This document shows positions 1 through 64,000 of a stretch of DNA of 64,000 bases, in pieces. Numbering within the stretch: position 1 is the first letter of the stretch; the number at the start of each line of letters is the position of its first letter. The notes under the pieces were generated by a model that saw only the letters and a list, made by a program, of their open reading frames with translations, searched no databases and was not told the origin of the DNA. Where the stretch lies: positions 1 through 64,000 of the forward strand of contig JAUCBJ010002579.1 in assembly GCA_032718475.1 (NCBI GenBank). Direction: 5' to 3'. Origin of the DNA: Nemertoderma westbladi. Taxonomy: Eukaryota > Animalia > Xenacoelomorpha. Made by a program: the position numbers and the translations under genes.

Positions 1-1642
1 CGTAACAATCAGTGTTCAGTTGTTGTTTTATACTGCTATTTGCGGTCAGTTCTTCATAATATGGTTGATGAATTATTATATTTGGAATAACGATAAACAA
101 CCCCGAAACCCAATGTTCTTGATATACCGAAGGTAAGAGAGAAGGGTTACAGATAAACGATTGTGACTTATGTTAAAGTGGTTTGAAGTGAATCCAATGT
201 TATTTGATAGACCCTACATGAGTCAGCCTGTGTTCCTTTTATATGTGACTAAAATCAGTGAAGATTGGCAGATTAGTGTGCAGTATTGTGCAGCATTGTG
301 TATGAGTGAGTCTGTTAAAGAAGCAATTCCTAAAGAATGCGCCATATATGTGAATTATAATTAAGCCATATCGTTGTGAGTAGTTTAAGTCATAACTCTG
401 TTTATATAGATAAAGCGCCACGTCCTAAAGGAACTGTTAATATTACCGAAGGTGAATAATATTGTCAGAGATTATATAGTACTGTCAGTCGAATAATACA
501 TTAGGCTTACATAGCAATAAAATTAAACCGTCGAACCCAATCTCCCGGGAATATCCAGCGGGTGAATGGTCGCGCACGGATTGGTTTCGACTAGTGTAGT
601 GAATCAAATACTTGTCAAAGACTAAAAACTGATTTAATATCTAGAAGACATCTTAATTTGGTGGGTTAAACTGCCAAAGGTCTGAAAGCGCGAACAGTGT
701 GGCACTACAGTAGTTTGTTATACAGTAGGTACACCCCCCTCAAAATTTTTTACTAGCTAGTTTATGCTATTTCTTTTTATGAACATGTTCTAGAACATGT
801 TAGCTAATAAAAAAATATATATATATGTTCTAGAAAAAATATTTTTTGTTCTAGAACAATTTAAAAAAAATAAAAAAAATGTAATGTACTATTTTTGTTT
901 TTTAATAATGTTCTGGAACATGTTAGCTATTCAGAACTAGAAAAAAAGTTTAGAACAAATAGTTTTTGTTCTAGAACAGTTCAAAAAATATAAAATTTAT
1001 TTTTTTATTTTATTTAGAATTTGTTTATAGAATTTTTAATCGTTGCTGGCAAGATGGGTTTGGGAGGGGTTAGCTAGTATTTTTTAATAGCTAATTAAAA
1101 TTAAAAAAATCACTGTATTGAGGTCATTATATTCAGAAATTAATGATATGCTTAGAATGCGTATACTGTATAATATTTAATATTTAGCAGATAGCGGGTA
1201 ATATTTTCTGATCAAATCCAACAGAGCAGAAAATGGGTTTTCTTTGTATAGAAGCTTCCAACGAAACTCAGATAGTTGTTGGGCGAAACTAAAATCTTAG
1301 CTGTAGAAATTCGAATACTCTAGAAAATTCAATTTCCTTGACATTTAACCCTTTCCGCCCTATGGCATATTTGGTATGCCTTGCGTTAAGGCACTGTGAC
1401 ATACTTGGTATGTCAAATTCTGTACTTTATTCTACTAACGCCTCAGGATATCAGTGCAGTCCTAGGACAGTTTTCCATGGCTCCAGTGCCCTATGTTGAC
1501 CATATGTAGGCGGGAAATTTGAATTTATAGGAACTGTATATCAAATGTTTGATGTAGGTTAATAATAAGTAGGTACCGGTCTGCCGGTACCTGCTATTGT
1601 ACTTGTAGTAGTAACTGCTATGTACAACCTCGCTGTATAATC

Positions 1643-2371
1643 ATGGATAAGAGTTACCCTAAACGTCAGATACGTCCACTGAAGATATCTGGAGGGAATA
1701 ATTCCGGACTTTTAAACAGCAATAATACCGGTACCGGTGCGACGGTTGGAAGGAGATCAAAGTCAACGAGGATGAAGTCGACGGCGTTAATTATACGTTT
1801 AGAGGAGGAAATCTACCGCCGAGCGGATGGAATGGAATCGATACATACGATGTAGACATGGGTGGTTATGTGGACCTATATATAACAGATTATTTAGTTG
1901 ACCTGCTTTGTAAATGTACGAATGATAAAATAAAGGCGACGGAAAGTAAACCCGATGATCCACAGCCAAGCACAAGTGGAGGGTCTGATGTTCGAAAGAT
2001 CAAAGATGTTACACAACTAGAAATAAAAGCCTTTCTTGGTTTGACTATTCTAATAGCATGTGCAAGGAAGAATAAAATTCGTGATTACTGGAGGGTTTGC
2101 ATCACCAATTGCCACCCCGTATTTTTATTCGGTCATGAGTCGGGATAGGTATCTACAGATATTAAAATTTCTCACGTTTTCTGACCCAAATAAGGTATAT
2201 AAGCATGATCGATCCACACGTCTCCATGACTTTTTGGAATTACTACATGACATTCTGAAAATCTATATACCAGAAGTGGAGCTTTCATTGGATGAATCAT
2301 TATTATTATTCAAAGGACGATTGGGATTCAAACAGTTTATTCGCACTAAACGTTCATATATATATAAATAA
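1643..2371 (+). pseudogene. piggyBac (PGBD-type) transposase fragments, frameshifted and truncated
   Basis: Fragments VTQLEIKAFLGL..IRDYW, MSRDRYLQILKFLTFSD and LSLDESLLLFKGRLGFKQFIRTKR (first catalytic Asp region) lie in different frames. The coding sequence runs into a TA-rich repeat. Confidence 0.88.
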
Positions 2372-2590
2372 TATATATATATATATATCGGTTATATTGT
2401 ATATCGTGTATCTGTATGTATATACTGTATATTGTGTATCGGTTATGTTATATTTATCTTGTAATATACATTATACATACAGATACACGATATACAATAT
2501 AACCGATATATATATATATTGGTTATATTGTATATCGTGTATCTGTATGTATATATATTGTGTATCTGTTATGTTATATTTATCTTGTCA
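2355..2590. repeat. TA-rich low-complexity repeat with duplicated ~50-bp units
   Basis: (TA)n runs and a repeated GGTTATATTGTATATCGTGTATCTGTATGTATAT block replace the C-terminal half of the transposase. Confidence 0.75.
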
Positions 2591-3460
2591 AATATCGAGA
2601 ACTGTATGACATACTAAATATGTCAATTATATGCACTGTCATGACATACCAGGTATGCCATGTCTTAACATACCTGGTATGTCATTACGCAATCACAGAA
2701 TGCCCTATGACGTTTTTTTGGGTCTCCCACATCTCTAGATGCATGAAACCGAAATACTGAAGCAATTTAAAGAGGGTTGTAAGCATTTCAAATCGGCTCA
2801 AACTTCCCAGTGCTTTCGCAGGACACTTTTATTCTGCTACAGGACGGAAAGGGTTAATAAAACATACCGGTACTGTAACTAACCAAAAATAAAATTTGTA
2901 AGCTTTTTTAAAAATTTTTCTAGACCAAAAAATATTTGTTCTTTAGAACATTTTTTTTTTCAAATGTATCTCATGTTCTAGAAAATTTCCTAAAAGTAAA
3001 TACCCAAAACTAGCGAGTAAAAAAAATTTGAGGGGGGGTGTAACACACTTGTACCGTTGGTGGTACTACTGTAGCTAGCCATACATACAATAATTCAGAA
3101 GATTTTAACTTTTTATTCTAGAAAACCCAACATTGTTGTATTTCCGTCGCAACACTTTAGGTTTTTAGTTAGTTTTTATAATTAAAAGATGTTAGCACTG
3201 TAGGCCCTCTACATGACCTACCTGAATAACCCTTTACCGGTATTTAATAAAACTTTACATACAGTAGCTAGTCCATTATAAGTTATTGCACAAAAAAAAT
3301 ATGGCTAGAGTTCCGTTTATATTAACATTTTCAGTAAATGTTTTTGATGCATTGTACACATTTTTTATTGATAATTATTTATTTGAATGAATACTTTATC
3401 TTGGCAGGCCTAGCTAGTGAATTTAATGATAGCTACTGTAACATACAAGTCATACCTGAT

Positions 3461-3887
3461 CAGTGGCATATTTAGAAAACTGACGGGGGGGGGGGGGGGG
3501 GGGGGGGCATGAAAATCTATTTGATTAATATATTTAATATATTAGCCACAATTAATATATTAATTAAAATTACGATACATTATTTATTCAAGTTTATAAG
3601 ATATAATATTATTATTATTATACATTATTATTATCGCTCTGCTTGAACGGCACCGCTAATGACCATTCTTTGTACTACTGTATACTGTTTTGTGTAGCTT
3701 GTACAAACAATGGGACTTCCTAGTAATCTCAACAGCCTAAATAAAGGATGTGGTTGATATTGCCCTGGCTTTGGATTCCCGGCCTGCCCCACCTGTGCCG
3801 TGGCTGCGCCCATGTTGTGAGGAGGGGGGGGGGGGGGGGGGGGCATGACTCAATTCCCCCCCCCCCCCCCCCCTAAATCCGCCACTG
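3461..3887. mobile_element. hAT-like MITE
   Basis: Termini CAGTGGC...GCCACTG with subterminal poly-G/poly-C. The 8-bp flanks TACCTGAT (3453-3460) and CACCTGAT (3888-3895) match at 7 of 8 positions. Confidence 0.75.
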
Positions 3888-4762
3888 CACCTGATACAGC
3901 AATAATTACCGGTACAATAAATAATTTTGCAACACTTAAAAAAGGCGGCCGCTTTTAACATTCTAACGAATTTAGTATCAGGGTCATGACCATGTTCATT
4001 AATGCAAATTTTATTGTTAAAATTTTCATTATCTACCGCTCAGTCAATGGTCTAGCGGTAAATAAGATTTTCATTATTTACCTATAGAGATAAATGAGGA
4101 TTAATTGCTCTAATCAGTCAACTTTGTGCAGTAATAAATACTATTCTGGAGCATTGCATTTACGTATTTAATGAGTTGATTAATATTTATTAATAATCTT
4201 CAAATAAATAATATGTTCCAGAATATTGTGTATTTATTAAATATAATAATTGGCCTGCCTGCAGGCTGTAACGGATGCAAATACCTGCACTATCTCAGCT
4301 TTTTCTCAAATATATTTCAGCAATATCGCAGCTATTTCTCAACGACATTAATAGTTATTTACAAATTTGGAATCCTTGCAACAACACCTTTCCATTGGTT
4401 GGTATCTACAAATCACAAGGAAGGACGAAGAATAATTGCAGAGCGACAGGTACAATTTTAATTTCTTATTAAACAATAATATCTTTTAAAAATTATAATA
4501 ATAAAGATGATTTTAACAATAAAATTACATATTGTACGAGAAATAATACTATATTTACCTTTTCGCCCCTCGCTGATTTATTTATACAGATCTATTATAC
4601 AGTACAAATCTCGGGACGAACGGTAAATAAAGAATATTTTATTTACTGTACAATAAATAAAGGGTAGTTATTATTTAAATAAATTCTTTAATGTATTATA
4701 TGTAATTTATCTTTGGTTGTTACTCAAAGCCGCGAAGGATTAAACACGATTCACGGACATAA

Positions 4763-5207
4763 TTACTTTGGGGACCGTCCCCTTGAAACACTTTTATACA
4801 CACCGCTTATTTTATGAAACACTTTTTACAATTTTTTTTATAAACATTTTTTTTTCATAAAAAAGTAGCCTATCACACGTCATAAACCAATTGAGGGGAA
4901 GGAGCAGGTTACAGGGGCCGGGTTTTCTATCCAAAACAATAAACGGCTACTGTACTTTACCAATTGAGGGAAAGGAGCAGGTTACAGTGGCGGGATTTTC
5001 TTACCAAAACAATAAACGATCGCTTTACCAATTGAGGGAAACCATAGGGCCTATGGTCAGACAGCCAGTTAGTCACTCTATAAGTCACACTATAACCAAA
5101 AAAATCAGGCAGGCAAGCAATACGTACCAGTACGCAGCTGTAGAATGATAATTCAGCAATTACTGTAGAAACGGTTTCAAGGGACGGTCTAACGGTCCCC
5201 AAAGTAA
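4763..5207. mobile_element. Small TIR element carrying ~65-bp internal tandem units
   Basis: Inverted ends TTACTTTGGGGACCGTCCCCTTGAAAC and GTTTCAAGGGACGGT..ACGGTCCCCAAAGTAA. The internal unit CCAATTGAGGGAAAGGAGCAGGTTACAG...CCAAAACAATAAACG recurs at about 23030-23140, 23490, 29335-29540 and 29770. Confidence 0.6.
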
Positions 5208-5577
5208 CAATCCCCCGATTCACAGACTGACAGATACACTTCGCTGCTTCGCCACTTCGCTACTTCGCTCCTTCGGCGGTGACAGGGCGCAGGGCGGTGG
5301 TTTTGTGTCAAATTTTGACAGACAGACAGAGATAAAGTTTCACCGCGTTTTCACAGCGCTGTACTGCTGTACTGCTGTACAGCTGTATACAGTAGGTACC
5401 TGTCAGCCTGTATTACCAGATTACGTTGTACCGTAGGGTACCTGTAATTCTGTAATTGGCTGCTTGGTACTGATTTTGGATTTTGGGCTTAACCCCAGAA
5501 CCAAAACGCTCTGAATTCTGAATCTCTGATTGACAAGCCCAGCATTGCAATCTCAGAGCGCTGTCACTGCGTCGCGT

Positions 5578-7834
5578 CCAGGCTACAAACCACCACTGAA
5601 CCGCGCACAACGCCTGCGCACAATTTCTCACCCACGCAATATTGGACAATATACCGCGCATGCACCGAAAAACACGCGCACACCTCATTTTAACAAAAAA
5701 AAAAACGAAAAACTAACGCGAGCGAAGCGAGCCAAATGTTTTCATTAACAATGCAAAATGTAAAAGATACGCGAGCAAAACTTAAAGTGAGCGAAATTTA
5801 GACATTTGAGAAATCTGACAATGCAAAATATGAAAATGCAAAGAAACGCGAGCGAAGCGAGCGAAATTTTTTGTGGCAAATTATTTTTCTTACTTTGCAT
5901 GGATGAACAGCCATTCCAAGCAAAAGTAAACCTTTTGGTAAAAAATGAAAGTACTTAGAAATGCATTTATTTTGTATTGAGTGTGTAGCACACATATTGT
6001 GCTTCATAAAACTGTTTTCAAATATTCCATAATCCTCGCCAATTTTTTTTTACAGCCTCCTCAAAATGTGATTTAAAAAATGCCAAAAATTCAACATTTT
6101 TGGCATTTATTACATACAAACTAAAATGGCATGATCATTACCAAACTGACAATGTCATATGTTTTTCAGAATCTTATATCTATGTAGTATTTAGCCATGT
6201 CGGTTAAATAATGTACAACTAATAAATATTTTTCTAATAGCATTGTAATGAGTGGATGGAAAATATGTCACGACCGTTACGCTGAAGAACAAGTTTTTCC
6301 ATTATCTCCAGATCCCCGGCAGTAATGGTTATAATCTTTTATATCTATCGTTAGGTGGTTCGTATCAATTGTTTGAGTCATATGGTTTAACTTGACTATA
6401 TGTTCCAGTTGTAGTAATCAGCGTAACGGTCGTGACATTAACATGTGGGAAATGGGAATATTAGCATAGCATGTATAATTCAAGGAACGAAAGGTCGTCT
6501 TTTTTACTCTCCATTATTTAGATTACATTTTGGAATATGATTCCACACAAAGTGATAATTGTAATATTGGGTGTACAAAGGTTTCTTCTTAACCTATAAT
6601 GTGCCATAACAGCACTTATGAGTATGACTGTAACGGTTGTGACACAAACCTTAGGAATCATTATTATACAGTATAAATTAATTTGTATCATTTATGATAC
6701 CACTGCTGCAGTGGGATGTAATTATAATTGTACTGTAATCAGGTAGTACACATACTGACATAATAACCAAAACATCAGTACAATACTTCATAGAACAGTA
6801 GAACGTATGTATGCTTTGCAATAAGCACCATTCCTACAATTCTACTTGTTTCAACTAATTTTAAAAATGCTGGTTACTTGCACTTTTCATTTTAGCACCA
6901 AAAATGGTAGGTCAGTAGGTGCGTTCAACTGCGGAATTTAAAAAGCCTTCCATTGAAATCGGCGTACCAGAAAACCGATATGTAATTGAAATAAATACCA
7001 TTCCTAGAATTCTTATTGTTTTCACTAATTTGAAAAAAGCTGGTTACTTGCATTTTTCATTTTAGCACCAAAAATGGTAGATGTGTTCAATTGCGGAATG
7101 TAAAAAGCCTTCCATTAAAATCAGCGTACAAGAAAACCTGCCTGAAATCGATATCAATACCTAACTCTAATACCTTACCATTTTTTGAAATTCAGATTTA
7201 TGTGAAAATCGATAATGTCACAACCGTTACGAAACTATGTCACGACCGTTACGCTGGTTAATTGATTGCCACATTCTCTAATGATACTATATTGCCATAC
7301 TGTTAATTTTATTTTAAACTCTATCTATTAGCATGATAGTCTGACATAAGTAACGCTAAATAAATACAGTAAATTCGATAGAAATTTATAATGTGTAGGA
7401 GTCTCTAAAAAGCTTGTCCATTTCAGTCACGACCGTTACGCCAACTTTAAACTGGAATACAATCAATAAAACGTAATGTATTCCAGTGCGGTTTCGATTT
7501 TATTAAAGGTCCATATCTTAGGATCATATCATAGTAATATCTTTTCAATATCATTCTTCCATGTGCCCTTAAAATACTCATTAATACCGGAAACCCATGC
7601 GGAATGTCACGACCGTTACGCTGGAATGGCTGTGAAAAACTTTTTTACACCTCATCCGCCTGTCCCAGTGTCCGCGCACTTTGACTTTTGATATTTTGCA
7701 CAGATTACTGCGCACTTTTATTGTCTTTCACATAATTTCGCGCACTTTTATTTCAATTCCGCGCGCTTTTACCGCGCACTATTTCAAATACGCGCACAAC
7801 GCGTTGCGATTTTTGCACTTCATTTGCAGCCTGG
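5578..7834. mobile_element. Non-autonomous DNA transposon with CCAGG termini and 8-bp TSD (superfamily unassigned)
   Basis: Ends CCAGGCTACAAA / TTTGCAGCCTGG. Flanks CGTCGCGT (5570-5577) and CGTCGCAT (7835-7842). Subterminal CGCGCAC repeats and GCGAGCGAAGCGAGC motifs. Confidence 0.7.
5908..7632. mobile_element. Nested non-autonomous element with 4-bp TGAA TSD
   Basis: TGAA|CAGCCATTCCA ... TGGAATGGCTG|TGAA. About seven copies of GTCACGACCGTTACG occur in both orientations, plus an internal ~170-bp tandem duplication (6830-7140). Confidence 0.7.
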
Positions 7835-7942
7835 CGTCGCATAGCTGCATAGTGTATCTGTGAACCGGCAGACCGGGCTTTACTGTATTATCAATTAGGC
7901 ATACTTTCCGTTAACCGTCTGACCGTTGACCATTTCATATAA

Positions 7943-8539
7943 ATGTCTGTCCTCGATTTCGCGAGCGCTCCGAACTTACCAAAATCAGTTCCGATCATCA
8001 ACCGCTTCGAACCATCGAGACTAAATAAACTAATTCAGCGAGTTTGTCAGGCCGTGTCGGAACGTAAGGACCACGTCTTTACAGCAGACGAGACAAGTAA
8101 ACTCGGCGCAGCTCTGGAACTGAGTGAAGACGAGGTTAGAATACTACTGGCCTCGCTGCGTTACATTATAGAGCGGTCTGCCTTCCACATAGTAAAACCA
8201 AAAACTCTATGCGAAGAACTCAGTAAGTTGGGATTGGACGAAGACAAAGTTGTGGTTATATCAGAAGCTTGGAAAGATTCCGCTAAAGGCATAGTAGAAG
8301 TTCTGCGGAAAGAAACTTCGGTTCCTAAAGTCCTCGAATCTGTCAATTCTTCGCTTTCGGTTACCGCAGCCCAGAGCTGCGCTCAACAGGCCAACGAACC
8401 GCGAGCGCTTATCGAACTCGGAATAAAAGATAATCTCGGCGAAACTGATAAACTTCTACTCGAGTTTAACACGGATGAGTTGTACTCGTTCTATGCGAAA
8501 CTCGAGATTATACAGAGCCAGTTGGACGGGTTACAGTGA
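7943..8539 (+). CDS. COMMD10: COMM domain-containing protein 10 (CCC/Commander complex subunit), 198 aa, intronless ORF
   Basis: Colinear over its full length with vertebrate COMMD10 as recalled: F..E..KL.AAL.L, YIIERSAFHIVKP..L.EEL..LGLDEDK..AW, and the C-terminal COMM domain KLLLEFNTDELYSFYAKLEIIQSQLDGL. Confidence 0.93.
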   Translation: MSVLDFASAPNLPKSVPIINRFEPSRLNKLIQRVCQAVSERKDHVFTADETSKLGAALELSEDEVRILLASLRYIIERSAFHIVKPKTLCEELSKLGLDEDKVVVISEAWKDSAKGIVEVLRKETSVPKVLESVNSSLSVTAAQSCAQQANEPRALIELGIKDNLGETDKLLLEFNTDELYSFYAKLEIIQSQLDGLQ

Positions 8540-8547
8540 AGCGCGAA

Positions 8548-9279
8548 ATGGAGGTGAAGAAATATGAGAGTGTTCTAGAACGCTGTGGAGTTTCGGGGTT
8601 ACTAGAAGGCGGGTTTAACTCGGTGCTTCACAACCATCCGGACGACCCGATTGGTTACCTAGCAACCTACTTCGATACGGTGGCGAGGCCGCGTGCCGAC
8701 CCACTCGCCAACGCCGTCGCTCTACTCAACTCCACCTCGATTCGCGATATGCCGTCGTTCGAATTGAACCTACACGAGTGTTTCAGAGAGTTAACTCATC
8801 AGCCAATCAACGGGTCGCATCAATCCTCTCAACCAATCAGCTCGTTGGGTTTACCCGGGCTTCTCTTCGCCTCCTTACTGCGGCGTCTACTAGCCGATGT
8901 GGCTTCCGTATTCTCCGGGAAACTTCTGCGGTCTCTGAACCTCCGGGATTGGCAACCAGTCTCCTATATGTTGTTCCGGCACGGGGTTGTATCGAGTTTA
9001 CTGTTGGTCGAGTACGTGGATCGTTGCCGGGAGATACACACGGGGGTTAGCGGAGCTGAAGGCGGTGCTAGTAGGGGCGTTCTAGAACGGATTATTAACG
9101 AGTTCGCTATTGCCGTGTCGTACCGAGGGTCTCTCGCCGAGCTGCATTCGATGCAATCCTTAGATCGCCACCGGATTGGGTCTCTGATGTCCGCCGGTGT
9201 CGAGGAAACCTCACCCAATATGGACTTTGTTGAATTTACTTCCAGATTAATTGACGTTTTGCTTAATAAGAATAAATGA
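8548..9279 (+). CDS. TPGS1: Tubulin polyglutamylase complex subunit 1 (PGs1), 243 aa from the ATG, intronless ORF
   Basis: N-terminal RIIa/Dpy-30-like docking motif LERCGVSGLL..VLHNHPDDPIGYLATYF, then GLPGLLFASLLRRL, VSYMLFRHGVVSSLLLVEYV and a C-terminal MDFVEF, matching TPGS1 blocks in order. ATG 8548 is preferred over the GTG at 8536. Confidence 0.85.
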   Translation: MEVKKYESVLERCGVSGLLEGGFNSVLHNHPDDPIGYLATYFDTVARPRADPLANAVALLNSTSIRDMPSFELNLHECFRELTHQPINGSHQSSQPISSLGLPGLLFASLLRRLLADVASVFSGKLLRSLNLRDWQPVSYMLFRHGVVSSLLLVEYVDRCREIHTGVSGAEGGASRGVLERIINEFAIAVSYRGSLAELHSMQSLDRHRIGSLMSAGVEETSPNMDFVEFTSRLIDVLLNKNK

Positions 9280-10111
9280 TTCCATTCCTACCGCTCTATA
9301 TACTAAACAGTGCGGAAAATAATCGGTTTTCACTAAATCTTAACAGGAAAATAACTAAAATATTACCTTTCCACTAAATATATTAAGCATCACTAAAAAA
9401 TCTATATTTTATAACAAAATAAGGGAAATGAGCGGAGAAGGTTATAGTGGCACGTTAATCTAATCAAAACAATAAAGAAACGAGAACAAATTCAATAGAA
9501 CAGATTAGTACTGTGATTTTTATGATAAAAAAATATTTTAGTGATAATTAATATATGTTAGTGGAGGAATATATGTATTTTGTTGAAACAAAATAGAGAA
9601 ACAACATTTAATTTAGTGGAAAAATAAATTGTTTCGGTCGCCACAAGACATACTAAAGCTTAACAAATAGTGGCCAATAAAATTAATGAGTTTTTTATTA
9701 TTATGTGCGAATGCGATATTTCAATTTAATTGATTCAATAGATTATTTTGCTTACTTTTTTGTATTTTTAATTATATGATTATTACAATAATAATTAATT
9801 ACACAATTATAAGATAATATAATATTATGAATCCATTCCTTGGCCCAAAAAAACAGTAATAATTAGTTTGGGAATACTTTGGTCTGCTTTTAATATTACG
9901 ATGTGGTACTAATGTGGGTAAATTGTACTCATTTACATAGGGAACCCAGATAGTTGCAGACTTTCGCCGCAATCGAAATTATTTCCATCTCCAGGGGGGG
10001 GGGGGGGGGGGGGGGGAATCGACGCAAATAACAGCGGTTTACTCTTAGAAATAAAACTGTATAAAACTGATTTCCAGTGCAGTCCCCCCAGAACTTTGCT
10101 CTCCAGAGTAA

Positions 10112-10284
10112 ACTCCAGTACTCATTTATCTACCACTTGAGGATGCAAGGCAGAGATGCGCCCTGGCTGGTCCCTTCAAAGCATTCGTGCCGAAACGAAT
10201 AATACTACCCTGGCGCATGCGAGGATCGAACCCACGACCTCCAAGAGATGTGAATTCAATGCGACCACTACGACCACGCCAAGG
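10112..10284 (-). mobile_element. tRNA-derived SINE, copy 1
   Basis: The minus strand shows an A-box-like TGGTCGTAGTGG and a B-box GGTTCGATCC, followed by a non-tRNA body (TCTCTGCCTTGCATCC...AAATGAGTACTGG). A second copy lies at about 30164-30330. Confidence 0.75.
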
Positions 10285-11617
10285 TGGGGCCACCAAGATG
10301 GGATTTGCGTTAAGCCCCCCCCCCCCCCCCCCCCCGTGTCACAGATTTTTTACTATTTTTTTTATTTCCTCTGGATTGAAGTTGAAGCCGTGAAAAATTA
10401 ATCTTCTCAAACACACGAATAAATAAAATAATAGTGGATAAACCCAATACCACCGGTACTTTACCAGAAAAATAATGTCCAACCATGACCTACTATAGAT
10501 ACGACCCGCCAAGCTGCTGCAAAGCCCCTTAATTTAGTGGGCCAGTTATTTCTCTTAGATAGAACCCCTGAAACAATCGGTCTAGTGTGTCGATGTCGAA
10601 TGTACTTGTCCCTAAGACCCTAACTAAAATTATGTCATACAAATTTAAAGAGCTGCCGTTCAATGTGAAAAGACCACACCACAAGTCACAAAAAGTCATT
10701 TCGAGTAAAACGCAAATTACTGTTTGCCATCATATTGTTGGTATAAAATGTCCGTAAATTACTAGTTTTTTTTTATAACGCTACGCAATTTTACTACCTG
10801 ACTATTTTTCACTTTCCATTAATATTTTTACATCAGGATTATTTTTTGTAGTTTTGTGTTTTTGCCTTGTACTGTACAACCTGTATGTAATTACATTCGA
10901 TACAATGCAAAAACAAATGTCACAATGACAAAACAACGCAAGTCTATCAGTTGCGGTGTTTTTGCATTGTGTAAATTTAATGCACTCATTAAAGCAGGGG
11001 GGGGGGGGGGGTGCAACACCCCCCCTGTGTTTTTTTAAATTTGTAAATAACTTGGAAGAGGTTGCATAAACAAAAAAAACTTGGGAACGGGGAAATATTA
11101 TGAAATAGAAAAAAACTGCCCGAAATTTATCGAAGCTTAAGAAATTACCAATCCATATGGAGCGAAAATAATAAAAAACGGGTTAAGAATTGGCAGAGTA
11201 GTGTTCGTTTGCGTGAAAAATTATCTTTTCAAGAAAATTGTCTTCAAAGTTTAAATCTTCCCGCTCAAAACTGTCCGTATGGGGTCTGGTTGGTTAATAA
11301 GTCTGGCATGAAGGAAGTCCACCACAGAGCTATACTTTTCGTTATGGCGGTTTACGAAGTCCGTGATTTAATTTCCCTGCCTATTGGTCTGGCTCTGGCT
11401 GTCTGTCTAAACTTACATTTTGACGGTCTGACCGGTAGACATGGAGAGACAGTGATAACTCGAAAACTAAATGCGATCTCGCTTAGAGCACTTAAAGAAG
11501 GAATTATCATACTAAACAGTTAGGGTAGAGTTGGTTCACCTCATGTGACTAATGGAATTATTAACAACCTGTTAAATTACTTAAGCTTTCTCCCATCAGG
11601 GTTTCTTCAGGTAATTA

Positions 11618-13438
11618 ATGAAAATGGATACAAACAGATCTCGCCAATACATGTTCAGGGTAGCATTCATACATTATGATAAAACTACGCAAGACAAAAA
11701 TTTCAATAAAACCGTATGTACGTTTTCTTATGGGCACCTGGACAGTATCCTTCTTATTCCCAAGATCATGGATGGTCTGTCAACTATGCGGGAGAATCTA
11801 CGGACACTGGAGAAAAAGGTGGACGTTACACACAGAGTACATCTAAGGCGCATAGTGGATAACGAGAGGCAGTGGGGACGCCGGAACCTTATCGTAATGA
11901 ACATTAAAGAATCACGTAACGAGGATTTAAAGCAGGTTGCTCATAACTTTTTGAGAAAAGATCTCGGGATCACGGAGCGACTAGGTGTTGATCGTGTTTC
12001 GAGGCAAGGTATGTTCAAGCGCGGTTCCACCCGGCCTATAAAAATTGAATTTACAAATATGACTGACAAATATACAGCATTGGACGCCAAGGAGCAACTA
12101 ATTGGCTCAGAGTATCGAATGGTGGATGATTACCCCCCTGAACTGAGATCACAGAGAGCAATTCTTTTCCGCTTATCCAGAGAAGCTAAAGAGATGGGGC
12201 TTATTGCACGAGTATCAGGTAACGTTTTGAAACTGACTAATTTTTCAGTTAGTGGTTGGGACATAATCGATTCTCCTAATATTAATATCAGGACACTGCT
12301 CGACAGGCACTCCCCTGGACGAGCACGGGAGCCATCCCATCCCGATAGGAATCTATACAGGTCGCATGAGCAGGTTTCGAGAGGTCTGGACATCCATCCT
12401 AATACAAGATTTCGATACCAGGTAAACCTGCCAACCAGTGGGGGTGAACAACTGGGAAGCAATGAGGTTGAGGAATATGATAGGAGACGAGCGGATGAGA
12501 GAAATCCGTGGGAGACAGAACGGCGGCAGGAAGAGTGGAAGCGTGGAGAGGAAGAGCGACGGCGGGCGGAGGGACGGAAGCGTGGAGAGGAAGAACGATG
12601 GCGGGCGGAGGAACGGAAGCGTGAAGAGGAAGAGCGACGGTGGGCGGAGGAACAGAAGCGTGGAGAGGAAGAGCGACGGCGGGCGGAGGAACGGAAGCGA
12701 GGAGAGGAAAAGCGAGGGCGGGCGGAGGAACTGAAGCGTAGAGAGGAAGAGCGACGGCGGGCAGAGGAACGGAAGCGTGGAGAGGAGGAGCGACGGCGGG
12801 CAGAGGAACGGAAGCGTGGAGAGGAGGAGCGACGGTGGGCGGAGGGACGGAAGCGTGGAGAGGAAGAACGATGGCGGGCGGAGGAACGGAAGCGTGAAGA
12901 GGAAGAGCGACGGTGGGCGGAGGAACGGAAGCGTAGAGAGGAAGAGCGACGGCGGGCGGAGGAACGGAAGCGTAGAGAGGAAGAGCGACGGCGGGCGGAG
13001 GAACTGAAGCGTAGAGAGGAAGAGCGACGGCGGGCAGAGGAACGGAAGCGTGGAGAGGAGGAGCGACGGCGGGCAGAGGAACGGAAGCGTGGAGAGGAGG
13101 AGCGACGGTGGGCGGAAGAACAGAAGCGTGGAGAGGAAGAGCGACGGCGGGCGGAGGAACGGAAGCATGGAGAGGAAGAGCGACGGCGGGTGGAGGGGCC
13201 ACAATTGGGTTGCCCAGATGCAGCTCAGGCCTCGCCTATTGGTTCTGAGCTGCAGTCAGCCCCAAATCGGGAAGGTATGGCTGAGTTGGTATCAGACCGA
13301 GTGGGGGTTGACTCTGTGGATCCTCAGCACACCCCGGTAATAATTATACAGCGGGGTACAGGCGGAGATGATCAGACTTGGCGAATCCGGGAAAGTGCGG
13401 GGGATTTCCAGCCCGAACAGGAAACTCAAACAGGCTGA
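11618..13438 (+). CDS. LINE ORF1 protein (L1-ORF1p-like RRM/CTD) with an E/R/K-rich repeat tail
   Basis: RRNLIVMNIKE..EDL, RVSRQG..RPIKIEF and DDYPPELRSQRAIL are typical ORF1p motifs. The true start codon is uncertain. Confidence 0.8.
   Translation: MKMDTNRSRQYMFRVAFIHYDKTTQDKNFNKTVCTFSYGHLDSILLIPKIMDGLSTMRENLRTLEKKVDVTHRVHLRRIVDNERQWGRRNLIVMNIKESRNEDLKQVAHNFLRKDLGITERLGVDRVSRQGMFKRGSTRPIKIEFTNMTDKYTALDAKEQLIGSEYRMVDDYPPELRSQRAILFRLSREAKEMGLIARVSGNVLKLTNFSVSGWDIIDSPNINIRTLLDRHSPGRAREPSHPDRNLYRSHEQVSRGLDIHPNTRFRYQVNLPTSGGEQLGSNEVEEYDRRRADERNPWETERRQEEWKRGEEERRRAEGRKRGEEERWRAEERKREEEERRWAEEQKRGEEERRRAEERKRGEEKRGRAEELKRREEERRRAEERKRGEEERRRAEERKRGEEERRWAEGRKRGEEERWRAEERKREEEERRWAEERKRREEERRRAEERKRREEERRRAEELKRREEERRRAEERKRGEEERRRAEERKRGEEERRWAEEQKRGEEERRRAEERKHGEEERRRVEGPQLGCPDAAQASPIGSELQSAPNREGMAELVSDRVGVDSVDPQHTPVIIIQRGTGGDDQTWRIRESAGDFQPEQETQTG
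12539..13197 (+). repeat. Coding tandem repeat, 39-bp unit, 17 copies (consensus KRGEEERRRAEER)
   Basis: Counted from the ORF1 translation. No frame-breaking indels. Confidence 0.93.
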
Positions 13439-13485
13439 ACCCAGAACTAAAAGTTGAGCCGCCAAAAGCAGGGACTGATAAAAAT

Positions 13486-16400
13486 ATGCTGAAGGTTGGC
13501 TTGCTAAACATAGAAGGTATAAATACGGCGATTGCCGATCCCTACTTCTGTCAAACAATTAAAAAACATAACATTTTCGTTTGTGTGGAAACTTGGCAGG
13601 CCCCAAACAATCCTCGTGATATTGGCATTGGGGGATATAAGGATTTTAGTGTTTGTAGGAAATATAAACATAGATATGCTAAAAGATACAGTGGGGGTGT
13701 AACTGTTTATATATCTGAAGCGCTCGGTAATGAAGTTGTGATTCTGAATAACGTGACAAGTGAAGATTTATTATGGCTTAAATTTGTAGGTAAACCGAAC
13801 TCAAGAATACATAAGGATTTAATTATCTGTGCTGCGTATATTCCACCTCATAATTCTCCTAGCTATTTTAATGATTCTGGTTGTTTGTTTGATAAAATTC
13901 TAGAAGGTGTTTCTTTATACCAGAATGTTGATACTACTGATTTTTTAATAGTTGGAGATTTAAATGCAAGAACTGGTGTGCTATTAGATTATGTCTGTCA
14001 TGATTCTTTGTTTACTGGTTTTAATGATTTATTACCCGATGAATACGTTTTTGATGATAATGATTGGCCAAATGATACTAAGATCCGTTCCAATAGGGAT
14101 TCGATTACTAACAGACATGGTGAGAAATTGATTTCTCTCTGTCGGTCTAGCAACTTAAAGATATTAAATGGTCGTGTGGGAGCGGATAAGGGTGTGGGTA
14201 ACTTTACATATTATAGTGACGGAGGGAGGCATGGGGTTCGTAAGTCTACAATAGATTACTTTTTGGGTAATATTTCAATGATCACGGCCTGCAAATATTT
14301 TAGTATAGGCGACCCCAACAGTTTATCGCCTCATTGTACCGTATCAGCCGCTTTCAACATTAGTGGCAGTGAATATTTCTGTTGCAGTGAATCTTATGAT
14401 AATAGAACCAATGTTACTGCTGGTAAGTTAGCCAATAGCCGAAAATACAAATTTCTGCAAACAAAAAGTGGGGACTTTAGAGATGCATTAAACTCAGAAG
14501 CAACACAGCTGGAATTTGACAAGGTGTTGGACAATGTCTTATGTATGGAACCGCTTACCTGCAGTAAGGTTGATGCTGCCGTAACGGGGTTTACCGATAT
14601 TTTAAGTAATGTAGCCGATATTTATTTTAAAGTTGATAATAATGGTGTTTACCGTGCCTGTAATAATGCCCCTTGGTTTAATGAAAACTGTGCGGTAGCT
14701 AGAGATGCCTTTAGGCAGGCACTGGGAAGCTTTAAGAATAAGGGTGATGCAACGTCGAACGCTGCTATGGTGAAAATGAGGACCCAATACAGGAAGGTAC
14801 TTCGTAAAGCTCGTTTTGACTTTAATTGTGGGAGGTCGGACAAGTTGCGGAAATTTAAAATTGTAGACTCAAAAAAATTCTGGAAACTATTAAGGCAGAG
14901 TTGCCATGGTTCAAGTAGCCCACAGCAATCTCCAATAAGTGCGGAGGTATTTGCGTCCCATTTTAGGGCGCTGAATGAGGAAGGATCGAACTTTGAGGAT
15001 ATGGACGTTGTTGGGCTGCCTCCTAATAATAATAATAATGACTTTGCTTTAGCCAAACATATTTTTGAAAATTATATCTGTACGCCTTTGGAGGAGGAGG
15101 AGGTTGCCACGACTATCAATAGGTTACGTAGTAATAAAACACCGGGTTTTGATGGTATTTTAAACGAATTTTTCATAGTGGGGGCGGAAACTTTAGTCCC
15201 AGTTGTTACGAGCATATTTAATGCAGCCCTCCATTGTGGTTATTTCCCAGACAGTTGGACTACTGGTATAATCACACCCATCTACAAAAATAAAGGTACA
15301 AGGTTAGACTCTAACAACTATAGAGGTATAACTTTGTTAAGTGCATTTGGTAAATTATTTACGCTTATATTAAACGGACGACTCCAATGGTGGGCTGAGG
15401 GGTTTGCGATAATAATTGAAGCTCAAGCTGGGTTTCGAGGTGGTCGTTCTACAGTAGATCAGATTTTTATTTTGAAAACAATTATTGATAATTTTATAGG
15501 TAAACGTGTTAAGATTTATTGTGCATTTATTGACCTAAGAAAAGCGTTTGATTGTGTAGATAGAAGTGCTTTATGGGTAAAATTAACGAGGCTTGGTTTT
15601 TCAGGAAAAGTCTTTAATGTAATAAAAAGTATGTACAGTGCAGTTAAATCACGAGTACGTGTAGATGGGGAACTTTCTGGTGAGTTTATATGTTGGTTGG
15701 GCGTGAGGCAGGGCGAATGTCTTAGTCCATTGTTATTTAATCTATTTTTAAATGATTTAGAATCTGAATTGGCTGCAAATGGTATTCAAGGTATCTCAAT
15801 TGGCACATTTAAACTTTTAATGTTGTTGTATGCCGATGACATTGTGCTGATGGCAAACTCAGTTAATGATTTACAACATGCATTTGATATATTGGGTAGT
15901 TATTGTGATTATTGGTCTCTTACGGTTAACCTTGACAAATCTAACGTTGTTGTATTTAGGAAAGGGGGACAAGTGGCCTCCCATGAAAAATGGAAATATA
16001 AGGGTCATAATGTTAAAGTGGTGTGCGAATATATGTATCTGGGAGTATTATTTACTTGTGGGGGCAGCTTTGCCTGCGCTCAGAAAAATCTGGCTAACAA
16101 AGGGGAAAAAGCTAATTTTTCGTTAACAAAGTATTTGGCTAATTTTCCCACCACGGATTTCATTACGGCTTGTGATTTGTTTAATGCATTAGTTAAGCCA
16201 ATTTTGACATATGGTTGCGAAGTTTGGGGTTTTTGTTCATCAGTTGATACAGAACGTGTCTTATTAAAATTCCTAAAGAACCGCCTTGGAGTGAAGGTAA
16301 CAACCCCAAACTTCATGGTTTACGGTGAATCTGGCATTTTTCCGCTAGAAATTGAAAGATACTGTAGGATTATAAAGTATTGGTTAAAGTTACTAAGGTG

Positions 16401-17047
16401 CAATGACACTAGATTAGTTAAACAGGCCTATATTTTGCAATTGAACGAACTAAATACTGGTAGAACAGGGGATGGTGGAAATTGGGCTATCTCGGTGCGT
16501 AATTTACTAAATAATCTGGGATTTACTTGGGCGTGGGAAAGACCCGGGGACATAATTAAATGAGAGGAAATTCATTCTAAATGTTCGTGAACGATTATAT
16601 GCACAGTTCGTACAGGGTTGGTGGGGTGCCATCGAGCGGTCGCCGAAGGGTATGCTCTATAGCAAAAGGGATTTCAGTTTGGAGAATAACCTATCTATGT
16701 TGAGAGGTCACGCAGGTCTTAGTAGGTTGATTTCCAGGTTCAGGTGTTCGTCACATGCACTTCTGATCGAGAGCGGCCGGTGGTATAAAATACCCAGGGA
16801 ATCGAGAATATGCCCGGTTTGTAATAAAAATGATATAGAGGATGAATATCATTTTTTGTTGGTGTGTGATGGTTATCGAGATCTGCGCATGAAGTACTTC
16901 TCTGGGCGCTACAATGTGAATCCTACTATATTGAAATACCATGAGCTAATGGGGGCAACTACCAGGGAAAAACTACTAAAGTTAGGTCGTTACCTTAACG
17001 AGGCTTTTCGCGTTAGGGAGAACATTATGCAATGTCGTTCCATATAA
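13486..17047 (+). pseudogene. LINE ORF2 (APE endonuclease + reverse transcriptase + C-terminal zinc motif) with one frameshift near 16560
   Basis: APE motifs NIEG, VETW, VGDLNAR, STIDY. RT motifs NYRGITLL, QAGFR, FIDLRKAFD, GVRQGECLSPLLF, YADD. One extra base at ATTAAA-TGAGAGG shifts the frame into NERKFILNVRERL...SSHALLIESGRW...CPVC..IEDEYHFLLVC..Y. Confidence 0.92.
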
Positions 17048-17960
17048 TATTCATATCAATTATTTTTGTGGGAATTATACAGTATGTGCTTTCGTCAGTT
17101 TATTTTTCAAACCAAACATTTATTTTTTATATTAGTAGATTTATTTTGTGTTTATTATTTCCTTATAGTTACTTGTGCAGTTAATTGTGCGGTCACTAAT
17201 AGCCTTAATTGGTTGATGTGCTTATTATACAATACAATTATACCCTTATTATCTATACAATGACAAAAAACTGTTGCGGTCTTTTGTATTGCACCTTCGC
17301 TCTTTTATATTTGTAACACTATACATATGTTGTGACTTTTTACATTGAATATCTCGAGAACTAGACAATTAGAGTACTGTCTTCTCGATTATACCTGCTA
17401 GGAGTGTAAAGCGCGCGCATGGATATAAAACCACACAATTAAAACTATTTAGTTATACGGCGAGTATATTACTGAATGCAAACATAAATGAAGGATTACG
17501 ATAATTATGACTAATAAGGTTTAAAATAATTCAATTCATTAATACGTCATATAACACCACGAATAATAAGTCCGGGCATATATTGCCTTAATTTACTTCC
17601 CACTCCCCCACCCCCCTAATATTTTTATAAATAATAATCATAAACTAATTTTTCTTAAATTAGTTCTCATAATTAATTAAATTAGATCTCAATAAGTTTA
17701 AAACAGATATACGCCTCTCGACTTTTTACTTTTTTCTCAGAATTGTATATTTCATTTAAATATTTTGCTACAACAAGCGATAATAAATCTCATTAAGAAT
17801 TCTAGAAAATTAGGGAGGAGGGGGAGTTGGGTACCTGAATTAATATACTATAATCTAAGACGAGATAGAGTTATGTATAAAATTTAGGGATATAAAAAAA
17901 ATAAACCTAATTAGATACCATTTATTGCACATCTCAACTGAATTAGTGACTTCCTGGGAT

Positions 17961-20900
17961 TTATTTGTATCGATTAATGAGTTTTCGAAGTTTCTCCAAT
18001 CTGTTCTGCAGCTCTTTATCAATACCGGACCCTCGAGAAATCTGTAAGTCGCCGACAGTCGCCTCAAACCCAGGCGAAACCCGGTCCATTAGCGCTGAGT
18101 TCAATTCGGCCAAAGTATTGAGAGTCTCAAAAAATCGAGGTTGGCTGCCTCTAATGTTCTTGGATATAAAGTTATTTACAATAGGGACAAATACTTTGTT
18201 ATCAACATCTAAAGTTAATAGAATTTTCAGTAGCTCCAGGGATGACTGCTTTGCGATGCAGTTATCCATTAGCTGACAACGGAGTAAAAGCGGCATTGTG
18301 GTTTCAATAATTTTTAATTTTATTCCGGACTGAATTGTAACATCCATAACTAAAGTTTTGTAAAACATCACTGCCGCGCGAAACTTCGAAGAAGCTGTTG
18401 GGTTTTCTGACATCATTATACAATCTTTAATGAGGTCTACAAGGCAATCGGCAAATAGCAATTCTTTGGTGATTTCCGTTTCAGAGATCGACTTAAAACA
18501 GGTGTAGAAAGGATGCGAGTCTATGGCAGAGTTGCCGGTTATGAACTGAAGGAAATATATTGAAACAGAATCGTTTAGTTTCCTACATATATAGGGATCT
18601 CTTGTGTAATCCAGGTATGCCAGTCCCAGCATAAAGTGATTGAAATACTTTCTGACACAAAGTGCATGTATGTAGTACGGGGTTGGACTTCTTTCTGTTG
18701 CGTGGGATTTATGGAAGAGCAATACATCAAAGAATGTTGAAAATATCTTGTTTGATTTGGCTTGAGCATAAAGAACTCTTGATGCAAAGTGGCAAAGGTG
18801 TGAGGAAACGATAAAGATTGATTCAATCTGATCATTAGATAGGTTGCTTCGATTTGTAAAAGATTTCTCGATATAATCAAAGGTGTCACTGAATTGGATT
18901 AAAGTTCTAGAACGTAATGCTCCTCTATCATATAGAGTTTCGCAATCATTATATGCGGTTTGTATATTTCTTATAAACCTTAACAATAAGGATTGTGCTG
19001 TTTGTGACCTTTCGTTAGCAATGAGACCGATGTCACAAACAATTCGAGTTAATTCCTTCAAATGAACGTTGCTTTCATTGACAAATACAGCACATTGAAT
19101 CCAAGTGCGAAGCAGTATCTGTCCGTATTCAACCCGACCCACTAGTTGGATTAGTTTATCCTCTATGGAATGGCTGCATGATAAGTTGGCCAGGTATTGG
19201 CACGCAGAAATATGATCAACGGAAGAGCAACTCGAGAAGTAGGTGAAGGATTTATGGAATTCCGATCCTGGTGATTCAGCTGCAGACGACTCTGCGAGAA
19301 TAAAGGTTAAACTACAAACTAATTTCAGTGAAACTTCCTGCGGAGTAGCACTGCGACAATGATGTCTGCAAAATGGCAATAAAATCGTTGATAAATGCGA
19401 TATAATTGATGAAGAACGAGATGATGATTTGGAAGTTAATCGATAGTTATCCAATATTTTGCTGAAATGGGGTATTATTTGTTGAACTTCGGCGGAGTTG
19501 AGATTTAATAAGATATCCTTTATGGTGCAGGGAAGGAGTGACACCAAAGTTGATGTGGAATCATCCAGAGGAGTTGGTGAAAATATAAATTGTTTCAGAA
19601 GCTCCAGATAATTAGTAAACATTAAGGCTGCTTGTGATCGTTGGAGAGGGTCGCAAAGTTTACTATTGAAATATCTTGTTACACTCCGTTCTAAAACAGC
19701 AGAAATTCGCGCTATGAACACGGTCTGCATGGGGGTATTGGGTACAACTTTTAACCAGAGGAAGTTAATAATCAGTAAGATGTTGTCATTCCTAGAAGCT
19801 GATCTGTTTGAATAAATACATTCCGATAAATCTAGGTATTTCTCAGAGACTTCAGTGATATCAGTTAATAAAGCCAATGCAATAAATAATGAAGTAAAGT
19901 TCCTTACACCATGTGCCGAAAGTTCCAGAATTTTACGAGGGGAAAAATTCAAATAAAATCTACTTTTAATCCTCTTCCAATTGTTTTGGTTATCTTTCAA
20001 TAAATTAGACAACAATTTTAAGAAGTAATGAAAACTGGTAGAATCATTTCTTCTGCTCACAAAATTTGAAGTATCACCTTTATCTGCAACAAATGATTGA
20101 ATTAATTGAAACCAAGATTCAGGAGACTCAGAAAAATTCAAACAATCAACCGTTGAATCGACTCTAAATGATTCATTGATATATTTGCTAAAATACAGCC
20201 ATAAATGAAGAATTATATTGATATTACAACCCCAAAGTGCAGTCAGTTCCATCAAATATTTACAGTAATCAATCGCATCGCAATTTGACAACATTTTACC
20301 ATCACATACAAATGTTTGTTTAACTAAAACTAAAATAATATCCCAGTCTTTCCAGCTTGGTAGATTTGAAGCCACCTCCGCTTTGGAAAAAACTGTAGAG
20401 AAAGTTGATGCTAACATCCATACAGTTTTTATTTTATGCAAATCACTATGTTTTTCAATATTATACAAGTGGTAGTGGAATGGTGTTATCTCTTCTGAAA
20501 TATCGCTGTTCAATACATAAAGCAAAGCATTCGATAGTAATTCATTAAACTTAAGTGAATTTCCGATAAAACTATTTATCATGACTTGCAGCAATTGTAA
20601 AAGACCCTTGTAACATTGGCAGTGAAATTTGTGTGGTGAGTGTAGTCGGTGATTATCACGTGTTCTAGAGACTATATCCTCCCCAATAGTAATCTGTACA
20701 ATCCAATCGGAAATTATGAAATATATAAGGTTACAAAGCAGAGGGTTGGTGTTATTAGATTTACCGTCAAGATCAAAAGGACTGCCAATGATGTCATCAG
20801 TTAATAAAGCCTTATCCACAAAATTATCATGACTATAATTCTCTAATAAATAAATAATTAACAACGTGTAATAGTATATATTAATATAGAGATGGAATAA

Positions 20901-21656
20901 TGCATTACTTGGATTCTCTTCAGGGTTAGTTAAATTCCACTGTTTTGCGACATTCGACAGTCTTCCAATCTGACAAGTTAGTCCACAGAGTTCGGAAAAT
21001 ATTGATAATCGAAGATCGTGTGTTGTGAATGCATTGAAAGATATAATATTTAGAGCTTGGCTTTTAGGATGTTTCAATATACATTCATGTTGAGACTTTA
21101 CAGACACAAAAACGAATGCCAAAAAAGATGATATTTGCTCGCAAATAACAAGGGACTGTTTCAAGTTGCACTCATTAATGCTAATATTTGAAACAGGCAT
21201 GTTGGAAAGTCGGCGTAATTCGTTCAATTTTATTTTAAGCAGATTGAACAATGTTGAGTTAGCTGTTTCCAATGATCCAAATTTATAGCCAAAAAATTGA
21301 TTCCGATTCAAAAGCGACATTGATGAGTTGACTGAAAACCATGCATTTACATTTCCAGCTCCAGTGATGGCGTTTAAATTATCAATAAAATCAGCATATT
21401 GTTCTTCTGATGAACGCAAAAGATGACAGTAATAGAAAACAGGACCATCTAGAGAATTAACAGGAATTTCTGTCTTGTCACAACACTCGTTTGTAGCAAC
21501 TCTCTCGCGAAGTTCATCATTCAATGTGGGTAGCAAAAAGGGTGAAACAATTGTTGGTTGAATTGAGTTTACAGTAAATGTGGGACTTTTACAGACATAG
21601 TCATCGATATCTGGCGATGATGGGGGTGTAAATGAATTCTCAATGAAGTTATCCAT
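17961..21656 (-). CDS. MMS22L: MMS22-like DNA repair protein (TONSL partner), 1231 aa, single uninterrupted ORF
   Basis: N-terminal S.TPP.SP. Central WKRIKSRFYLNFSPRKILELSAHGVRNFTSLFIALA resembles vertebrate WKQVKGRIYSKF..LTEVGLQNFFSLFLLLA. Also DPYICRKL and a C-terminal E/Q..RG.G motif. Length is close to vertebrate MMS22L. Confidence 0.88.
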   Translation of the reverse strand: MDNFIENSFTPPSSPDIDDYVCKSPTFTVNSIQPTIVSPFLLPTLNDELRERVATNECCDKTEIPVNSLDGPVFYYCHLLRSSEEQYADFIDNLNAITGAGNVNAWFSVNSSMSLLNRNQFFGYKFGSLETANSTLFNLLKIKLNELRRLSNMPVSNISINECNLKQSLVICEQISSFLAFVFVSVKSQHECILKHPKSQALNIISFNAFTTHDLRLSIFSELCGLTCQIGRLSNVAKQWNLTNPEENPSNALFHLYINIYYYTLLIIYLLENYSHDNFVDKALLTDDIIGSPFDLDGKSNNTNPLLCNLIYFIISDWIVQITIGEDIVSRTRDNHRLHSPHKFHCQCYKGLLQLLQVMINSFIGNSLKFNELLSNALLYVLNSDISEEITPFHYHLYNIEKHSDLHKIKTVWMLASTFSTVFSKAEVASNLPSWKDWDIILVLVKQTFVCDGKMLSNCDAIDYCKYLMELTALWGCNINIILHLWLYFSKYINESFRVDSTVDCLNFSESPESWFQLIQSFVADKGDTSNFVSRRNDSTSFHYFLKLLSNLLKDNQNNWKRIKSRFYLNFSPRKILELSAHGVRNFTSLFIALALLTDITEVSEKYLDLSECIYSNRSASRNDNILLIINFLWLKVVPNTPMQTVFIARISAVLERSVTRYFNSKLCDPLQRSQAALMFTNYLELLKQFIFSPTPLDDSTSTLVSLLPCTIKDILLNLNSAEVQQIIPHFSKILDNYRLTSKSSSRSSSIISHLSTILLPFCRHHCRSATPQEVSLKLVCSLTFILAESSAAESPGSEFHKSFTYFSSCSSVDHISACQYLANLSCSHSIEDKLIQLVGRVEYGQILLRTWIQCAVFVNESNVHLKELTRIVCDIGLIANERSQTAQSLLLRFIRNIQTAYNDCETLYDRGALRSRTLIQFSDTFDYIEKSFTNRSNLSNDQIESIFIVSSHLCHFASRVLYAQAKSNKIFSTFFDVLLFHKSHATERSPTPYYIHALCVRKYFNHFMLGLAYLDYTRDPYICRKLNDSVSIYFLQFITGNSAIDSHPFYTCFKSISETEITKELLFADCLVDLIKDCIMMSENPTASSKFRAAVMFYKTLVMDVTIQSGIKLKIIETTMPLLLRCQLMDNCIAKQSSLELLKILLTLDVDNKVFVPIVNNFISKNIRGSQPRFFETLNTLAELNSALMDRVSPGFEATVGDLQISRGSGIDKELQNRLEKLRKLINRYK

Positions 21657-22995
21657 CTGTTACTCGAGGAAGTAATATAAACTAGGTACCGTATGTTAAA
21701 CCGGTAGTGTAACAAAATAATGCTGTAATGGAATAACATAAATATATCACCTACCTACCGCTTCCAGTATCCTATTGGAGGCCTATTTACCTCAATGTCC
21801 TGGGATATAGTGTGATTATTCAGGTAACTGCCCCCGAAAAATAAATGTTTCTACAAATTTTAATGAGACTGCATAAAATTTGTAATAATAGAGATAGTTT
21901 CATCTCCCTCCTCCACGCTGGGTAGCCACAATTTAAATTTTTAGCTCTGACTCTTTAGCTATAAGCTATCTTTAGCTATATGATTAAGGTATATTCCTCC
22001 AGTTACGCCGCAGTTATTATTCAACCTTCATGATTTCTTGGTACCTGACGGGAAGGTGGCCATGCAAGGATTCCAAATATGATACAATCTGGATTTTGTT
22101 GAGAACACATTTGTTTATAATTATGTATGAATAGCGACATAATATTATGATTAAAGAGATACACATTGTTGCCAGGCACTGCACCACTGCAGGTAGTGCT
22201 GCAGTGTTGAACGAACAGGTACCTGAATAAAGATACTATAGTCCACGATATGGTGTAGGAAGTAGGAGTAACAGGTGTTAGGCTTATGTATCAGGTCTAA
22301 GTTTAAGTGGTATTTACACTATACAGCTATGACCAGACTTCCTGGTCCCAGGCTGCCAGGGTGTATTTTAACCCCCTCCAGTGAAAACTCACCCCTGCTC
22401 CTACATTTGTCCATTTTCACTCTCTGCAAATCCACCCCCAGATAAAATTCCCGTGTATTCCAGTATTCTCATTTACAGTGCATCTGCATGTAAAAATAGA
22501 TAGCTAGATTGATAGATACACGGTAGAATTCAGCACGTTAGTAAAATGTAGTAATTGTAGACACTGTATGGCCCTTCGCGCAGCACGTGAGTAGCGAAAT
22601 AGAAATAAATATACAGTATTCGCCCTTCACGCAGTATGAAACAGAAACATACACATACAGCCTGACAGTAGTAAATGACGGATGTGACTTCGATCACCAT
22701 GAAAATTACGTAATAAATAGGTAGGCCTAGAGGGAGAGCCATTGTCAGATTGTAAAACCCGTTGATCAGCACGTGAGTAATATGTCTGTATGTAGGCCTA
22801 GTATAGTAAATATAGAAAGAGACACTGTTGGGCCCTTCTGCCTTTCACGGTGCAGGCGCAGCACATTTGTTACATTAACTATATATACAGTGTTGGGCCC
22901 TTGGCGCAGCATGTTAGTTAGACGTGGGTGTCGGAGTGTTTTTCTTGCCGAAGTGATAATCTAACATGTTTCAAAACACAATGACACGACACACG

Positions 22996-23230
22996 GTTAT
23001 CGTTCATATGCGTACCTCTGGCAAAAGAAGCAGGTTACAGTGGTGGTGTTTTCTAACCAAAACAATAAACTAATCTCCATTACTTAATTAACGGAAAGGA
23101 GCAGGTTACAGTGGTGGGCTTTTCTAACCAAAACAATAAACAATATCTCAATAACATAGGGTATTTCATACTTATAATAGTCTTATTTTTGCAATACGAA
23201 AATACCAGAGGTACGCATATGAACTATAAC
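22996..23230. mobile_element. Small TIR element (MITE)
   Basis: 26-bp inverted repeats GTTATCGTTCATATGCGTACCTCTGG / CCAGAGGTACGCATATGAACTATAAC (one mismatch) enclose two GCAGGTTACAG..CCAAAACAATAAAC units. Confidence 0.7.
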
Positions 23231-23558
23231 TCGACCCACTGACACAAGAAGCAATCGACCTCACAATAATCAATATAAAGCACTGATGAAATATTCAATT
23301 TATTTATTCTCGAATCTCTGTAGCCTTTAATAGGCCTAGCACAGCACACTGTAAACTAAACAGGGAAAGTAGGGCTGAAGTAACCGCCCATGTGAAGAAT
23401 ACCAGACTTTCTGCCGTTATATTTCACTTTGCAGTTACCCCCATGCTGCCATGTGAAGTGAAGTGAAGCATACCAGGTTTTCACCAAAAACACAGGTTAC
23501 AGAAGGACTGAATCTAACCAAAATAAGAAACAAAATTAGTAGTATATGACATATGTGC

Positions 23559-23660
23559 TAGGGATCGACCGAATTATTCGGTTCGGTACCGAATTTTGCC
23601 GAATATGGCATATTCGGTTCCGGCCGAATTTTAAAATTTGAGTTGCCGAATATTCGGCAC
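23559..23660. mobile_element. Orphan hAT-like terminus
   Basis: Starts TAGGGATCGACCGAA with dense CCGAA/TTCGG subterminal repeats. No partner end was found. Confidence 0.5.
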
Positions 23661-24288
23661 AATTGCAAATAACTACAGTCAGACGGTAGACGCAACATCA
23701 GAACATAGCTGTAAGAAATTAAATATAATGAATCTGATGTATTACAGTATTAAGGTATAGCAATTAGCAGTACAGTACAGGATAAGACAGTGACAGTTTG
23801 CAACTGCTGAACTGTGGTTTGCCTTATTTTATAATATGTATAACATATGATTATGGATTAGGCCTAATGTTAGGCAAAGTAGGTTTTGAGTTCAAATCCC
23901 AGTCGCCGATATACTTTTTTGTAATTACATTTTTAGCACTCAATCGGTACAAAATTGCAATTATAACCATAAATTTGGTACGCCTATAACAGTATAAAAC
24001 AATACAGGTTTGCATTGATTAATTTTTTTCGACAAAAAAGTAAATTAAATTATTAAATTTAATTAAATTATTTCTGTCTTATAACCTCTATATACATATT
24101 ATGTACAGGTTATAAGACAGAAATAAGCGCTATAAAACTCTTAGGCCTAATAAAAAGATAAATTTAAATAAAAAATCTTCATATATAAAATTCCAATAAA
24201 AATTCGACCGAAACGTGAAATCCTGGTATTCTTCACTTCACATGCTGACATGGGCGGAAGTACTGAAGTAACTGTCAGCAGTCAGCAC

Positions 24289-27255
24289 CCTATATGGAAT
24301 ACTGACAAAAAGCGCGCCACACGCGTTCTGGTTAAACGAAAATCGCGCCAGCCATGATATCTAATGCGCGCCAAGCCAACAATTGACTATGAAATTTTGC
24401 AGTAATTGCTTAATTTTAATAATTTATCAGTTTATAATGCTGTAGCCCTACAGTATTTTAACATTAAAATGCGAGCGTAGCGAGCAAAGAAATTTTCCAA
24501 TTATGTTAAACATAAATACAGTCCGACAGTAATAGTCAGATAGTGCTGTAGTTATTGTAGTAGTAGTAGGTCAACGTCAACTGACTGTTTTTAAATGTAG
24601 ATGTGATCAAGACTGCAAGATGCGAGCGTAGCGAGCACGAAAATTTTAACATTTCAGCATTTAAAGTAGGCAAACCGACTGTTTTCAATTGCAGAAATGC
24701 AGATGTCATTAAATTGCGAGCGTAGCGAGCACGGAAATTCTGCTGAATCATGCAGGCTGTCATGGTTTTATTGGTTTGAAGAATCTGACAATTGAAAAAC
24801 TTTTGAAACAAGTCATGTTTTTAATGGTCATGCTCAATCTGTCTGTTTCCATTTGTCCACAGCCAGACAGTGCTAAGAGTAGGCTTACAGTATAAACGCG
24901 AGCGAAGCGAGCGGACATTTTTCAATCTTTTTAAACCTATGGAATAATTTCAAATAGAGCTGTAGAGTGGGATGTGTTGCTAGTGCACTGCTACGCAACC
25001 TCCTACTGCCCTATCCTGCTATCCTAACCCTACATCCATATTCGCGCCAGGACCGCCAGGATCCTCAATGCGCGCCACACGCCCTTGTCACTACGCGCTA
25101 GGATCCTTAATCCGCGCCACACACCCCTGTCAGTAGGGAACACATGCCCAAACAGGCAGTGCAGACTTTGCAAAATGCACTGCCATATTAGGCAGTTTTA
25201 GCCTAAATTTCTGATAAAATGTCAATTTTTATTAACTTCCTGCTCGAAGGGCCCCTTTTTTATTTCATGGGATGAAAATATAGTATGTATTGCAAGGTAA
25301 ATAGAAAATTTGGTAGACTTTCACAGTTGGGTTTTAGAGATATCAGACTTTTAAAATTTCTAGTCAAAAGCATGCACTGCCCAAAATAGCAGTGTTCTGC
25401 TTAATATAGCAGCATAGCATACTGTTTGAACTAGCAGTGCAATGCTTAAAATGGCAGTGCAAAATCAGAAAATGCATTCAGCATTACATACAATGTTTCA
25501 GCAATTCTGATGGAAACAATATATATATATATATAAATAAAAAATAACCAATATTCAACAGATTTTATAAATCAATTTTTCACAGTTTGAAACAGTTGGA
25601 AAAAGAAAGACCCGATCATTTTTCTCCTGAATTTGTAAATATTATATCTGTATATGGTATGTTGGTTTGTATTGCATTCTCTATATCCGTTACTATTGTC
25701 GAATGTATGACTTTGTATGTGTGTTAATCTACGTACTCCTATTGCCTATTGTAAACATAAATGCTCATCTCAGTTTTAGCTTAATTTATACTATCGCAAT
25801 ATTAGCTTGTTAATTTTAATTTTTAATTTGTAATATTTTTATATTGTAGATATTCAGTATTATGTTTGTTTTACTCTACATGTTTTACTATTAACGTTTA
25901 TTCTATCCAGCCACTCACAGCCAGCCTATTGTACTTGTACACAAAAACATTAGTATCAAATTTTGCTTTGAAAAAATATACTGTTGCAACATGTGTTTGT
26001 TAGAATATATTATCTTAATCTTTATTATTATTTTATATTTATGTTGGTTTTACTCATTGCTCACTCTATCTATATTTTACGTTTTCCATCTACTGTAAAA
26101 CCAACATAATACTGTATCAATTTACAATTAATTGATTTATATCAATTTTAGATTACTGGTCAGCCGGTAAGTCATACTGTATCAAATACTAGTTTATCTA
26201 AATATAGACTATTTTTTAGTATCTAAATTGGATTTAATTATTTCTTACTAATGATCTGCTGATGACTTCTTATACAGTAATTCAGTAATTTGTATTTTGT
26301 TAACAAATAATGCCTTATCAGTTAATCCTTAAACAGTGCCTTATAAGAAATTTCTCTCTACACCCATAAATTATTAAACAATAAATTTATCAAGGGGAGG
26401 TAAATTTCTGTACAGACCCCTTAAAGATATGACAGTTTTAAATATGATATATATTAGGCCTAATGACAGAATGATTTTATTACTAAATATTTACTAACAA
26501 TAATTATCAGTTACCATATCAATCAGTCAATAAACATAAATTTTATCATTAGCGAACTGTAACTTTTAATATTAACAAACTATAGGCCTATATTGTATAT
26601 ATTGCATATTGTTATAATGGCCACATATATATTAATATTTTATACAGTATAATAAATATATTAATAAATTACCTGTCAGTGACTGTGTAAATTGTTAACC
26701 AGTTAACTGAATAACTAACAAAAATAAAATATATAAATTGCTTTCAAAAGGATAGTCTTATATACTGTAGATAGATAGGCTGTTTAGCAGATACAGTACA
26801 GACAGAGATAGATAAACTCTGAAGGACTGAAGGATGCCTGGCATTGCCAGGCTCTCCAGCTCTCCCAGTCTCCTACAGTCAGGCAGAAGGAATTAATTCA
26901 ATACCATAACTGCCATTTTAGGCAGTGCATGTTTTTGGCTTGCAATTTTCAATGTCAAATATCTCCAAAACCCAACCATGAAACTCTTACTACATTTTGT
27001 ATTTACCTCCAATATATATCATATTTTCATCCAATGAAATAAAAATGGGGCCCTTCCAGCAGGAAGTTGATAAAAATTCACATTTTATCCGAAATTTAGG
27101 GTAAAACTGCCTAATATGGCAGTGCATTTTTCAAAAATGGCAGTGCGTCTGTGCTGCCAATTCGGGCATGTGTTCCCTACTGCCTGTCACAACGCGCCAG
27201 GATCCTTAATCCGCGCCACACATGTTGAGCAAACTCTACATAAATTCCAACCTGG
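24289..27255. mobile_element. ~0.9-kb non-autonomous DNA element, copy 1 (interrupted)
   Basis: Ends CCTATATGGAAT / ATTCCAACCTGG. Perfect 8-bp TSD GTCAGCAC (24281-24288, 27256-27263). Body is highly similar to 27672-31297. Confidence 0.85.
25131..27182. mobile_element. Long-TIR (foldback-like) element with 5-bp TSD
   Basis: Ends CAGTAGGGAACACATGCCC / GGGCATGTGTTCCCTACTG. Inverted similarity extends about 250 bp. TSD CCTGT (25126-25130, 27183-27187). The interior is AT-rich and non-coding. Confidence 0.85.
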
Positions 27256-28850
27256 GTCAGCACTGTCTGACTGTAGGTTTCTGGGCTTAGGCCTATACCT
27301 GTATCATGTGTATACCGGTAGCAGTACAGCAGTAGGCCTAAGGCAGTACAGCAGTAAGGTATTTAAATTAATATAGAAATTTAAAATATCATGGGTAGAT
27401 GGCAGGATGACCCAGCTACCCCTACTGCCCTACCCCTGCCCTATTTACCATTTCCTGATTTCCTCGAATATAGCTGTATAGGCCTAGTGCTCAAGCGCTG
27501 TAGTGTCTTTATTGCGTATTGCTGTATTGAGGAACATGATTTCTCCCCCCCCCCAAAAAAAAAATTTCTACAAATAACAAATATTAATGAGATTCCATGA
27601 AATTTGAAACAGACATCGTTTCACCTCCCTCCAGGTCAGCAGGTGCCAGGCTGCCAGGGCCAGGCTCCAGCCCTATATGGAATACTGACAAAAAGCGCGC
27701 CACACGCGTTCTGGTTAAACGAAAATCGCGCCAGCCATGATATCTAATGCGCGCCAAGCCAACAATTGACTATGAAAAATTTTGCAGTAATTCTGTAATT
27801 GCTTAATTGTAATAATTTATCAGTTTATAATGCTGTCAGGCTGTAGCCCTACAGTATTTTAACTTTAAAATGCGAGCGCAGGAGCGTAGCGAGCAAGGAA
27901 ATTTTCCAATTATGTTAACATATATCTGTATATACAGTCTGACAGTAATAGTCAGATAGTGCTGTAGTCTGGTAGTTGTAGTAGTAGTAGGTCAACGTCA
28001 ACTGACTGTTTTTAAATGCAGATGTGATCAAGATGCGAGCGTAGCGAGCACGAAAATTTTAACATTTCAGCATTTAAAGTAGGCAAACCTGGCTGTTTTC
28101 AAATGCAGAAGTCATTAAATTGCGAGCGTAGCGAGCATGGAAATTCTTCTGAATCATGCAGGCTGTCATGGTCTTATTGGTTTGAAGAATCTGACAATTG
28201 AAAAAACTTTTGAAACAAGTCATGTTTTTAATGGTCATGCTCAATCTGTCCGTTTCCATTTGTCCACAGCCAGACTGCCAGACAGTGCTAACTGCTAAGA
28301 GTAGGCTTACAGTATAAACTGATAAACGCGAGCGAAGCGAGCGGACATTTTTCAATCTTTTTAAACCTGTGGAATAATTTCAAATAGAGCTGTAGCAGTG
28401 TAGAGTGGGATGTGTTGCCAGTGCACTGCTACGCTACCTCCTACTGTCCAAACCTAACTGCCTAACCCTACATCCATATTCGCGCCAGGACCGCCAGGAT
28501 CCTCAATGCGCGCCACACGCCCCTGTCACTATCAGGGCTGGCAAAGTAGGTTTTTGTAAACCTAGGTTTTTGTAGGTTTTTGTCAAAAACCTAAAATTTG
28601 AAAAAAGCCTAAAACTAGGTTTTTAGGTTTTTGATTTTTCATCTTTAATTTGCCTTTTAATTTCATTTGTACACTCAAAACAACTGAACAAGTCAACTTG
28701 CATTGTCAGCTGATGAGTTCCAGTCCAGTCCAGTTCCCAGTTGTCTTGTCACTGCTGACTGCTGAGCTGACAAGCTGACTGATGCAAGTTAGCTGATGCA
28801 AGTTACCGTAGCAGTCAGATGGTCCGGTACCGGCTGACCGGGAGGTAGAA

Positions 28851-30413
28851 TAAAACGTCTGTCCTTATCTGATCTGATCTGACAGCATCTGATCCTACAA
28901 CCAATCAGGAGAAAGAGATATAATATTTACCTAATTGTCTGTTAGGTAAATAGCCAGTAGCTGAATAGGGGATCACGTTTCATGTTGCCCTGTCTGCCTG
29001 TTAAGTATCAGTATCAGTATCATCATATGAAGTAGCAGTACAGGCATACCGGTATGCATCTAAATGCACAAAGGCATGTAATTATATTTATATATTATAT
29101 TAAAAATGCGATATAGGATGAAGGTTTGTTACGCTAAAGGCAGAAAGGGAAGGCAGGGAGGGGTATCTCTAAGCCTACTGGGTAGGCCTAGTGTGTATAT
29201 GAAGAAACACTTAACATGCCCCATATTGCCAGCTGATACAGTGGTGTTTACAGTATGCCTAGACGATGAAGGAATATCTGAATACGGGAAGGTGGATGGG
29301 GATGTGGGAATTAATAAACGCTGTTGTTACCTTCCAATTGAAGGAAAAGAGCAGGTTACAGCGGCTGTAATTTCTAACCAAAACAATAAACGACAATTGT
29401 TACCTACCAATTGAGGGAAAGGAACAGGTTACAGAGACAGGGTTTTCTAACCAAAACAATAAACGATTTTGATACCTACCAATTGAGAGAAAGGAGAATG
29501 TTACCGCGGCTGACTTTTCTAACCAAAACAATAAACAACCAGCGGGCACCTTCCCACATTCCCATCCACCCACACACCCATGTGGCAATAATATGCTGAT
29601 AAATAATTAGCATAAACATAATTAGTTTTAAGTACTATCAGACTATTATGTAGTAGTAAGGTATTCTGGTATTCTTCACATGGGCTAAGACAGTAAGAAT
29701 ACCAGACTTTGCCGTTATATTTCACTTTGCAGTTACCCCCATGTGAAGAATACCAGGTTTTCACCAAAAACACAGGTTACAGAAGGGCTGAATATAACCA
29801 AAACAATAAACGAATTAGTATATGTCTGTATGTACAGATGTACAGGTTATAAGCCATAAATAAGCTCTCTATAATACACTTAATAAAGATCTGAAGATAA
29901 ACAAAAAAAATTAAAATCTGCATACCGGTACCGTATATAAAATTCCAATAAAAGACGACCGAAAAGGTAAATCCTGGGCCGGCATCAAAATTTGGCTCCA
30001 GCCGCTAAAAACAAGTTTAAAATTTCTAGCTTATTTTATTTGAATTCCTTTTAGTTCGTTTCAGTTAGTATCGTTGTTTCAGAGGGGGAGGTGTTATATT
30101 GACCCCCCCCCCCCCCGTGTTTAAGGGGAATACCGGGGAAACTTCACATGCTGACATGGGCAGAAACTCCAGTACTCATTTAGCTATCATTTAAGGATGC
30201 AAGGCAGAGATTCCTCGTTAAAAACCCTTAAAAACATTCGTGCCGAAACGAAAACTACCTTGGCCCCCATGCCGGGATTGAACCCACAACCTCCACGAGA
30301 CGTGAATTCAATATAACCACTACACCAAGGTGGACTCTGAACCAAGGCTGCAAGGTGGAACAAGTGTCAGATACCGTCAGATCAGATCAGATCAGATAAG
30401 GACAGACGTTTTA
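28851..30413. repeat. Inverted-repeat-bounded segment nested in the hAT element
   Basis: TAAAACGTCTGTCCTTATCTGATCTGATCTGA and its reverse complement ending at 30413. The interior shares blocks with 23030-24260. Confidence 0.6.
30164..30330 (-). mobile_element. tRNA-derived SINE, copy 2 (more decayed)
   Basis: Aligns by eye with 10112-10284 (CTCCAGTACTCATTTA..GGATGCAAGGCAGAGAT..CATTCGTGCCGAAACGAA..GAACCCAC.ACCTCCA). Confidence 0.72.
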
Positions 30414-32095
30414 GCCATCCTAGTATAACTGTAACATAACTGTACACGTACAGCAGTACAGTGCAGCAGTCAGCAGTGGTCCAGGCAGCCAGGTGGCTGG
30501 GTCAGCGTCAGTGGGTGGTCTCTGCAGCTCTGGCTCTGCACTCTGGTCAACTGCCTGGTGGTCACAGGCAGTCCACAGTCAGGGAGTCTGGTGGTTATCG
30601 GGTTATGGTTTACGTTATGCTTTTATGGTCCAGTATGGGACTGTGGGATGGGGTGGCATTCTGCATTCGCTGAATCGCGTGCCTGCATTCTGCATGCATT
30701 GATTGATGCTAATGATACTAATAGACTACGGAACTAATACACTATGCACTAATAGTGTAATAAATAGTTGCACCTACCAGCCTACTGTCTGAATTTAAGA
30801 CTGTAGTCTGTACTGCTGTAAGCCTACTTTCAGACATTGTACAGGTTTATATAAATGTAACTAATATGACAATGAAACCTGATGGACTCATTCTTTCAAA
30901 CAATTTTGTATCATAGTGCTGTAGTGTATCTATAAAATATAATCTTGACCAGTTGACCAAATGTCGCCCCATATAATTTATCTAATCATTTACCAACCAG
31001 GTCAATCTAATCAATCAATACCGGTATACAAATACAGAAATACTACAAAAACCTAGCGAAATACTACAAAAACCTAGCGAAAACCTTCAAAAACCTGCAA
31101 AAACCTTCCAAAAACCTACAAAAACCTTGCAAAAACCTAAAACCTAAAAATTTTTCTGAAAAACCTATGGTTTTTGCCAGCCCTGGTCACTATGCGCCAG
31201 GATCCTTAATCCGCGCCACACGCCCCTGTCACTACGCGCCAGGACCCTTAATCCGCGCCACACATGTTGAGCAAACTCTACATAAATTCCAACCTGGGCT
31301 CCAGCGGCCAGCCCTCCTCTGTCCTCCTTCTGTCCTTGGCCAGTTGGCTGCTCCTGCTTGGCCTTGCTGTGTGCTGGGTTAGCAGAGCCATAATTGTTAT
31401 TTTCACTTTAATTCTTTAGCCCGAGCCCGGACTGCCGGAGACACTTTTTTCAAACGATTGAACTGTTCAAGCTAAAGAATGACAGCGAAAATAAATTTCT
31501 GGCTCACCCAGCGGTAGGCCTACAGCCAGACTGCCCCTTACTGCAGTACTGCTGTACTGATCACCACAATTTTTTATACTGCATTAGGCCTACTTCAGTA
31601 CCGGTACTGCAGTACTGTGTATGTACTAAGGTACTACTGTACTATGTACTGATGTATATCTGTAAATACCTGATATACCAGTATACTGCTGTGCAGTACT
31701 GACCAGCTGACTGTGGACTGAATTGGAAGATTATTGGTACCAATTCTGCAATTTAAAAATCCCGCTCGGATTTACAGAGCAATGGGTTATTTCGATAATT
31801 ATGATGTTTAATTTTGAATTTCCGCCAAACAAAGGGATCTGATGTATCAGTCTGTTTTCCCGCCTCGTTTCGTTCTAACATTATTGATAAATCAAGGTAG
31901 GTGTTTCAAGATGTTACCGGTCGGCCTTAAAACTGGGTTTTCCGCTTTTTCAGTTTCAGTTTTATTTATTTATTTCACTAATATCTATACAGTACATACA
32001 CTATACATAACATAAAATTACAATCAAAATTTACGTATTTACAAACAGTTATATTACCTGGAAATAAGTGCCGGAGCATTAAAATATATATGTAA

Positions 32096-32520
32096 GGGGC
32101 CGTCCAAGTATGACGTCTGCACTTTTCCCCAAAATGTTGACCCCCTCCCTCCACTAAATCAGATGTCATCAGATAGGCGTTGACCCCCCCTCCCCCCCTA
32201 AATCAGATTAAAAAAAAAAATTTGTAATAAACTATTATATTACCACAGTACCGCAGTACCCCAGTAGCACGCGTCCGAATCACTGAAACATGGTGACTGG
32301 TAACTGAAACAGAAGGTCGTGCTACGGGCCTTCGGGGGCTTCGAACAATTAAAATAGGCAAGCTATTTACTCTTCTGCTATATCTCTTCTAGCACCTATA
32401 AATGAACATGCTGACGTCAGATTTTGGCTGACCCCCTCCCCTCCCCTCATCAGCACTTCATCAGATTTTCCCAACCCCCCTCCCCCCCCTAAAGTGCTGA
32501 CGTCATACTTGGACGGCCCC
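32096..32520. mobile_element. PIF/Harbinger-type MITE
   Basis: TAA|GGGGCCGTCCAAGTATGACGTC ... GACGTCATACTTGGACGGCCCC|TAA: 22-bp perfect TIR and 3-bp TAA TSD. Confidence 0.88.
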
Positions 32521-33320
32521 TAATGTGAAATTCAAATTTACTGTAACTACAGTAGGTAATCAACTGAGTTTGTTTTTGTATTATTTATATAGTGAAAAGG
32601 GCAATACAGCAAAATAGCAAAGCTAGTACGTGGCTGTGTGCCGTTTAGTAGATTATTGACGAACTTAATACAGTACATGTGTTTATTAGAATTACTACCG
32701 TATACGTTATATATAATTAAATTTAAAGCACCGCGTATAAATATATGAATACATAAAAGTGACGATTCAGCTTATGTACGTAGGCACGACGTTTGAAAGA
32801 AAAAGTATACACAATGAGACAAGTTAGAAATAAAGTAAACCCAAATTGAAAGAGGATAATGGAATAGACATCACTAATATGCCGATAACGATACCGCAAT
32901 GAACACTGACCAAAGCATCAGGCATAGATATGACCCCAGTGGCGCAGCCATAGGGGGGGACGGGGGGGACACGTCCCTCCCACTTTTCAGTTAGGGGGGG
33001 ACTCCATATCATATGTCCCCGGCACTTTTTACACTTTGTATATACAATTTAAAATTCAAATAATCCTAACAAACTCTGATCGGGTATTACAGTATAACTA
33101 TTAACTCCTAAGTACATTTCTATCCTTCCCAACCTTATCGCATATTTCCATACACCATGAACTGTTTTTGCCCTCTGACAATATACAGTAAGTCTTATAA
33201 TACAAGGTGTATATTCATATCCCCACAATTTCGCTTATATTGTTTTCGTTAGAATAACTACTGTAAAACAAATTTATTGATAATTAAATATCAAGTATAT
33301 CAATTAAATCAATATCAATT

Positions 33321-36300
33321 AAATATAAAGATAGCATACAGAACTCTGTACTATCTAACGGAGAGAAGCTTAGATTCCTCATCAAGTGTTTGGAAGGACC
33401 TCCCAAGTTAATGGCGTTAAAGTTTATTGGACATCCAGATGGATTAAGACAAGTTTGGGATACATTAAACATCAGGTATGGTAACAAGGATAACATCGCT
33501 AAGTATTTGTATGCAAAATTAGTAGCCCCCAGAAACTTCCTTAGTAGCAGGATTATAGAGTTTTCCGATGAGATTCAGGAGATCTGTAGACAATTGGACT
33601 GGTTAGGTAAGTCTCATGAATATCAGAGTTCCATGGTTATTGGAGCCGTAGTCTCTACTTTACCAAAGGGTGGAGTATGTACACGTTGGGACAAGAAAGT
33701 GTTGTATATGAATGAGCAGCAACGACGAAGCCCTACCATGGCTGATCTCATGTCCTTCTTAGATGGTGAAGTAAAACTACAACTCATCAAGCAGTCCAGA
33801 GAGAAAACATCGGAAAATAAGGTAAGTGAGAAACCCATTTCTAGGAGAAGAGTAACACCAGTGTGTTACACTGACGACGGCGAAAGCCAAGCTTCTCAAG
33901 AAGAGGACAGCAGAAAAGACACTGACAAATTTTACTACGTTAACAAAACCTCAAAAGACGTAAGTAAATACAAGGCTCGAACCAACGATAGGAGAGAACA
34001 GGTTGCCAAGAACCCTCCTCAGTCTCCTAACAGAATGCACCGAAGAAAGCCCGAAGAAAGAACGAGAGTGCATCAAGTTACCCAAGGTAAAGTGAGTAAC
34101 ATCAAACCAAACTGTGCACTGTGCGACGGGCCCCACCGTTTGAGTGCGTGTGCTGAATTTCTAAAGAAATCCCTTGTAGACAGACGTGCAGTCATGTGGG
34201 ATAAGCGGTTATGCTATAATTGCCTCAGATCAGGACACCAACGGCGAACCTGTTACTCCGACGTAAAGTGTGCAAAGTGCGGTGCGAAACATCACATCTT
34301 GTTACACAGTGAATTCGAACGAGACAACTCGAGTCAGGTAAGTGAGCCCGAACTACATGTCCAATTCAGTGATGTAAATGACACTGATCAGGAGTCTGAG
34401 ATGGAAGGATTCTATACTGACAAATTCTCCAACCCCAACGAATCCTGTTACCTAATAAATACCGCAGTGTATCGAGCACTTACTTATGAAAAGGACACCG
34501 AAAATGAGTTCCCCCCAACTACCTTTGACAGACAACCATCTTGGAAAGCTCCAACTTCCAACGTAGGAATCAGAGAATTTCCTGTAGTGCAGGTAAGAGT
34601 TCACGGTCCTAACAAAAGTTACATAGTGAACGCCCTCCTTGACTCCGGCAGCACAGGAACATTCATCGATCAAGAACTAGCCGAAGATATCTTTGCTGGA
34701 CAACCCAAATTCCGGACTAAATTGAATATGTCAGGAATTATGCAGGTTTGGAAATCTACCCTAACGGCAGATTACTATGTAGGTGTGTTGTCCACCCCCC
34801 AGGATAAATTAGGAGCACAAGGTATAAGGTCGGTAAAAATGGTGGCTATAAAGAACTTCGCTACTACCCAAGCAGACCTTTATAATTGGGACGAGGATGA
34901 GAGCATCCAACATCTTAAGATACCTCGATTCCAGACAGATTATCCTGGAGTGCAAATACTCATCGGCCAGAACGCGCATGAGGCGCTCGAAACATTAGAG
35001 AAACGGCCTGCTCAACCACAGCCACTGCAAACCTATGCGGTAAGAACTAGGGTAGGTTGGTACTTTACTGGCCCTTCCCGCAGAACTCTCGAAGAGAGAA
35101 TGCCACAAGAACGAATATACCCAGTAAACGATTGGGAAGTGGAGAGCAGTGAGGTGGACGAACTAACTGAGGGAACACCATACTCCTCAGATAATGACGA
35201 CATCTACCAACTCTTCGATGAAGAGAACACAATCGACCTACTTACAGAAAATAAAACTTGGAAAAACCAGGTGAACCTATGTCAACTGATTCGCCCATCG
35301 GGACCCATTGTCTACAATGACGAACTAAATGATGAAATAGAGCGCTACAACGCTAGAACTCGGGACGAACTCGCCGTACAATTCTTTACTCAAGAATTGG
35401 TAGAGCCCAATTCATACGATAAGGCCCTATCGATAGAAGAAGAAAGAGCCAAGCAAATCCAGGAAACAACTACACGTTTTTTAAAAGATCAAGGTAGATA
35501 TGAAATCGGCCTACCATTTCGAAAACGAGAACCTAGATTTATAAATAACAGACCCTTGGCAGAGAAAAGAATCGCTCAATTACATCGACGCCTTACGGCT
35601 AATGCTTCAGCTAAAGAAATGTACCAAACTCAGTTGAAGAAATTTATTACAAAGGGATACGCGGAGCGAGTACCGGAAGGAACACCAGTGACTGAGAGAA
35701 CGTATTACTTAACACATCATTACGTTCCCAAACCCGGTAAACCCCACGAAGTACGAGTCGTATTCGATGGCTCCGCTCTATATATGGGCCAATCCCTCAA
35801 TTCCGAGTTGTTACCAGGACCCAACTTACTCCAATCTTTGTTGGGAATACTTTTAAGATTAAGACAATATTCCATCGCGTTCGCCTCCGATATAGAAGGA
35901 ATGTTCTTACAAGTCAAGGCGCTGGATAGAGATAGAGACAGCCTGAGATTTCTGTGGTGGCCTGAAGGAGACCTCAACCAGAAACCGGTAGAGTACTGGA
36001 TGACCATCCAGGCTTTTGGGATCATATCAAGCCCTTCCAACGCCTGCTCCGTGGTGCGGACCACTGCGAATGACAACCGAGACGCCTTCTCCAAAGAGGT
36101 GATATACAACATCAAACGTAATATATACATGGACGACAATTTAAAGTCCCTTCCATCAGTAGAAGAAGCCATAGATGTCGCGAAAGGAACGGTAGAGTGT
36201 TTGAAAAGAGGTGGATTTCGACTGACGAAATTCTCCAGCAACTCCCGTGAGTTTCTGGAAGCGATACCGGTAGAAGACCGAGGAACGAAAGACCTAGACT

Positions 36301-39028
36301 TAATAAAGGACGATCTTCCAGAAACCAAGACGCTTGGCTTGAAGTGGGACACTGAAAGAGATATCCTGTTTTTTCAACTAAAACAGCGAGATAATCCAGT
36401 TCGGACCAAACGGATTTGTTTAAGTATCCTGAGCACGTATTTCGACCCATTGGGATTTATTAGCCTAGTTATATTGATTGCTCGGAGTTTAGTACAACAA
36501 ATGTGGCTTGAAAACCACTCATGGGACGATCCGCTTAAGGGAGAACTGTTAAAGAAATGGATGAAATGGGAAGATTCTCTACCTGCCATCGAGAGCTTTG
36601 TAATTTCCCGTGCATATTTTGGTCATGTTCTTCCTACATATTCCTATCAACTCCATGTGTTTGGAGACGCCAGCGACATGGGAATAGGTATAGTAGCATA
36701 TCTGCGAGTCGAAACTCTGGATGGAATCAAAGTCGCCTTGGTTACCTCTAAGGCATTGATTAACAACAAGTTAAAGGTTCCTCAAGCGGAGTTAAAGGCG
36801 GCTTTATACGCTACAGCCATCGGCCGGAACGTAACAGAACAAATCGACTATCCACTGGAGAAAACTGTTTATTGGACCGACGCTTTACTCGTGTTGGAGT
36901 ATCTAACCAATGAAGTCTGTCAGTTCAGCGTTTTTGTTACTAACAGGGTAGCTATTATTCTTAGTCGCACAAAGATAGATCAATGGAGACATTGCCCTGG
37001 TACGATTAATCCAGCCGATATCGCCTCCAGGGGAGCGACTCCACAGGAACTGATAGATACTCCAGACTGGTTGGGTGGACTCGACTTCCTGAGCAAGGAA
37101 GAGGATGAATGGCCTCCTCACCTTACTACGGCGGAGATTAGACAAGCCAAGGGAGCGGAGACAGTCAAACCTAAAACCCGGGCGAGTAAATCGAAGTTAT
37201 TTAAACCGACGATCGATCTATCTGTATTACATACTTCCAGAAATGATGCTTCGGATCCACAATCCCTCGCCACAATTAAGTCTGTTGTGGAAATTAGAGA
37301 TAGAGATTGGAAATCTGGAATACCAGATGTCTCGCAAGGAATCTCAGCCCTGCTGCAGAGAGCAATGCATCACTACAGTTCCTGGAATCGGCTCTGTAAA
37401 GCCGTCACATATTTAAGGAGATGTTTTCATCATCACTACTCCAGGACGAAGACCATTAGTGATACCGCTCCATTGACATCTGCGCAAGTTCATGTTATTA
37501 AAAATTTACCCAAATATAAGACATCTGACCGGTTTCTCAAGGAGAAAATCAGTTACCAGGAGCATGAAGAAACCAATAAGCAGATACTGAGACTCCTGCA
37601 ATGCTATGAAGATTCCGATAAGTATTTCCTGTTGTTGAGAAATCCGCAGATGCGCTTACGGGATCGCTTCTCTAGCACAATGATAGATGGGTTAATACGT
37701 GTTGGAGGAAGGCTCACCAATGCGCCATTATCCTTTGACACTAAATTCCCCATACTCATTAGAAATCTTGAAGTACAAATCAAGATGATTGTAGATGTTC
37801 ACAGCAAACTTTATCATGCTGGTAGAGAACGAGTTCTTAGCGAAATCCGAACTCGCTATTATTTTTATAAACCCCGTAGAGCTCTGAACCAAGTTCTTAG
37901 GAACTGCATACCCTGTAGGAAAGCATTCAGTAGGCCTTTAACACAGCGAGAGGCAGAATTACCTAGGGAACGAGTAAGCTTCTATGAACCACCTTTTACT
38001 AATACTGGTGTAGATTTATTTGGCCCTATTGAAGTATATCGTGCTAGGACTATAGTCAAGAGATGGTGTGTCATCTTCGTATGCATGACTTGTAGAGCCA
38101 TCCATCTCGATATGGTGAACGATCTATCTACCAACAGCTTCGTATTAAGTTTACGCCGACAGATCGCTCGCTTCGGGACGAGTAATACCATGAGATCGGA
38201 TAAGGGAACGAACTTCATTGGTGCCAACAACGAAATACAGGCTTACGTGAAGGACTGGAACCAAAGACAGGTGGACGATCAGCTAAGGATAACAGCGTCT
38301 AGCTGGACCTTCAACGCCGCCGACGCCCCCTGGTGGGGAGGAAGTTGGGAGAGATTAATTAGAAGTGTCAAGACCGCATTTCACTTTATAGTGCCATTCC
38401 GTGCGTATCTCACCGACGAACTTTTGCGGACATTAATGGAGGAAATAGCTGCCTATCTCAACGAGAGACTGCTTATGCCAGTCTCATCGAGTCCCGATTC
38501 CCTGGAAGCGCTAACACCCGCGCACTTCCTACTGAAGAAACCTGTAGCCATGCTCCCACGATCGGAGATTTTTTTACCGACGGAGACGAATACTGCGATA
38601 CGGAGCGATCTCGAACTTGGCAACTTATGCAGTTGCTATCCCGTCGTTTCGCTGACCATTTCGAGAAACATTATCTGCCCACGCTACAACTTCGAACTAA
38701 GTGGTTTGCGCAGCAAGAAAACGTCAGCGCCAGAGATATGGTGCTTATTGTAGATCCAGACCTCCCACGTAAACGGTGGCAGACAGGTCGTATCATCGAG
38801 ACTCACATCTCGGATGATGGTTTAGTACGCTCGGTAGAACTCGTCGTCATGCGGCGTAACTTCAAGAAGCCAGGCATAATCTTTGAGACGCAACAACTCA
38901 ACCGCCCAGTTGGTCGTTTATGTTTACTGGAAAGAGACAGAGAACTCTCCGGAAACTATGGAAGGCAAGACACTCTTCCCACGACCACCTCCCTAATTCC
39001 TCAAACATCTAGGGACTCCCCAACGTGA
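33321..39028 (+). pseudogene. BEL/Pao LTR retrotransposon gag-pol (element BEL-A), 5'-truncated, one frameshift near 38530-38575
   Basis: Gag (EKLRFLIKCLEG..L..RYG), triple Cys/His knuckles (CALC..H..C, CYNC..GH..C, CAKC..HHILLH), protease LLDSGS, RT YMDD, RNase H FGDAS, integrase HHCC with GVDLFGP/SDKGTNF/GGSWERL, and a C-terminal WQTGRI..DGLVRSV..RPVGRLCLL. The domain order PR-RT-RH-IN and motifs are BEL-like. No LTR was found. Confidence 0.95.
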
Positions 39029-39569
39029 TACGTCTGGAGTGGGCGCATGACTATATTATTTTATCTATTTTATTATATTTTATATGTGAACATTATTATG
39101 TACTTTATTATAATCGTTTTTATTCAATTTTATTTAGTAGAAGGTTATTTTAGATTATTTGGTAGATTAGTGCAATATATTAGTGTTTATTACGTAATTA
39201 CATATATATAATATATATTTAGTGTGACGGCGAGAAATAATTTTTTCTCTTTCCTTACTGTCCGTATCATATTATAAATACGAGACTACAGTAAGATGAA
39301 ATGTCCGTACTTATTAAAGTACAATAAAGCCACTACTATATTCAAGTATTGTTGGTAGGCAGAGTATTAGGAATGCAAAGTTCAGATCCTCGTGTCTCGG
39401 CTAAACCAAGCTCTGGGTAGACCTTGGAAACGACTTGCCTCTTCACACTGACATTGCTTCGTGCGATATTGCTCTTCTACCTTATATTAAATAATACATA
39501 TAGTAGCGTGATGTCCCTCTAACAGTAGCGTAAAAACGCAAATAAATCTGTTAAACCTTTTGACCATCT

Positions 39570-39840
39570 GTAATTCTAGTCGATTAAGATATCGCGGCAC
39601 CCACCGATATACTTGAAAGACAAATTCTAGAATCAGTGGTTAACGTCCCCAGACAAGTTCTGGAATAAATTGGTGCCCATCTTAAATATTAATTTAATAT
39701 TTGTTAAAATTTTGTAAAATTCAGATCCTTTAAAATTTCTAGTCGATTAAGATATCGCAGTACTTACCGATACTCTTAAAAGACAATTTTATAGAATTAA
39801 GGATCCTAGGTCCCCAGACATGCTCTGGAATAAAAATTGT
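39570..39840. repeat. Two ~165-bp tandem units in the BEL-A post-pol spacer
   Basis: TTCTAGTCGATTAAGATATCGC...GTCCCCAGACA.G.TCTGGAATAAA occurs at about 39574 and 39737. Confidence 0.75.
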
Positions 39841-40653
39841 GTCAATTTTAACATCAAATAATAAAATTCACGGGAATAAATTTAAATTCATATTTTAAAT
39901 GAATTTCATAAATTGTCATTTTGTGCAATTTATAACATTCCCAAAATTCCATTAATTAATAGATCATGGGAGCGGAGATTCATCCTATTAAGCGTATTAG
40001 AGTGCGAGAATCTCCAACATATAGTCAATAGCCGATAAAATTAATAAAATCATGCATAAAGAGGATATTGACAATTAAAGAATTACTATTAAATAGCATT
40101 CCAGATCTGTATGCATGAGAATTACCCTAATTCTACCGCTAGCTTTCCATAATGTCACCATAGCAACACCCACGCTAGAATTAGAAGCAAGTTAAAAGAA
40201 CAATAGAAAGCTTGTCCCATTGCATAGCATAGAGAATACATAGCACACTGTTAGTATCCAAGGATACACAGTAATAACGTGACATTCTGGAAGGCACTGA
40301 CTAACGGACAAATGGCCTGTATGTGTACAATTGGTGACAGTTGTGTGGAATTTGTGCGTTTATAGGTGAATGTTACTGCTAAAGTATGTTTACAGTAGCT
40401 AGTCGCAATTGTAAAAGTAGCCCAACTCTCCTATAGAAAGAACCTAAAGTGGATCCAAGCCTTTGGGACGGACAGTGGAGTGACTTGTGCCGGTTATCGT
40501 TGTCGTGCTGTTGCTACATGTTGGCGTAAACACCGCGACGACGGTACATCGGCGCTGAGAATCCCACTGTCCGGGGGCAAAGAGAAGTAGGCAGCGACGC
40601 CCGCTCGCCTAGACATAAACTCATTTTGATATTAATAAACTCAGATAGCAGAT

Positions 40654-40842
40654 ATGACGGAGTTGATAGAAGATGATCTTGGTATTAGGGAGCGATATAC
40701 TCTACCTTTACAAGCATTTGTGGATAGCTTGATACGCGGTGAAGCCGATCCAACCATTACGGAGGACGATGGTCGTTATATCGAACCGCCGATGTCCCAA
40801 GAGCAACTTAAGTTTAAGTTACAAATCAGTTTTAACAGTTAA
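40654..40842 (+). pseudogene. Truncated N-terminus of a BEL-A accessory ORF3
   Basis: EDDGRYIEP resembles EDDLRYVEP in the N-terminus of the BEL-B accessory ORF (44481-44918,-). It occupies the same position downstream of pol and of a homologous spacer. Confidence 0.55.
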
Positions 40843-41220
40843 ATAGTTTAACAAATCAACTTAACTTAGTTTGTTAAGTCATTTCCAGTAGGACTAAATA
40901 AGTCAAACGACCTTCACACAAACATTAGAGTTTGATATATTTACAAATAGAGGAGTTCGGTAAAATAATCGGTGTAAGTAGTAGGTAGTGGAAGTATTGG
41001 GTCATATTATCTTCCAAATATAAAAAATACATAAATTTGACTAATACATCAAGTTTCACTCTAGAATGAGAAATACATATTGTTCGTTATTTACAAATGT
41101 GACAGTTTTATAATGTACTTAATGGTTGACGAACGAGTAACAGTAATTTTATAAAAGGTCAACAAGCTAACGGGTAGGAATCTTATATCATCGCTTTCTC
41201 TTGGGATGCTTAGGGGTGTT

Positions 41221-44200
41221 TCAGATAAATAGCCATTTTCTCTTCCTTGCAGGCGTTTGGGGTGCAGGTAACGCCACGTCATCGCTCGAAACTGTCTCGT
41301 TGGGTCTGGGATGAATGTCTACCGTGTCTGGCGCTGGTGAGGTAGGATGGTTGGTATATGTCCCAGTGGAGGTACTGGGCAAGGATAGGAACTCAACGGG
41401 TCTCATTGCGTCCGAGTCGACAGCCAGTCGATGGATCTCCATTCCAGGAGGAGCAGCTAAGCATTTCTGGATAGCAGCTTGCACTGGTCTGGAGGGGACA
41501 GTTTGGGTACAAAGCCGCCTGGTGGTTGCTTGTCAAGGGACTGGTCTTTCACATTGAGCGTGTTCGTTAAAAAACACGACGCAGTGGAAGCAACTCGGGA
41601 TGTTCTTCCAGGAACTGTGGACCATAAGCTGGGGAGTCTCTAATAAACTTTATTATGTCATATGACGCTATGCGCTCGGGATGTATATCGCGAAGGAAGC
41701 GTCGGGCGACACGAGTGTTTGTACAGGAGGCCACTCAGTTGAGGAGCTCATAACTTGGTAACCAAGCACGCCGATTATCTGTTGCACAGGTAAAGGGGGC
41801 AACTGCTTATACACCATGGTGAGCTTTCGCCGTGGCGTATTGGGACGCAGTAATCGCGTTAAGATCTATGCATCCTTCCCATGATCGAATATACCTGGTG
41901 ACATTTGTTTCGTCTTCAATCTCTATGTCAGAGCCAAAGGTGCAGCTTGGACTACTGTGTCCCTTGAGTTGACAACGCTCGCACTGGGTGGCGAAGATGA
42001 AACAGGAAAATAAGATATGATCATCGTTAACACGGCAATAGGGATAATGAAGTTTGATGCGATTATCAGTAAAGCGCTCACAAAGAACTCCAGGTTGAGT
42101 GGGAGCCTTGTGTGTGCGAAAACCGCAGTGAGCAACGGATGTATTTATATAACAACGCATAGCGGAAACCTCGAACCATGAGCCGCCCGGTCCCGCGATA
42201 CCAATCAATCAAAGCGGACTCATTGTCAGGAGTGAGCACGACAGGGGCGGCTACTGAGGTCGCTTCTAGTTGGATTGGTTCATCCGCTTGGTTGGGGACG
42301 TCTATAATTTCAGTTTGTATTTGTCCAATCATGAAGCCAGGTTTAATAAAGGGTCTCTCGATTACTGATTGATAGAGATTGGAAAGACATACGTCTCGGA
42401 ATATAGCGAAGCCACTGCTGGCTAGCCCATCCACTGCGGAGCGGCGGATCAATGTTGCCTGTCTGTCAATGTTGGCGAAGGGAGTTAGGAAACGCCAAAA
42501 ACATTCAAAGTTCAGGAATTTACCGAGTTCGTCGAGTTTGGCGAGTTGGGTTCCCAACAACAATTGGTGCGCTCTTAATGTGCAGCTACAGACATCCGCA
42601 AGCCATCCAGATAATGCTTGGTTCTCAAATATGAGGTATATCGTGAATGAAGGGCGCAAGGGAATGCTCATAAAGGGAAAGCCGTATACAGCGCCAGGGG
42701 CGGTGAGCAGTCCTTGAAAGTAATAAGGCGAATATGAATCACCATAAACTTGGGAATATGTCTCGCGATCGGTTTCTTTAAAGTTCCATCCAAACTCTTG
42801 AAACGCAATATGTCCAGAGGACGTATGGTCAACTCTGCTATACGTATCATACGTCGATACATACACCGAAAGAAGCTGCAGGATTGCGCCCATGGAAGGA
42901 TGACTTGGGTGTCGACAAAGGGGTATGGTATGCCATAGACTATAGGAAAATCGTCGGTTAAATCCGGATATATGGCCGAATCTGAGTTTATAAACCGATT
43001 CTTCCAGGAGAATATCCCATACGGGTTGCAGCAATAATGTTGCATCTATGCCCATGGCCGGGTGATGGTTCGTGTCATTGACATAAGCCTCCGCTGTAAC
43101 GAACTGTTGATGTCCCGCACGACATTAGTAGGCTGTCAAGGCTGGGAAAACGCTGTTTGTGCCGCGACAAGTATGCATGAAAACATGCGTGGCACCTACT
43201 ACTACTAGGATCGGCATGCTGCATTGCAGCTGCATTTTTAAGAATGCCGTGCCGGCTTGTCAACAAAATTGCACCACCACAACTCCCTATCAGCCATGAC
43301 ATTTGCTAGATCATCCGCATCTTTAAGGCCAGTGTCCTTTAAGATGCGTCTCAAGAAAGTCATGGCTGTCCACCATGCTTATTCACTCCATGAGGCTGCC
43401 AAAGTACAATATTATGCACTGGCTGGTCCTCACGGCGAAAGCAATGTCCTGCAAAGCGGAGGCGATTTTGTTCTAGTGTCAAGCTTGGGGGAACCAATGA
43501 GACACCTCCAATGTTATATAGTGTCTGGTTGGAGATGTGTGCATTGTACTTGACACAATGAACCCGGCGTAGCATTCTTGTGAATGTGCCATCCAGAGAT
43601 TTGGTGTCCTCAGTAGTTAGAGCCCAGCATGGACTCCCGTAGAGGAGTACTGGAACTACTGCTGCTCTAAATAATCGGACCTTAAGTTTCCGATTAATTC
43701 TCGGTGACTTCCAAATCCTGGAAAGCCAATTCAAGGCTGCCCATGCCTTTCCCTTACGTATTCGAAGGTCCTCACCTGACTTCCGGATCCATGATCCCAG
43801 GTACACAGAAGTCGTCCACATGCTCAAGCATACCATCCTTTGAGCTTATGCTCATCCGATCAGAGACTTGCTGAGGACTTTCAAAGTTAACTGTCAGAAT
43901 TTTGGTCTTTCTGGAGTTAATAAAAAGACCAACACTAGAAGCAGCATGTTCTAATGAGCTGAGGAGCCGTTGGGCTCCCTCTAATGATTCTGAGAGTACT
44001 CCTAAGTCATCAGCAAAGTCTAGATCAGTTAGGTACTTGGCAGGATTTCCTCGACTTCTGGAGCCAGTAGGTGGAGTTATCATCACCCCATCATCATTAT
44101 AATGATCTAAGGACATGCGTAGAACATAGTCAACCACAATAATGAACAAGAATGGTGCAAGTGTGTCTCCTTGGAGGACGCCCCATAACACTCCAAATGG

Positions 44201-44918
44201 TTCTGTGTCACCGTCAACAGTAGATACAAATGTTGTCGAACCATCGTATACTGATCTAATTGCTGCAATAATTTCATCAGGAATCCCATATAATGAAAGT
44301 ATGCTGAACATACGTGAGCGAGAGACTGAATCAAAGGCCTTGAAGAAGTCAACAAAGATAACAGCCAGATGCCTGTCTTTCTTTTTTGATAACTCTTCAA
44401 TTATCCTTCTAAGTGCCAAAATGGGCTCCATGGTCCCACGACCTTTACGGAACCCATTTTGATTTCCACGGAGCAGTCTCTCAATGGGATCCCTGCTGCG
44501 TGGCTCCAGTGAGGCCGTGGATATGAATCAACCGAGTTGAACCAAGCTCATGATCCAGCACTGAGCCTTCGTTATCGTAGATCATAAAGCCGTAACTGTG
44601 AATAGCATTGGCAGTATGTAACCATTCAACATTGGCCACTTTGGTGGTCAGTTCTACGATTTCCATAACGCATCCAACGAACCGGGTTGGTTCTCTACGC
44701 GCTATCCTTATAGATTTATAACTAGGCATTTCACTTGTGTTCGCATTTGGTTCGACATATCTCAAATCATCTTCAATGAAATGAAGGCAACATCCAAGTT
44801 CCAGTGAACGAGGCGATGGTAAACCATAAATGTTTCTCATACTCCGGTTATATTCCTCTGAGAGTCGTTGTCGCTGCGAATCGAGATTATCTATTGAGTC
44901 GTCATTAGAAGTATCCAT
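41221..44918 (-). pseudogene. Decayed accessory ORF3 of BEL-B (possible exonuclease-like region, zinc knuckles, basic tail), split by an RTE insertion
   Basis: Segments 44481-44918, 43075-43250, 42078-43055, 41807-42208 and 41221-41484. HCGFRTH..C, YC..DH..C and CERCQLKGHSSPSC parallel CDYCGRQTH..C, CLYC..SH..C and CSKCNFRGHYGRQC of 49318-50601. Several stops and frameshifts. Confidence 0.65.
43250..44482 (-). mobile_element. 5'-truncated RTE-clade LINE fragment (RT and C-terminal region); ends approximate
   Basis: NQNGFRKGR, FVDFFKAFDSV, GVLQGDTLAPFLF, LDFADD, YLGS, KVRLFRAAVVPVLLYG, RLRFAGHCFR. One frameshift near 43810. Confidence 0.9.
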
Positions 44919-46538
44919 AATTATTATAAATAATGGGCAAATATATTAATAATTCAACAGAAGTAAACCAATGAGTTTTTATAGGGCCGGCAATGTCAAG
45001 CCGCCCGTCCCTATCCCCAGGCACGGACCCAAGCTGCCCCTGGCTGCGTTAGCGCCGCTATGCCTACTCCCTATCCAACAGATGTGGAAGAACGGGTGGA
45101 AGACAAGCGGCTAACACGCAGGGGAAGCTTGAGACCAGTCTCTCCAAGGGCTGTCCGTCGGGGGTTGTATTGACTGTTATATTGCGACTGAACTTAGTCT
45201 GTAATAGGGTTTCAGTTCGCTACAGTAAACACACAGAGAATAGCTGTTATTTGTACTATCACGCAAACTAACACACCCAATGCCACATCACGCACAAATA
45301 TCCATTACAAATTCTACTATTTCCTGAATGTTAATATTTTAAATTTCCATGGATACATATTAAATAAATTTAAAGGTATTAATTTTAGGAAAAATATACG
45401 ATAAAGCTCTAGAAATTCAATAAAAGGGTTGCGTGAGTGACACACCAGCGTCCCAATATTTTAAATTAGCTATTAATTTATCAAGGATCAACATTCGGTA
45501 AATATAGCGGTAGAATAGGGTATCTCTCATTCACACAGATCTGGGCCTACTGTGATATTATTACATCTTTGTTGGTTGTATTATTTAATTTATTTACTTG
45601 ATTGTGCTTAAGTGGTGTTTGTCTGTATAGTATCGGTGTTTATACTATTGTCGTATTATTAATGTCGCAATTAAAGGGTTGGTTGGTGGTATTAAACCAT
45701 TAATGAATAATATAGATATAAATTTATGCGAACCGCGACCGTTCCCGTAATGCTTATTATTACAGTGACTTGAACGGATTTGTATGAATGTGATATTGTG
45801 TTAACAATATCAAGCTGAGTTGGTTCTTGAAGTTTCAAGCCAACTAATAATTGACATCTCTTACTGTACTCTGGCGATTGACAAGAAGCGGAAGTAGTAA
45901 TTAAGACTCTGCATAGAAGTATTATTGGGCCGTCATAATACAGCAAGACCAAGGTTTATTATTGTCATGCGCCATGTTTAATAATGACTTATCATGACTA
46001 GTGTAGTTTATTATAATTTATTTGTTACTCCCTTATGTACTAGGGTTATACAAGAAGTGGCGGGCCGTTTCCAGAATTTACCCAGAGTTTGGTTTAACCG
46101 AAATAAAGGATATGGATTCCGCATTCAATTGTATTGTCACTGTCATTATACAATTATTAAGGGTTTCGGTTGGTCGCGCGCCATGTTCAAAAAATGACTT
46201 ATTGCAACATGTTGTCAAGAATTGAGCTCAGGTTTCATGCGTCATGTGTATAACGACTTATCATAAAACATCCCACAATTCTTAATAATATTTTAGAATG
46301 TTCTAGAACAGAGATCAAGTTTCATGCACCGGGTATAAAACAATTTATCATGAAACATCCCATAGTCCTATTGTTATTTGGGACGTAAGCAATGTAAGAA
46401 TAAATTACGGTAGCCTGTCAAGCTAAATATATGGCATATTTTTAAAAACGTATGGGGTTAGTGGTAAACGACATAACATAACCCGTTCCCACGTTTGAGT
46501 ATGATATGCAGCGCACTCAAACGTTCCAAAGGAGTTAA

Positions 46539-47722
46539 CTAGTCCAATAAAACAGAAGTCAAGTCTGTTGGCTTGACTTCCTGCTTGGTGTAGTTGCCAG
46601 ATTGTTCGCATGCCATTTCTAACAGGCAGAGACGGTCTATGGGGCGGTTGAGTCTCTGCGGGACAAAGTTTAGTTTGCCATTTTCCCTCAACACTATGAG
46701 ATCTACTGATCTTACCGGGCCATCCGTGCTGACGTGTGTTTCTACTATCATTCTCCTTCCACATATGTGGAACGAGGTCTTGGCCCGCAATATAACTGGG
46801 CTGCTGAACCCCAGGGGGTCGAAATATGTGCTAAGTATGCTTAGGCAAATACATTTGGTTCGGGTATCGCCCTTTCTCAACTTCACTTTAAATACCATAG
46901 TATCGCTTTCTGTTAGCTAACGAAGACCTAATGTCTTAGTCTCCGGTAGGTCGTTCTGAACTGCCGAAGAATTTATTAAAAGGTCCGTTAGATATGAGCT
47001 TTGATCGTTCTGGTGTAATGTATTCTCAGCATGAATACCACTCACATCTGAGGCACGTTTCAGTAATTTTACACCCTGCGACGCTGTTTGTGAGTTGACT
47101 TTCTTATTTGTGAGGGTGAGATGGTCTTGAATTAAGGCCATTGTTGCTCCAAGTCATCATTTCTTTTTGATAAAGAATCAATGATTTCTTGGGAGTCGTC
47201 GTCGTTGCTCTGGGGTCGGGGTTGCCTGATATTTTGTGCATAATGGTCAACGTTATGTAGGCTGGGATCTAACGGGGGTGCAAAAACCTCTGAAGGTGAA
47301 AGAGGGTAACCTTGAAGAGATGCTTTACCTGGGATGTCTTGTGCAAACCTAACTCCATTCATGGGGTAGACTTCCCTTTGCCCGTCAGGGGGGGGGGGGG
47401 GGGGGGGGGGGCTGCAGTATTCAATATTATTGAATACTATTTTGTTTCGTAAAGCTAGATCAGCTTCCACACATTCGTTTTCCAGCTGTTTGGCTTCCAA
47501 CTGTAACTTTGTAGTTTCCTTAACAGCTTTCAGCTTTCGCTCTGTTGCTTCTTTAGCTGCTTCTAACTTTCTCTTGGCTGCTTTTTTAGCTGCTTCTAAC
47601 TGCAGCTCAGATATTTTCTTAGCTGCTTCCAACTGTATTTCAGCAGCGCGCTTGTTGGCCTTATTATGCAGCTGGCTTGCGTTTAACTGCAATTCCATTT
47701 CTAAGATTTCCTCATCAGCCAC
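46539..47722 (-). pseudogene. BEL/Pao element BEL-B: gag N-terminus and internally deleted pol remnants
   Basis: DLPETKTLGL..RTKCICLSILSTYFDPLGF is joined directly to IVETHVSTDGPVRSVDL..LNRPIDRLCLLE. Both blocks are close to BEL-A (DLPETKTLGL..RTKRICLSILSTYFDPLGF; LNRPVGRLCLLE). 47132-47722 is a coiled-coil segment with an AAK(K/E) repeat. Confidence 0.85.
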
Positions 47723-48051
47723 ATGCTCCTCTATCTATGCCCGCACATACCATATCAGCACTTTTCGGAATTGATACAATTACACAGAATAGATCACCCT
47801 TCAAAGAGTTTGGTATAACCATGAAACCATAAACTATGCTTTTTTGTTTCGTTGAATTCATTATTAGTAATCGAAAGTAAGATTAGAAGCAAAATTTTCA
47901 TTTTTTTATCAATTGATAGTAAAAGAGCACCAAAAGTGCAAGTAACACACGAACCACACGAACCTCTATACCTTTACAAGCCTCAGATCTTAAAGGTTAG
48001 GCCTACTATTACACGGAAAACATTCGATCATATATATACACTATACAGTTC

Positions 48052-48627
48052 TGTGACGGGATCCACCGAGGATCCCGGTTTATCCGGTTTCTTAACTACG
48101 CGTCCCCGCCGTGTGCGTGATAAGAGTTCTGGTTTTATTAACTCTGGCTATTGTTGGTCCATAGAATATAAATATAAAGCACAAGCACAAGCACAGTTGA
48201 AATAGAATAACGTGAGTACCGGTATTGTACTAATGAGATAGGCTGATAGCACTGGACGGAGACGGTGATAAGAGTCTCGGTACTACCCTAACTAACTGAC
48301 TTACTAAAGAGTGAATGAATGATACAGTGAAATGATAATATATTGCACCGGTTGGCCGCATTACACTACTCAGCCGATGCCTTCCCCCATTGGCTAATAA
48401 CTCACTTGTCACCCTCCCATCTCCCTGGGAGTACTTCCCCCCCGCTGCTGTCTCCCTCTCCCTCCCGGAGGTGTAACCTCTGACCCCCACTGTGTGTGTT
48501 CCCTTGGGGCCTATTGTCCCCGCTTATTGGGGTGACACGAGGTTGATTGGTAACCAACCTCGTGCTCCCAATATTGCTTAAAACCAACTCTGTGTGGGCC
48601 TGGTTAGCGGAATTGAATACACTAACA
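48052..48627 (-). repeat. BEL-C 3' LTR (576 bp)
   Basis: Direct repeat of 61104-61674, with about 17 substitutions and 2 indels counted by eye (~97% identity). AATAAA on the minus strand at 48134-48139. Confidence 0.96.
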
Positions 48628-48640
48628 CTCCCCCCATGCT
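48628..48640 (-). promoter_or_regulatory. Polypurine tract of BEL-C
   Basis: The minus strand reads ..ATGGGGGGAG immediately before the TGTTAG start of the 3' LTR. Confidence 0.85.
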
Positions 48641-49317
48641 ATCTTCCCGGTGAGAAGATAGCATTCACCTCTAGTGCGCTACAATTCCGCTGGATCTCGA
48701 CCTAGCATCGAGTGTGGGGTGGAACTATTTTTCTCGGAGCCGTCTTTCCAGACCGCCCCCTATGGGTATGATATCGCTACCCTGTTTACCTGGCATCCCG
48801 TGGCGGGCCGATCGTGCGCTCCTCTCACACGACTTTTGTTTCCCCAACACTTTCACCACTAACTCTACTCTGTTCTCACCCTGACTCTCCTCTACTTCTC
48901 CTCACTTCCGCTCTAACTCTCGGACTTCCCTGTCCCTCACTCAGCCTCTTATTCCTCCCCCCCACACTTGAATTGCACCCGCACTCTCTCCGCACTACAA
49001 CTCAACCCCTATCTCTCCCACTCACTCCCGACGAGTTTCACCCCCCTCCTGTGCCGTCGCACTCAAGAAGTGTGATGTCGTCCAGTGTCTCGTCCGTGAT
49101 AGTATTATAGTCTATTGGTCCCCAGTCCCAGTAGCTAATTGAGAAAAAGGTTGTACGACTATAGTACTTACTTTGATTGTATTTACTTTCTAAACTAATG
49201 ATGATTACTACGTACGTACATACTAATTGCACTTTTCAATTATTTAAATTACTTGAATTCGTACTTAGGAGTTCGCACGTCTCGCGTGGTGCCTTCCAGG
49301 CATATCACATCGATGCC

Positions 49318-51979
49318 TTAGTTCGTTCCACCTGCCTTTGGGAACCACCTCAACTCTTTCCCTCTATCGTCCTCCTCCCTTGGTCGTTTCCTGGTCACTG
49401 CCGCTCCTTTGATCTTGTCTGCTTTCAGGCTCCTGACCCTCGCCGTCACCTCTTTACTAATCCCGGTCGTCGACTCCTTGGGCGCTGGTGTTATTAGCTC
49501 CCGGTATCGCTTCGCGGGTGGCCCCTCCGAGTGGCCCTGTTGTCTCCCCCTGGTGGCGTCCCATAGGATCACTTTCATCGCCCGCGGCACATGCTCCGCC
49601 AAGAAATCCCTGAACTCTCCTCTGTTCTGTGGCGTCCACCTGTCCAAATACCTCTGCGTATTTATCACTCCGGCATACGACGCCGCCGTCGCCACTTCCT
49701 GGTAGGTAAACGGAAGCCTCCGTTTGATAATCTCCATGTGGGCCTCCTGATTGATGTTAAAGAAGCCCCACCGGAACTCCTGGGCCTTCATGCGTTGCCG
49801 AGTCATGGCTCCGACGTCGGCCCACTCCTCGAAGACCCTAAACTTCTCTTCGTCGTCCATCCAGTCGCACTGGCGTCCGTAGTGTCCCCGAAAGTTGCAC
49901 TTCGAGCACCGGTTGTGCAACCGTGGACACGCCCCCATCCTGTGGCTCGACTCGCGGCAGTAGAGACAACTAGTCCCTTTCTGGAACCGGTACAAACAGC
50001 TTCTTTCCTGATGGGTCTGTCTCCCACAGTAGTCACAGCTGAGCACCAATGTCTCCCGCCCCACATCGTCTTTCGTCCCAAGCGATCTCCGCGGTCTGTG
50101 GAGTCGCTGGTAAGCGAACTTCCAGACGTTAGCGTCCCTGTCTACGTCGATCTCCTCGCCCCTCCCGGGCATCGTCTCCCCGAATACTACCTGTGGTGCT
50201 GTCCCCGGTTGCTCGCCCAACCTGATAGTGCTCCCCGCGAAATCCATCACCGGCTCCTCGTGCACCCAGGCCCGCTTGCCGGGTCTATCCCAGAAGGCCC
50301 TCGCCCCACTGGCCGTCACCACCCTCCCGCCAACCCAGTCCGTGTCCGAGTGGCCGATCCTCCCGATGGGTGGCATCTCTCCGAACTCATCGTCGTCCTC
50401 GTCCTCCTCTGGCAGCGGCTCCAACCCCGGTACCCCGGTGGACCCACTGTGGCCCTTCCCGCCTTGGCTCTCGCCCGTAACTTTCCATCCATCTAGCTCC
50501 CCTAGCCTCCTAAGCGGCTGATCGCCATCGGCTCCCGCTGGTATGGGCGTCGTCTGCAATCCCGACATCGACTGTTTCGGTGATCCCACCGTCCATCCCA
50601 ATTCTCGCCCTAGAGACTCCCCCGAACTCCGTGATGAGGTCCAACGAAGTTCGTCTAAGGCCGCGTTCCTCGAAGCCGTAGCTCTGTGCCCTAGCTTCCT
50701 CCTACCTTTCCTCTGCTTCTCTCCTCTCCTGTCTAGCGATTTCTTCCAATCGCTTCACTTCTCGTCTATCCGTCTCTAGCTGCTCCCACCTCTGATACGG
50801 CGTATCTACCTCCCCGTCTACCAGATGTCGGCTGTTGTAGTACACCGACTCGCCCTTCAGCCCCGGGTGGTCTACCAGACCCCCGAAAGCCGTCTTAAAG
50901 GCTCTTCTGTAGCTTAGGGGTGATCCCGATAATAGGAATGCCGTTGGTTCCCTCTCGATAACCACGGTCATGAATAGGTTAAGCAAACCCATCATTATCC
51001 AGTCCTCCTGTAGGATATATCGCTTCTGATATACCTTTATCGCTCCTCTCCGGAATTGATACACCTCTTGTCTCCCTGGCCTCGCTCCCCACTTCAGCGA
51101 GTTCGCCAAGTCCGCTACATACTCCCCTCTGAACTTACTCCAGTCCATCGGTTTGTGACACATGAGCCCCATTAGCTGGCCCATTGCCACCGCCCCGCAA
51201 TGTCCTGTGTTCTCCACTAGTCCCAACCCGTCTGAGGCTGTCATAGCCATATAGACTGTCTGCATATCCAGAAGGTTGGGGGTGTCCGGACCGATGATTC
51301 TCTCCGCGTCATCGCGAATCGCCGATCCCACTTTCGTCATCGACTTCTCTCTCACTAGGGTTTGCACCGCCTTCGGCAACCGGTTCAACTTTGGCCCGTC
51401 CTTCTTTCCATACGTTCCTAGATCGAATAGGAATATATCCCCATTTGGCGCGGCCAAATGTAGGAGTATGGTTCTGGCCGACCCCGCCGATCCTCTCCTC
51501 GAACCCTCCTCGTCTTCCACGGTCCCCTCATCGTCTAGGACCATGTATCCTTCTCTGCTGACGGACTCTACGAACCTCTTCCAATCTTTCATCGGTGGCT
51601 CTCTCGCATACTTCGGAATCCCGAACTTCGCCTCGTCTCCTTTCACCATGTAGTGGAAATGCTCGAAGATCGCATTGTCCAGCGACGGCGTCCCATAGGT
51701 CCCGACCAGCCGCTGTTCGTGCACCTCTCTGAAATGGTCTTGTAGCACTCGCGCTGCGTGGCCTCTCTCTAACCGCTCGTAGTATCCCCTCGTCTTTTCT
51801 TCCGGATGCCTCTTGGTGAAATCCACCAGTATCTCCTTTCCTCCTGACTCCGCCTTTCTCTTCCTGATCAGTTTCCCCGCCATTCCGAACTCTCTCACTC
51901 GCTCACCTGTAAGGTGGTGCCTTGCCAAGGCGCAGTACAGATGAGTGATAGGTTTAAGATGGTCTGTACAGTTCGACAA
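49318..51979 (-). CDS. BEL-C ORF3: DEDDy 3'-5' exonuclease (WRN/EXD/Mut-7-like), acidic linker and three zinc knuckles; one frameshift at ~50704
   Basis: ExoI YMVLDDEG, then LLHLAAPNGDIFLFDL, ExoII LPKAVQTLVREKSMTKVGSAIRDDAERI, LLDMQTVY, KPMDWS and ExoIII-like YQKRYILQED. Removing one base at 50704 fuses 50702-51979 with 49318-50601 (EER-RRKLGH) into about 886 aa containing CX2CX4HX4C x2 and CX2CX3GHX4C. Confidence 0.78.
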
Positions 51980-52349
51980 TGGCCTATTTTCTACTTAATT
52001 CTGAGTTATAGCCTAAATTTTACTACTTAGTTTCTGAAACTGTCAAATTGTGCCCTAAATTACAATTTTGTCCGTTACTTTAATTATGTTCCAGAATTTA
52101 CTTTCTAGTGTTACCATAATTTGTTAATTTTCTAATTTCTTATTTATTTTAATTTTGATTTAATTCAATCCTACTACTGTGCTACTACTTACTATTGCCA
52201 ATGGATTACTCTATTTCATAATCCACATTCTGGCCTACTCTGTGGGCTTGTGCAGTACAACAGTATGCGTCGCGCGGCCTACACGATTTGTCCAGCTGTA
52301 CTCATATGCCCCCCTCTCGCTACTCACTACTAATCCTCACCACTACTAT

Positions 52350-52700
52350 CTGGTACTATGTACCCTCTTACTAACTTCTAACTAACTTCTACCAACCGGT
52401 ACTACGTACCCTCTTACTAACCTCTAACTCCACTTAACTAACTAACGGTACTACGTACCCTCTTACTAACCTCTAACTCCACTAACTAACTAACGGTACT
52501 ACGTAACCTCTTACTAACTCTAACTCCACTAACTAACTAAGCAGTACTACGTACCCTCTTACTAACTCTAACTCTCTCCAACTAACTAACCGGTACTACG
52601 TACCCTCTTACTAACTCTAACTCTCTCCAACTAACTAACCAGTACTACATACCCTCTTACTAACTCTAACTCTCTGCCTAACTCTTACTAACTTCCATCT
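52350..52700. repeat. ~50-bp tandem repeat in the BEL-C pol-ORF3 spacer
   Basis: About seven copies of GGTACTACGTACCCTCTTACTAACTCTAACTCC..ACTAACTAAC. Confidence 0.88.
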
Positions 52701-52818
52701 ACCTACTTACTCTTTCTTTATTTATTATTTTTTTTATATATTTTATGTGTGGGAAGGGCGTCTCGCCCTCAATCCCACCCCCCTCAGTCCAAAACTTGGA
52801 CGACTAAACTCTACTCGT

Positions 52819-55800
52819 CTAAGGTGCTCCCTCTAGTAGGCAGCACTTGCCTACAGCCCTTCTGTAGGTCTTTCTATCTTTCGCTCCTATTTTTCCACCT
52901 ATCCGCACTTCTACTGATTGGACTCCTCCATCCTCGTCGGAGTAAGTGCCCACAACTCTCGCCAACCGCCATTGGTTGTTGATGATGGTATCGTCCGTGA
53001 CGATCACCAGGTCACCCTCCTTTAGCTCTCTGTTCGTGTTTCTTCACTTACTTCTCCTATGGAGCATGGGTAGATATTCCTCGACCCACCTCCTCCAGTA
53101 CTCTGCGCTTATCGCCTTAGCGACTTTCCAACTCTGTCGGGAGTGTATATCGTCTGGGTCTACACCCCGCATGTCGATGGTCGCTGGCCTCTCCATTAGA
53201 AAGTGACTAGGCGTCAGCACGTCTAATGACTCCGGGTCATCATTTTCTGGATATAGCGGTCTGCTATTAATGATACCCTCGCACTTTGCTAGTACCGTCC
53301 TCAGCATGTCCTCTGTTACCATGTGGGTGTTCATCAATTTCGTCATCAGACGCTTGGAACTACCCACTAGTCTCTCGACGCATCCTAGAGTATACGGAGC
53401 ATACGGCGTCCTCCTCTCCCACTTCACCTGTCGTATTCTCATGGCTGCCCTGACTTCTTCCCCTTCCAGGATATCCAAGGCATCTGCCATCTCGTTCTCT
53501 GCCCCCACAAAGTTGGTTCCGCTGTCAGAATATATTACTGCAATCGTCCCACCTTTGCTGTCTCAGAACCTTTCTAGAGCATTAATGAATGCTGATGCGG
53601 TTGCATCTTGGGCGAGTTCTATCCCTACCGCCCGTGTGTTGTTACATACGAAGATGATGCCGTAGCGCTTCTCCGTGTGCCGCATCACCTTAATCTTTAT
53701 CGGCCCGAACATATCCACACCGCAATGCGTAAATGGTGGGTCGTGCTGTCTTACTCTACTGGCCGGTAGTGGCGCCATTTCCTGTATGGCCCACTCCTTC
53801 TTAGCTCGTCGGCAGGTCTGGCACTGCCCCACTACTGCCTTTACCTTCTTTCTCAACTGTTTGACCCAAAAGGTCCTTCGTATCTCTGTGAGGGTTCGGT
53901 TGGTGCCCCCGTGCAATATCGACTTATGGGAGTCCCAGATGATCTGGTGGACTATCGGTGATCCATTAGGGATGATGATGGGCTTTGGTGGGATGAAAAT
54001 ACTGTTGTTGTTCAACACCCTAGAGTTCATTACTAGGATCCCGTCATCATTGAGTTGTGGTGACAGTGCGATCAGCTCGCTGTCCCGTCGGAGATGCTGT
54101 TGTTTACCAACGCGTTCCACCTCGTCGCCGTAATTCTTCCTCTGTTCGTAGCGGATGATGGCTTTGGCTGCCCCCTCCAGATCGACGGTTATTTTACCCC
54201 TTGTATCTCTACCGATTCCCCTAAGGAAGTCCCCGAAGGCTCTCCAGTACGCCACTAACTTCTTGGTCTTATACCAACTAGAGCTGTAGCTAAGGAGTTT
54301 GTCCATTGGGTTATTGCACAGTTCTTCCGGATTCGGTTGCACATCCCTTATCTCCCTCACCATCTGGCTGTATATCTCCTCACCTTCTGAATCTACTTCC
54401 TCCTCCTCTAACGCTACTTGTTCTGCGCCCAGGTCCACCTTTCTCATCGGCGGCCAGGCTGTCTTATCGTTCAGAAATTGTGGCCCATGCTGCCACAATA
54501 CTTCCTTCCTCAAGAAAGTGTGGCGTGCCACACCCCTTGATAACAAGTCCACTGGGTTCTCGTCCATTGGGCAGTAGTGCCACCTTCCTAACTCTGTGGT
54601 TGCCCTTATTTCGTCCACCCTATTTGCGATGAATATAGGGTATCTCGTCCATTCGTTATGTAGCCAACCGAGCACTACCATGGAATCCGTCCAGTAGTGT
54701 GTTTCCACTATGTTGGGAATAGCGTCCACTAAGTAGGCTGTGGCCCTAACTCCTAATCTCGCAGCTGTCAACTCGAGTTTCGGAACTGATGCTGAATCTG
54801 GTGGCGTCGACTTCGCTTTGCTGAATGCGAGTCTGGGCTTGTGAGCCCCCTCTCGTTGTACTAAGTAGAGTGCCACTCCGTATGCCTCTAATGACGCATC
54901 GGAGAACATGTGCAGATCCAGATTCGTCATGTCCCCATCCGGAAAATATACACGTGGTATGCTGTATGTTCCCATCTGCTCTAAACTCTCTGTCCACTTG
55001 TTCCATTGCTTACTAATCTCTTCCGGGACCTCTGTGTCCCACTCGTCCTTTAATTTGTATACTCTCTTGAGTATCTGTTTCCCCGTGACTAGTAATGGGG
55101 ATGCTAGGCCTAGGGGATCGTATATCCTCGCTATATACGACACATAGCCCCTCTTTGTGTGGATGCCTGCGCCCTCCTGACTCAACTGGTATTTTAGCTC
55201 GTCTGTCTCTCGGTCCCACACGATTCCTAGTGCCTTCTGCTGGGACTCCACTCTCTTGTTCGCCATGTCCTGTTCCTTGGCTGTCGTGGGATTATCCATG
55301 GTCGACTCTGGCCTCCTGTCCTCTATGGCTTTCATGAACTCTTGCGAGCTGGATTGGAACTTGGTTAGGTTGAACCCGGATCCTTTTAGGATGTCGCAAA
55401 CCTCGCGCCCCGTGTCCAGTAGTTCCTTAACCGTATTTCCAGACTCCATCCCGTCGTCTACATAGAAACCTCGTCGAATCATATTGACGGCTTTGGCGCT
55501 GAATTTATCTTCCTTTCCCTCTACTGTGTCTCTTACGGCCACAGTCGTTGTAAACGAAGACGACTTGGCTCCCATATTCTGTACTATCATCTTATACATT
55601 GGTATGGTCGACGGTTCCTCGCCGCCATCATACCATAGGAAGCGCTGGCTGTCGCTATCCTCTTCCGTTACACGGACTTGGTTGAACATGCCTTCGATGT
55701 CACAGGTGAAAGCGTGTTTACCATTCCTGAATCTGAGTAGGACCTCGATCCCTGAGTTGTAGATGTTGGGACCCTCCAGCAGATAATCGTTTAGGCATTT

Positions 55801-58800
55801 TCCGTTGGTCTTGGCTGATGCATCAACTACCATCCGCAGTTTACCTTTCTTCGGGTCTAGAGCCACATGGAGTGGCAGGTAATAGGTACTGTCCGTGTTT
55901 GGTTCGTTGACCGGTAATTCCACGGCCCATCCTTTCTCAACATACTTTCTAATTGTCTTGTGAATGTACTCATTCTTCTTGGGGCTCTGTTTCAGCGTTT
56001 GCTTCAACTTATGAAGCCTCGTGAGTACCATCCCTTTATTGTCAGGCAGCGGTAGCTTCAGTAGCTTCCATACCATCCCTATGGTATACCGCCCCTCATC
56101 GCATGTCATCTATTCCTTTACACTTTGTAAAGCCTGCTTGTCTTCTACCGAGGTTCCGACCCCGGTCTCCTTTAATCCCTCAAAATCCTGCCTGAGCAGT
56201 CTCTTGAGCTGCTCCTCCGCTCGCTCATCTCCCATTTCTTGCATAGTTCCCACGAACATGCATCCTGATGTCTCCGACATCCTAAATGGTATCTTACTCC
56301 TGATTGGGCCACTCAGCGTCCACCCGAATGGTGTTAATATCGCCACCGGGTCACACTGCCTGTCTTCGCCAAAGACCGTTCGCATTCTCTCGTGGGCCGT
56401 CGGGCAGTCCATTCCTACTATGATGGATACCTTCCTGACGTCCACCTCTGGGATTGAGAAATCAATACTGTCAATCTGTATTGTTCAACCTCGATGTTGG
56501 TTGGCCGCCTGGCGTTAATATTTATCGAATCTATCACCTGGATGGGGTCGATGGTCGCACCATAGTCGCATCCCGGTGCTATCGCTGCTATCGTCTTTGC
56601 TGGAGATGGTTGTTACCACCATTCTACTTGGCCTCGTTCTCAATCCTATCTCTTCGGCCACCCAATCCTCAACTAAGGTGAATGCTGCACAACTGTCGAC
56701 CAGCATGAGCGTAGTTACTGATCGATTGCCTTCACCGATTATCCTTACTGGTACTACCCCTAATAGTACCGTTCCTCTCTTCCTCGCCACTACGGTGCTC
56801 GTTGCCATTGTCTGTCCTTTACTCTGACCGAACTTAATTGGCGTTTCTTTGCATTGGTTGGCTCTATGTCCACTCATCACACATCGCGAGCAGATTTCAT
56901 TTTTTCTCGCGTATTCTACCTGATCTTCCCTGGGTAGCGCTTGCCAGTACCTGGAGTTCATGGGTCGGCCTACTGGGCGTGCTGGGGTTGTGTTTATTTG
57001 TGTTGTTATTTTCCCCTGTCCGCTCCATGATGTGGTCTTACCCCCAGCTACTTGTGGACTGGTAGTCCCCTGCGTTGCTGCGTACGGCAGTGACTGCCTG
57101 AGCTTTGGCAATTCGTTCGACGCGTTGTGCTCTGGTTTCGGCCTGTGGTAATCGGTCTTTGGTCCCTTTCCCAGGCTATCCTCGCTATAGACTGGGTCCG
57201 TTATAAGTTCAGCTTCATAGTTTAAGAAGCTTGACATCTCTTCTAAACCCGGTTTCACACCCTTCTTATCTCGAGTGGAGAAAGCGATTTTCCTCCACTT
57301 ATTGCGCAGCAAAATCGGTAGTGCCTGCGCTATCGTAGTGATGTTGTTGGACGCGTTGAGTTCGTATGGCGCGTCCAGCATCTTTAGCACGATTAGCGCC
57401 TTCTCGACTTTGTTAGCGAATGTCTTTATGCTAACAGGGTTATCCTGTAGGCCACCCGATGTATTACCTCTCAGGGTCTGCCGGATGATCTTGGCCGGGT
57501 GCCCGTATTCCCTGTCTAACGCCCGCCATGCCGTCATGAAGCCACCCTCGATGCCCTGGTATTGCCTCACGATGTCATATGCTGGGCCCCCTGTATATAC
57601 TTGCAGATACTTTAGGCACTCCGCCTGCGTCAAATTCTTTGTTAATATTTCGTTACTATACATACGCCGAAACTGTAGGTATTCTTCCGGCCTACTTCCA
57701 TCGAATTTGAATGGTTCCACGGGTGGTAACTCGATTCTGGTCTTTAGTGCATCGATTAACGTGGCCATCCCCATCGCCTGCGCTTCCAATGGGTTCGATG
57801 GGTGCTGTATAGGTTCTCCCATTGGGTGCGGTCCGTTCGTCCTGTCTACCGCTTTCCTCTGACTTGGATATATCATAGGGGGTAGCAGCCCCCTCCATAT
57901 TTCTGTGTCGCACGATCTATTCTCGTCCAAGGGGTTCGATGTTCTTACTCCTATTGGGGTATAATGTTGATATTGTGATGGGGGAATGTCACCCTGTCCC
58001 CCCCCCCCCCCCCCACCGGTATGTTTGGTACTGGGGTTGATGTTAATATATTGGGGCCCATACACCTATCCGTAATAAGTCTCCCCTCCCCTGGGTATAT
58101 GTTATGTCCTTGCATGCTGTAGTCATACTGTTGTGCTGGTACCGGTATAGGCCTATCCACTTCTGGCCTACCCGCCGGTATATACTCCGCTACTTCCGGG
58201 TTTAATCCCGTTGTTTGCGCTATCCTATCGCCTACATTATCTCTCCCAGCATGGCTTATGGTATGTGCAGTAAGGCCTACAGTATGTCCTGCAGTCTGTA
58301 TGTGTCGCTCGGGATCAAAGTTTATCCTTCTCGAATAATCCTCCCCGCGGCTACCGTATTCTCGATCGGTAGGTATATCCCGTCGGGAAGTTTCTCTTCG
58401 ACCCCCTCTACTGCTCTCGTCCTCGTGCCGGTACATCCTGTACCCCTCTCTCTGCTCGCAATACGCCTCGTCAGGTCGCGTTTCTCCGGGACGACGGCAA
58501 TCTCCCGAAGTTCGACCCCACTGACTCTCCGTCTCCACCTCTACTACCAACGGCTCACTATCCGTCCTCGCTCTCCTGTCGTTCGCGGCGACACTTCTTC
58601 TACTCTCTTCCTTTCTTCTCTCTGTAGTGCAGTATTCCCGCTCGTGAGATCTCTCGTCGACCTCCCGGTTAAACTCCACTGTTCTTCTTCCCTCTTCTGA
58701 TTGGGCTCGACGCCTCGTCGCTCGCCCTCTCGCGACTTCAACCTGTCTCTCTCTGCTCGATCGCATGCCGCTGGGGATACTCGTAATCCTCCTACTACTC

Positions 58801-61078
58801 TCCGTCGCCGGGTGCTGCGGTTCACCTAATTCGCCCCGCGCATTATCCGCCGACGCTTGTGGGACACTCTTTGCCCCCCCCCCCCCCCCCGCTCGCCGCT
58901 AATCTCTCGTTGTGGGGCTCCTATAGCCCCCCCCCCACTCGCCACATCTAACTTCACTATCTCTTAGTTCACTACTACACCCCTCTCTAGTCGACACATT
59001 AACCCTACTGCGGGTGGGTCTATTCACCCCCGCCTCTCCCTCTGCTACTGTGTGGCCTACCAGGCCCTCTACTTCCTGCCTACAAACTACGCGGCCTACC
59101 AGGCCCTCACTGGGTTGACTCAACCCCGCCACTTCCTGCCTACTAACTGCGTGGCCTACCAAGCCCTCGTCGGGTTGACTCAACCCTGCCACTTCCTGCC
59201 TACTAACTACGTGGCCTACCAGGCCCTCGTCCGTCGGGCTGTCTGCACCCGCCACGTTTATATTAATAGCACCATTACTAGTATCGCCCGTTAAATCAAT
59301 TAAATCCTCCAAATCAATTAAATTATTTTGCGCGCCTAAATTAGAAACGGAATTATTTTGTTCATTCGAAATAAGATTATTTGAATTATTTTGCGTATTT
59401 ATATTATTCGAATTATTTTGTAAATTTACATTATTTGAATTATTTAGTAAATTTAAATTTAAATTACTACTACTAGGTAAAGTATTTCCTGCAATGAAAG
59501 TTTGGTTAGAATTATCCAATACGGTACTATTAATATTAACGTTATCTACTGTATTATTATTACCCCCCCTGCCCGTACGGTCACACCAGTCTTGGGTCTG
59601 TCATGCGGTCCCTATAAGTGGGGTATTAATAAACGTTTCCACAGCCCTTGGCTCCTCGTAAATACTTGAGCCAGTCTCGCTCTCTGACAATCCCATCTGC
59701 GCCAGTTCCAGTCGGCGCTTCTGTTTGGCTTGATATTGAATAAGCCCCCTTAGGCAGGCATGTAAATCATCCCGCACACGCTTCCCCGCCGCCTCTCTTT
59801 CCAGATCCTCCCGTGCACTCTGGTCGGCTAATTCCACCTCTCTCGCAGCTCTCTCCAATCGTCTCGCCTCGCGCTCTTTTAGCTCGCTCTGCTCTCTCGC
59901 CTCACGCTCCTCACTTCTATTCTGCTCTCTCACCTCGTGCTCTTTTCGCTCGCTCTGCTCTCTCGCCTCACGCTCCTCACGTCTATTCTGCTCTCTCGCC
60001 TCGCGCTCTTTTCGCTCGCTATGGTCTCTTGCCTCACGCTCTTCTTGCTCCTTCCTTTCTATCCTCCCTATTTCCCCGCACTCCTTAAAGCTTCTCGCGG
60101 CCTTCTCAGCCTCTCTCTGTTCACTCTAACCAGTTCTTTCTCATTCTCTAGTAACGCACTCCCCTCCTCTAACTGTCTCTCTACTTCTCTCTGGTCTAGC
60201 ACCGCCAGATCGAGTTGGCACGCCAGATTTATTGCCGTCACCCGTCTTTCCTTTGCGGAGGATGTAGCAGACTTATCGGTTGTGACGGACTCTCTCCACC
60301 CTCCCGTCCTACTGACTTTCCCCCACCTCCCGGAACTTACTCCGACCGACGAGACCGAATCCTCGGGGTTAACCTCGGATTCGCCCTCCTCAGGTCTCCT
60401 CCAGCCCACTAACTTTACTCCCCGGGCATCGACTAAGTATGGCCCTACGTACACTACGCTAGGTTTCATACCCCTACATTCCCATAGTTCAAACAGTTCG
60501 CTGGCAACCCCTTTCGCTCTCTCGTCGGCTAGTTCTCCCTGCCCAAAACGCATTAGGTAATCAAAATGTCTGTTCGACTCACCTAGTCGTTTTCTCAACT
60601 TCACCTCGTCTATCTTCGCCCCTCCTTTGGCTTCTCTTAAATGCTTTCAGGTCGCGGCGTAGGCTCGTCGGAGCCAGTCACTGACCCCGACGTCCTCGTC
60701 GCCGACATCTCCTTTATCCCTCCGGGTCCGGCGTTGTACCGGCGGCCCCACCGTCGCCGTTCTGGTGGGCCGTCCGTCGCCCTCGGCCTGTGGCTGGCCG
60801 GCGACATCGGCACGTCGACCGCCACTGTGTGTCGACTCGTCTCTCTCCTCTCCTAACTCGTCTCTCCCTCCTCTCGGCTCGTCTTCTGGTTGTAGAAGGC
60901 CCCCATCATCTTTGGTTGCCGGGTCGCCCGTTATCGATGGGTCCAGCATCGTGGGTCTATACCGTCGTGTCGCGGCCTCGCGGATCGTTAGGTCGCCGTC
61001 CGGGGTCCGCGGCGGTGTCATTTCTCCTTCTCGACTCATCTTTACTTTACTTTGTCGGTTAGAGTCTGGTCTTGTCAC
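52819..61078 (-). pseudogene. BEL-C gag-pol with several stops and frameshifts and a very long low-complexity N-terminal region
   Basis: Gag FDGS..Y..F, CLKYLQVYTGG, AW..LDREYG; knuckle CSRCVMSGHRANQC; protease LVDSCA; RT FYVDD; RNase H FSDAS; integrase HKSILHGG..CQTC, GVDMFGP, GCVERLV; C-terminal WRLARVV..DEDGGVQSV. Fragments span 60647-61078 to 52819-53007. Confidence 0.93.
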
Positions 61079-61103
61079 TAGGGTAGCTGCTCGTTCTTAT
61101 CAC

Positions 61104-61674
61104 TGTGACAGGATCCACCAAGGATCCCGGTTTATCCGGTTTCTTAACTACGTGTCCCCGCCGTGTGTGTGAAAAGAGTTCTGGTGTTATTAACTCTGGC
61201 TATTGTTGGTCCATAGAATATAAATATAAAGCACAAGCACAGTTGAAATAGAATAACGTGAGTACCGGTATTGTACGAATGAGATAGGCTGATAGCACTG
61301 GACGGAGACGGTGATAAGAGTCTCGGTACTACCCTAACTAACTGACTTACTAAAGAGTGAATGAATGATACAGTGAAATGGTGATATATTGCACCAGTTG
61401 GCCGCATTACACTACTCAGTCTATGCCTTCCCCCCATTGGCTAATAACTCACTTTTCACCCTCCCATCTCCCTGGGAGTACTTCCCCCCCGCTGCTGTCT
61501 CTCTCTCTCTCCCGGAGGTGTAACCTCTGACCCCCGCTGTGTGTGTTCCCTTGGGGCCTATTGTCCCCGCTTATTGGGGTGACACGAGGTTGATTGGTAA
61601 CCAACCTCGTGCTCCCAATATTGCTTAAAACCAACTCTGTGTGGGCCTGGTTAGCGGAATTGAATACGCTAACA
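61104..61674 (-). repeat. BEL-C 5' LTR (571 bp)
   Basis: Direct repeat of 48052-48627 with TG...CA ends, followed by the TSD AGTTC. Confidence 0.96.
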
Positions 61675-62089
61675 AGTTCAAATGGGAACAGCCAATAAGA
61701 ACACCAGAAAGTGTGACTACCAATAAGAGTCCAGTACTATGATAATCGATGTCGGCGTCGGGCAATGGATAAACAAGGTTAGCGATGGCGTATGGCACAG
61801 ATTTGACATAAAATATTATGCACGTAAATATTGAGTAGCTCTCTGATAAAATATAAGATTTCATTATGAAGTTAGCTAGTTAGTTAGTTAGAAGTTAGTA
61901 GTTAAAAGAAGCAACTATGTAGCTGAGATTTCCTCAAGATCCAGAGTCTATTAGAACCCTTTACCCCGTACTAACTTCAGGTCCAGCAACAAACTTTAGC
62001 TTAGTTTCTATGCCCCAAAAAATTCCTAGACCTAACTGTAGATCCCTTAACAGGTACACAGTTCATTGTTTAGTGTTTACTGTTTATTG

Positions 62090-63518
62090 TGCCCGCTGCC
62101 TCTGTATAAGGTGCCCACTGTCTCTATTTAAGGTGCCCGCTGTCTCTGTTTAAGGTGCCCAATGTCTCTGTTTAAGGTGCCCACTGTCTCTGTTTAAGGT
62201 GCCCGCTGTCTCTGTTTAAGGTGCCCGCCATCTCTGTTTACGGTGCCCGCTATCTTTGTTTAAGGTGCCCGCTGTCTCTGTTTAAGGTGCCCACTGTCTC
62301 TGTTTAAGGTGCCCGCTGTCTCTGTTTAAGGGGCCCGCTATATCTGTTTAGTGTGCCCGCTGTCTCTGTTTATTGAGCCCGATGATTCTGTTTAAGGTGC
62401 CCGTTGTCTCTGTTTAAGGAGCACGCTGTCTCTGTTTAAGGTGCCGCTGTCTCTATTTAAGGTGCCCACTGTCTCTGTTTCAGGTGCCTACTGTCTCTGT
62501 TTAAGGTGCCCACTGTCTCTGTTTCAGGTGCCGCTGTCTCTGTTTAAGGTGCCCACTGTCTCTGTTTAAGGTGCCGCTGTCTCTGTTTAAGGTGCCCACT
62601 GTCTCTGTTTCAGGTGCCTACTGCCTCTATTTAAGGTGCGCGATGTCTCTGTTTAAGGAGCCCGCTGTCTCTGTTTAAGGTGCCTGCTGTCTCTGTTTAA
62701 GGTGCCCACTGTCTCTATTTAAGGTGCCCGCTGTCTCTGTTTAAGGAACCCGCTGTCTCTGTTTAAGGTGCCCGCTGTCTCTGTTTAAGGTGCCCACTGT
62801 TTCTGTTTAAGGTGCCTACTGCCTCTATTTAAGGTGCCCGCTGTCTCTGTTTAAGGAGCCCGCTGTCTCTGTTTAAGGTGCCCGCTGTCTCTGTTCAAGG
62901 GGCCCACTGTCTCTATTTAAGGTACCCGCTGTCTCTGTTTAAGGAGCCCGCTGTCTCCGCTTAAGGTGCCCGCTGTCTCTGTTTAAGGTGCCCGCTGTCT
63001 CTGTTTAAGGTGCCCACTGTCTCTGTTTAAGGTACCCGCTGTCTCTGTTTAAGGTGCCCGCCATCTCTGTTTAAGGTGCCCGCTATATCTGTTTAAGGGA
63101 TCCGCTGTCTCTGTTTATTGTGACCGCTGTCTCTGTTTAAGGTGCCCGCTGTCTCTGTTTAAGGTGCCCGCTGTCTCTGTTTAAGGGGCCCGCTATCTCT
63201 GTTTAGTTTGCCCGCTGTCTCTGTTTATTGAGCCCGATGACTCTGTTTAAGGTGCCCACTGTCTCTGTTTAAGGTACCCGCTGTCTCTGTTTAAGGTGCC
63301 CGCCATCTCTGTTTAAGGGACCCGCTATCTCTGTTTAGTTTGCCCGCTGTCTCTGTTTATTGAGCCCAATGACTCTGTTTAAGATGCCCGCTGTCTCTAT
63401 TTAAGGTGCCCACTGTCTCTGTTTAAGGGGCCCGCTATCTCTGTTTAGTTTGCCCGCTGTCTCTGTTTATTTAGCCCGATGACTCTGTTTAAGGTGCCCG
63501 CTGTCTCTGTTTAAGGTG
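62090..63518. repeat. 22-bp tandem satellite/minisatellite, roughly 65 units
   Basis: Consensus AAGGTGCCCGCTGTCTCTGTTT repeated head to tail with recurring variants. Confidence 0.95.
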
Positions 63519-64000
63519 CTAATAGTTGGTAACAGATTTTGCATTAGATGATTAAGTTAATATCAAAATTACCAAAAATATTCCCAAATTACTTTTGAAA
63601 TAAAAAAAACAATAAAAATTAAAAATAACTTTTTAATTTTTGTAATATCGAAATATCGAAAATTATAACAACTCAAAAATTAATTTTGCTGGCGCCCCCT
63701 CTGATTGGCGCCGAGGGGCGAGTAACCCGCTATTATAGCTACGCCTCTGTAGGTAGGCTACAGTACAACTAATGTACTGTACAGTAGGTAGGCATACTGT
63801 ATGTAATACGGCCTCTGCTTACTGTTATATACCCCGTCTACTGTACTGTATTAATACAACGTTTGTTTGTTTGTTTGTTGATGTATACAATATCAATATG
63901 AACATAAAAATTTTGGCGTTGCTCCTAATTGCTCTGAACTGTATTAATAGTTACTGTATTTGCCGCGTATAACCATTATACTGTATAAATTGGAATATAC

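What the first reader, a model, noticed from the sequence alone, without database searches (positions are those of the whole stretch)
7943..9279. COMMD10-TPGS1: two conserved genes 8 nt apart, with a leaky-scanning signature
Seen: the COMMD10 stop (TGA 8537-8539) is followed by AGCGCGAA and the TPGS1 ATG (8548) in a different frame, leaving no room for a 3' UTR, poly(A) site or promoter. The COMMD10 ATG context is weak (T at -3, T at +4) and the TPGS1 context is strong (G at -3, G at +4). COMMD10 has no internal Met. Only three out-of-frame ATGs (8209, 8475, 8493) occur in ~600 nt, all with a pyrimidine at -3 and non-G at +4. Known: this pattern marks dicistronic mRNAs translated by leaky scanning, as described in green algae. 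Alternatives are termination-reinitiation, SL trans-splicing at TTACAG (8531-8536), or a TPGS1 promoter inside COMMD10. The pairing of a Commander subunit with a tubulin polyglutamylase subunit is not one I recognise.
Basis: partly seen in the sequence, partly recalled or inferred. Interest (0 to 1): 0.8.

Follow-up and report, generated by a model that had tools for sequence, protein, structure and literature searches.

The report
COMMD10 and TPGS1 share one message
In an animal genome, intact genes for an endosome-recycling subunit (COMMD10) and a tubulin-modifying subunit (TPGS1) lie 8 bases apart and likely share one spliced messenger RNA, from which the second protein is likely made by ribosomes slipping past the first, weak start; such two-gene messages are known, but this one pairs two proteins reported as neighbours in human cells.

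Summary
Coordinates, contexts and both gene identities are confirmed. One run, X4, behaves as cDNA (adapter end, depth inverse to DNA runs). Its 5' pieces map 2.6-2.8 kb upstream on the same strand and join an acceptor 44 nt before the COMMD10 ATG, so they are cis leaders, not a spliced leader. One unbroken contig crosses the 8-nt gap. No leader, adapter or joint is listed at TTACAG or anywhere in 7899-9345, and the first canonical poly(A) signal after COMMD10 overlaps the TPGS1 stop. A two-gene mRNA is therefore likely, but this rests on contigs of one run. The leaky-scanning signature is weaker than claimed: out-of-frame ATGs are not depleted (3 against 3.8), and two open a frame that overlaps the TPGS1 start. 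Translation was not tested. Verdict: new member of a known kind (Drosophila, green algae). The scan has noted similar pairs in other genomes, not this pair. The added interest is a human proximity-labelling link between COMMD10 and TPGS1 (PMC11189303). Conservation of the gene order could not be tested.

The parts
5089..5112 (+). Upstream 5' piece 1, followed by a GC-type donor; likely first exon
   Evidence: With 5150-5179 it reproduces exactly the mixed consensus of 2 X4 contigs joined at 7897; the only such partner on either strand of the window
5150..5181 (+). Upstream 5' piece 2; no GT or GC donor at its end in the window allele
5310..5331 (+). Upstream 5' piece 3, directly behind adapter letters; joined at 7895, no canonical donor
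   Evidence: exact match of a 19-letter pattern, 0.02 expected by chance; 22 letters by comparison
5113..7898 (+). Likely 5' UTR intron (longest form), repeat-rich, ending in a T-rich acceptor
   Evidence: X4 depth is 0 over 6334-6834 where DNA runs have cover; joins at 7895-7897; pyrimidine share 0.59
7849..7898 (+). Unspliced 5' end form: adapter letters directly before 7849
   Evidence: loose end and contig 7849-7924, depth 102
7899..7942 (+). Common 5' UTR part, 44 nt, no ATG, in-frame TAA directly before the start codon
7943..8539 (+). COMMD10, 198 aa, one coding exon, weak start context, no internal Met
8209..8226 (+). Five-codon internal ORF in the TPGS1 frame, closed 321 nt before the TPGS1 start
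8475..8567 (+). 30-codon frame (second ATG at 8493) that overlaps the TPGS1 start; would compete with it
8540..8547 (+). 8-nt spacer between stop and start
   Evidence: bridged by X4 contig 7899-8583 with no differences
8548..9279 (+). TPGS1, 243 aa, one coding exon, strong start context, full-length and undisrupted
9271..9276 (+). First canonical poly(A) signal after the COMMD10 stop; overlaps the TPGS1 stop; use not shown

Best explanation
COMMD10 and TPGS1 are intact genes 8 bases apart that likely share one capped, spliced mRNA, and TPGS1 is likely made from it by leaky scanning past the weak COMMD10 start. Transcription likely starts 2.6-2.8 kb upstream (a minor form at 7849). A 5' UTR intron is likely removed to the acceptor at 7898, leaving a leader of 68-94 nt with no ATG. 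The message would end after the TPGS1 stop. Most ribosomes would make COMMD10. Those that skip its start meet no in-frame ATG and three weak out-of-frame ATGs, and a share would reach the strong TPGS1 start, giving less TPGS1 than COMMD10. Shown: sequence anatomy, gene identity, upstream pieces joined to 7895-7899 in contigs, a contig across the gap. Inferred: that X4 is cDNA, that single molecules span both genes (about 0.85), that TPGS1 is translated from them, and the scanning mechanism.
For: X4 behaves as cDNA: depth 2400-6400 on the genes where DNA runs have 9-26, and 0-25 over 6000-6834 where DNA runs have 330-1150; a loose end that I recognise from memory as a template-switch adapter. 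All 4 contigs with loose ends in 7840-9345 join at 7849-7897, none further down, and no joints are listed. The three non-adapter ends map to 5089-5331. A contig runs 7899-8583 unbroken, 36 nt into TPGS1. No AATAAA or ATTAAA lies between 8540 and 9270; of 10 variant hexamers only AAGAAA at 8557 does. The 8536 acceptor is poor (pyrimidines 0.36 against 0.59 at the used site). TPGS1 is full-length, keeps 21 of 32 highly conserved columns against 11 of 81 variable ones, and models at pLDDT 87. Weak first start, strong second start, short leader and no in-frame ATG match the features tied to leaky scanning in algae and flies (PMC11291117 passages; Wall et al. 2005, title and second-hand only).
Against: One run of one study, contigs only, not on record as RNA. 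The tool states that a contig across two genes shows no single transcript and that contigs drop rare variants. Out-of-frame ATGs are not depleted against synonymous shuffles (P=0.42), and low ATG density extends into TPGS1 (4 in 602 nt), so it may be local composition. The 8475/8493 frame overlaps the TPGS1 start; one added upstream ATG cut downstream expression by more than half in algae. A 198-codon first ORF is a long way to scan. In flies most dicistronic pairs do not meet the requirements of scanning, and only 45 of 159 are exclusively dicistronic (PMC4528330). The 8-nt gap is not needed for scanning and fits reinitiation. The start consensus of this organism was not measured. Two of three upstream joins lack a canonical donor. 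The contig ends at 8583 at a branch that the tables do not explain.
Confidence: 0.55

Rival explanations
1. COMMD10 mRNA carries TPGS1 as a passive 3' UTR, and TPGS1 protein comes from a separate, perhaps tissue-restricted mRNA, made by splicing the shared upstream exons to an acceptor near 8536 or by a promoter inside COMMD10.
For: Upstream first exons exist, and a CAG lies 11 nt before the TPGS1 ATG. In flies 130 genes share promoters and 5' non-coding exons, and 114 of 159 dicistronic loci also make monocistronic forms. Contigs cannot exclude minor forms.
Against: No loose end or joint at 8515-8553 and no adapter end inside COMMD10 in X4, although a branch of depth 8.8 survives near depth 3000. 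The four candidate acceptors have pyrimidine shares of 0.32-0.45 against 0.59 and 0.64 at the COMMD10 and MMS22L sites.
Confidence: 0.2
2. One shared mRNA, but TPGS1 is made by termination-reinitiation: ribosomes finishing COMMD10 restart 8 nt downstream, coupling the two proteins.
For: The 8-nt distance is within the 20 nt seen in viral reinitiation (PMC10275272 passages). It would bypass the overlapping 8475/8493 frame and explain why the gap is so short.
Against: The only TGGGA (motif recalled for calicivirus elements) lies 308 nt before the stop. Reinitiation after long cellular ORFs is poorly documented. It does not explain the weak first start or the lack of internal Met (P 0.007-0.08 for Met frequencies of 2.5-1.3%).
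Confidence: 0.15
3. An operon resolved by spliced-leader trans-splicing at TTACAG 8531-8536.
Against: No leader at 8535-8537; the leaders seen at the COMMD10 acceptor map in cis to window sequence not repeated in the window; splicing there would leave COMMD10 mRNA no room for its own 3' end; no Rfam family reaches its threshold in 4000-11500.
Confidence: 0.04
4. TPGS1 here is a recently silenced copy in the COMMD10 3' UTR, with the working gene elsewhere.
For: It is divergent: 126 bits against a homologue profile, above only 2 of 33 homologues, and lacks about 10 N-terminal residues. The rest of the genome could not be searched.
Against: No stop or frameshift in 243 codons; a neutral frame stays open in 9% of simulations at 10% divergence and 0.7% at 20%; conservation is graded by column; 4 other homologues are as short at the N terminus.
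Confidence: 0.04
5. A fusion protein by readthrough, frameshift or cis-splicing.
For: The two ORFs nearly touch.
Against: They are out of frame; readthrough meets a stop 5 codons later; no slippery heptamer in 8400-8547; no joint in X4; no longer homologue among 7989 candidates of 500-2000 aa (weak evidence; 427-499 aa not covered).
Confidence: 0.02

Closest known systems
Drosophila dicistronic genes, above all stoned A/B and Snapin (Wall et al. 2005, title and second-hand summary only; 159 pairs in FlyBase 6.04, PMC4528330 passages)
   Same: Two unrelated conserved genes on one processed mRNA; first ORF without in-frame AUG and with a poor start context.
   Different: Different gene pair; the terms Vlet, Tpgs and polyglutamyl do not occur in the 12 supplement files searched (genes listed only by CG number would be missed). 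No translation test exists here.
Green-algal bicistronic mRNAs read by leaky scanning (PMC7896298, PMC11291117; passages)
   Same: Weak ORF1 and strong ORF2 context, short leader (68-94 nt here; medians 83 and 54 nt there), ORFs out of frame, no spliced leader.
   Different: Animal genome; gap of 8 nt against medians of 260 and 212 nt; three upstream ATGs remain, two overlapping ORF2; no long-read, chromatin or proteomic proof.
Viral TURBS termination-reinitiation (calicivirus, influenza B; PMC10275272 passages)
   Same: Stop and start within 20 nt, out of frame.
   Different: No rRNA-pairing motif near the stop; cellular mRNA; strong ORF2 context, which TURBS does not need.
Human Commander and tubulin polyglutamylase complex proximity (PMC11189303 passages)
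   Same: COMMD10 and TPGS1 are named as BioID partners, on a proposed Commander surface of COMMD1/8/9/10 and DENND10.
   Different: Proximity in human cells, not shown as direct binding or as co-translation; TPGS1 also scored with six other subunits; the human genes are unlinked (recalled).

Membership tests
Dicistronic mRNA read by leaky scanning | One processed mRNA holds both complete ORFs | tested here: inconclusive
   Contig 7899-8583 bridges the gap and further contigs continue to 9382; contigs are not molecules
Dicistronic mRNA read by leaky scanning | 5' ends lie upstream of ORF1, none inside it | tested here: inconclusive
   4 of 4 loose-ended contigs join at 7849-7897; rare internal starts not excluded
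Dicistronic mRNA read by leaky scanning | No 3' end between the ORFs | tested here: met
   Sequence level: 8-nt gap, first canonical signal at 9271; the real cleavage site is not mapped
Dicistronic mRNA read by leaky scanning | Two separate intact ORFs, no fusion | tested here: met
Dicistronic mRNA read by leaky scanning | Weak ORF1 and strong ORF2 start context; no in-frame AUG in ORF1; short leader | tested here: met
   By the general -3/+4 rule; organism-specific consensus not measured
Dicistronic mRNA read by leaky scanning | AUGs under-represented before ORF2 | tested here: inconclusive
   P=0.007 base shuffle, 0.23 dinucleotide, 0.42 synonymous; TPGS1 is also low
Dicistronic mRNA read by leaky scanning | Both proteins are translated, and ORF2 output falls as ORF1 context is strengthened | not testable with these tools
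   needs ribosome profiling, proteomics or reporters
Spliced-leader-resolved operon | A non-genomic leader is joined at the downstream gene's acceptor | tested here: not met
   No loose end at 8535-8537 in one run's contigs; upstream leaders map in cis
TURBS termination-reinitiation | Stop and start within 20 nt | tested here: met
   8 nt (criterion)
TURBS termination-reinitiation | 18S-complementary element shortly upstream of the stop | tested here: not met
   Only TGGGA is 308 nt upstream; motif and usual distance are recalled
Genes sharing a promoter and 5' non-coding exon | The shared exon is spliced directly to the downstream gene | tested here: inconclusive
   Not seen in X4 contigs; minor isoforms not excluded

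The most novel reading that the evidence does not exclude
The two-gene message is a functional eukaryotic operon: it fixes the ratio of a Commander subunit to a tubulin-polyglutamylase subunit because the two complexes work together at microtubules, centrosomes or cilia. Gene linkage in an early-branching animal would then independently back the Commander-polyglutamylase link seen so far by human proximity labelling, and the short ORF at 8209 with the overlapping frame at 8475 could tune TPGS1 output as in ATF4-type leaders.
Probability: 0.15. Interest if true: 0.7.

Novelty: new member of a known kind. Interest (0 to 1): 0.42.

Why it matters
Two-protein mRNAs are catalogued in flies and green algae but little examined in other animals, and gene finders tend to drop or fuse the second gene. 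I found no paper on a COMMD10-TPGS1 message or, among listings, on such mRNAs in acoelomorph worms. If TPGS1 is read by scanning through a 198-codon ORF with three upstream ATGs, this is a demanding natural test of how far leaky scanning reaches. If the pairing proves conserved, it would be genetic support for a link between endosomal recycling and tubulin glutamylation.

Tried and rejected
No RNA holder is listed for this stretch; X4 was judged cDNA from its own behaviour. X6, X7 and X8 laid nothing, so no related species could be compared. X4 contig depths on the two ORFs (2754 against 2408-3297) are similar but are not counted, since contig depth cannot rank genes. No whole genome is held: no search for second copies, other gene pairs or the start consensus. 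Word-seeded protein searches found nothing for either protein or for longer TPGS1 forms. The locus search with the TPGS1 alignment could not run for lack of a conserved stretch, so synteny is untested. A COMMD10-TPGS1 complex prediction was not run because the queue was full: no verdict on binding. The TPGS1 model had no fold match at E<=0.001; its N terminus matches PKA regulatory D/D domains by profile. Rfam gave two sub-threshold hits. My first idea, a spliced leader at 7899, was rejected when the leaders mapped upstream in cis. All three internal Met of human COMMD10 are replaced here (read by eye), which is uninformative at this distance. PMC4528329 was opened by mistake and held nothing relevant. 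One supplement file of PMC4528330 could not be searched and may bear on whether fly orthologues are dicistronic.

Full report
Setting. The window is animal DNA rich in transposons: a LINE at 11618-16563, BEL/Pao elements at 33411-38753 and 53563-57876, and a one-exon MMS22L ORF at 17961-21656 on the minus strand. No whole genome is held. I did not test that and use it only as a lead.

Observation. ORF1 (7943-8539, 198 aa) is COMMD10: Pfam COMM_HN E 1.9e-15 and COMM_domain E 3.2e-10, human COMMD10 E 1.8e-30 against 1.7e-4 for the next paralogue. ORF2 (8548-9279, 243 aa) is TPGS1: Pfam TPGS1_C E 5.9e-15 and 43 hits among representatives. Of 7 hits looked up, 5 are named TPGS1-like and 2 carry uninformative names. 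A profile of 33 of the 43 hits covers residues 5-241 at E 7e-41. The protein is divergent (126 bits; homologues left out in turn score 96-301) but keeps 21 of 32 highly conserved columns against 11 of 81 variable ones; the homologues keep 62-94% of such columns. It models confidently (pLDDT 87). DNA runs X1, X2 and X3 each carry the pair on one single-copy contig, so it is not an assembly artefact; these runs may be the window's own source.

Transcript evidence. No holder is on record as RNA, but X4 behaves as cDNA. Its depth is 2400-6400 over the genes, where X1 and X3 have 9 and 26, and 0-25 over 6000-6834, where they have 330-1150. A loose end before 7849 is, by my recall, a template-switch adapter. 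In 7840-9345, 47 X4 contigs were laid; the loose-end table has three rows (4 contigs), all at 7849-7897, and no joints. I first took the non-adapter ends for a spliced leader. They are not: one matches 5310-5331 exactly, and the mixed consensus of the other two equals the letter-wise mix of 5150-5179 and 5089-5110, the only such partner on either strand. These stretches are not repeated in the window; copies elsewhere in the genome cannot be excluded. So three upstream pieces land on one T-rich acceptor at 7895-7898, 44 nt before the COMMD10 ATG. One join is GC-AG. The other two lack a GT or GC donor in this allele and remain unexplained: allele difference, unusual splicing, template switching or deletion alleles. 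Leaders come to 68, at least 76, and 94 nt with no ATG, and an in-frame TAA precedes the ATG. A contig with no differences runs from 7899 to 8583, across the gap and 36 nt into TPGS1; further contigs continue to 9382. Only 8 of the 47 X4 pieces are shown, and the branch at 8583 is not explained by the tables. The first canonical poly(A) signal after the COMMD10 stop is at 9271, on the TPGS1 stop. Together this makes it likely that COMMD10 mRNA holds the whole TPGS1 ORF. Limits: one run, one study, contigs only. Overlapping transcripts would give the same contig, and rare forms can be dropped, though a branch of depth 8.8 survived.

Mechanism. For scanning: T at -3 and T at +4 of ORF1, G at -3 and G at +4 of ORF2, no in-frame ATG, a short leader; these are the features tied to leaky scanning in algae (PMC11291117, passages) and in fly stoned and Snapin (Wall et al. 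2005, title and second-hand). Against a strong claim: out-of-frame ATGs are at expectation (3 against 3.8, P=0.42); the all-frame count is low against base shuffles (P=0.007) and below all 23 control windows, but not against dinucleotide shuffles (P=0.23), and TPGS1 itself has only 4; three weak contexts have P about 0.09. ATGs 8475 and 8493 open a frame across the TPGS1 start and would divert some ribosomes. Reinitiation fits the 8-nt gap (within 20 nt, PMC10275272 passages), but no TURBS-like motif is near the stop. A TPGS1-only mRNA by alternative splicing is the main rival; it was not seen, and the four candidate acceptors are pyrimidine-poor. Trans-splicing at TTACAG, fusion and pseudogene readings are each unlikely (see rivals). 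I put one shared mRNA at about 0.85 and the whole leaky-scanning model at 0.55.

Comparison with what is known. Flies have 159 dicistronic pairs, 45 exclusively so, and most do not meet scanning requirements (PMC4528330, passages). Green algae have hundreds (PMC7896298, listing and passages). This locus works like them; membership is not proven, since full-length molecules and translation were not tested. The pair itself was not found in print: COMMD10 with TPGS1 gave 3 papers, 2 listed, neither on gene order by title and abstract; TPGS1 with 'cistronic' gave 0; COMMD10 with 'cistronic' gave 7 listings, none on topic by title. Searches on acoel or Xenacoelomorpha with polycistronic terms showed no listing on this, and a nemertodermatid genome paper has no passage with operon, trans-splicing or polycistron (PMC10565955, passages). 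An acoel has spliced leaders on 30% of genes (PMC9911081, passages). Earlier scan notes describe similar pairs in other genomes, none with COMMD10.

Why the pair may not be arbitrary. In human cells, COMMD1, 2, 9, 10, VPS26C, VPS35L and DENND10 give BioID signals for TPGS1, and the authors propose a Commander surface facing the polyglutamylase complex (PMC11189303, passages). [quoted passage not shown] Binding and synteny both remain open.

Verdict. A real, well-described locus; likely a two-gene mRNA; new member of a known kind. Interest 0.42; novel reading probability 0.15, interest 0.7 if true.

Noticed in passing
window 17961-21700 (-): MMS22L is one 1231-codon ORF with a T-rich stretch and AG directly before its ATG, the same 'one coding exon behind a likely 5' UTR intron' layout as COMMD10. 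Retroposition or intron loss are possible origins.
   Followed up: partly
window 5181 and 5331: Two of three upstream 5' pieces are joined without a GT or GC donor in this allele; one join keeps four acceptor letters.
   Followed up: partly
window 8616: X4 has T>A at depth 695 of 3319 (Phe23 to Leu if alone); the same contig has a second difference that is not listed.
   Followed up: no
window 9312: G>A in runs X2, X3 and X4 against the window.
   Followed up: no
window 9382-9555: X4 shows a joint skipping 172 nt in the likely 3' UTR, in a stretch that is repeated in DNA runs; cover goes on to 9876 at lower depth.
   Followed up: no
window 8209-8226 and 8475-8567: A short ORF followed by a frame overlapping the TPGS1 start resembles an ATF4-type leader (resemblance recalled, untested).
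   Followed up: no
window 10008-10341: Very high-copy repeat (depth above 60,000 against 9 in X1), tRNA-like by eye on the minus strand, between G and C runs; likely a SINE.
   Followed up: no
window 11618-13438: LINE ORF1 with a long charged tandem repeat and no Pfam hit, followed 47 nt later by an endonuclease-RT ORF2.
   Followed up: no
window 49318-51883 (-): Two ORFs of 416 and 393 aa downstream of a BEL/Pao element have no Pfam hit; by eye one has CCHC-type knuckles and the other looks like a 3'-5' exonuclease.
   Followed up: no

Follow-up and report, generated by a model that had tools for sequence, protein, structure and literature searches.

Third open reading frames (ORF3s) encoding DEDDy-type exonuclease domains with a DEED motif were described in the bdelloid Juno, Vesta and Athena/Terminon elements (relevant sections of Rodriguez et al. 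2017, PMC5408684), and this is repeated in passages of two reviews (PMC5718144, PMC6431247). An earlier reading of the DNA analysed here, made without database searches (the sequence-only reading), had pointed to these elements as a precedent, and they proved to be the sole one in the literature searched. The function of the rotifer DEDDy ORF3s is poorly known, as is the resistance of animal transposons to piRNA silencing. DEDDy domains are also borne by the Dada DNA transposons of Laccaria and Ectocarpus, but there the domain lies within the DDE transposase and keeps all four acids (excerpts of Kojima and Jurka 2013, PMC3706591). Among cellular proteins, RNase D of Trypanosoma brucei (TbRND, PDB 7c42) carries CCHC zinc fingers after a DEDDy domain (parts of PMC7797062), an arrangement similar to that of the ORF described below.

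Here we describe an ORF3 with a putative nuclease domain in a BEL/Pao retrotransposon, which we call element A. Like the ORF3s of Juno and Vesta, it is a third ORF in the sense direction located past pol, in the position of env, and it has no transmembrane segment (PMC5408684, ORF3 sections). In both cases the domain is DEDDy-like with an altered acidic motif (DEED in the rotifer elements), and its activity is putative. In contrast to Juno and Vesta, the host element belongs to BEL/Pao; the pertinent sections of Rodriguez et al. list only the Juno, Vesta, TelKA and Mag clades. The ORF of element A also differs in its length of about 850 aa, its three CCHC knuckles and its basic tails, and, compared by published description only, in the many copies of its family and the selection signal in its domain. 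Element A extends the DEDDy cargo to a second LTR superfamily and adds a predicted RNA-binding module. Beyond what is reported in those sections of the rotifer study, we found a sign of purifying selection and indications of retention across deeply split lineages. Very probably, ORF3 is a genuine accessory gene that is under selection and has a DEDDy-type fold.

A BEL/Pao retrotransposon with a third ORF

The window, by which we mean the whole analysed stretch of 64,000 nt, contains COMMD, TPGS1 and MMS22L genes, each in one long frame, and the host is an animal. Element A spans 13.6 kb and lies on the minus strand, like all features mentioned below unless stated otherwise. It is flanked by two direct LTRs with TG...CA ends, the 5' LTR at 61104-61674 (571 bp) and the 3' LTR at 48052-48627 (576 bp), the latter preceded by the purine tract GGGGGGAG. 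The LTRs share 553 of 570 aligned bases (K2P 0.031, corresponding to about 3% divergence), and the 5-bp target site duplication AGTTC is present at both flanks (61675-61679 and 48047-48051). Between the LTRs all coding frames are on the minus strand. The gag and protease region (56515-61096) contains stops and frame changes and harbours DUF1759 (E 1e-9) and Asp_protease_2 in the same frame. In pol (52819-56484), which comprises reverse transcriptase (RT), RNase H and integrase, Pfam revealed Peptidase_A17 ("Pao retrotransposon peptidase", E 3e-42) at the RNase H, a weak RVT_1 match, Integrase_H2C2 and DUF5641 (E 1e-4, just under the cut-off). The domain order thus runs from protease through RT and RNase H to integrase.

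By its structure and Pfam signatures, element A is a member of BEL/Pao, and the two-LTR BEL/Pao element with target site duplication proposed by the sequence-only reading was found as described. The LTR lengths within 0.2-1.2 kb, the Gypsy-like domain order and the Pao-type pol agree with the description of BEL/Pao in the main text of de la Chaux and Wagner (2011, PMC3118150), while the length of 13.6 kb exceeds the usual 4.2-10 kb given there. A few BEL/Pao members carry env; in element A this slot is taken by the nuclease ORF. The word "nuclease" is missing from the main text of that survey (PMC3118150). Our full-text literature search found no BEL/Pao element with a DEDDy ORF; Repbase, Dfam, subscription journals and supplements could hold one. 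A pol alignment in viral contigs gave no match, and the sequence after the 5' LTR, at the position of the primer-binding site, does not begin with TGG. Three Cys-His motifs are typical but not defining for BEL/Pao gag; one CCHC knuckle was detected in the decayed gag of element A and three in that of a plus-strand BEL element in the window. Since gag-pol of element A contains at least six in-frame stops (those in pol at 56110, 53563 and 53044) and two frame changes, it is dead in the window copy.

Downstream of pol follows a non-coding spacer (51995-52818) with an AT-rich stretch and a 49-bp tandem repeat in seven copies (52345-52683), and then ORF3, which is distributed over two frames. The first frame (50702-51994) encodes an N-terminal region of about 115 aa, counted from the ATG at 51883, and the nuclease domain (about 50930-51604). 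The second frame (49318-50754) encodes a Gly/Pro-rich acidic linker, zinc knuckles and a basic tail. The sequence-only reading had seen here a sense ORF of approximately 886 aa with one frameshift following pol. Its direction and location were right; however, the earliest ATG is at 51883, which gives a product of about 850 aa, and the break consists of an in-frame stop (50702-50704) and a frame change shortly downstream. Position 51979, from which the residues of ORF3 are numbered here, corresponds to a TTG codon. Because contigs from other copies disagree with the window at both the stop and the frame change, these look like lesions of the window copy. The nuclease domain itself is unbroken in the window copy.

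We also considered whether ORF3 is an env gene. On a simple hydropathy scale, the top 19-residue windows of the two frames reach only 1.32 and 0.49, and the N-terminus is charged, so that neither the signal peptide nor the transmembrane anchor of an env protein was found. Since ORF3 is devoid of a membrane segment, we rejected this possibility, in agreement with the sequence-only reading.

The putative nuclease domain

Direct homology searches with ORF3 gave no relatives. There was no true relative in Pfam, NCBIfam, PHROGs and the PDB sequences, to which the search with the knuckle half was confined, and the match to the Pfam family DNA_pol_A_exo1 (PF01612) that could have been expected from the sequence-only reading did not appear. 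The first half of ORF3 was additionally used in three word-indexed protein searches (against longer, near and shorter proteins) and against metagenome and viral contigs, in each case without a homologue. Neither a rotifer sequence in any of the ORF3 searches nor a close host-type protein in the databases searched was returned. Plasmid and phage searches with the first half returned one chance row each, of which H1 lies in an unrelated frame, and the two hits of phmmer among 1.84 billion representatives were rejected, both being TPR-repeat proteins that match a short repeat.

More sensitive comparisons were made with three reference profiles, WRN/EXD2-type, RNase D-type and Pol I-type, built from PF01612 matches in bacterial genomes. 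The WRN/EXD2-type profile of eight sequences, for which WRN, EXD2 and Mut-7 are the closest proteins of solved structure, scored 10.2 bits on the first frame of ORF3. Enlarged to 38 bacterial sequences it scored 13.4 bits (E 2e-6 for one sequence), more than all of 2000 shuffles and all 83 others of the 84 stop-free pieces of the window, although the test is partly after the fact, since this reference set was picked with the motif already known. The RNase D-type profile gave 1.2 bits, a score reached by 5 of 2000 shuffles, and the Pol I-type profile -1.6 bits (184 of 2000 shuffles). The core of the WRN/EXD2-type match is the ExoII block; hhalign widens the match to 65 columns (E 2e-4) with a probability of only 44%. 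A similar relationship emerged from the ESM Atlas, the calibration of which was not designed for parts of proteins: residues 110-375 obtained a value of 0.94 with 174 features shared with a PF01612 cluster, in which 34% of the members carry the family, and 24 of 30 hits belong to the PF01612 set, the top two rows being unnamed fungal clusters. The value for the whole first frame, 0.87-0.88, is a lead only. Taken together, the WRN/EXD2/Mut-7-like domain proposed by the sequence-only reading was borne out by profile and Atlas.

In a MAFFT alignment with 27 references, D149 and E151 of the motif LDDEG (51524-51538) fall on the invariant columns of ExoI, and D224 of KVGSAIRDD (51308-51334) on ExoII. 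In the ExoIII region (51002-51055, located by alignment and block scan), F309, I314, Q318, Y321 and E325 fall on the W, L, Q, Y and D columns, respectively. The column of the fourth acid is thus occupied by Glu (E325), and Asp326 is one residue beyond. Block scans differed in their strength: the score of ExoII was reached by none of 1000 shuffles and that of ExoIII by 17 of 1000, the latter being the best site in the protein with modest support, while ExoI was matched by 967 of 1000 shuffles, so that this motif alone is not above chance. All motifs listed in the sequence-only reading are present; its "DWS", however, was rejected as the ExoIII tryptophan on spacing, since it opens a 22-residue insertion ahead of F309, and the ExoIII acid aligns to Glu. 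In EXD2, the catalytic residues are D108, E110, D171, Y242 and D246 (PMC6648332, in part). As D246 is the fourth ligand there, the fourth ligand in ORF3 would be the Glu or the adjacent Asp.

The ExoI D-x-E, the LP...KVG..I.DD block and the spacing W/F-x4-L/I-x3-Q-x2-Y are shared with WRN, EXD2, Mut-7/Nibbler and EXD1, the proteins of PF01612, of which the WRN/EXD2 type gave the best-scoring reference profile. ORF3 differs from these proteins by the last acid, by insertions after ExoI and before ExoIII, by the lack of a Pfam hit and by its location on a retrotransposon. Judged by its sequence, the domain is a putative WRN/EXD2-type, DEDDy-like nuclease in which ExoIII is variant; we use the term "DEDDy-like" because E325 occupies the Asp column of ExoIII with D326 adjacent to it. 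We consider it reasonably probable that the domain is catalytically active. Since it is small and unbroken in the window copy, this activity is directly testable.

Structure prediction from the single sequence resulted in a pLDDT of 36, and Foldseek with this model was uninformative. A model guided by an alignment of DEDDy proteins reached a pLDDT of 73.5, and all of its top matches were DEDD folds (Z up to 12.5, rmsd 3.6, 165 residues aligned), although these matches are not independent, since the DEDDy alignment imposed the fold. RNase D, Nibbler, WRN, TbRND, EXD1 and Egalitarian, the exonuclease-homology domain of which has been confirmed (PMC13186709, in part), were tied within about 1 as fold matches. 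The guided model is therefore to be read as compatibility with a DEDD fold and not as proof.

Linker, zinc knuckles and basic motifs

The second frame of ORF3 contains the features that had been predicted for it: the acidic stretch EEDEDDDE (50386-50409) in the Gly/Pro-rich linker, three CX2CX4HX4C zinc knuckles (49867-50037), and, in the tail, the basic motifs PAKRYR (49501-49518) and RKRPR (49378-49392). In sequence, the knuckles weakly resemble retroviral nucleocapsid (best E 0.02), as well as the CCHC portion of RNase D from Trypanosoma (E 0.32).

A likely homologue of ORF3 in a second BEL lineage

Element A is adjoined by element B, a deleted BEL element on the minus strand extending from 47734 to about 41200, for which no LTR pair was found. 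It contains a gag-like piece and an internally deleted BEL pol (46539-47734), which is 54-56% identical to the pol of the plus-strand BEL element (gag-pol at 33288-40155, plus strand; the part at 33288-39028 was used for the comparison). The two elements belong to the same lineage and have two post-pol spacer blocks in common (74% and 82%); the plus-strand element retains no ORF3. In element B, pol is followed by an ORF3-like gene, the 5' part of which (44484-44918) contains the ExoI-like YDNEG, with its D at 44576. The 3' part (41221-43250, in several frames) contains a knuckle cluster (41920-42140) and PARKRK at its end. Between them, inside the ORF3-like gene, lies a non-LTR retrotransposon fragment (43190-44530, ends approximate; RVT_1 E 1e-20).

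The ExoI-like and knuckle segments of element B are in the same order as in ORF3 of element A, and YDNEG is located approximately 114 residues past the ATG, as compared to 116 for ExoI in element A. In comparisons with element A, these two pieces ranked first of 76, each with a z of about 7 and none of 5000 shuffles reaching the score, whereas gag controls gave z values of 1.4-2.1. The middle and post-knuckle parts were not above shuffles (z 0, -0.9 and -0.5) and scored nothing on the WRN-type profile, and a clear ExoIII was not found by alignment to element A. It is likely, on this sequence comparison, that the ORF of element B is a much decayed homologue of ORF3. The RT-RNase H regions of the plus-strand BEL, which represents the lineage of element B, and of element A are only 35% identical; the accompanying RT tree has seven rows, with five of 25 metagenomic BEL loci kept, and is without named references or outgroup. 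Because a likely homologue exists in a lineage this distant, the ORF3 gene is likely old in this BEL group or was moved between lineages.

ORF3 belongs to a multi-copy family

Five sequencing runs share words with the window, with no RNA run listed among them. Contigs of four runs, which represent three samples and three studies and from one of which the window may derive, were aligned at 80% likeness to positions 48630-52330. In total 8898, 5634, 6032 and 81 contigs mapped, filling 30 of 30 bins and spread across 80-100% identity; the contigs are shorter than the span from pol to ORF3, and their number and depth do not equal copy number. Only 0, 1 and 1% of them in the three deep runs, and 11% in the shallow run, continue into unlike sequence. 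Since the contigs fill all bins and few run into unlike sequence, this is a multi-copy, diversified family, in which ORF3 does not behave as an insertion of its own would. This also speaks against the possibility raised with the sequence-only reading that ORF3 occurs in only this copy or was inserted separately: thousands of contigs from three studies cover ORF3 and its flanks.

In the nuclease domain (50960-51560) no indel was listed among 1570, 1066, 1047 and 5 contigs of the respective runs. Among the 40 variants listed of 131, 29 are at third codon positions (P 5e-7) and none touches a catalytic codon. We then separated segregating variants from those private to the window copy at a share of 0.95 in run X1, a threshold of our own. 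Among the same 40 of 131, third positions account for 28 of 33 segregating variants (P 1.5e-9), but for only one of the seven variants that set the window copy apart from almost every other copy (Fisher P 7e-4). This pattern suggests a gene that selection maintains in active lineages and that is in decay in the window copy. For the entire ORF3, the bias is weak (15 of 34 third positions; 34 of the 40 listed variants, five in the 3' flank and one at the stop being left out), and because of this the linker looks less constrained.

Possible function of ORF3

We tentatively favour the view that ORF3 is an RNA-binding 3'-5' trimming enzyme that would shield the element from host small-RNA silencing. 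ORF3 may be produced from a subgenomic or spliced message of its own, because it is set apart from pol by about 0.9 kb of non-coding spacer; typically, ORF3s form distinct units derived from spliced messages (PMC5408684, ORF3 sections). The knuckles would grip single-stranded RNA in the manner of a nucleocapsid, and the basic motifs at both ends would carry the protein to the nucleus or the nuclear edge. The nuclease domain would strip nucleotides from the 3' end by means of two metals held by D149, E151, D224 and either E325 or D326. Its substrates would be antisense RNAs, small silencing RNAs or the precursors of these.

The trimming of silencing RNAs is favoured because the closest functioning example of such a design is Trypanosoma RNase D, with its DEDDy domain and C-terminal zinc-finger domain, the over-expression of which depletes small guide RNAs (PMC7797062, in part). 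By analogy, TbRND could be a model for knuckles that feed RNA to the ORF3 nuclease. The likeness is one of design and not of whole-protein homology: TbRND is a cellular guide-RNA turnover enzyme, ORF3 has a long acidic linker, and the two are 16-18% identical in the fold match to the guided model. Against this reading, trimming by host Nibbler/Mut-7 aids silencing rather than blocking it, and in the rotifer elements no clear link between DEDDy ORF3s and copy number was seen (Rodriguez et al., PMC5408684, ORF3 sections). With limited confidence, we nevertheless rank the trimming of silencing RNAs above replication end processing, a non-cutting adaptor and a neutral passenger. Its most specific form, an old BEL/Pao clade (RTs only 35% identical) whose knuckle-guided exonuclease degrades host piRNAs or trims them wrongly, appears doubtful. 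If true, an animal retrotransposon would possess an enzyme that suppresses small-RNA silencing, and this would help to explain the spread of the family in the genome.

Alternatively, ORF3 could enter the particle or the pre-integration complex via its knuckles and trim the 3' ends of element RNA, primer or cDNA, or proofread for the RT. This possibility, which we regard as not very likely, accords with the resemblance of the knuckles to retroviral nucleocapsid and with the single gag knuckle of element A, as opposed to three in the plus-strand BEL. Moreover, WRN and EXD2 work on DNA (PMC6648332, in part), and end processing has been suggested for the Dada DEDDy domain (Kojima and Jurka, PMC3706591, excerpts) and 3'-end processing for the rotifer ORF3s (Rodriguez et al., PMC5408684, ORF3 sections). 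It is at odds with the position of ORF3 in a separate ORF outside the polyprotein, and with the lineage of element B, which retains three gag knuckles and yet likely carries ORF3. Further, an ORF3 match was missing at 25 of 25 other BEL loci from metagenomes, only five of which extended more than 1.5 kb beyond the integrase match; ORF3 is not general to BEL/Pao.

That ORF3 is a pseudo-nuclease is in our view unlikely. As a non-cutting RNA binder comparable to EXD1, Maelstrom or Egalitarian, it would route or shield element RNA or act as a decoy for a silencing factor. The replacement of Asp by Glu in ExoIII, the 22-residue insertion and the lack of a clear ExoIII in element B would fit such an adaptor, EXD1 and Egalitarian are among the tied matches to the guided model, and RNA binding persists in EXD1 and Maelstrom, both of them inactive DEDD derivatives (PMC5408684, in part). 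However, D149, E151, D224 and Y321 are retained in ORF3, the catalytic codons are free of variants among the 40 listed of 131, and even the distant element B keeps the D-x-E of ExoI. Finally, a neutral passenger, that is, a piece of a host gene picked up a single time, or else an independent insertion in the window copy, now decaying, is highly improbable: the window copy is indeed broken, and mostly neutral within-genome variation was seen for other ORF3 types (Rodriguez et al., PMC5408684, ORF3 sections), but contigs by the thousand from three studies fill all 30 bins of ORF3 and its flanks, the nuclease domain shows the third-position bias, the databases searched yielded no close host-type protein, and a second BEL lineage carries a likely homologue.

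Surroundings of the BEL/Pao elements

The 24 nt directly following the 5' LTR (61104-61674) of element A, the 13.6-kb minus-strand BEL/Pao element with a third ORF after pol, occupy 61080-61103 on the minus strand, and their start differs from the TGG that is usual for a tRNA primer site. Near the same LTR lies a tandem array (62080-63519) composed of about 66 copies of a 22-bp unit. Between 33288 and 47734, the gag-pol of the plus-strand BEL element (33288-40155) and the deleted minus-strand element B (47734 to about 41200), which belong to one lineage, face each other, and the gag end of element B directly adjoins element A. In this copy of element A, gag (56515-58065, minus strand) shows one CCHC knuckle, while three are present in gag of the plus-strand BEL; the lower number may be a trait of the lineage or a loss from this copy. 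Downstream of the metagenome BEL loci L011, L012 and L018 we noted fragments of a PIF1-like helicase or a DIRS-like RT, named by eye, which are likely to be nested elements.

Other mobile elements and host genes

A near-complete non-LTR retrotransposon is located at 11615-17047 (plus strand); its 607-aa ORF1, which contains a 39-bp charged repeat, is followed by the endonuclease-RT frame. Further, a DDE_Tnp_1_7 fragment (piggyBac-like transposase; 1726-2148, plus strand) was detected as a Pfam match. Pfam also revealed genes for a COMMD protein (7943-8539, plus strand), a TPGS1-like protein (8479-9279, plus strand) and MMS22L (17961-21659, minus strand; 1232 codons). Each of the three is one long frame without apparent introns, and the COMMD and TPGS1-like frames abut or overlap.
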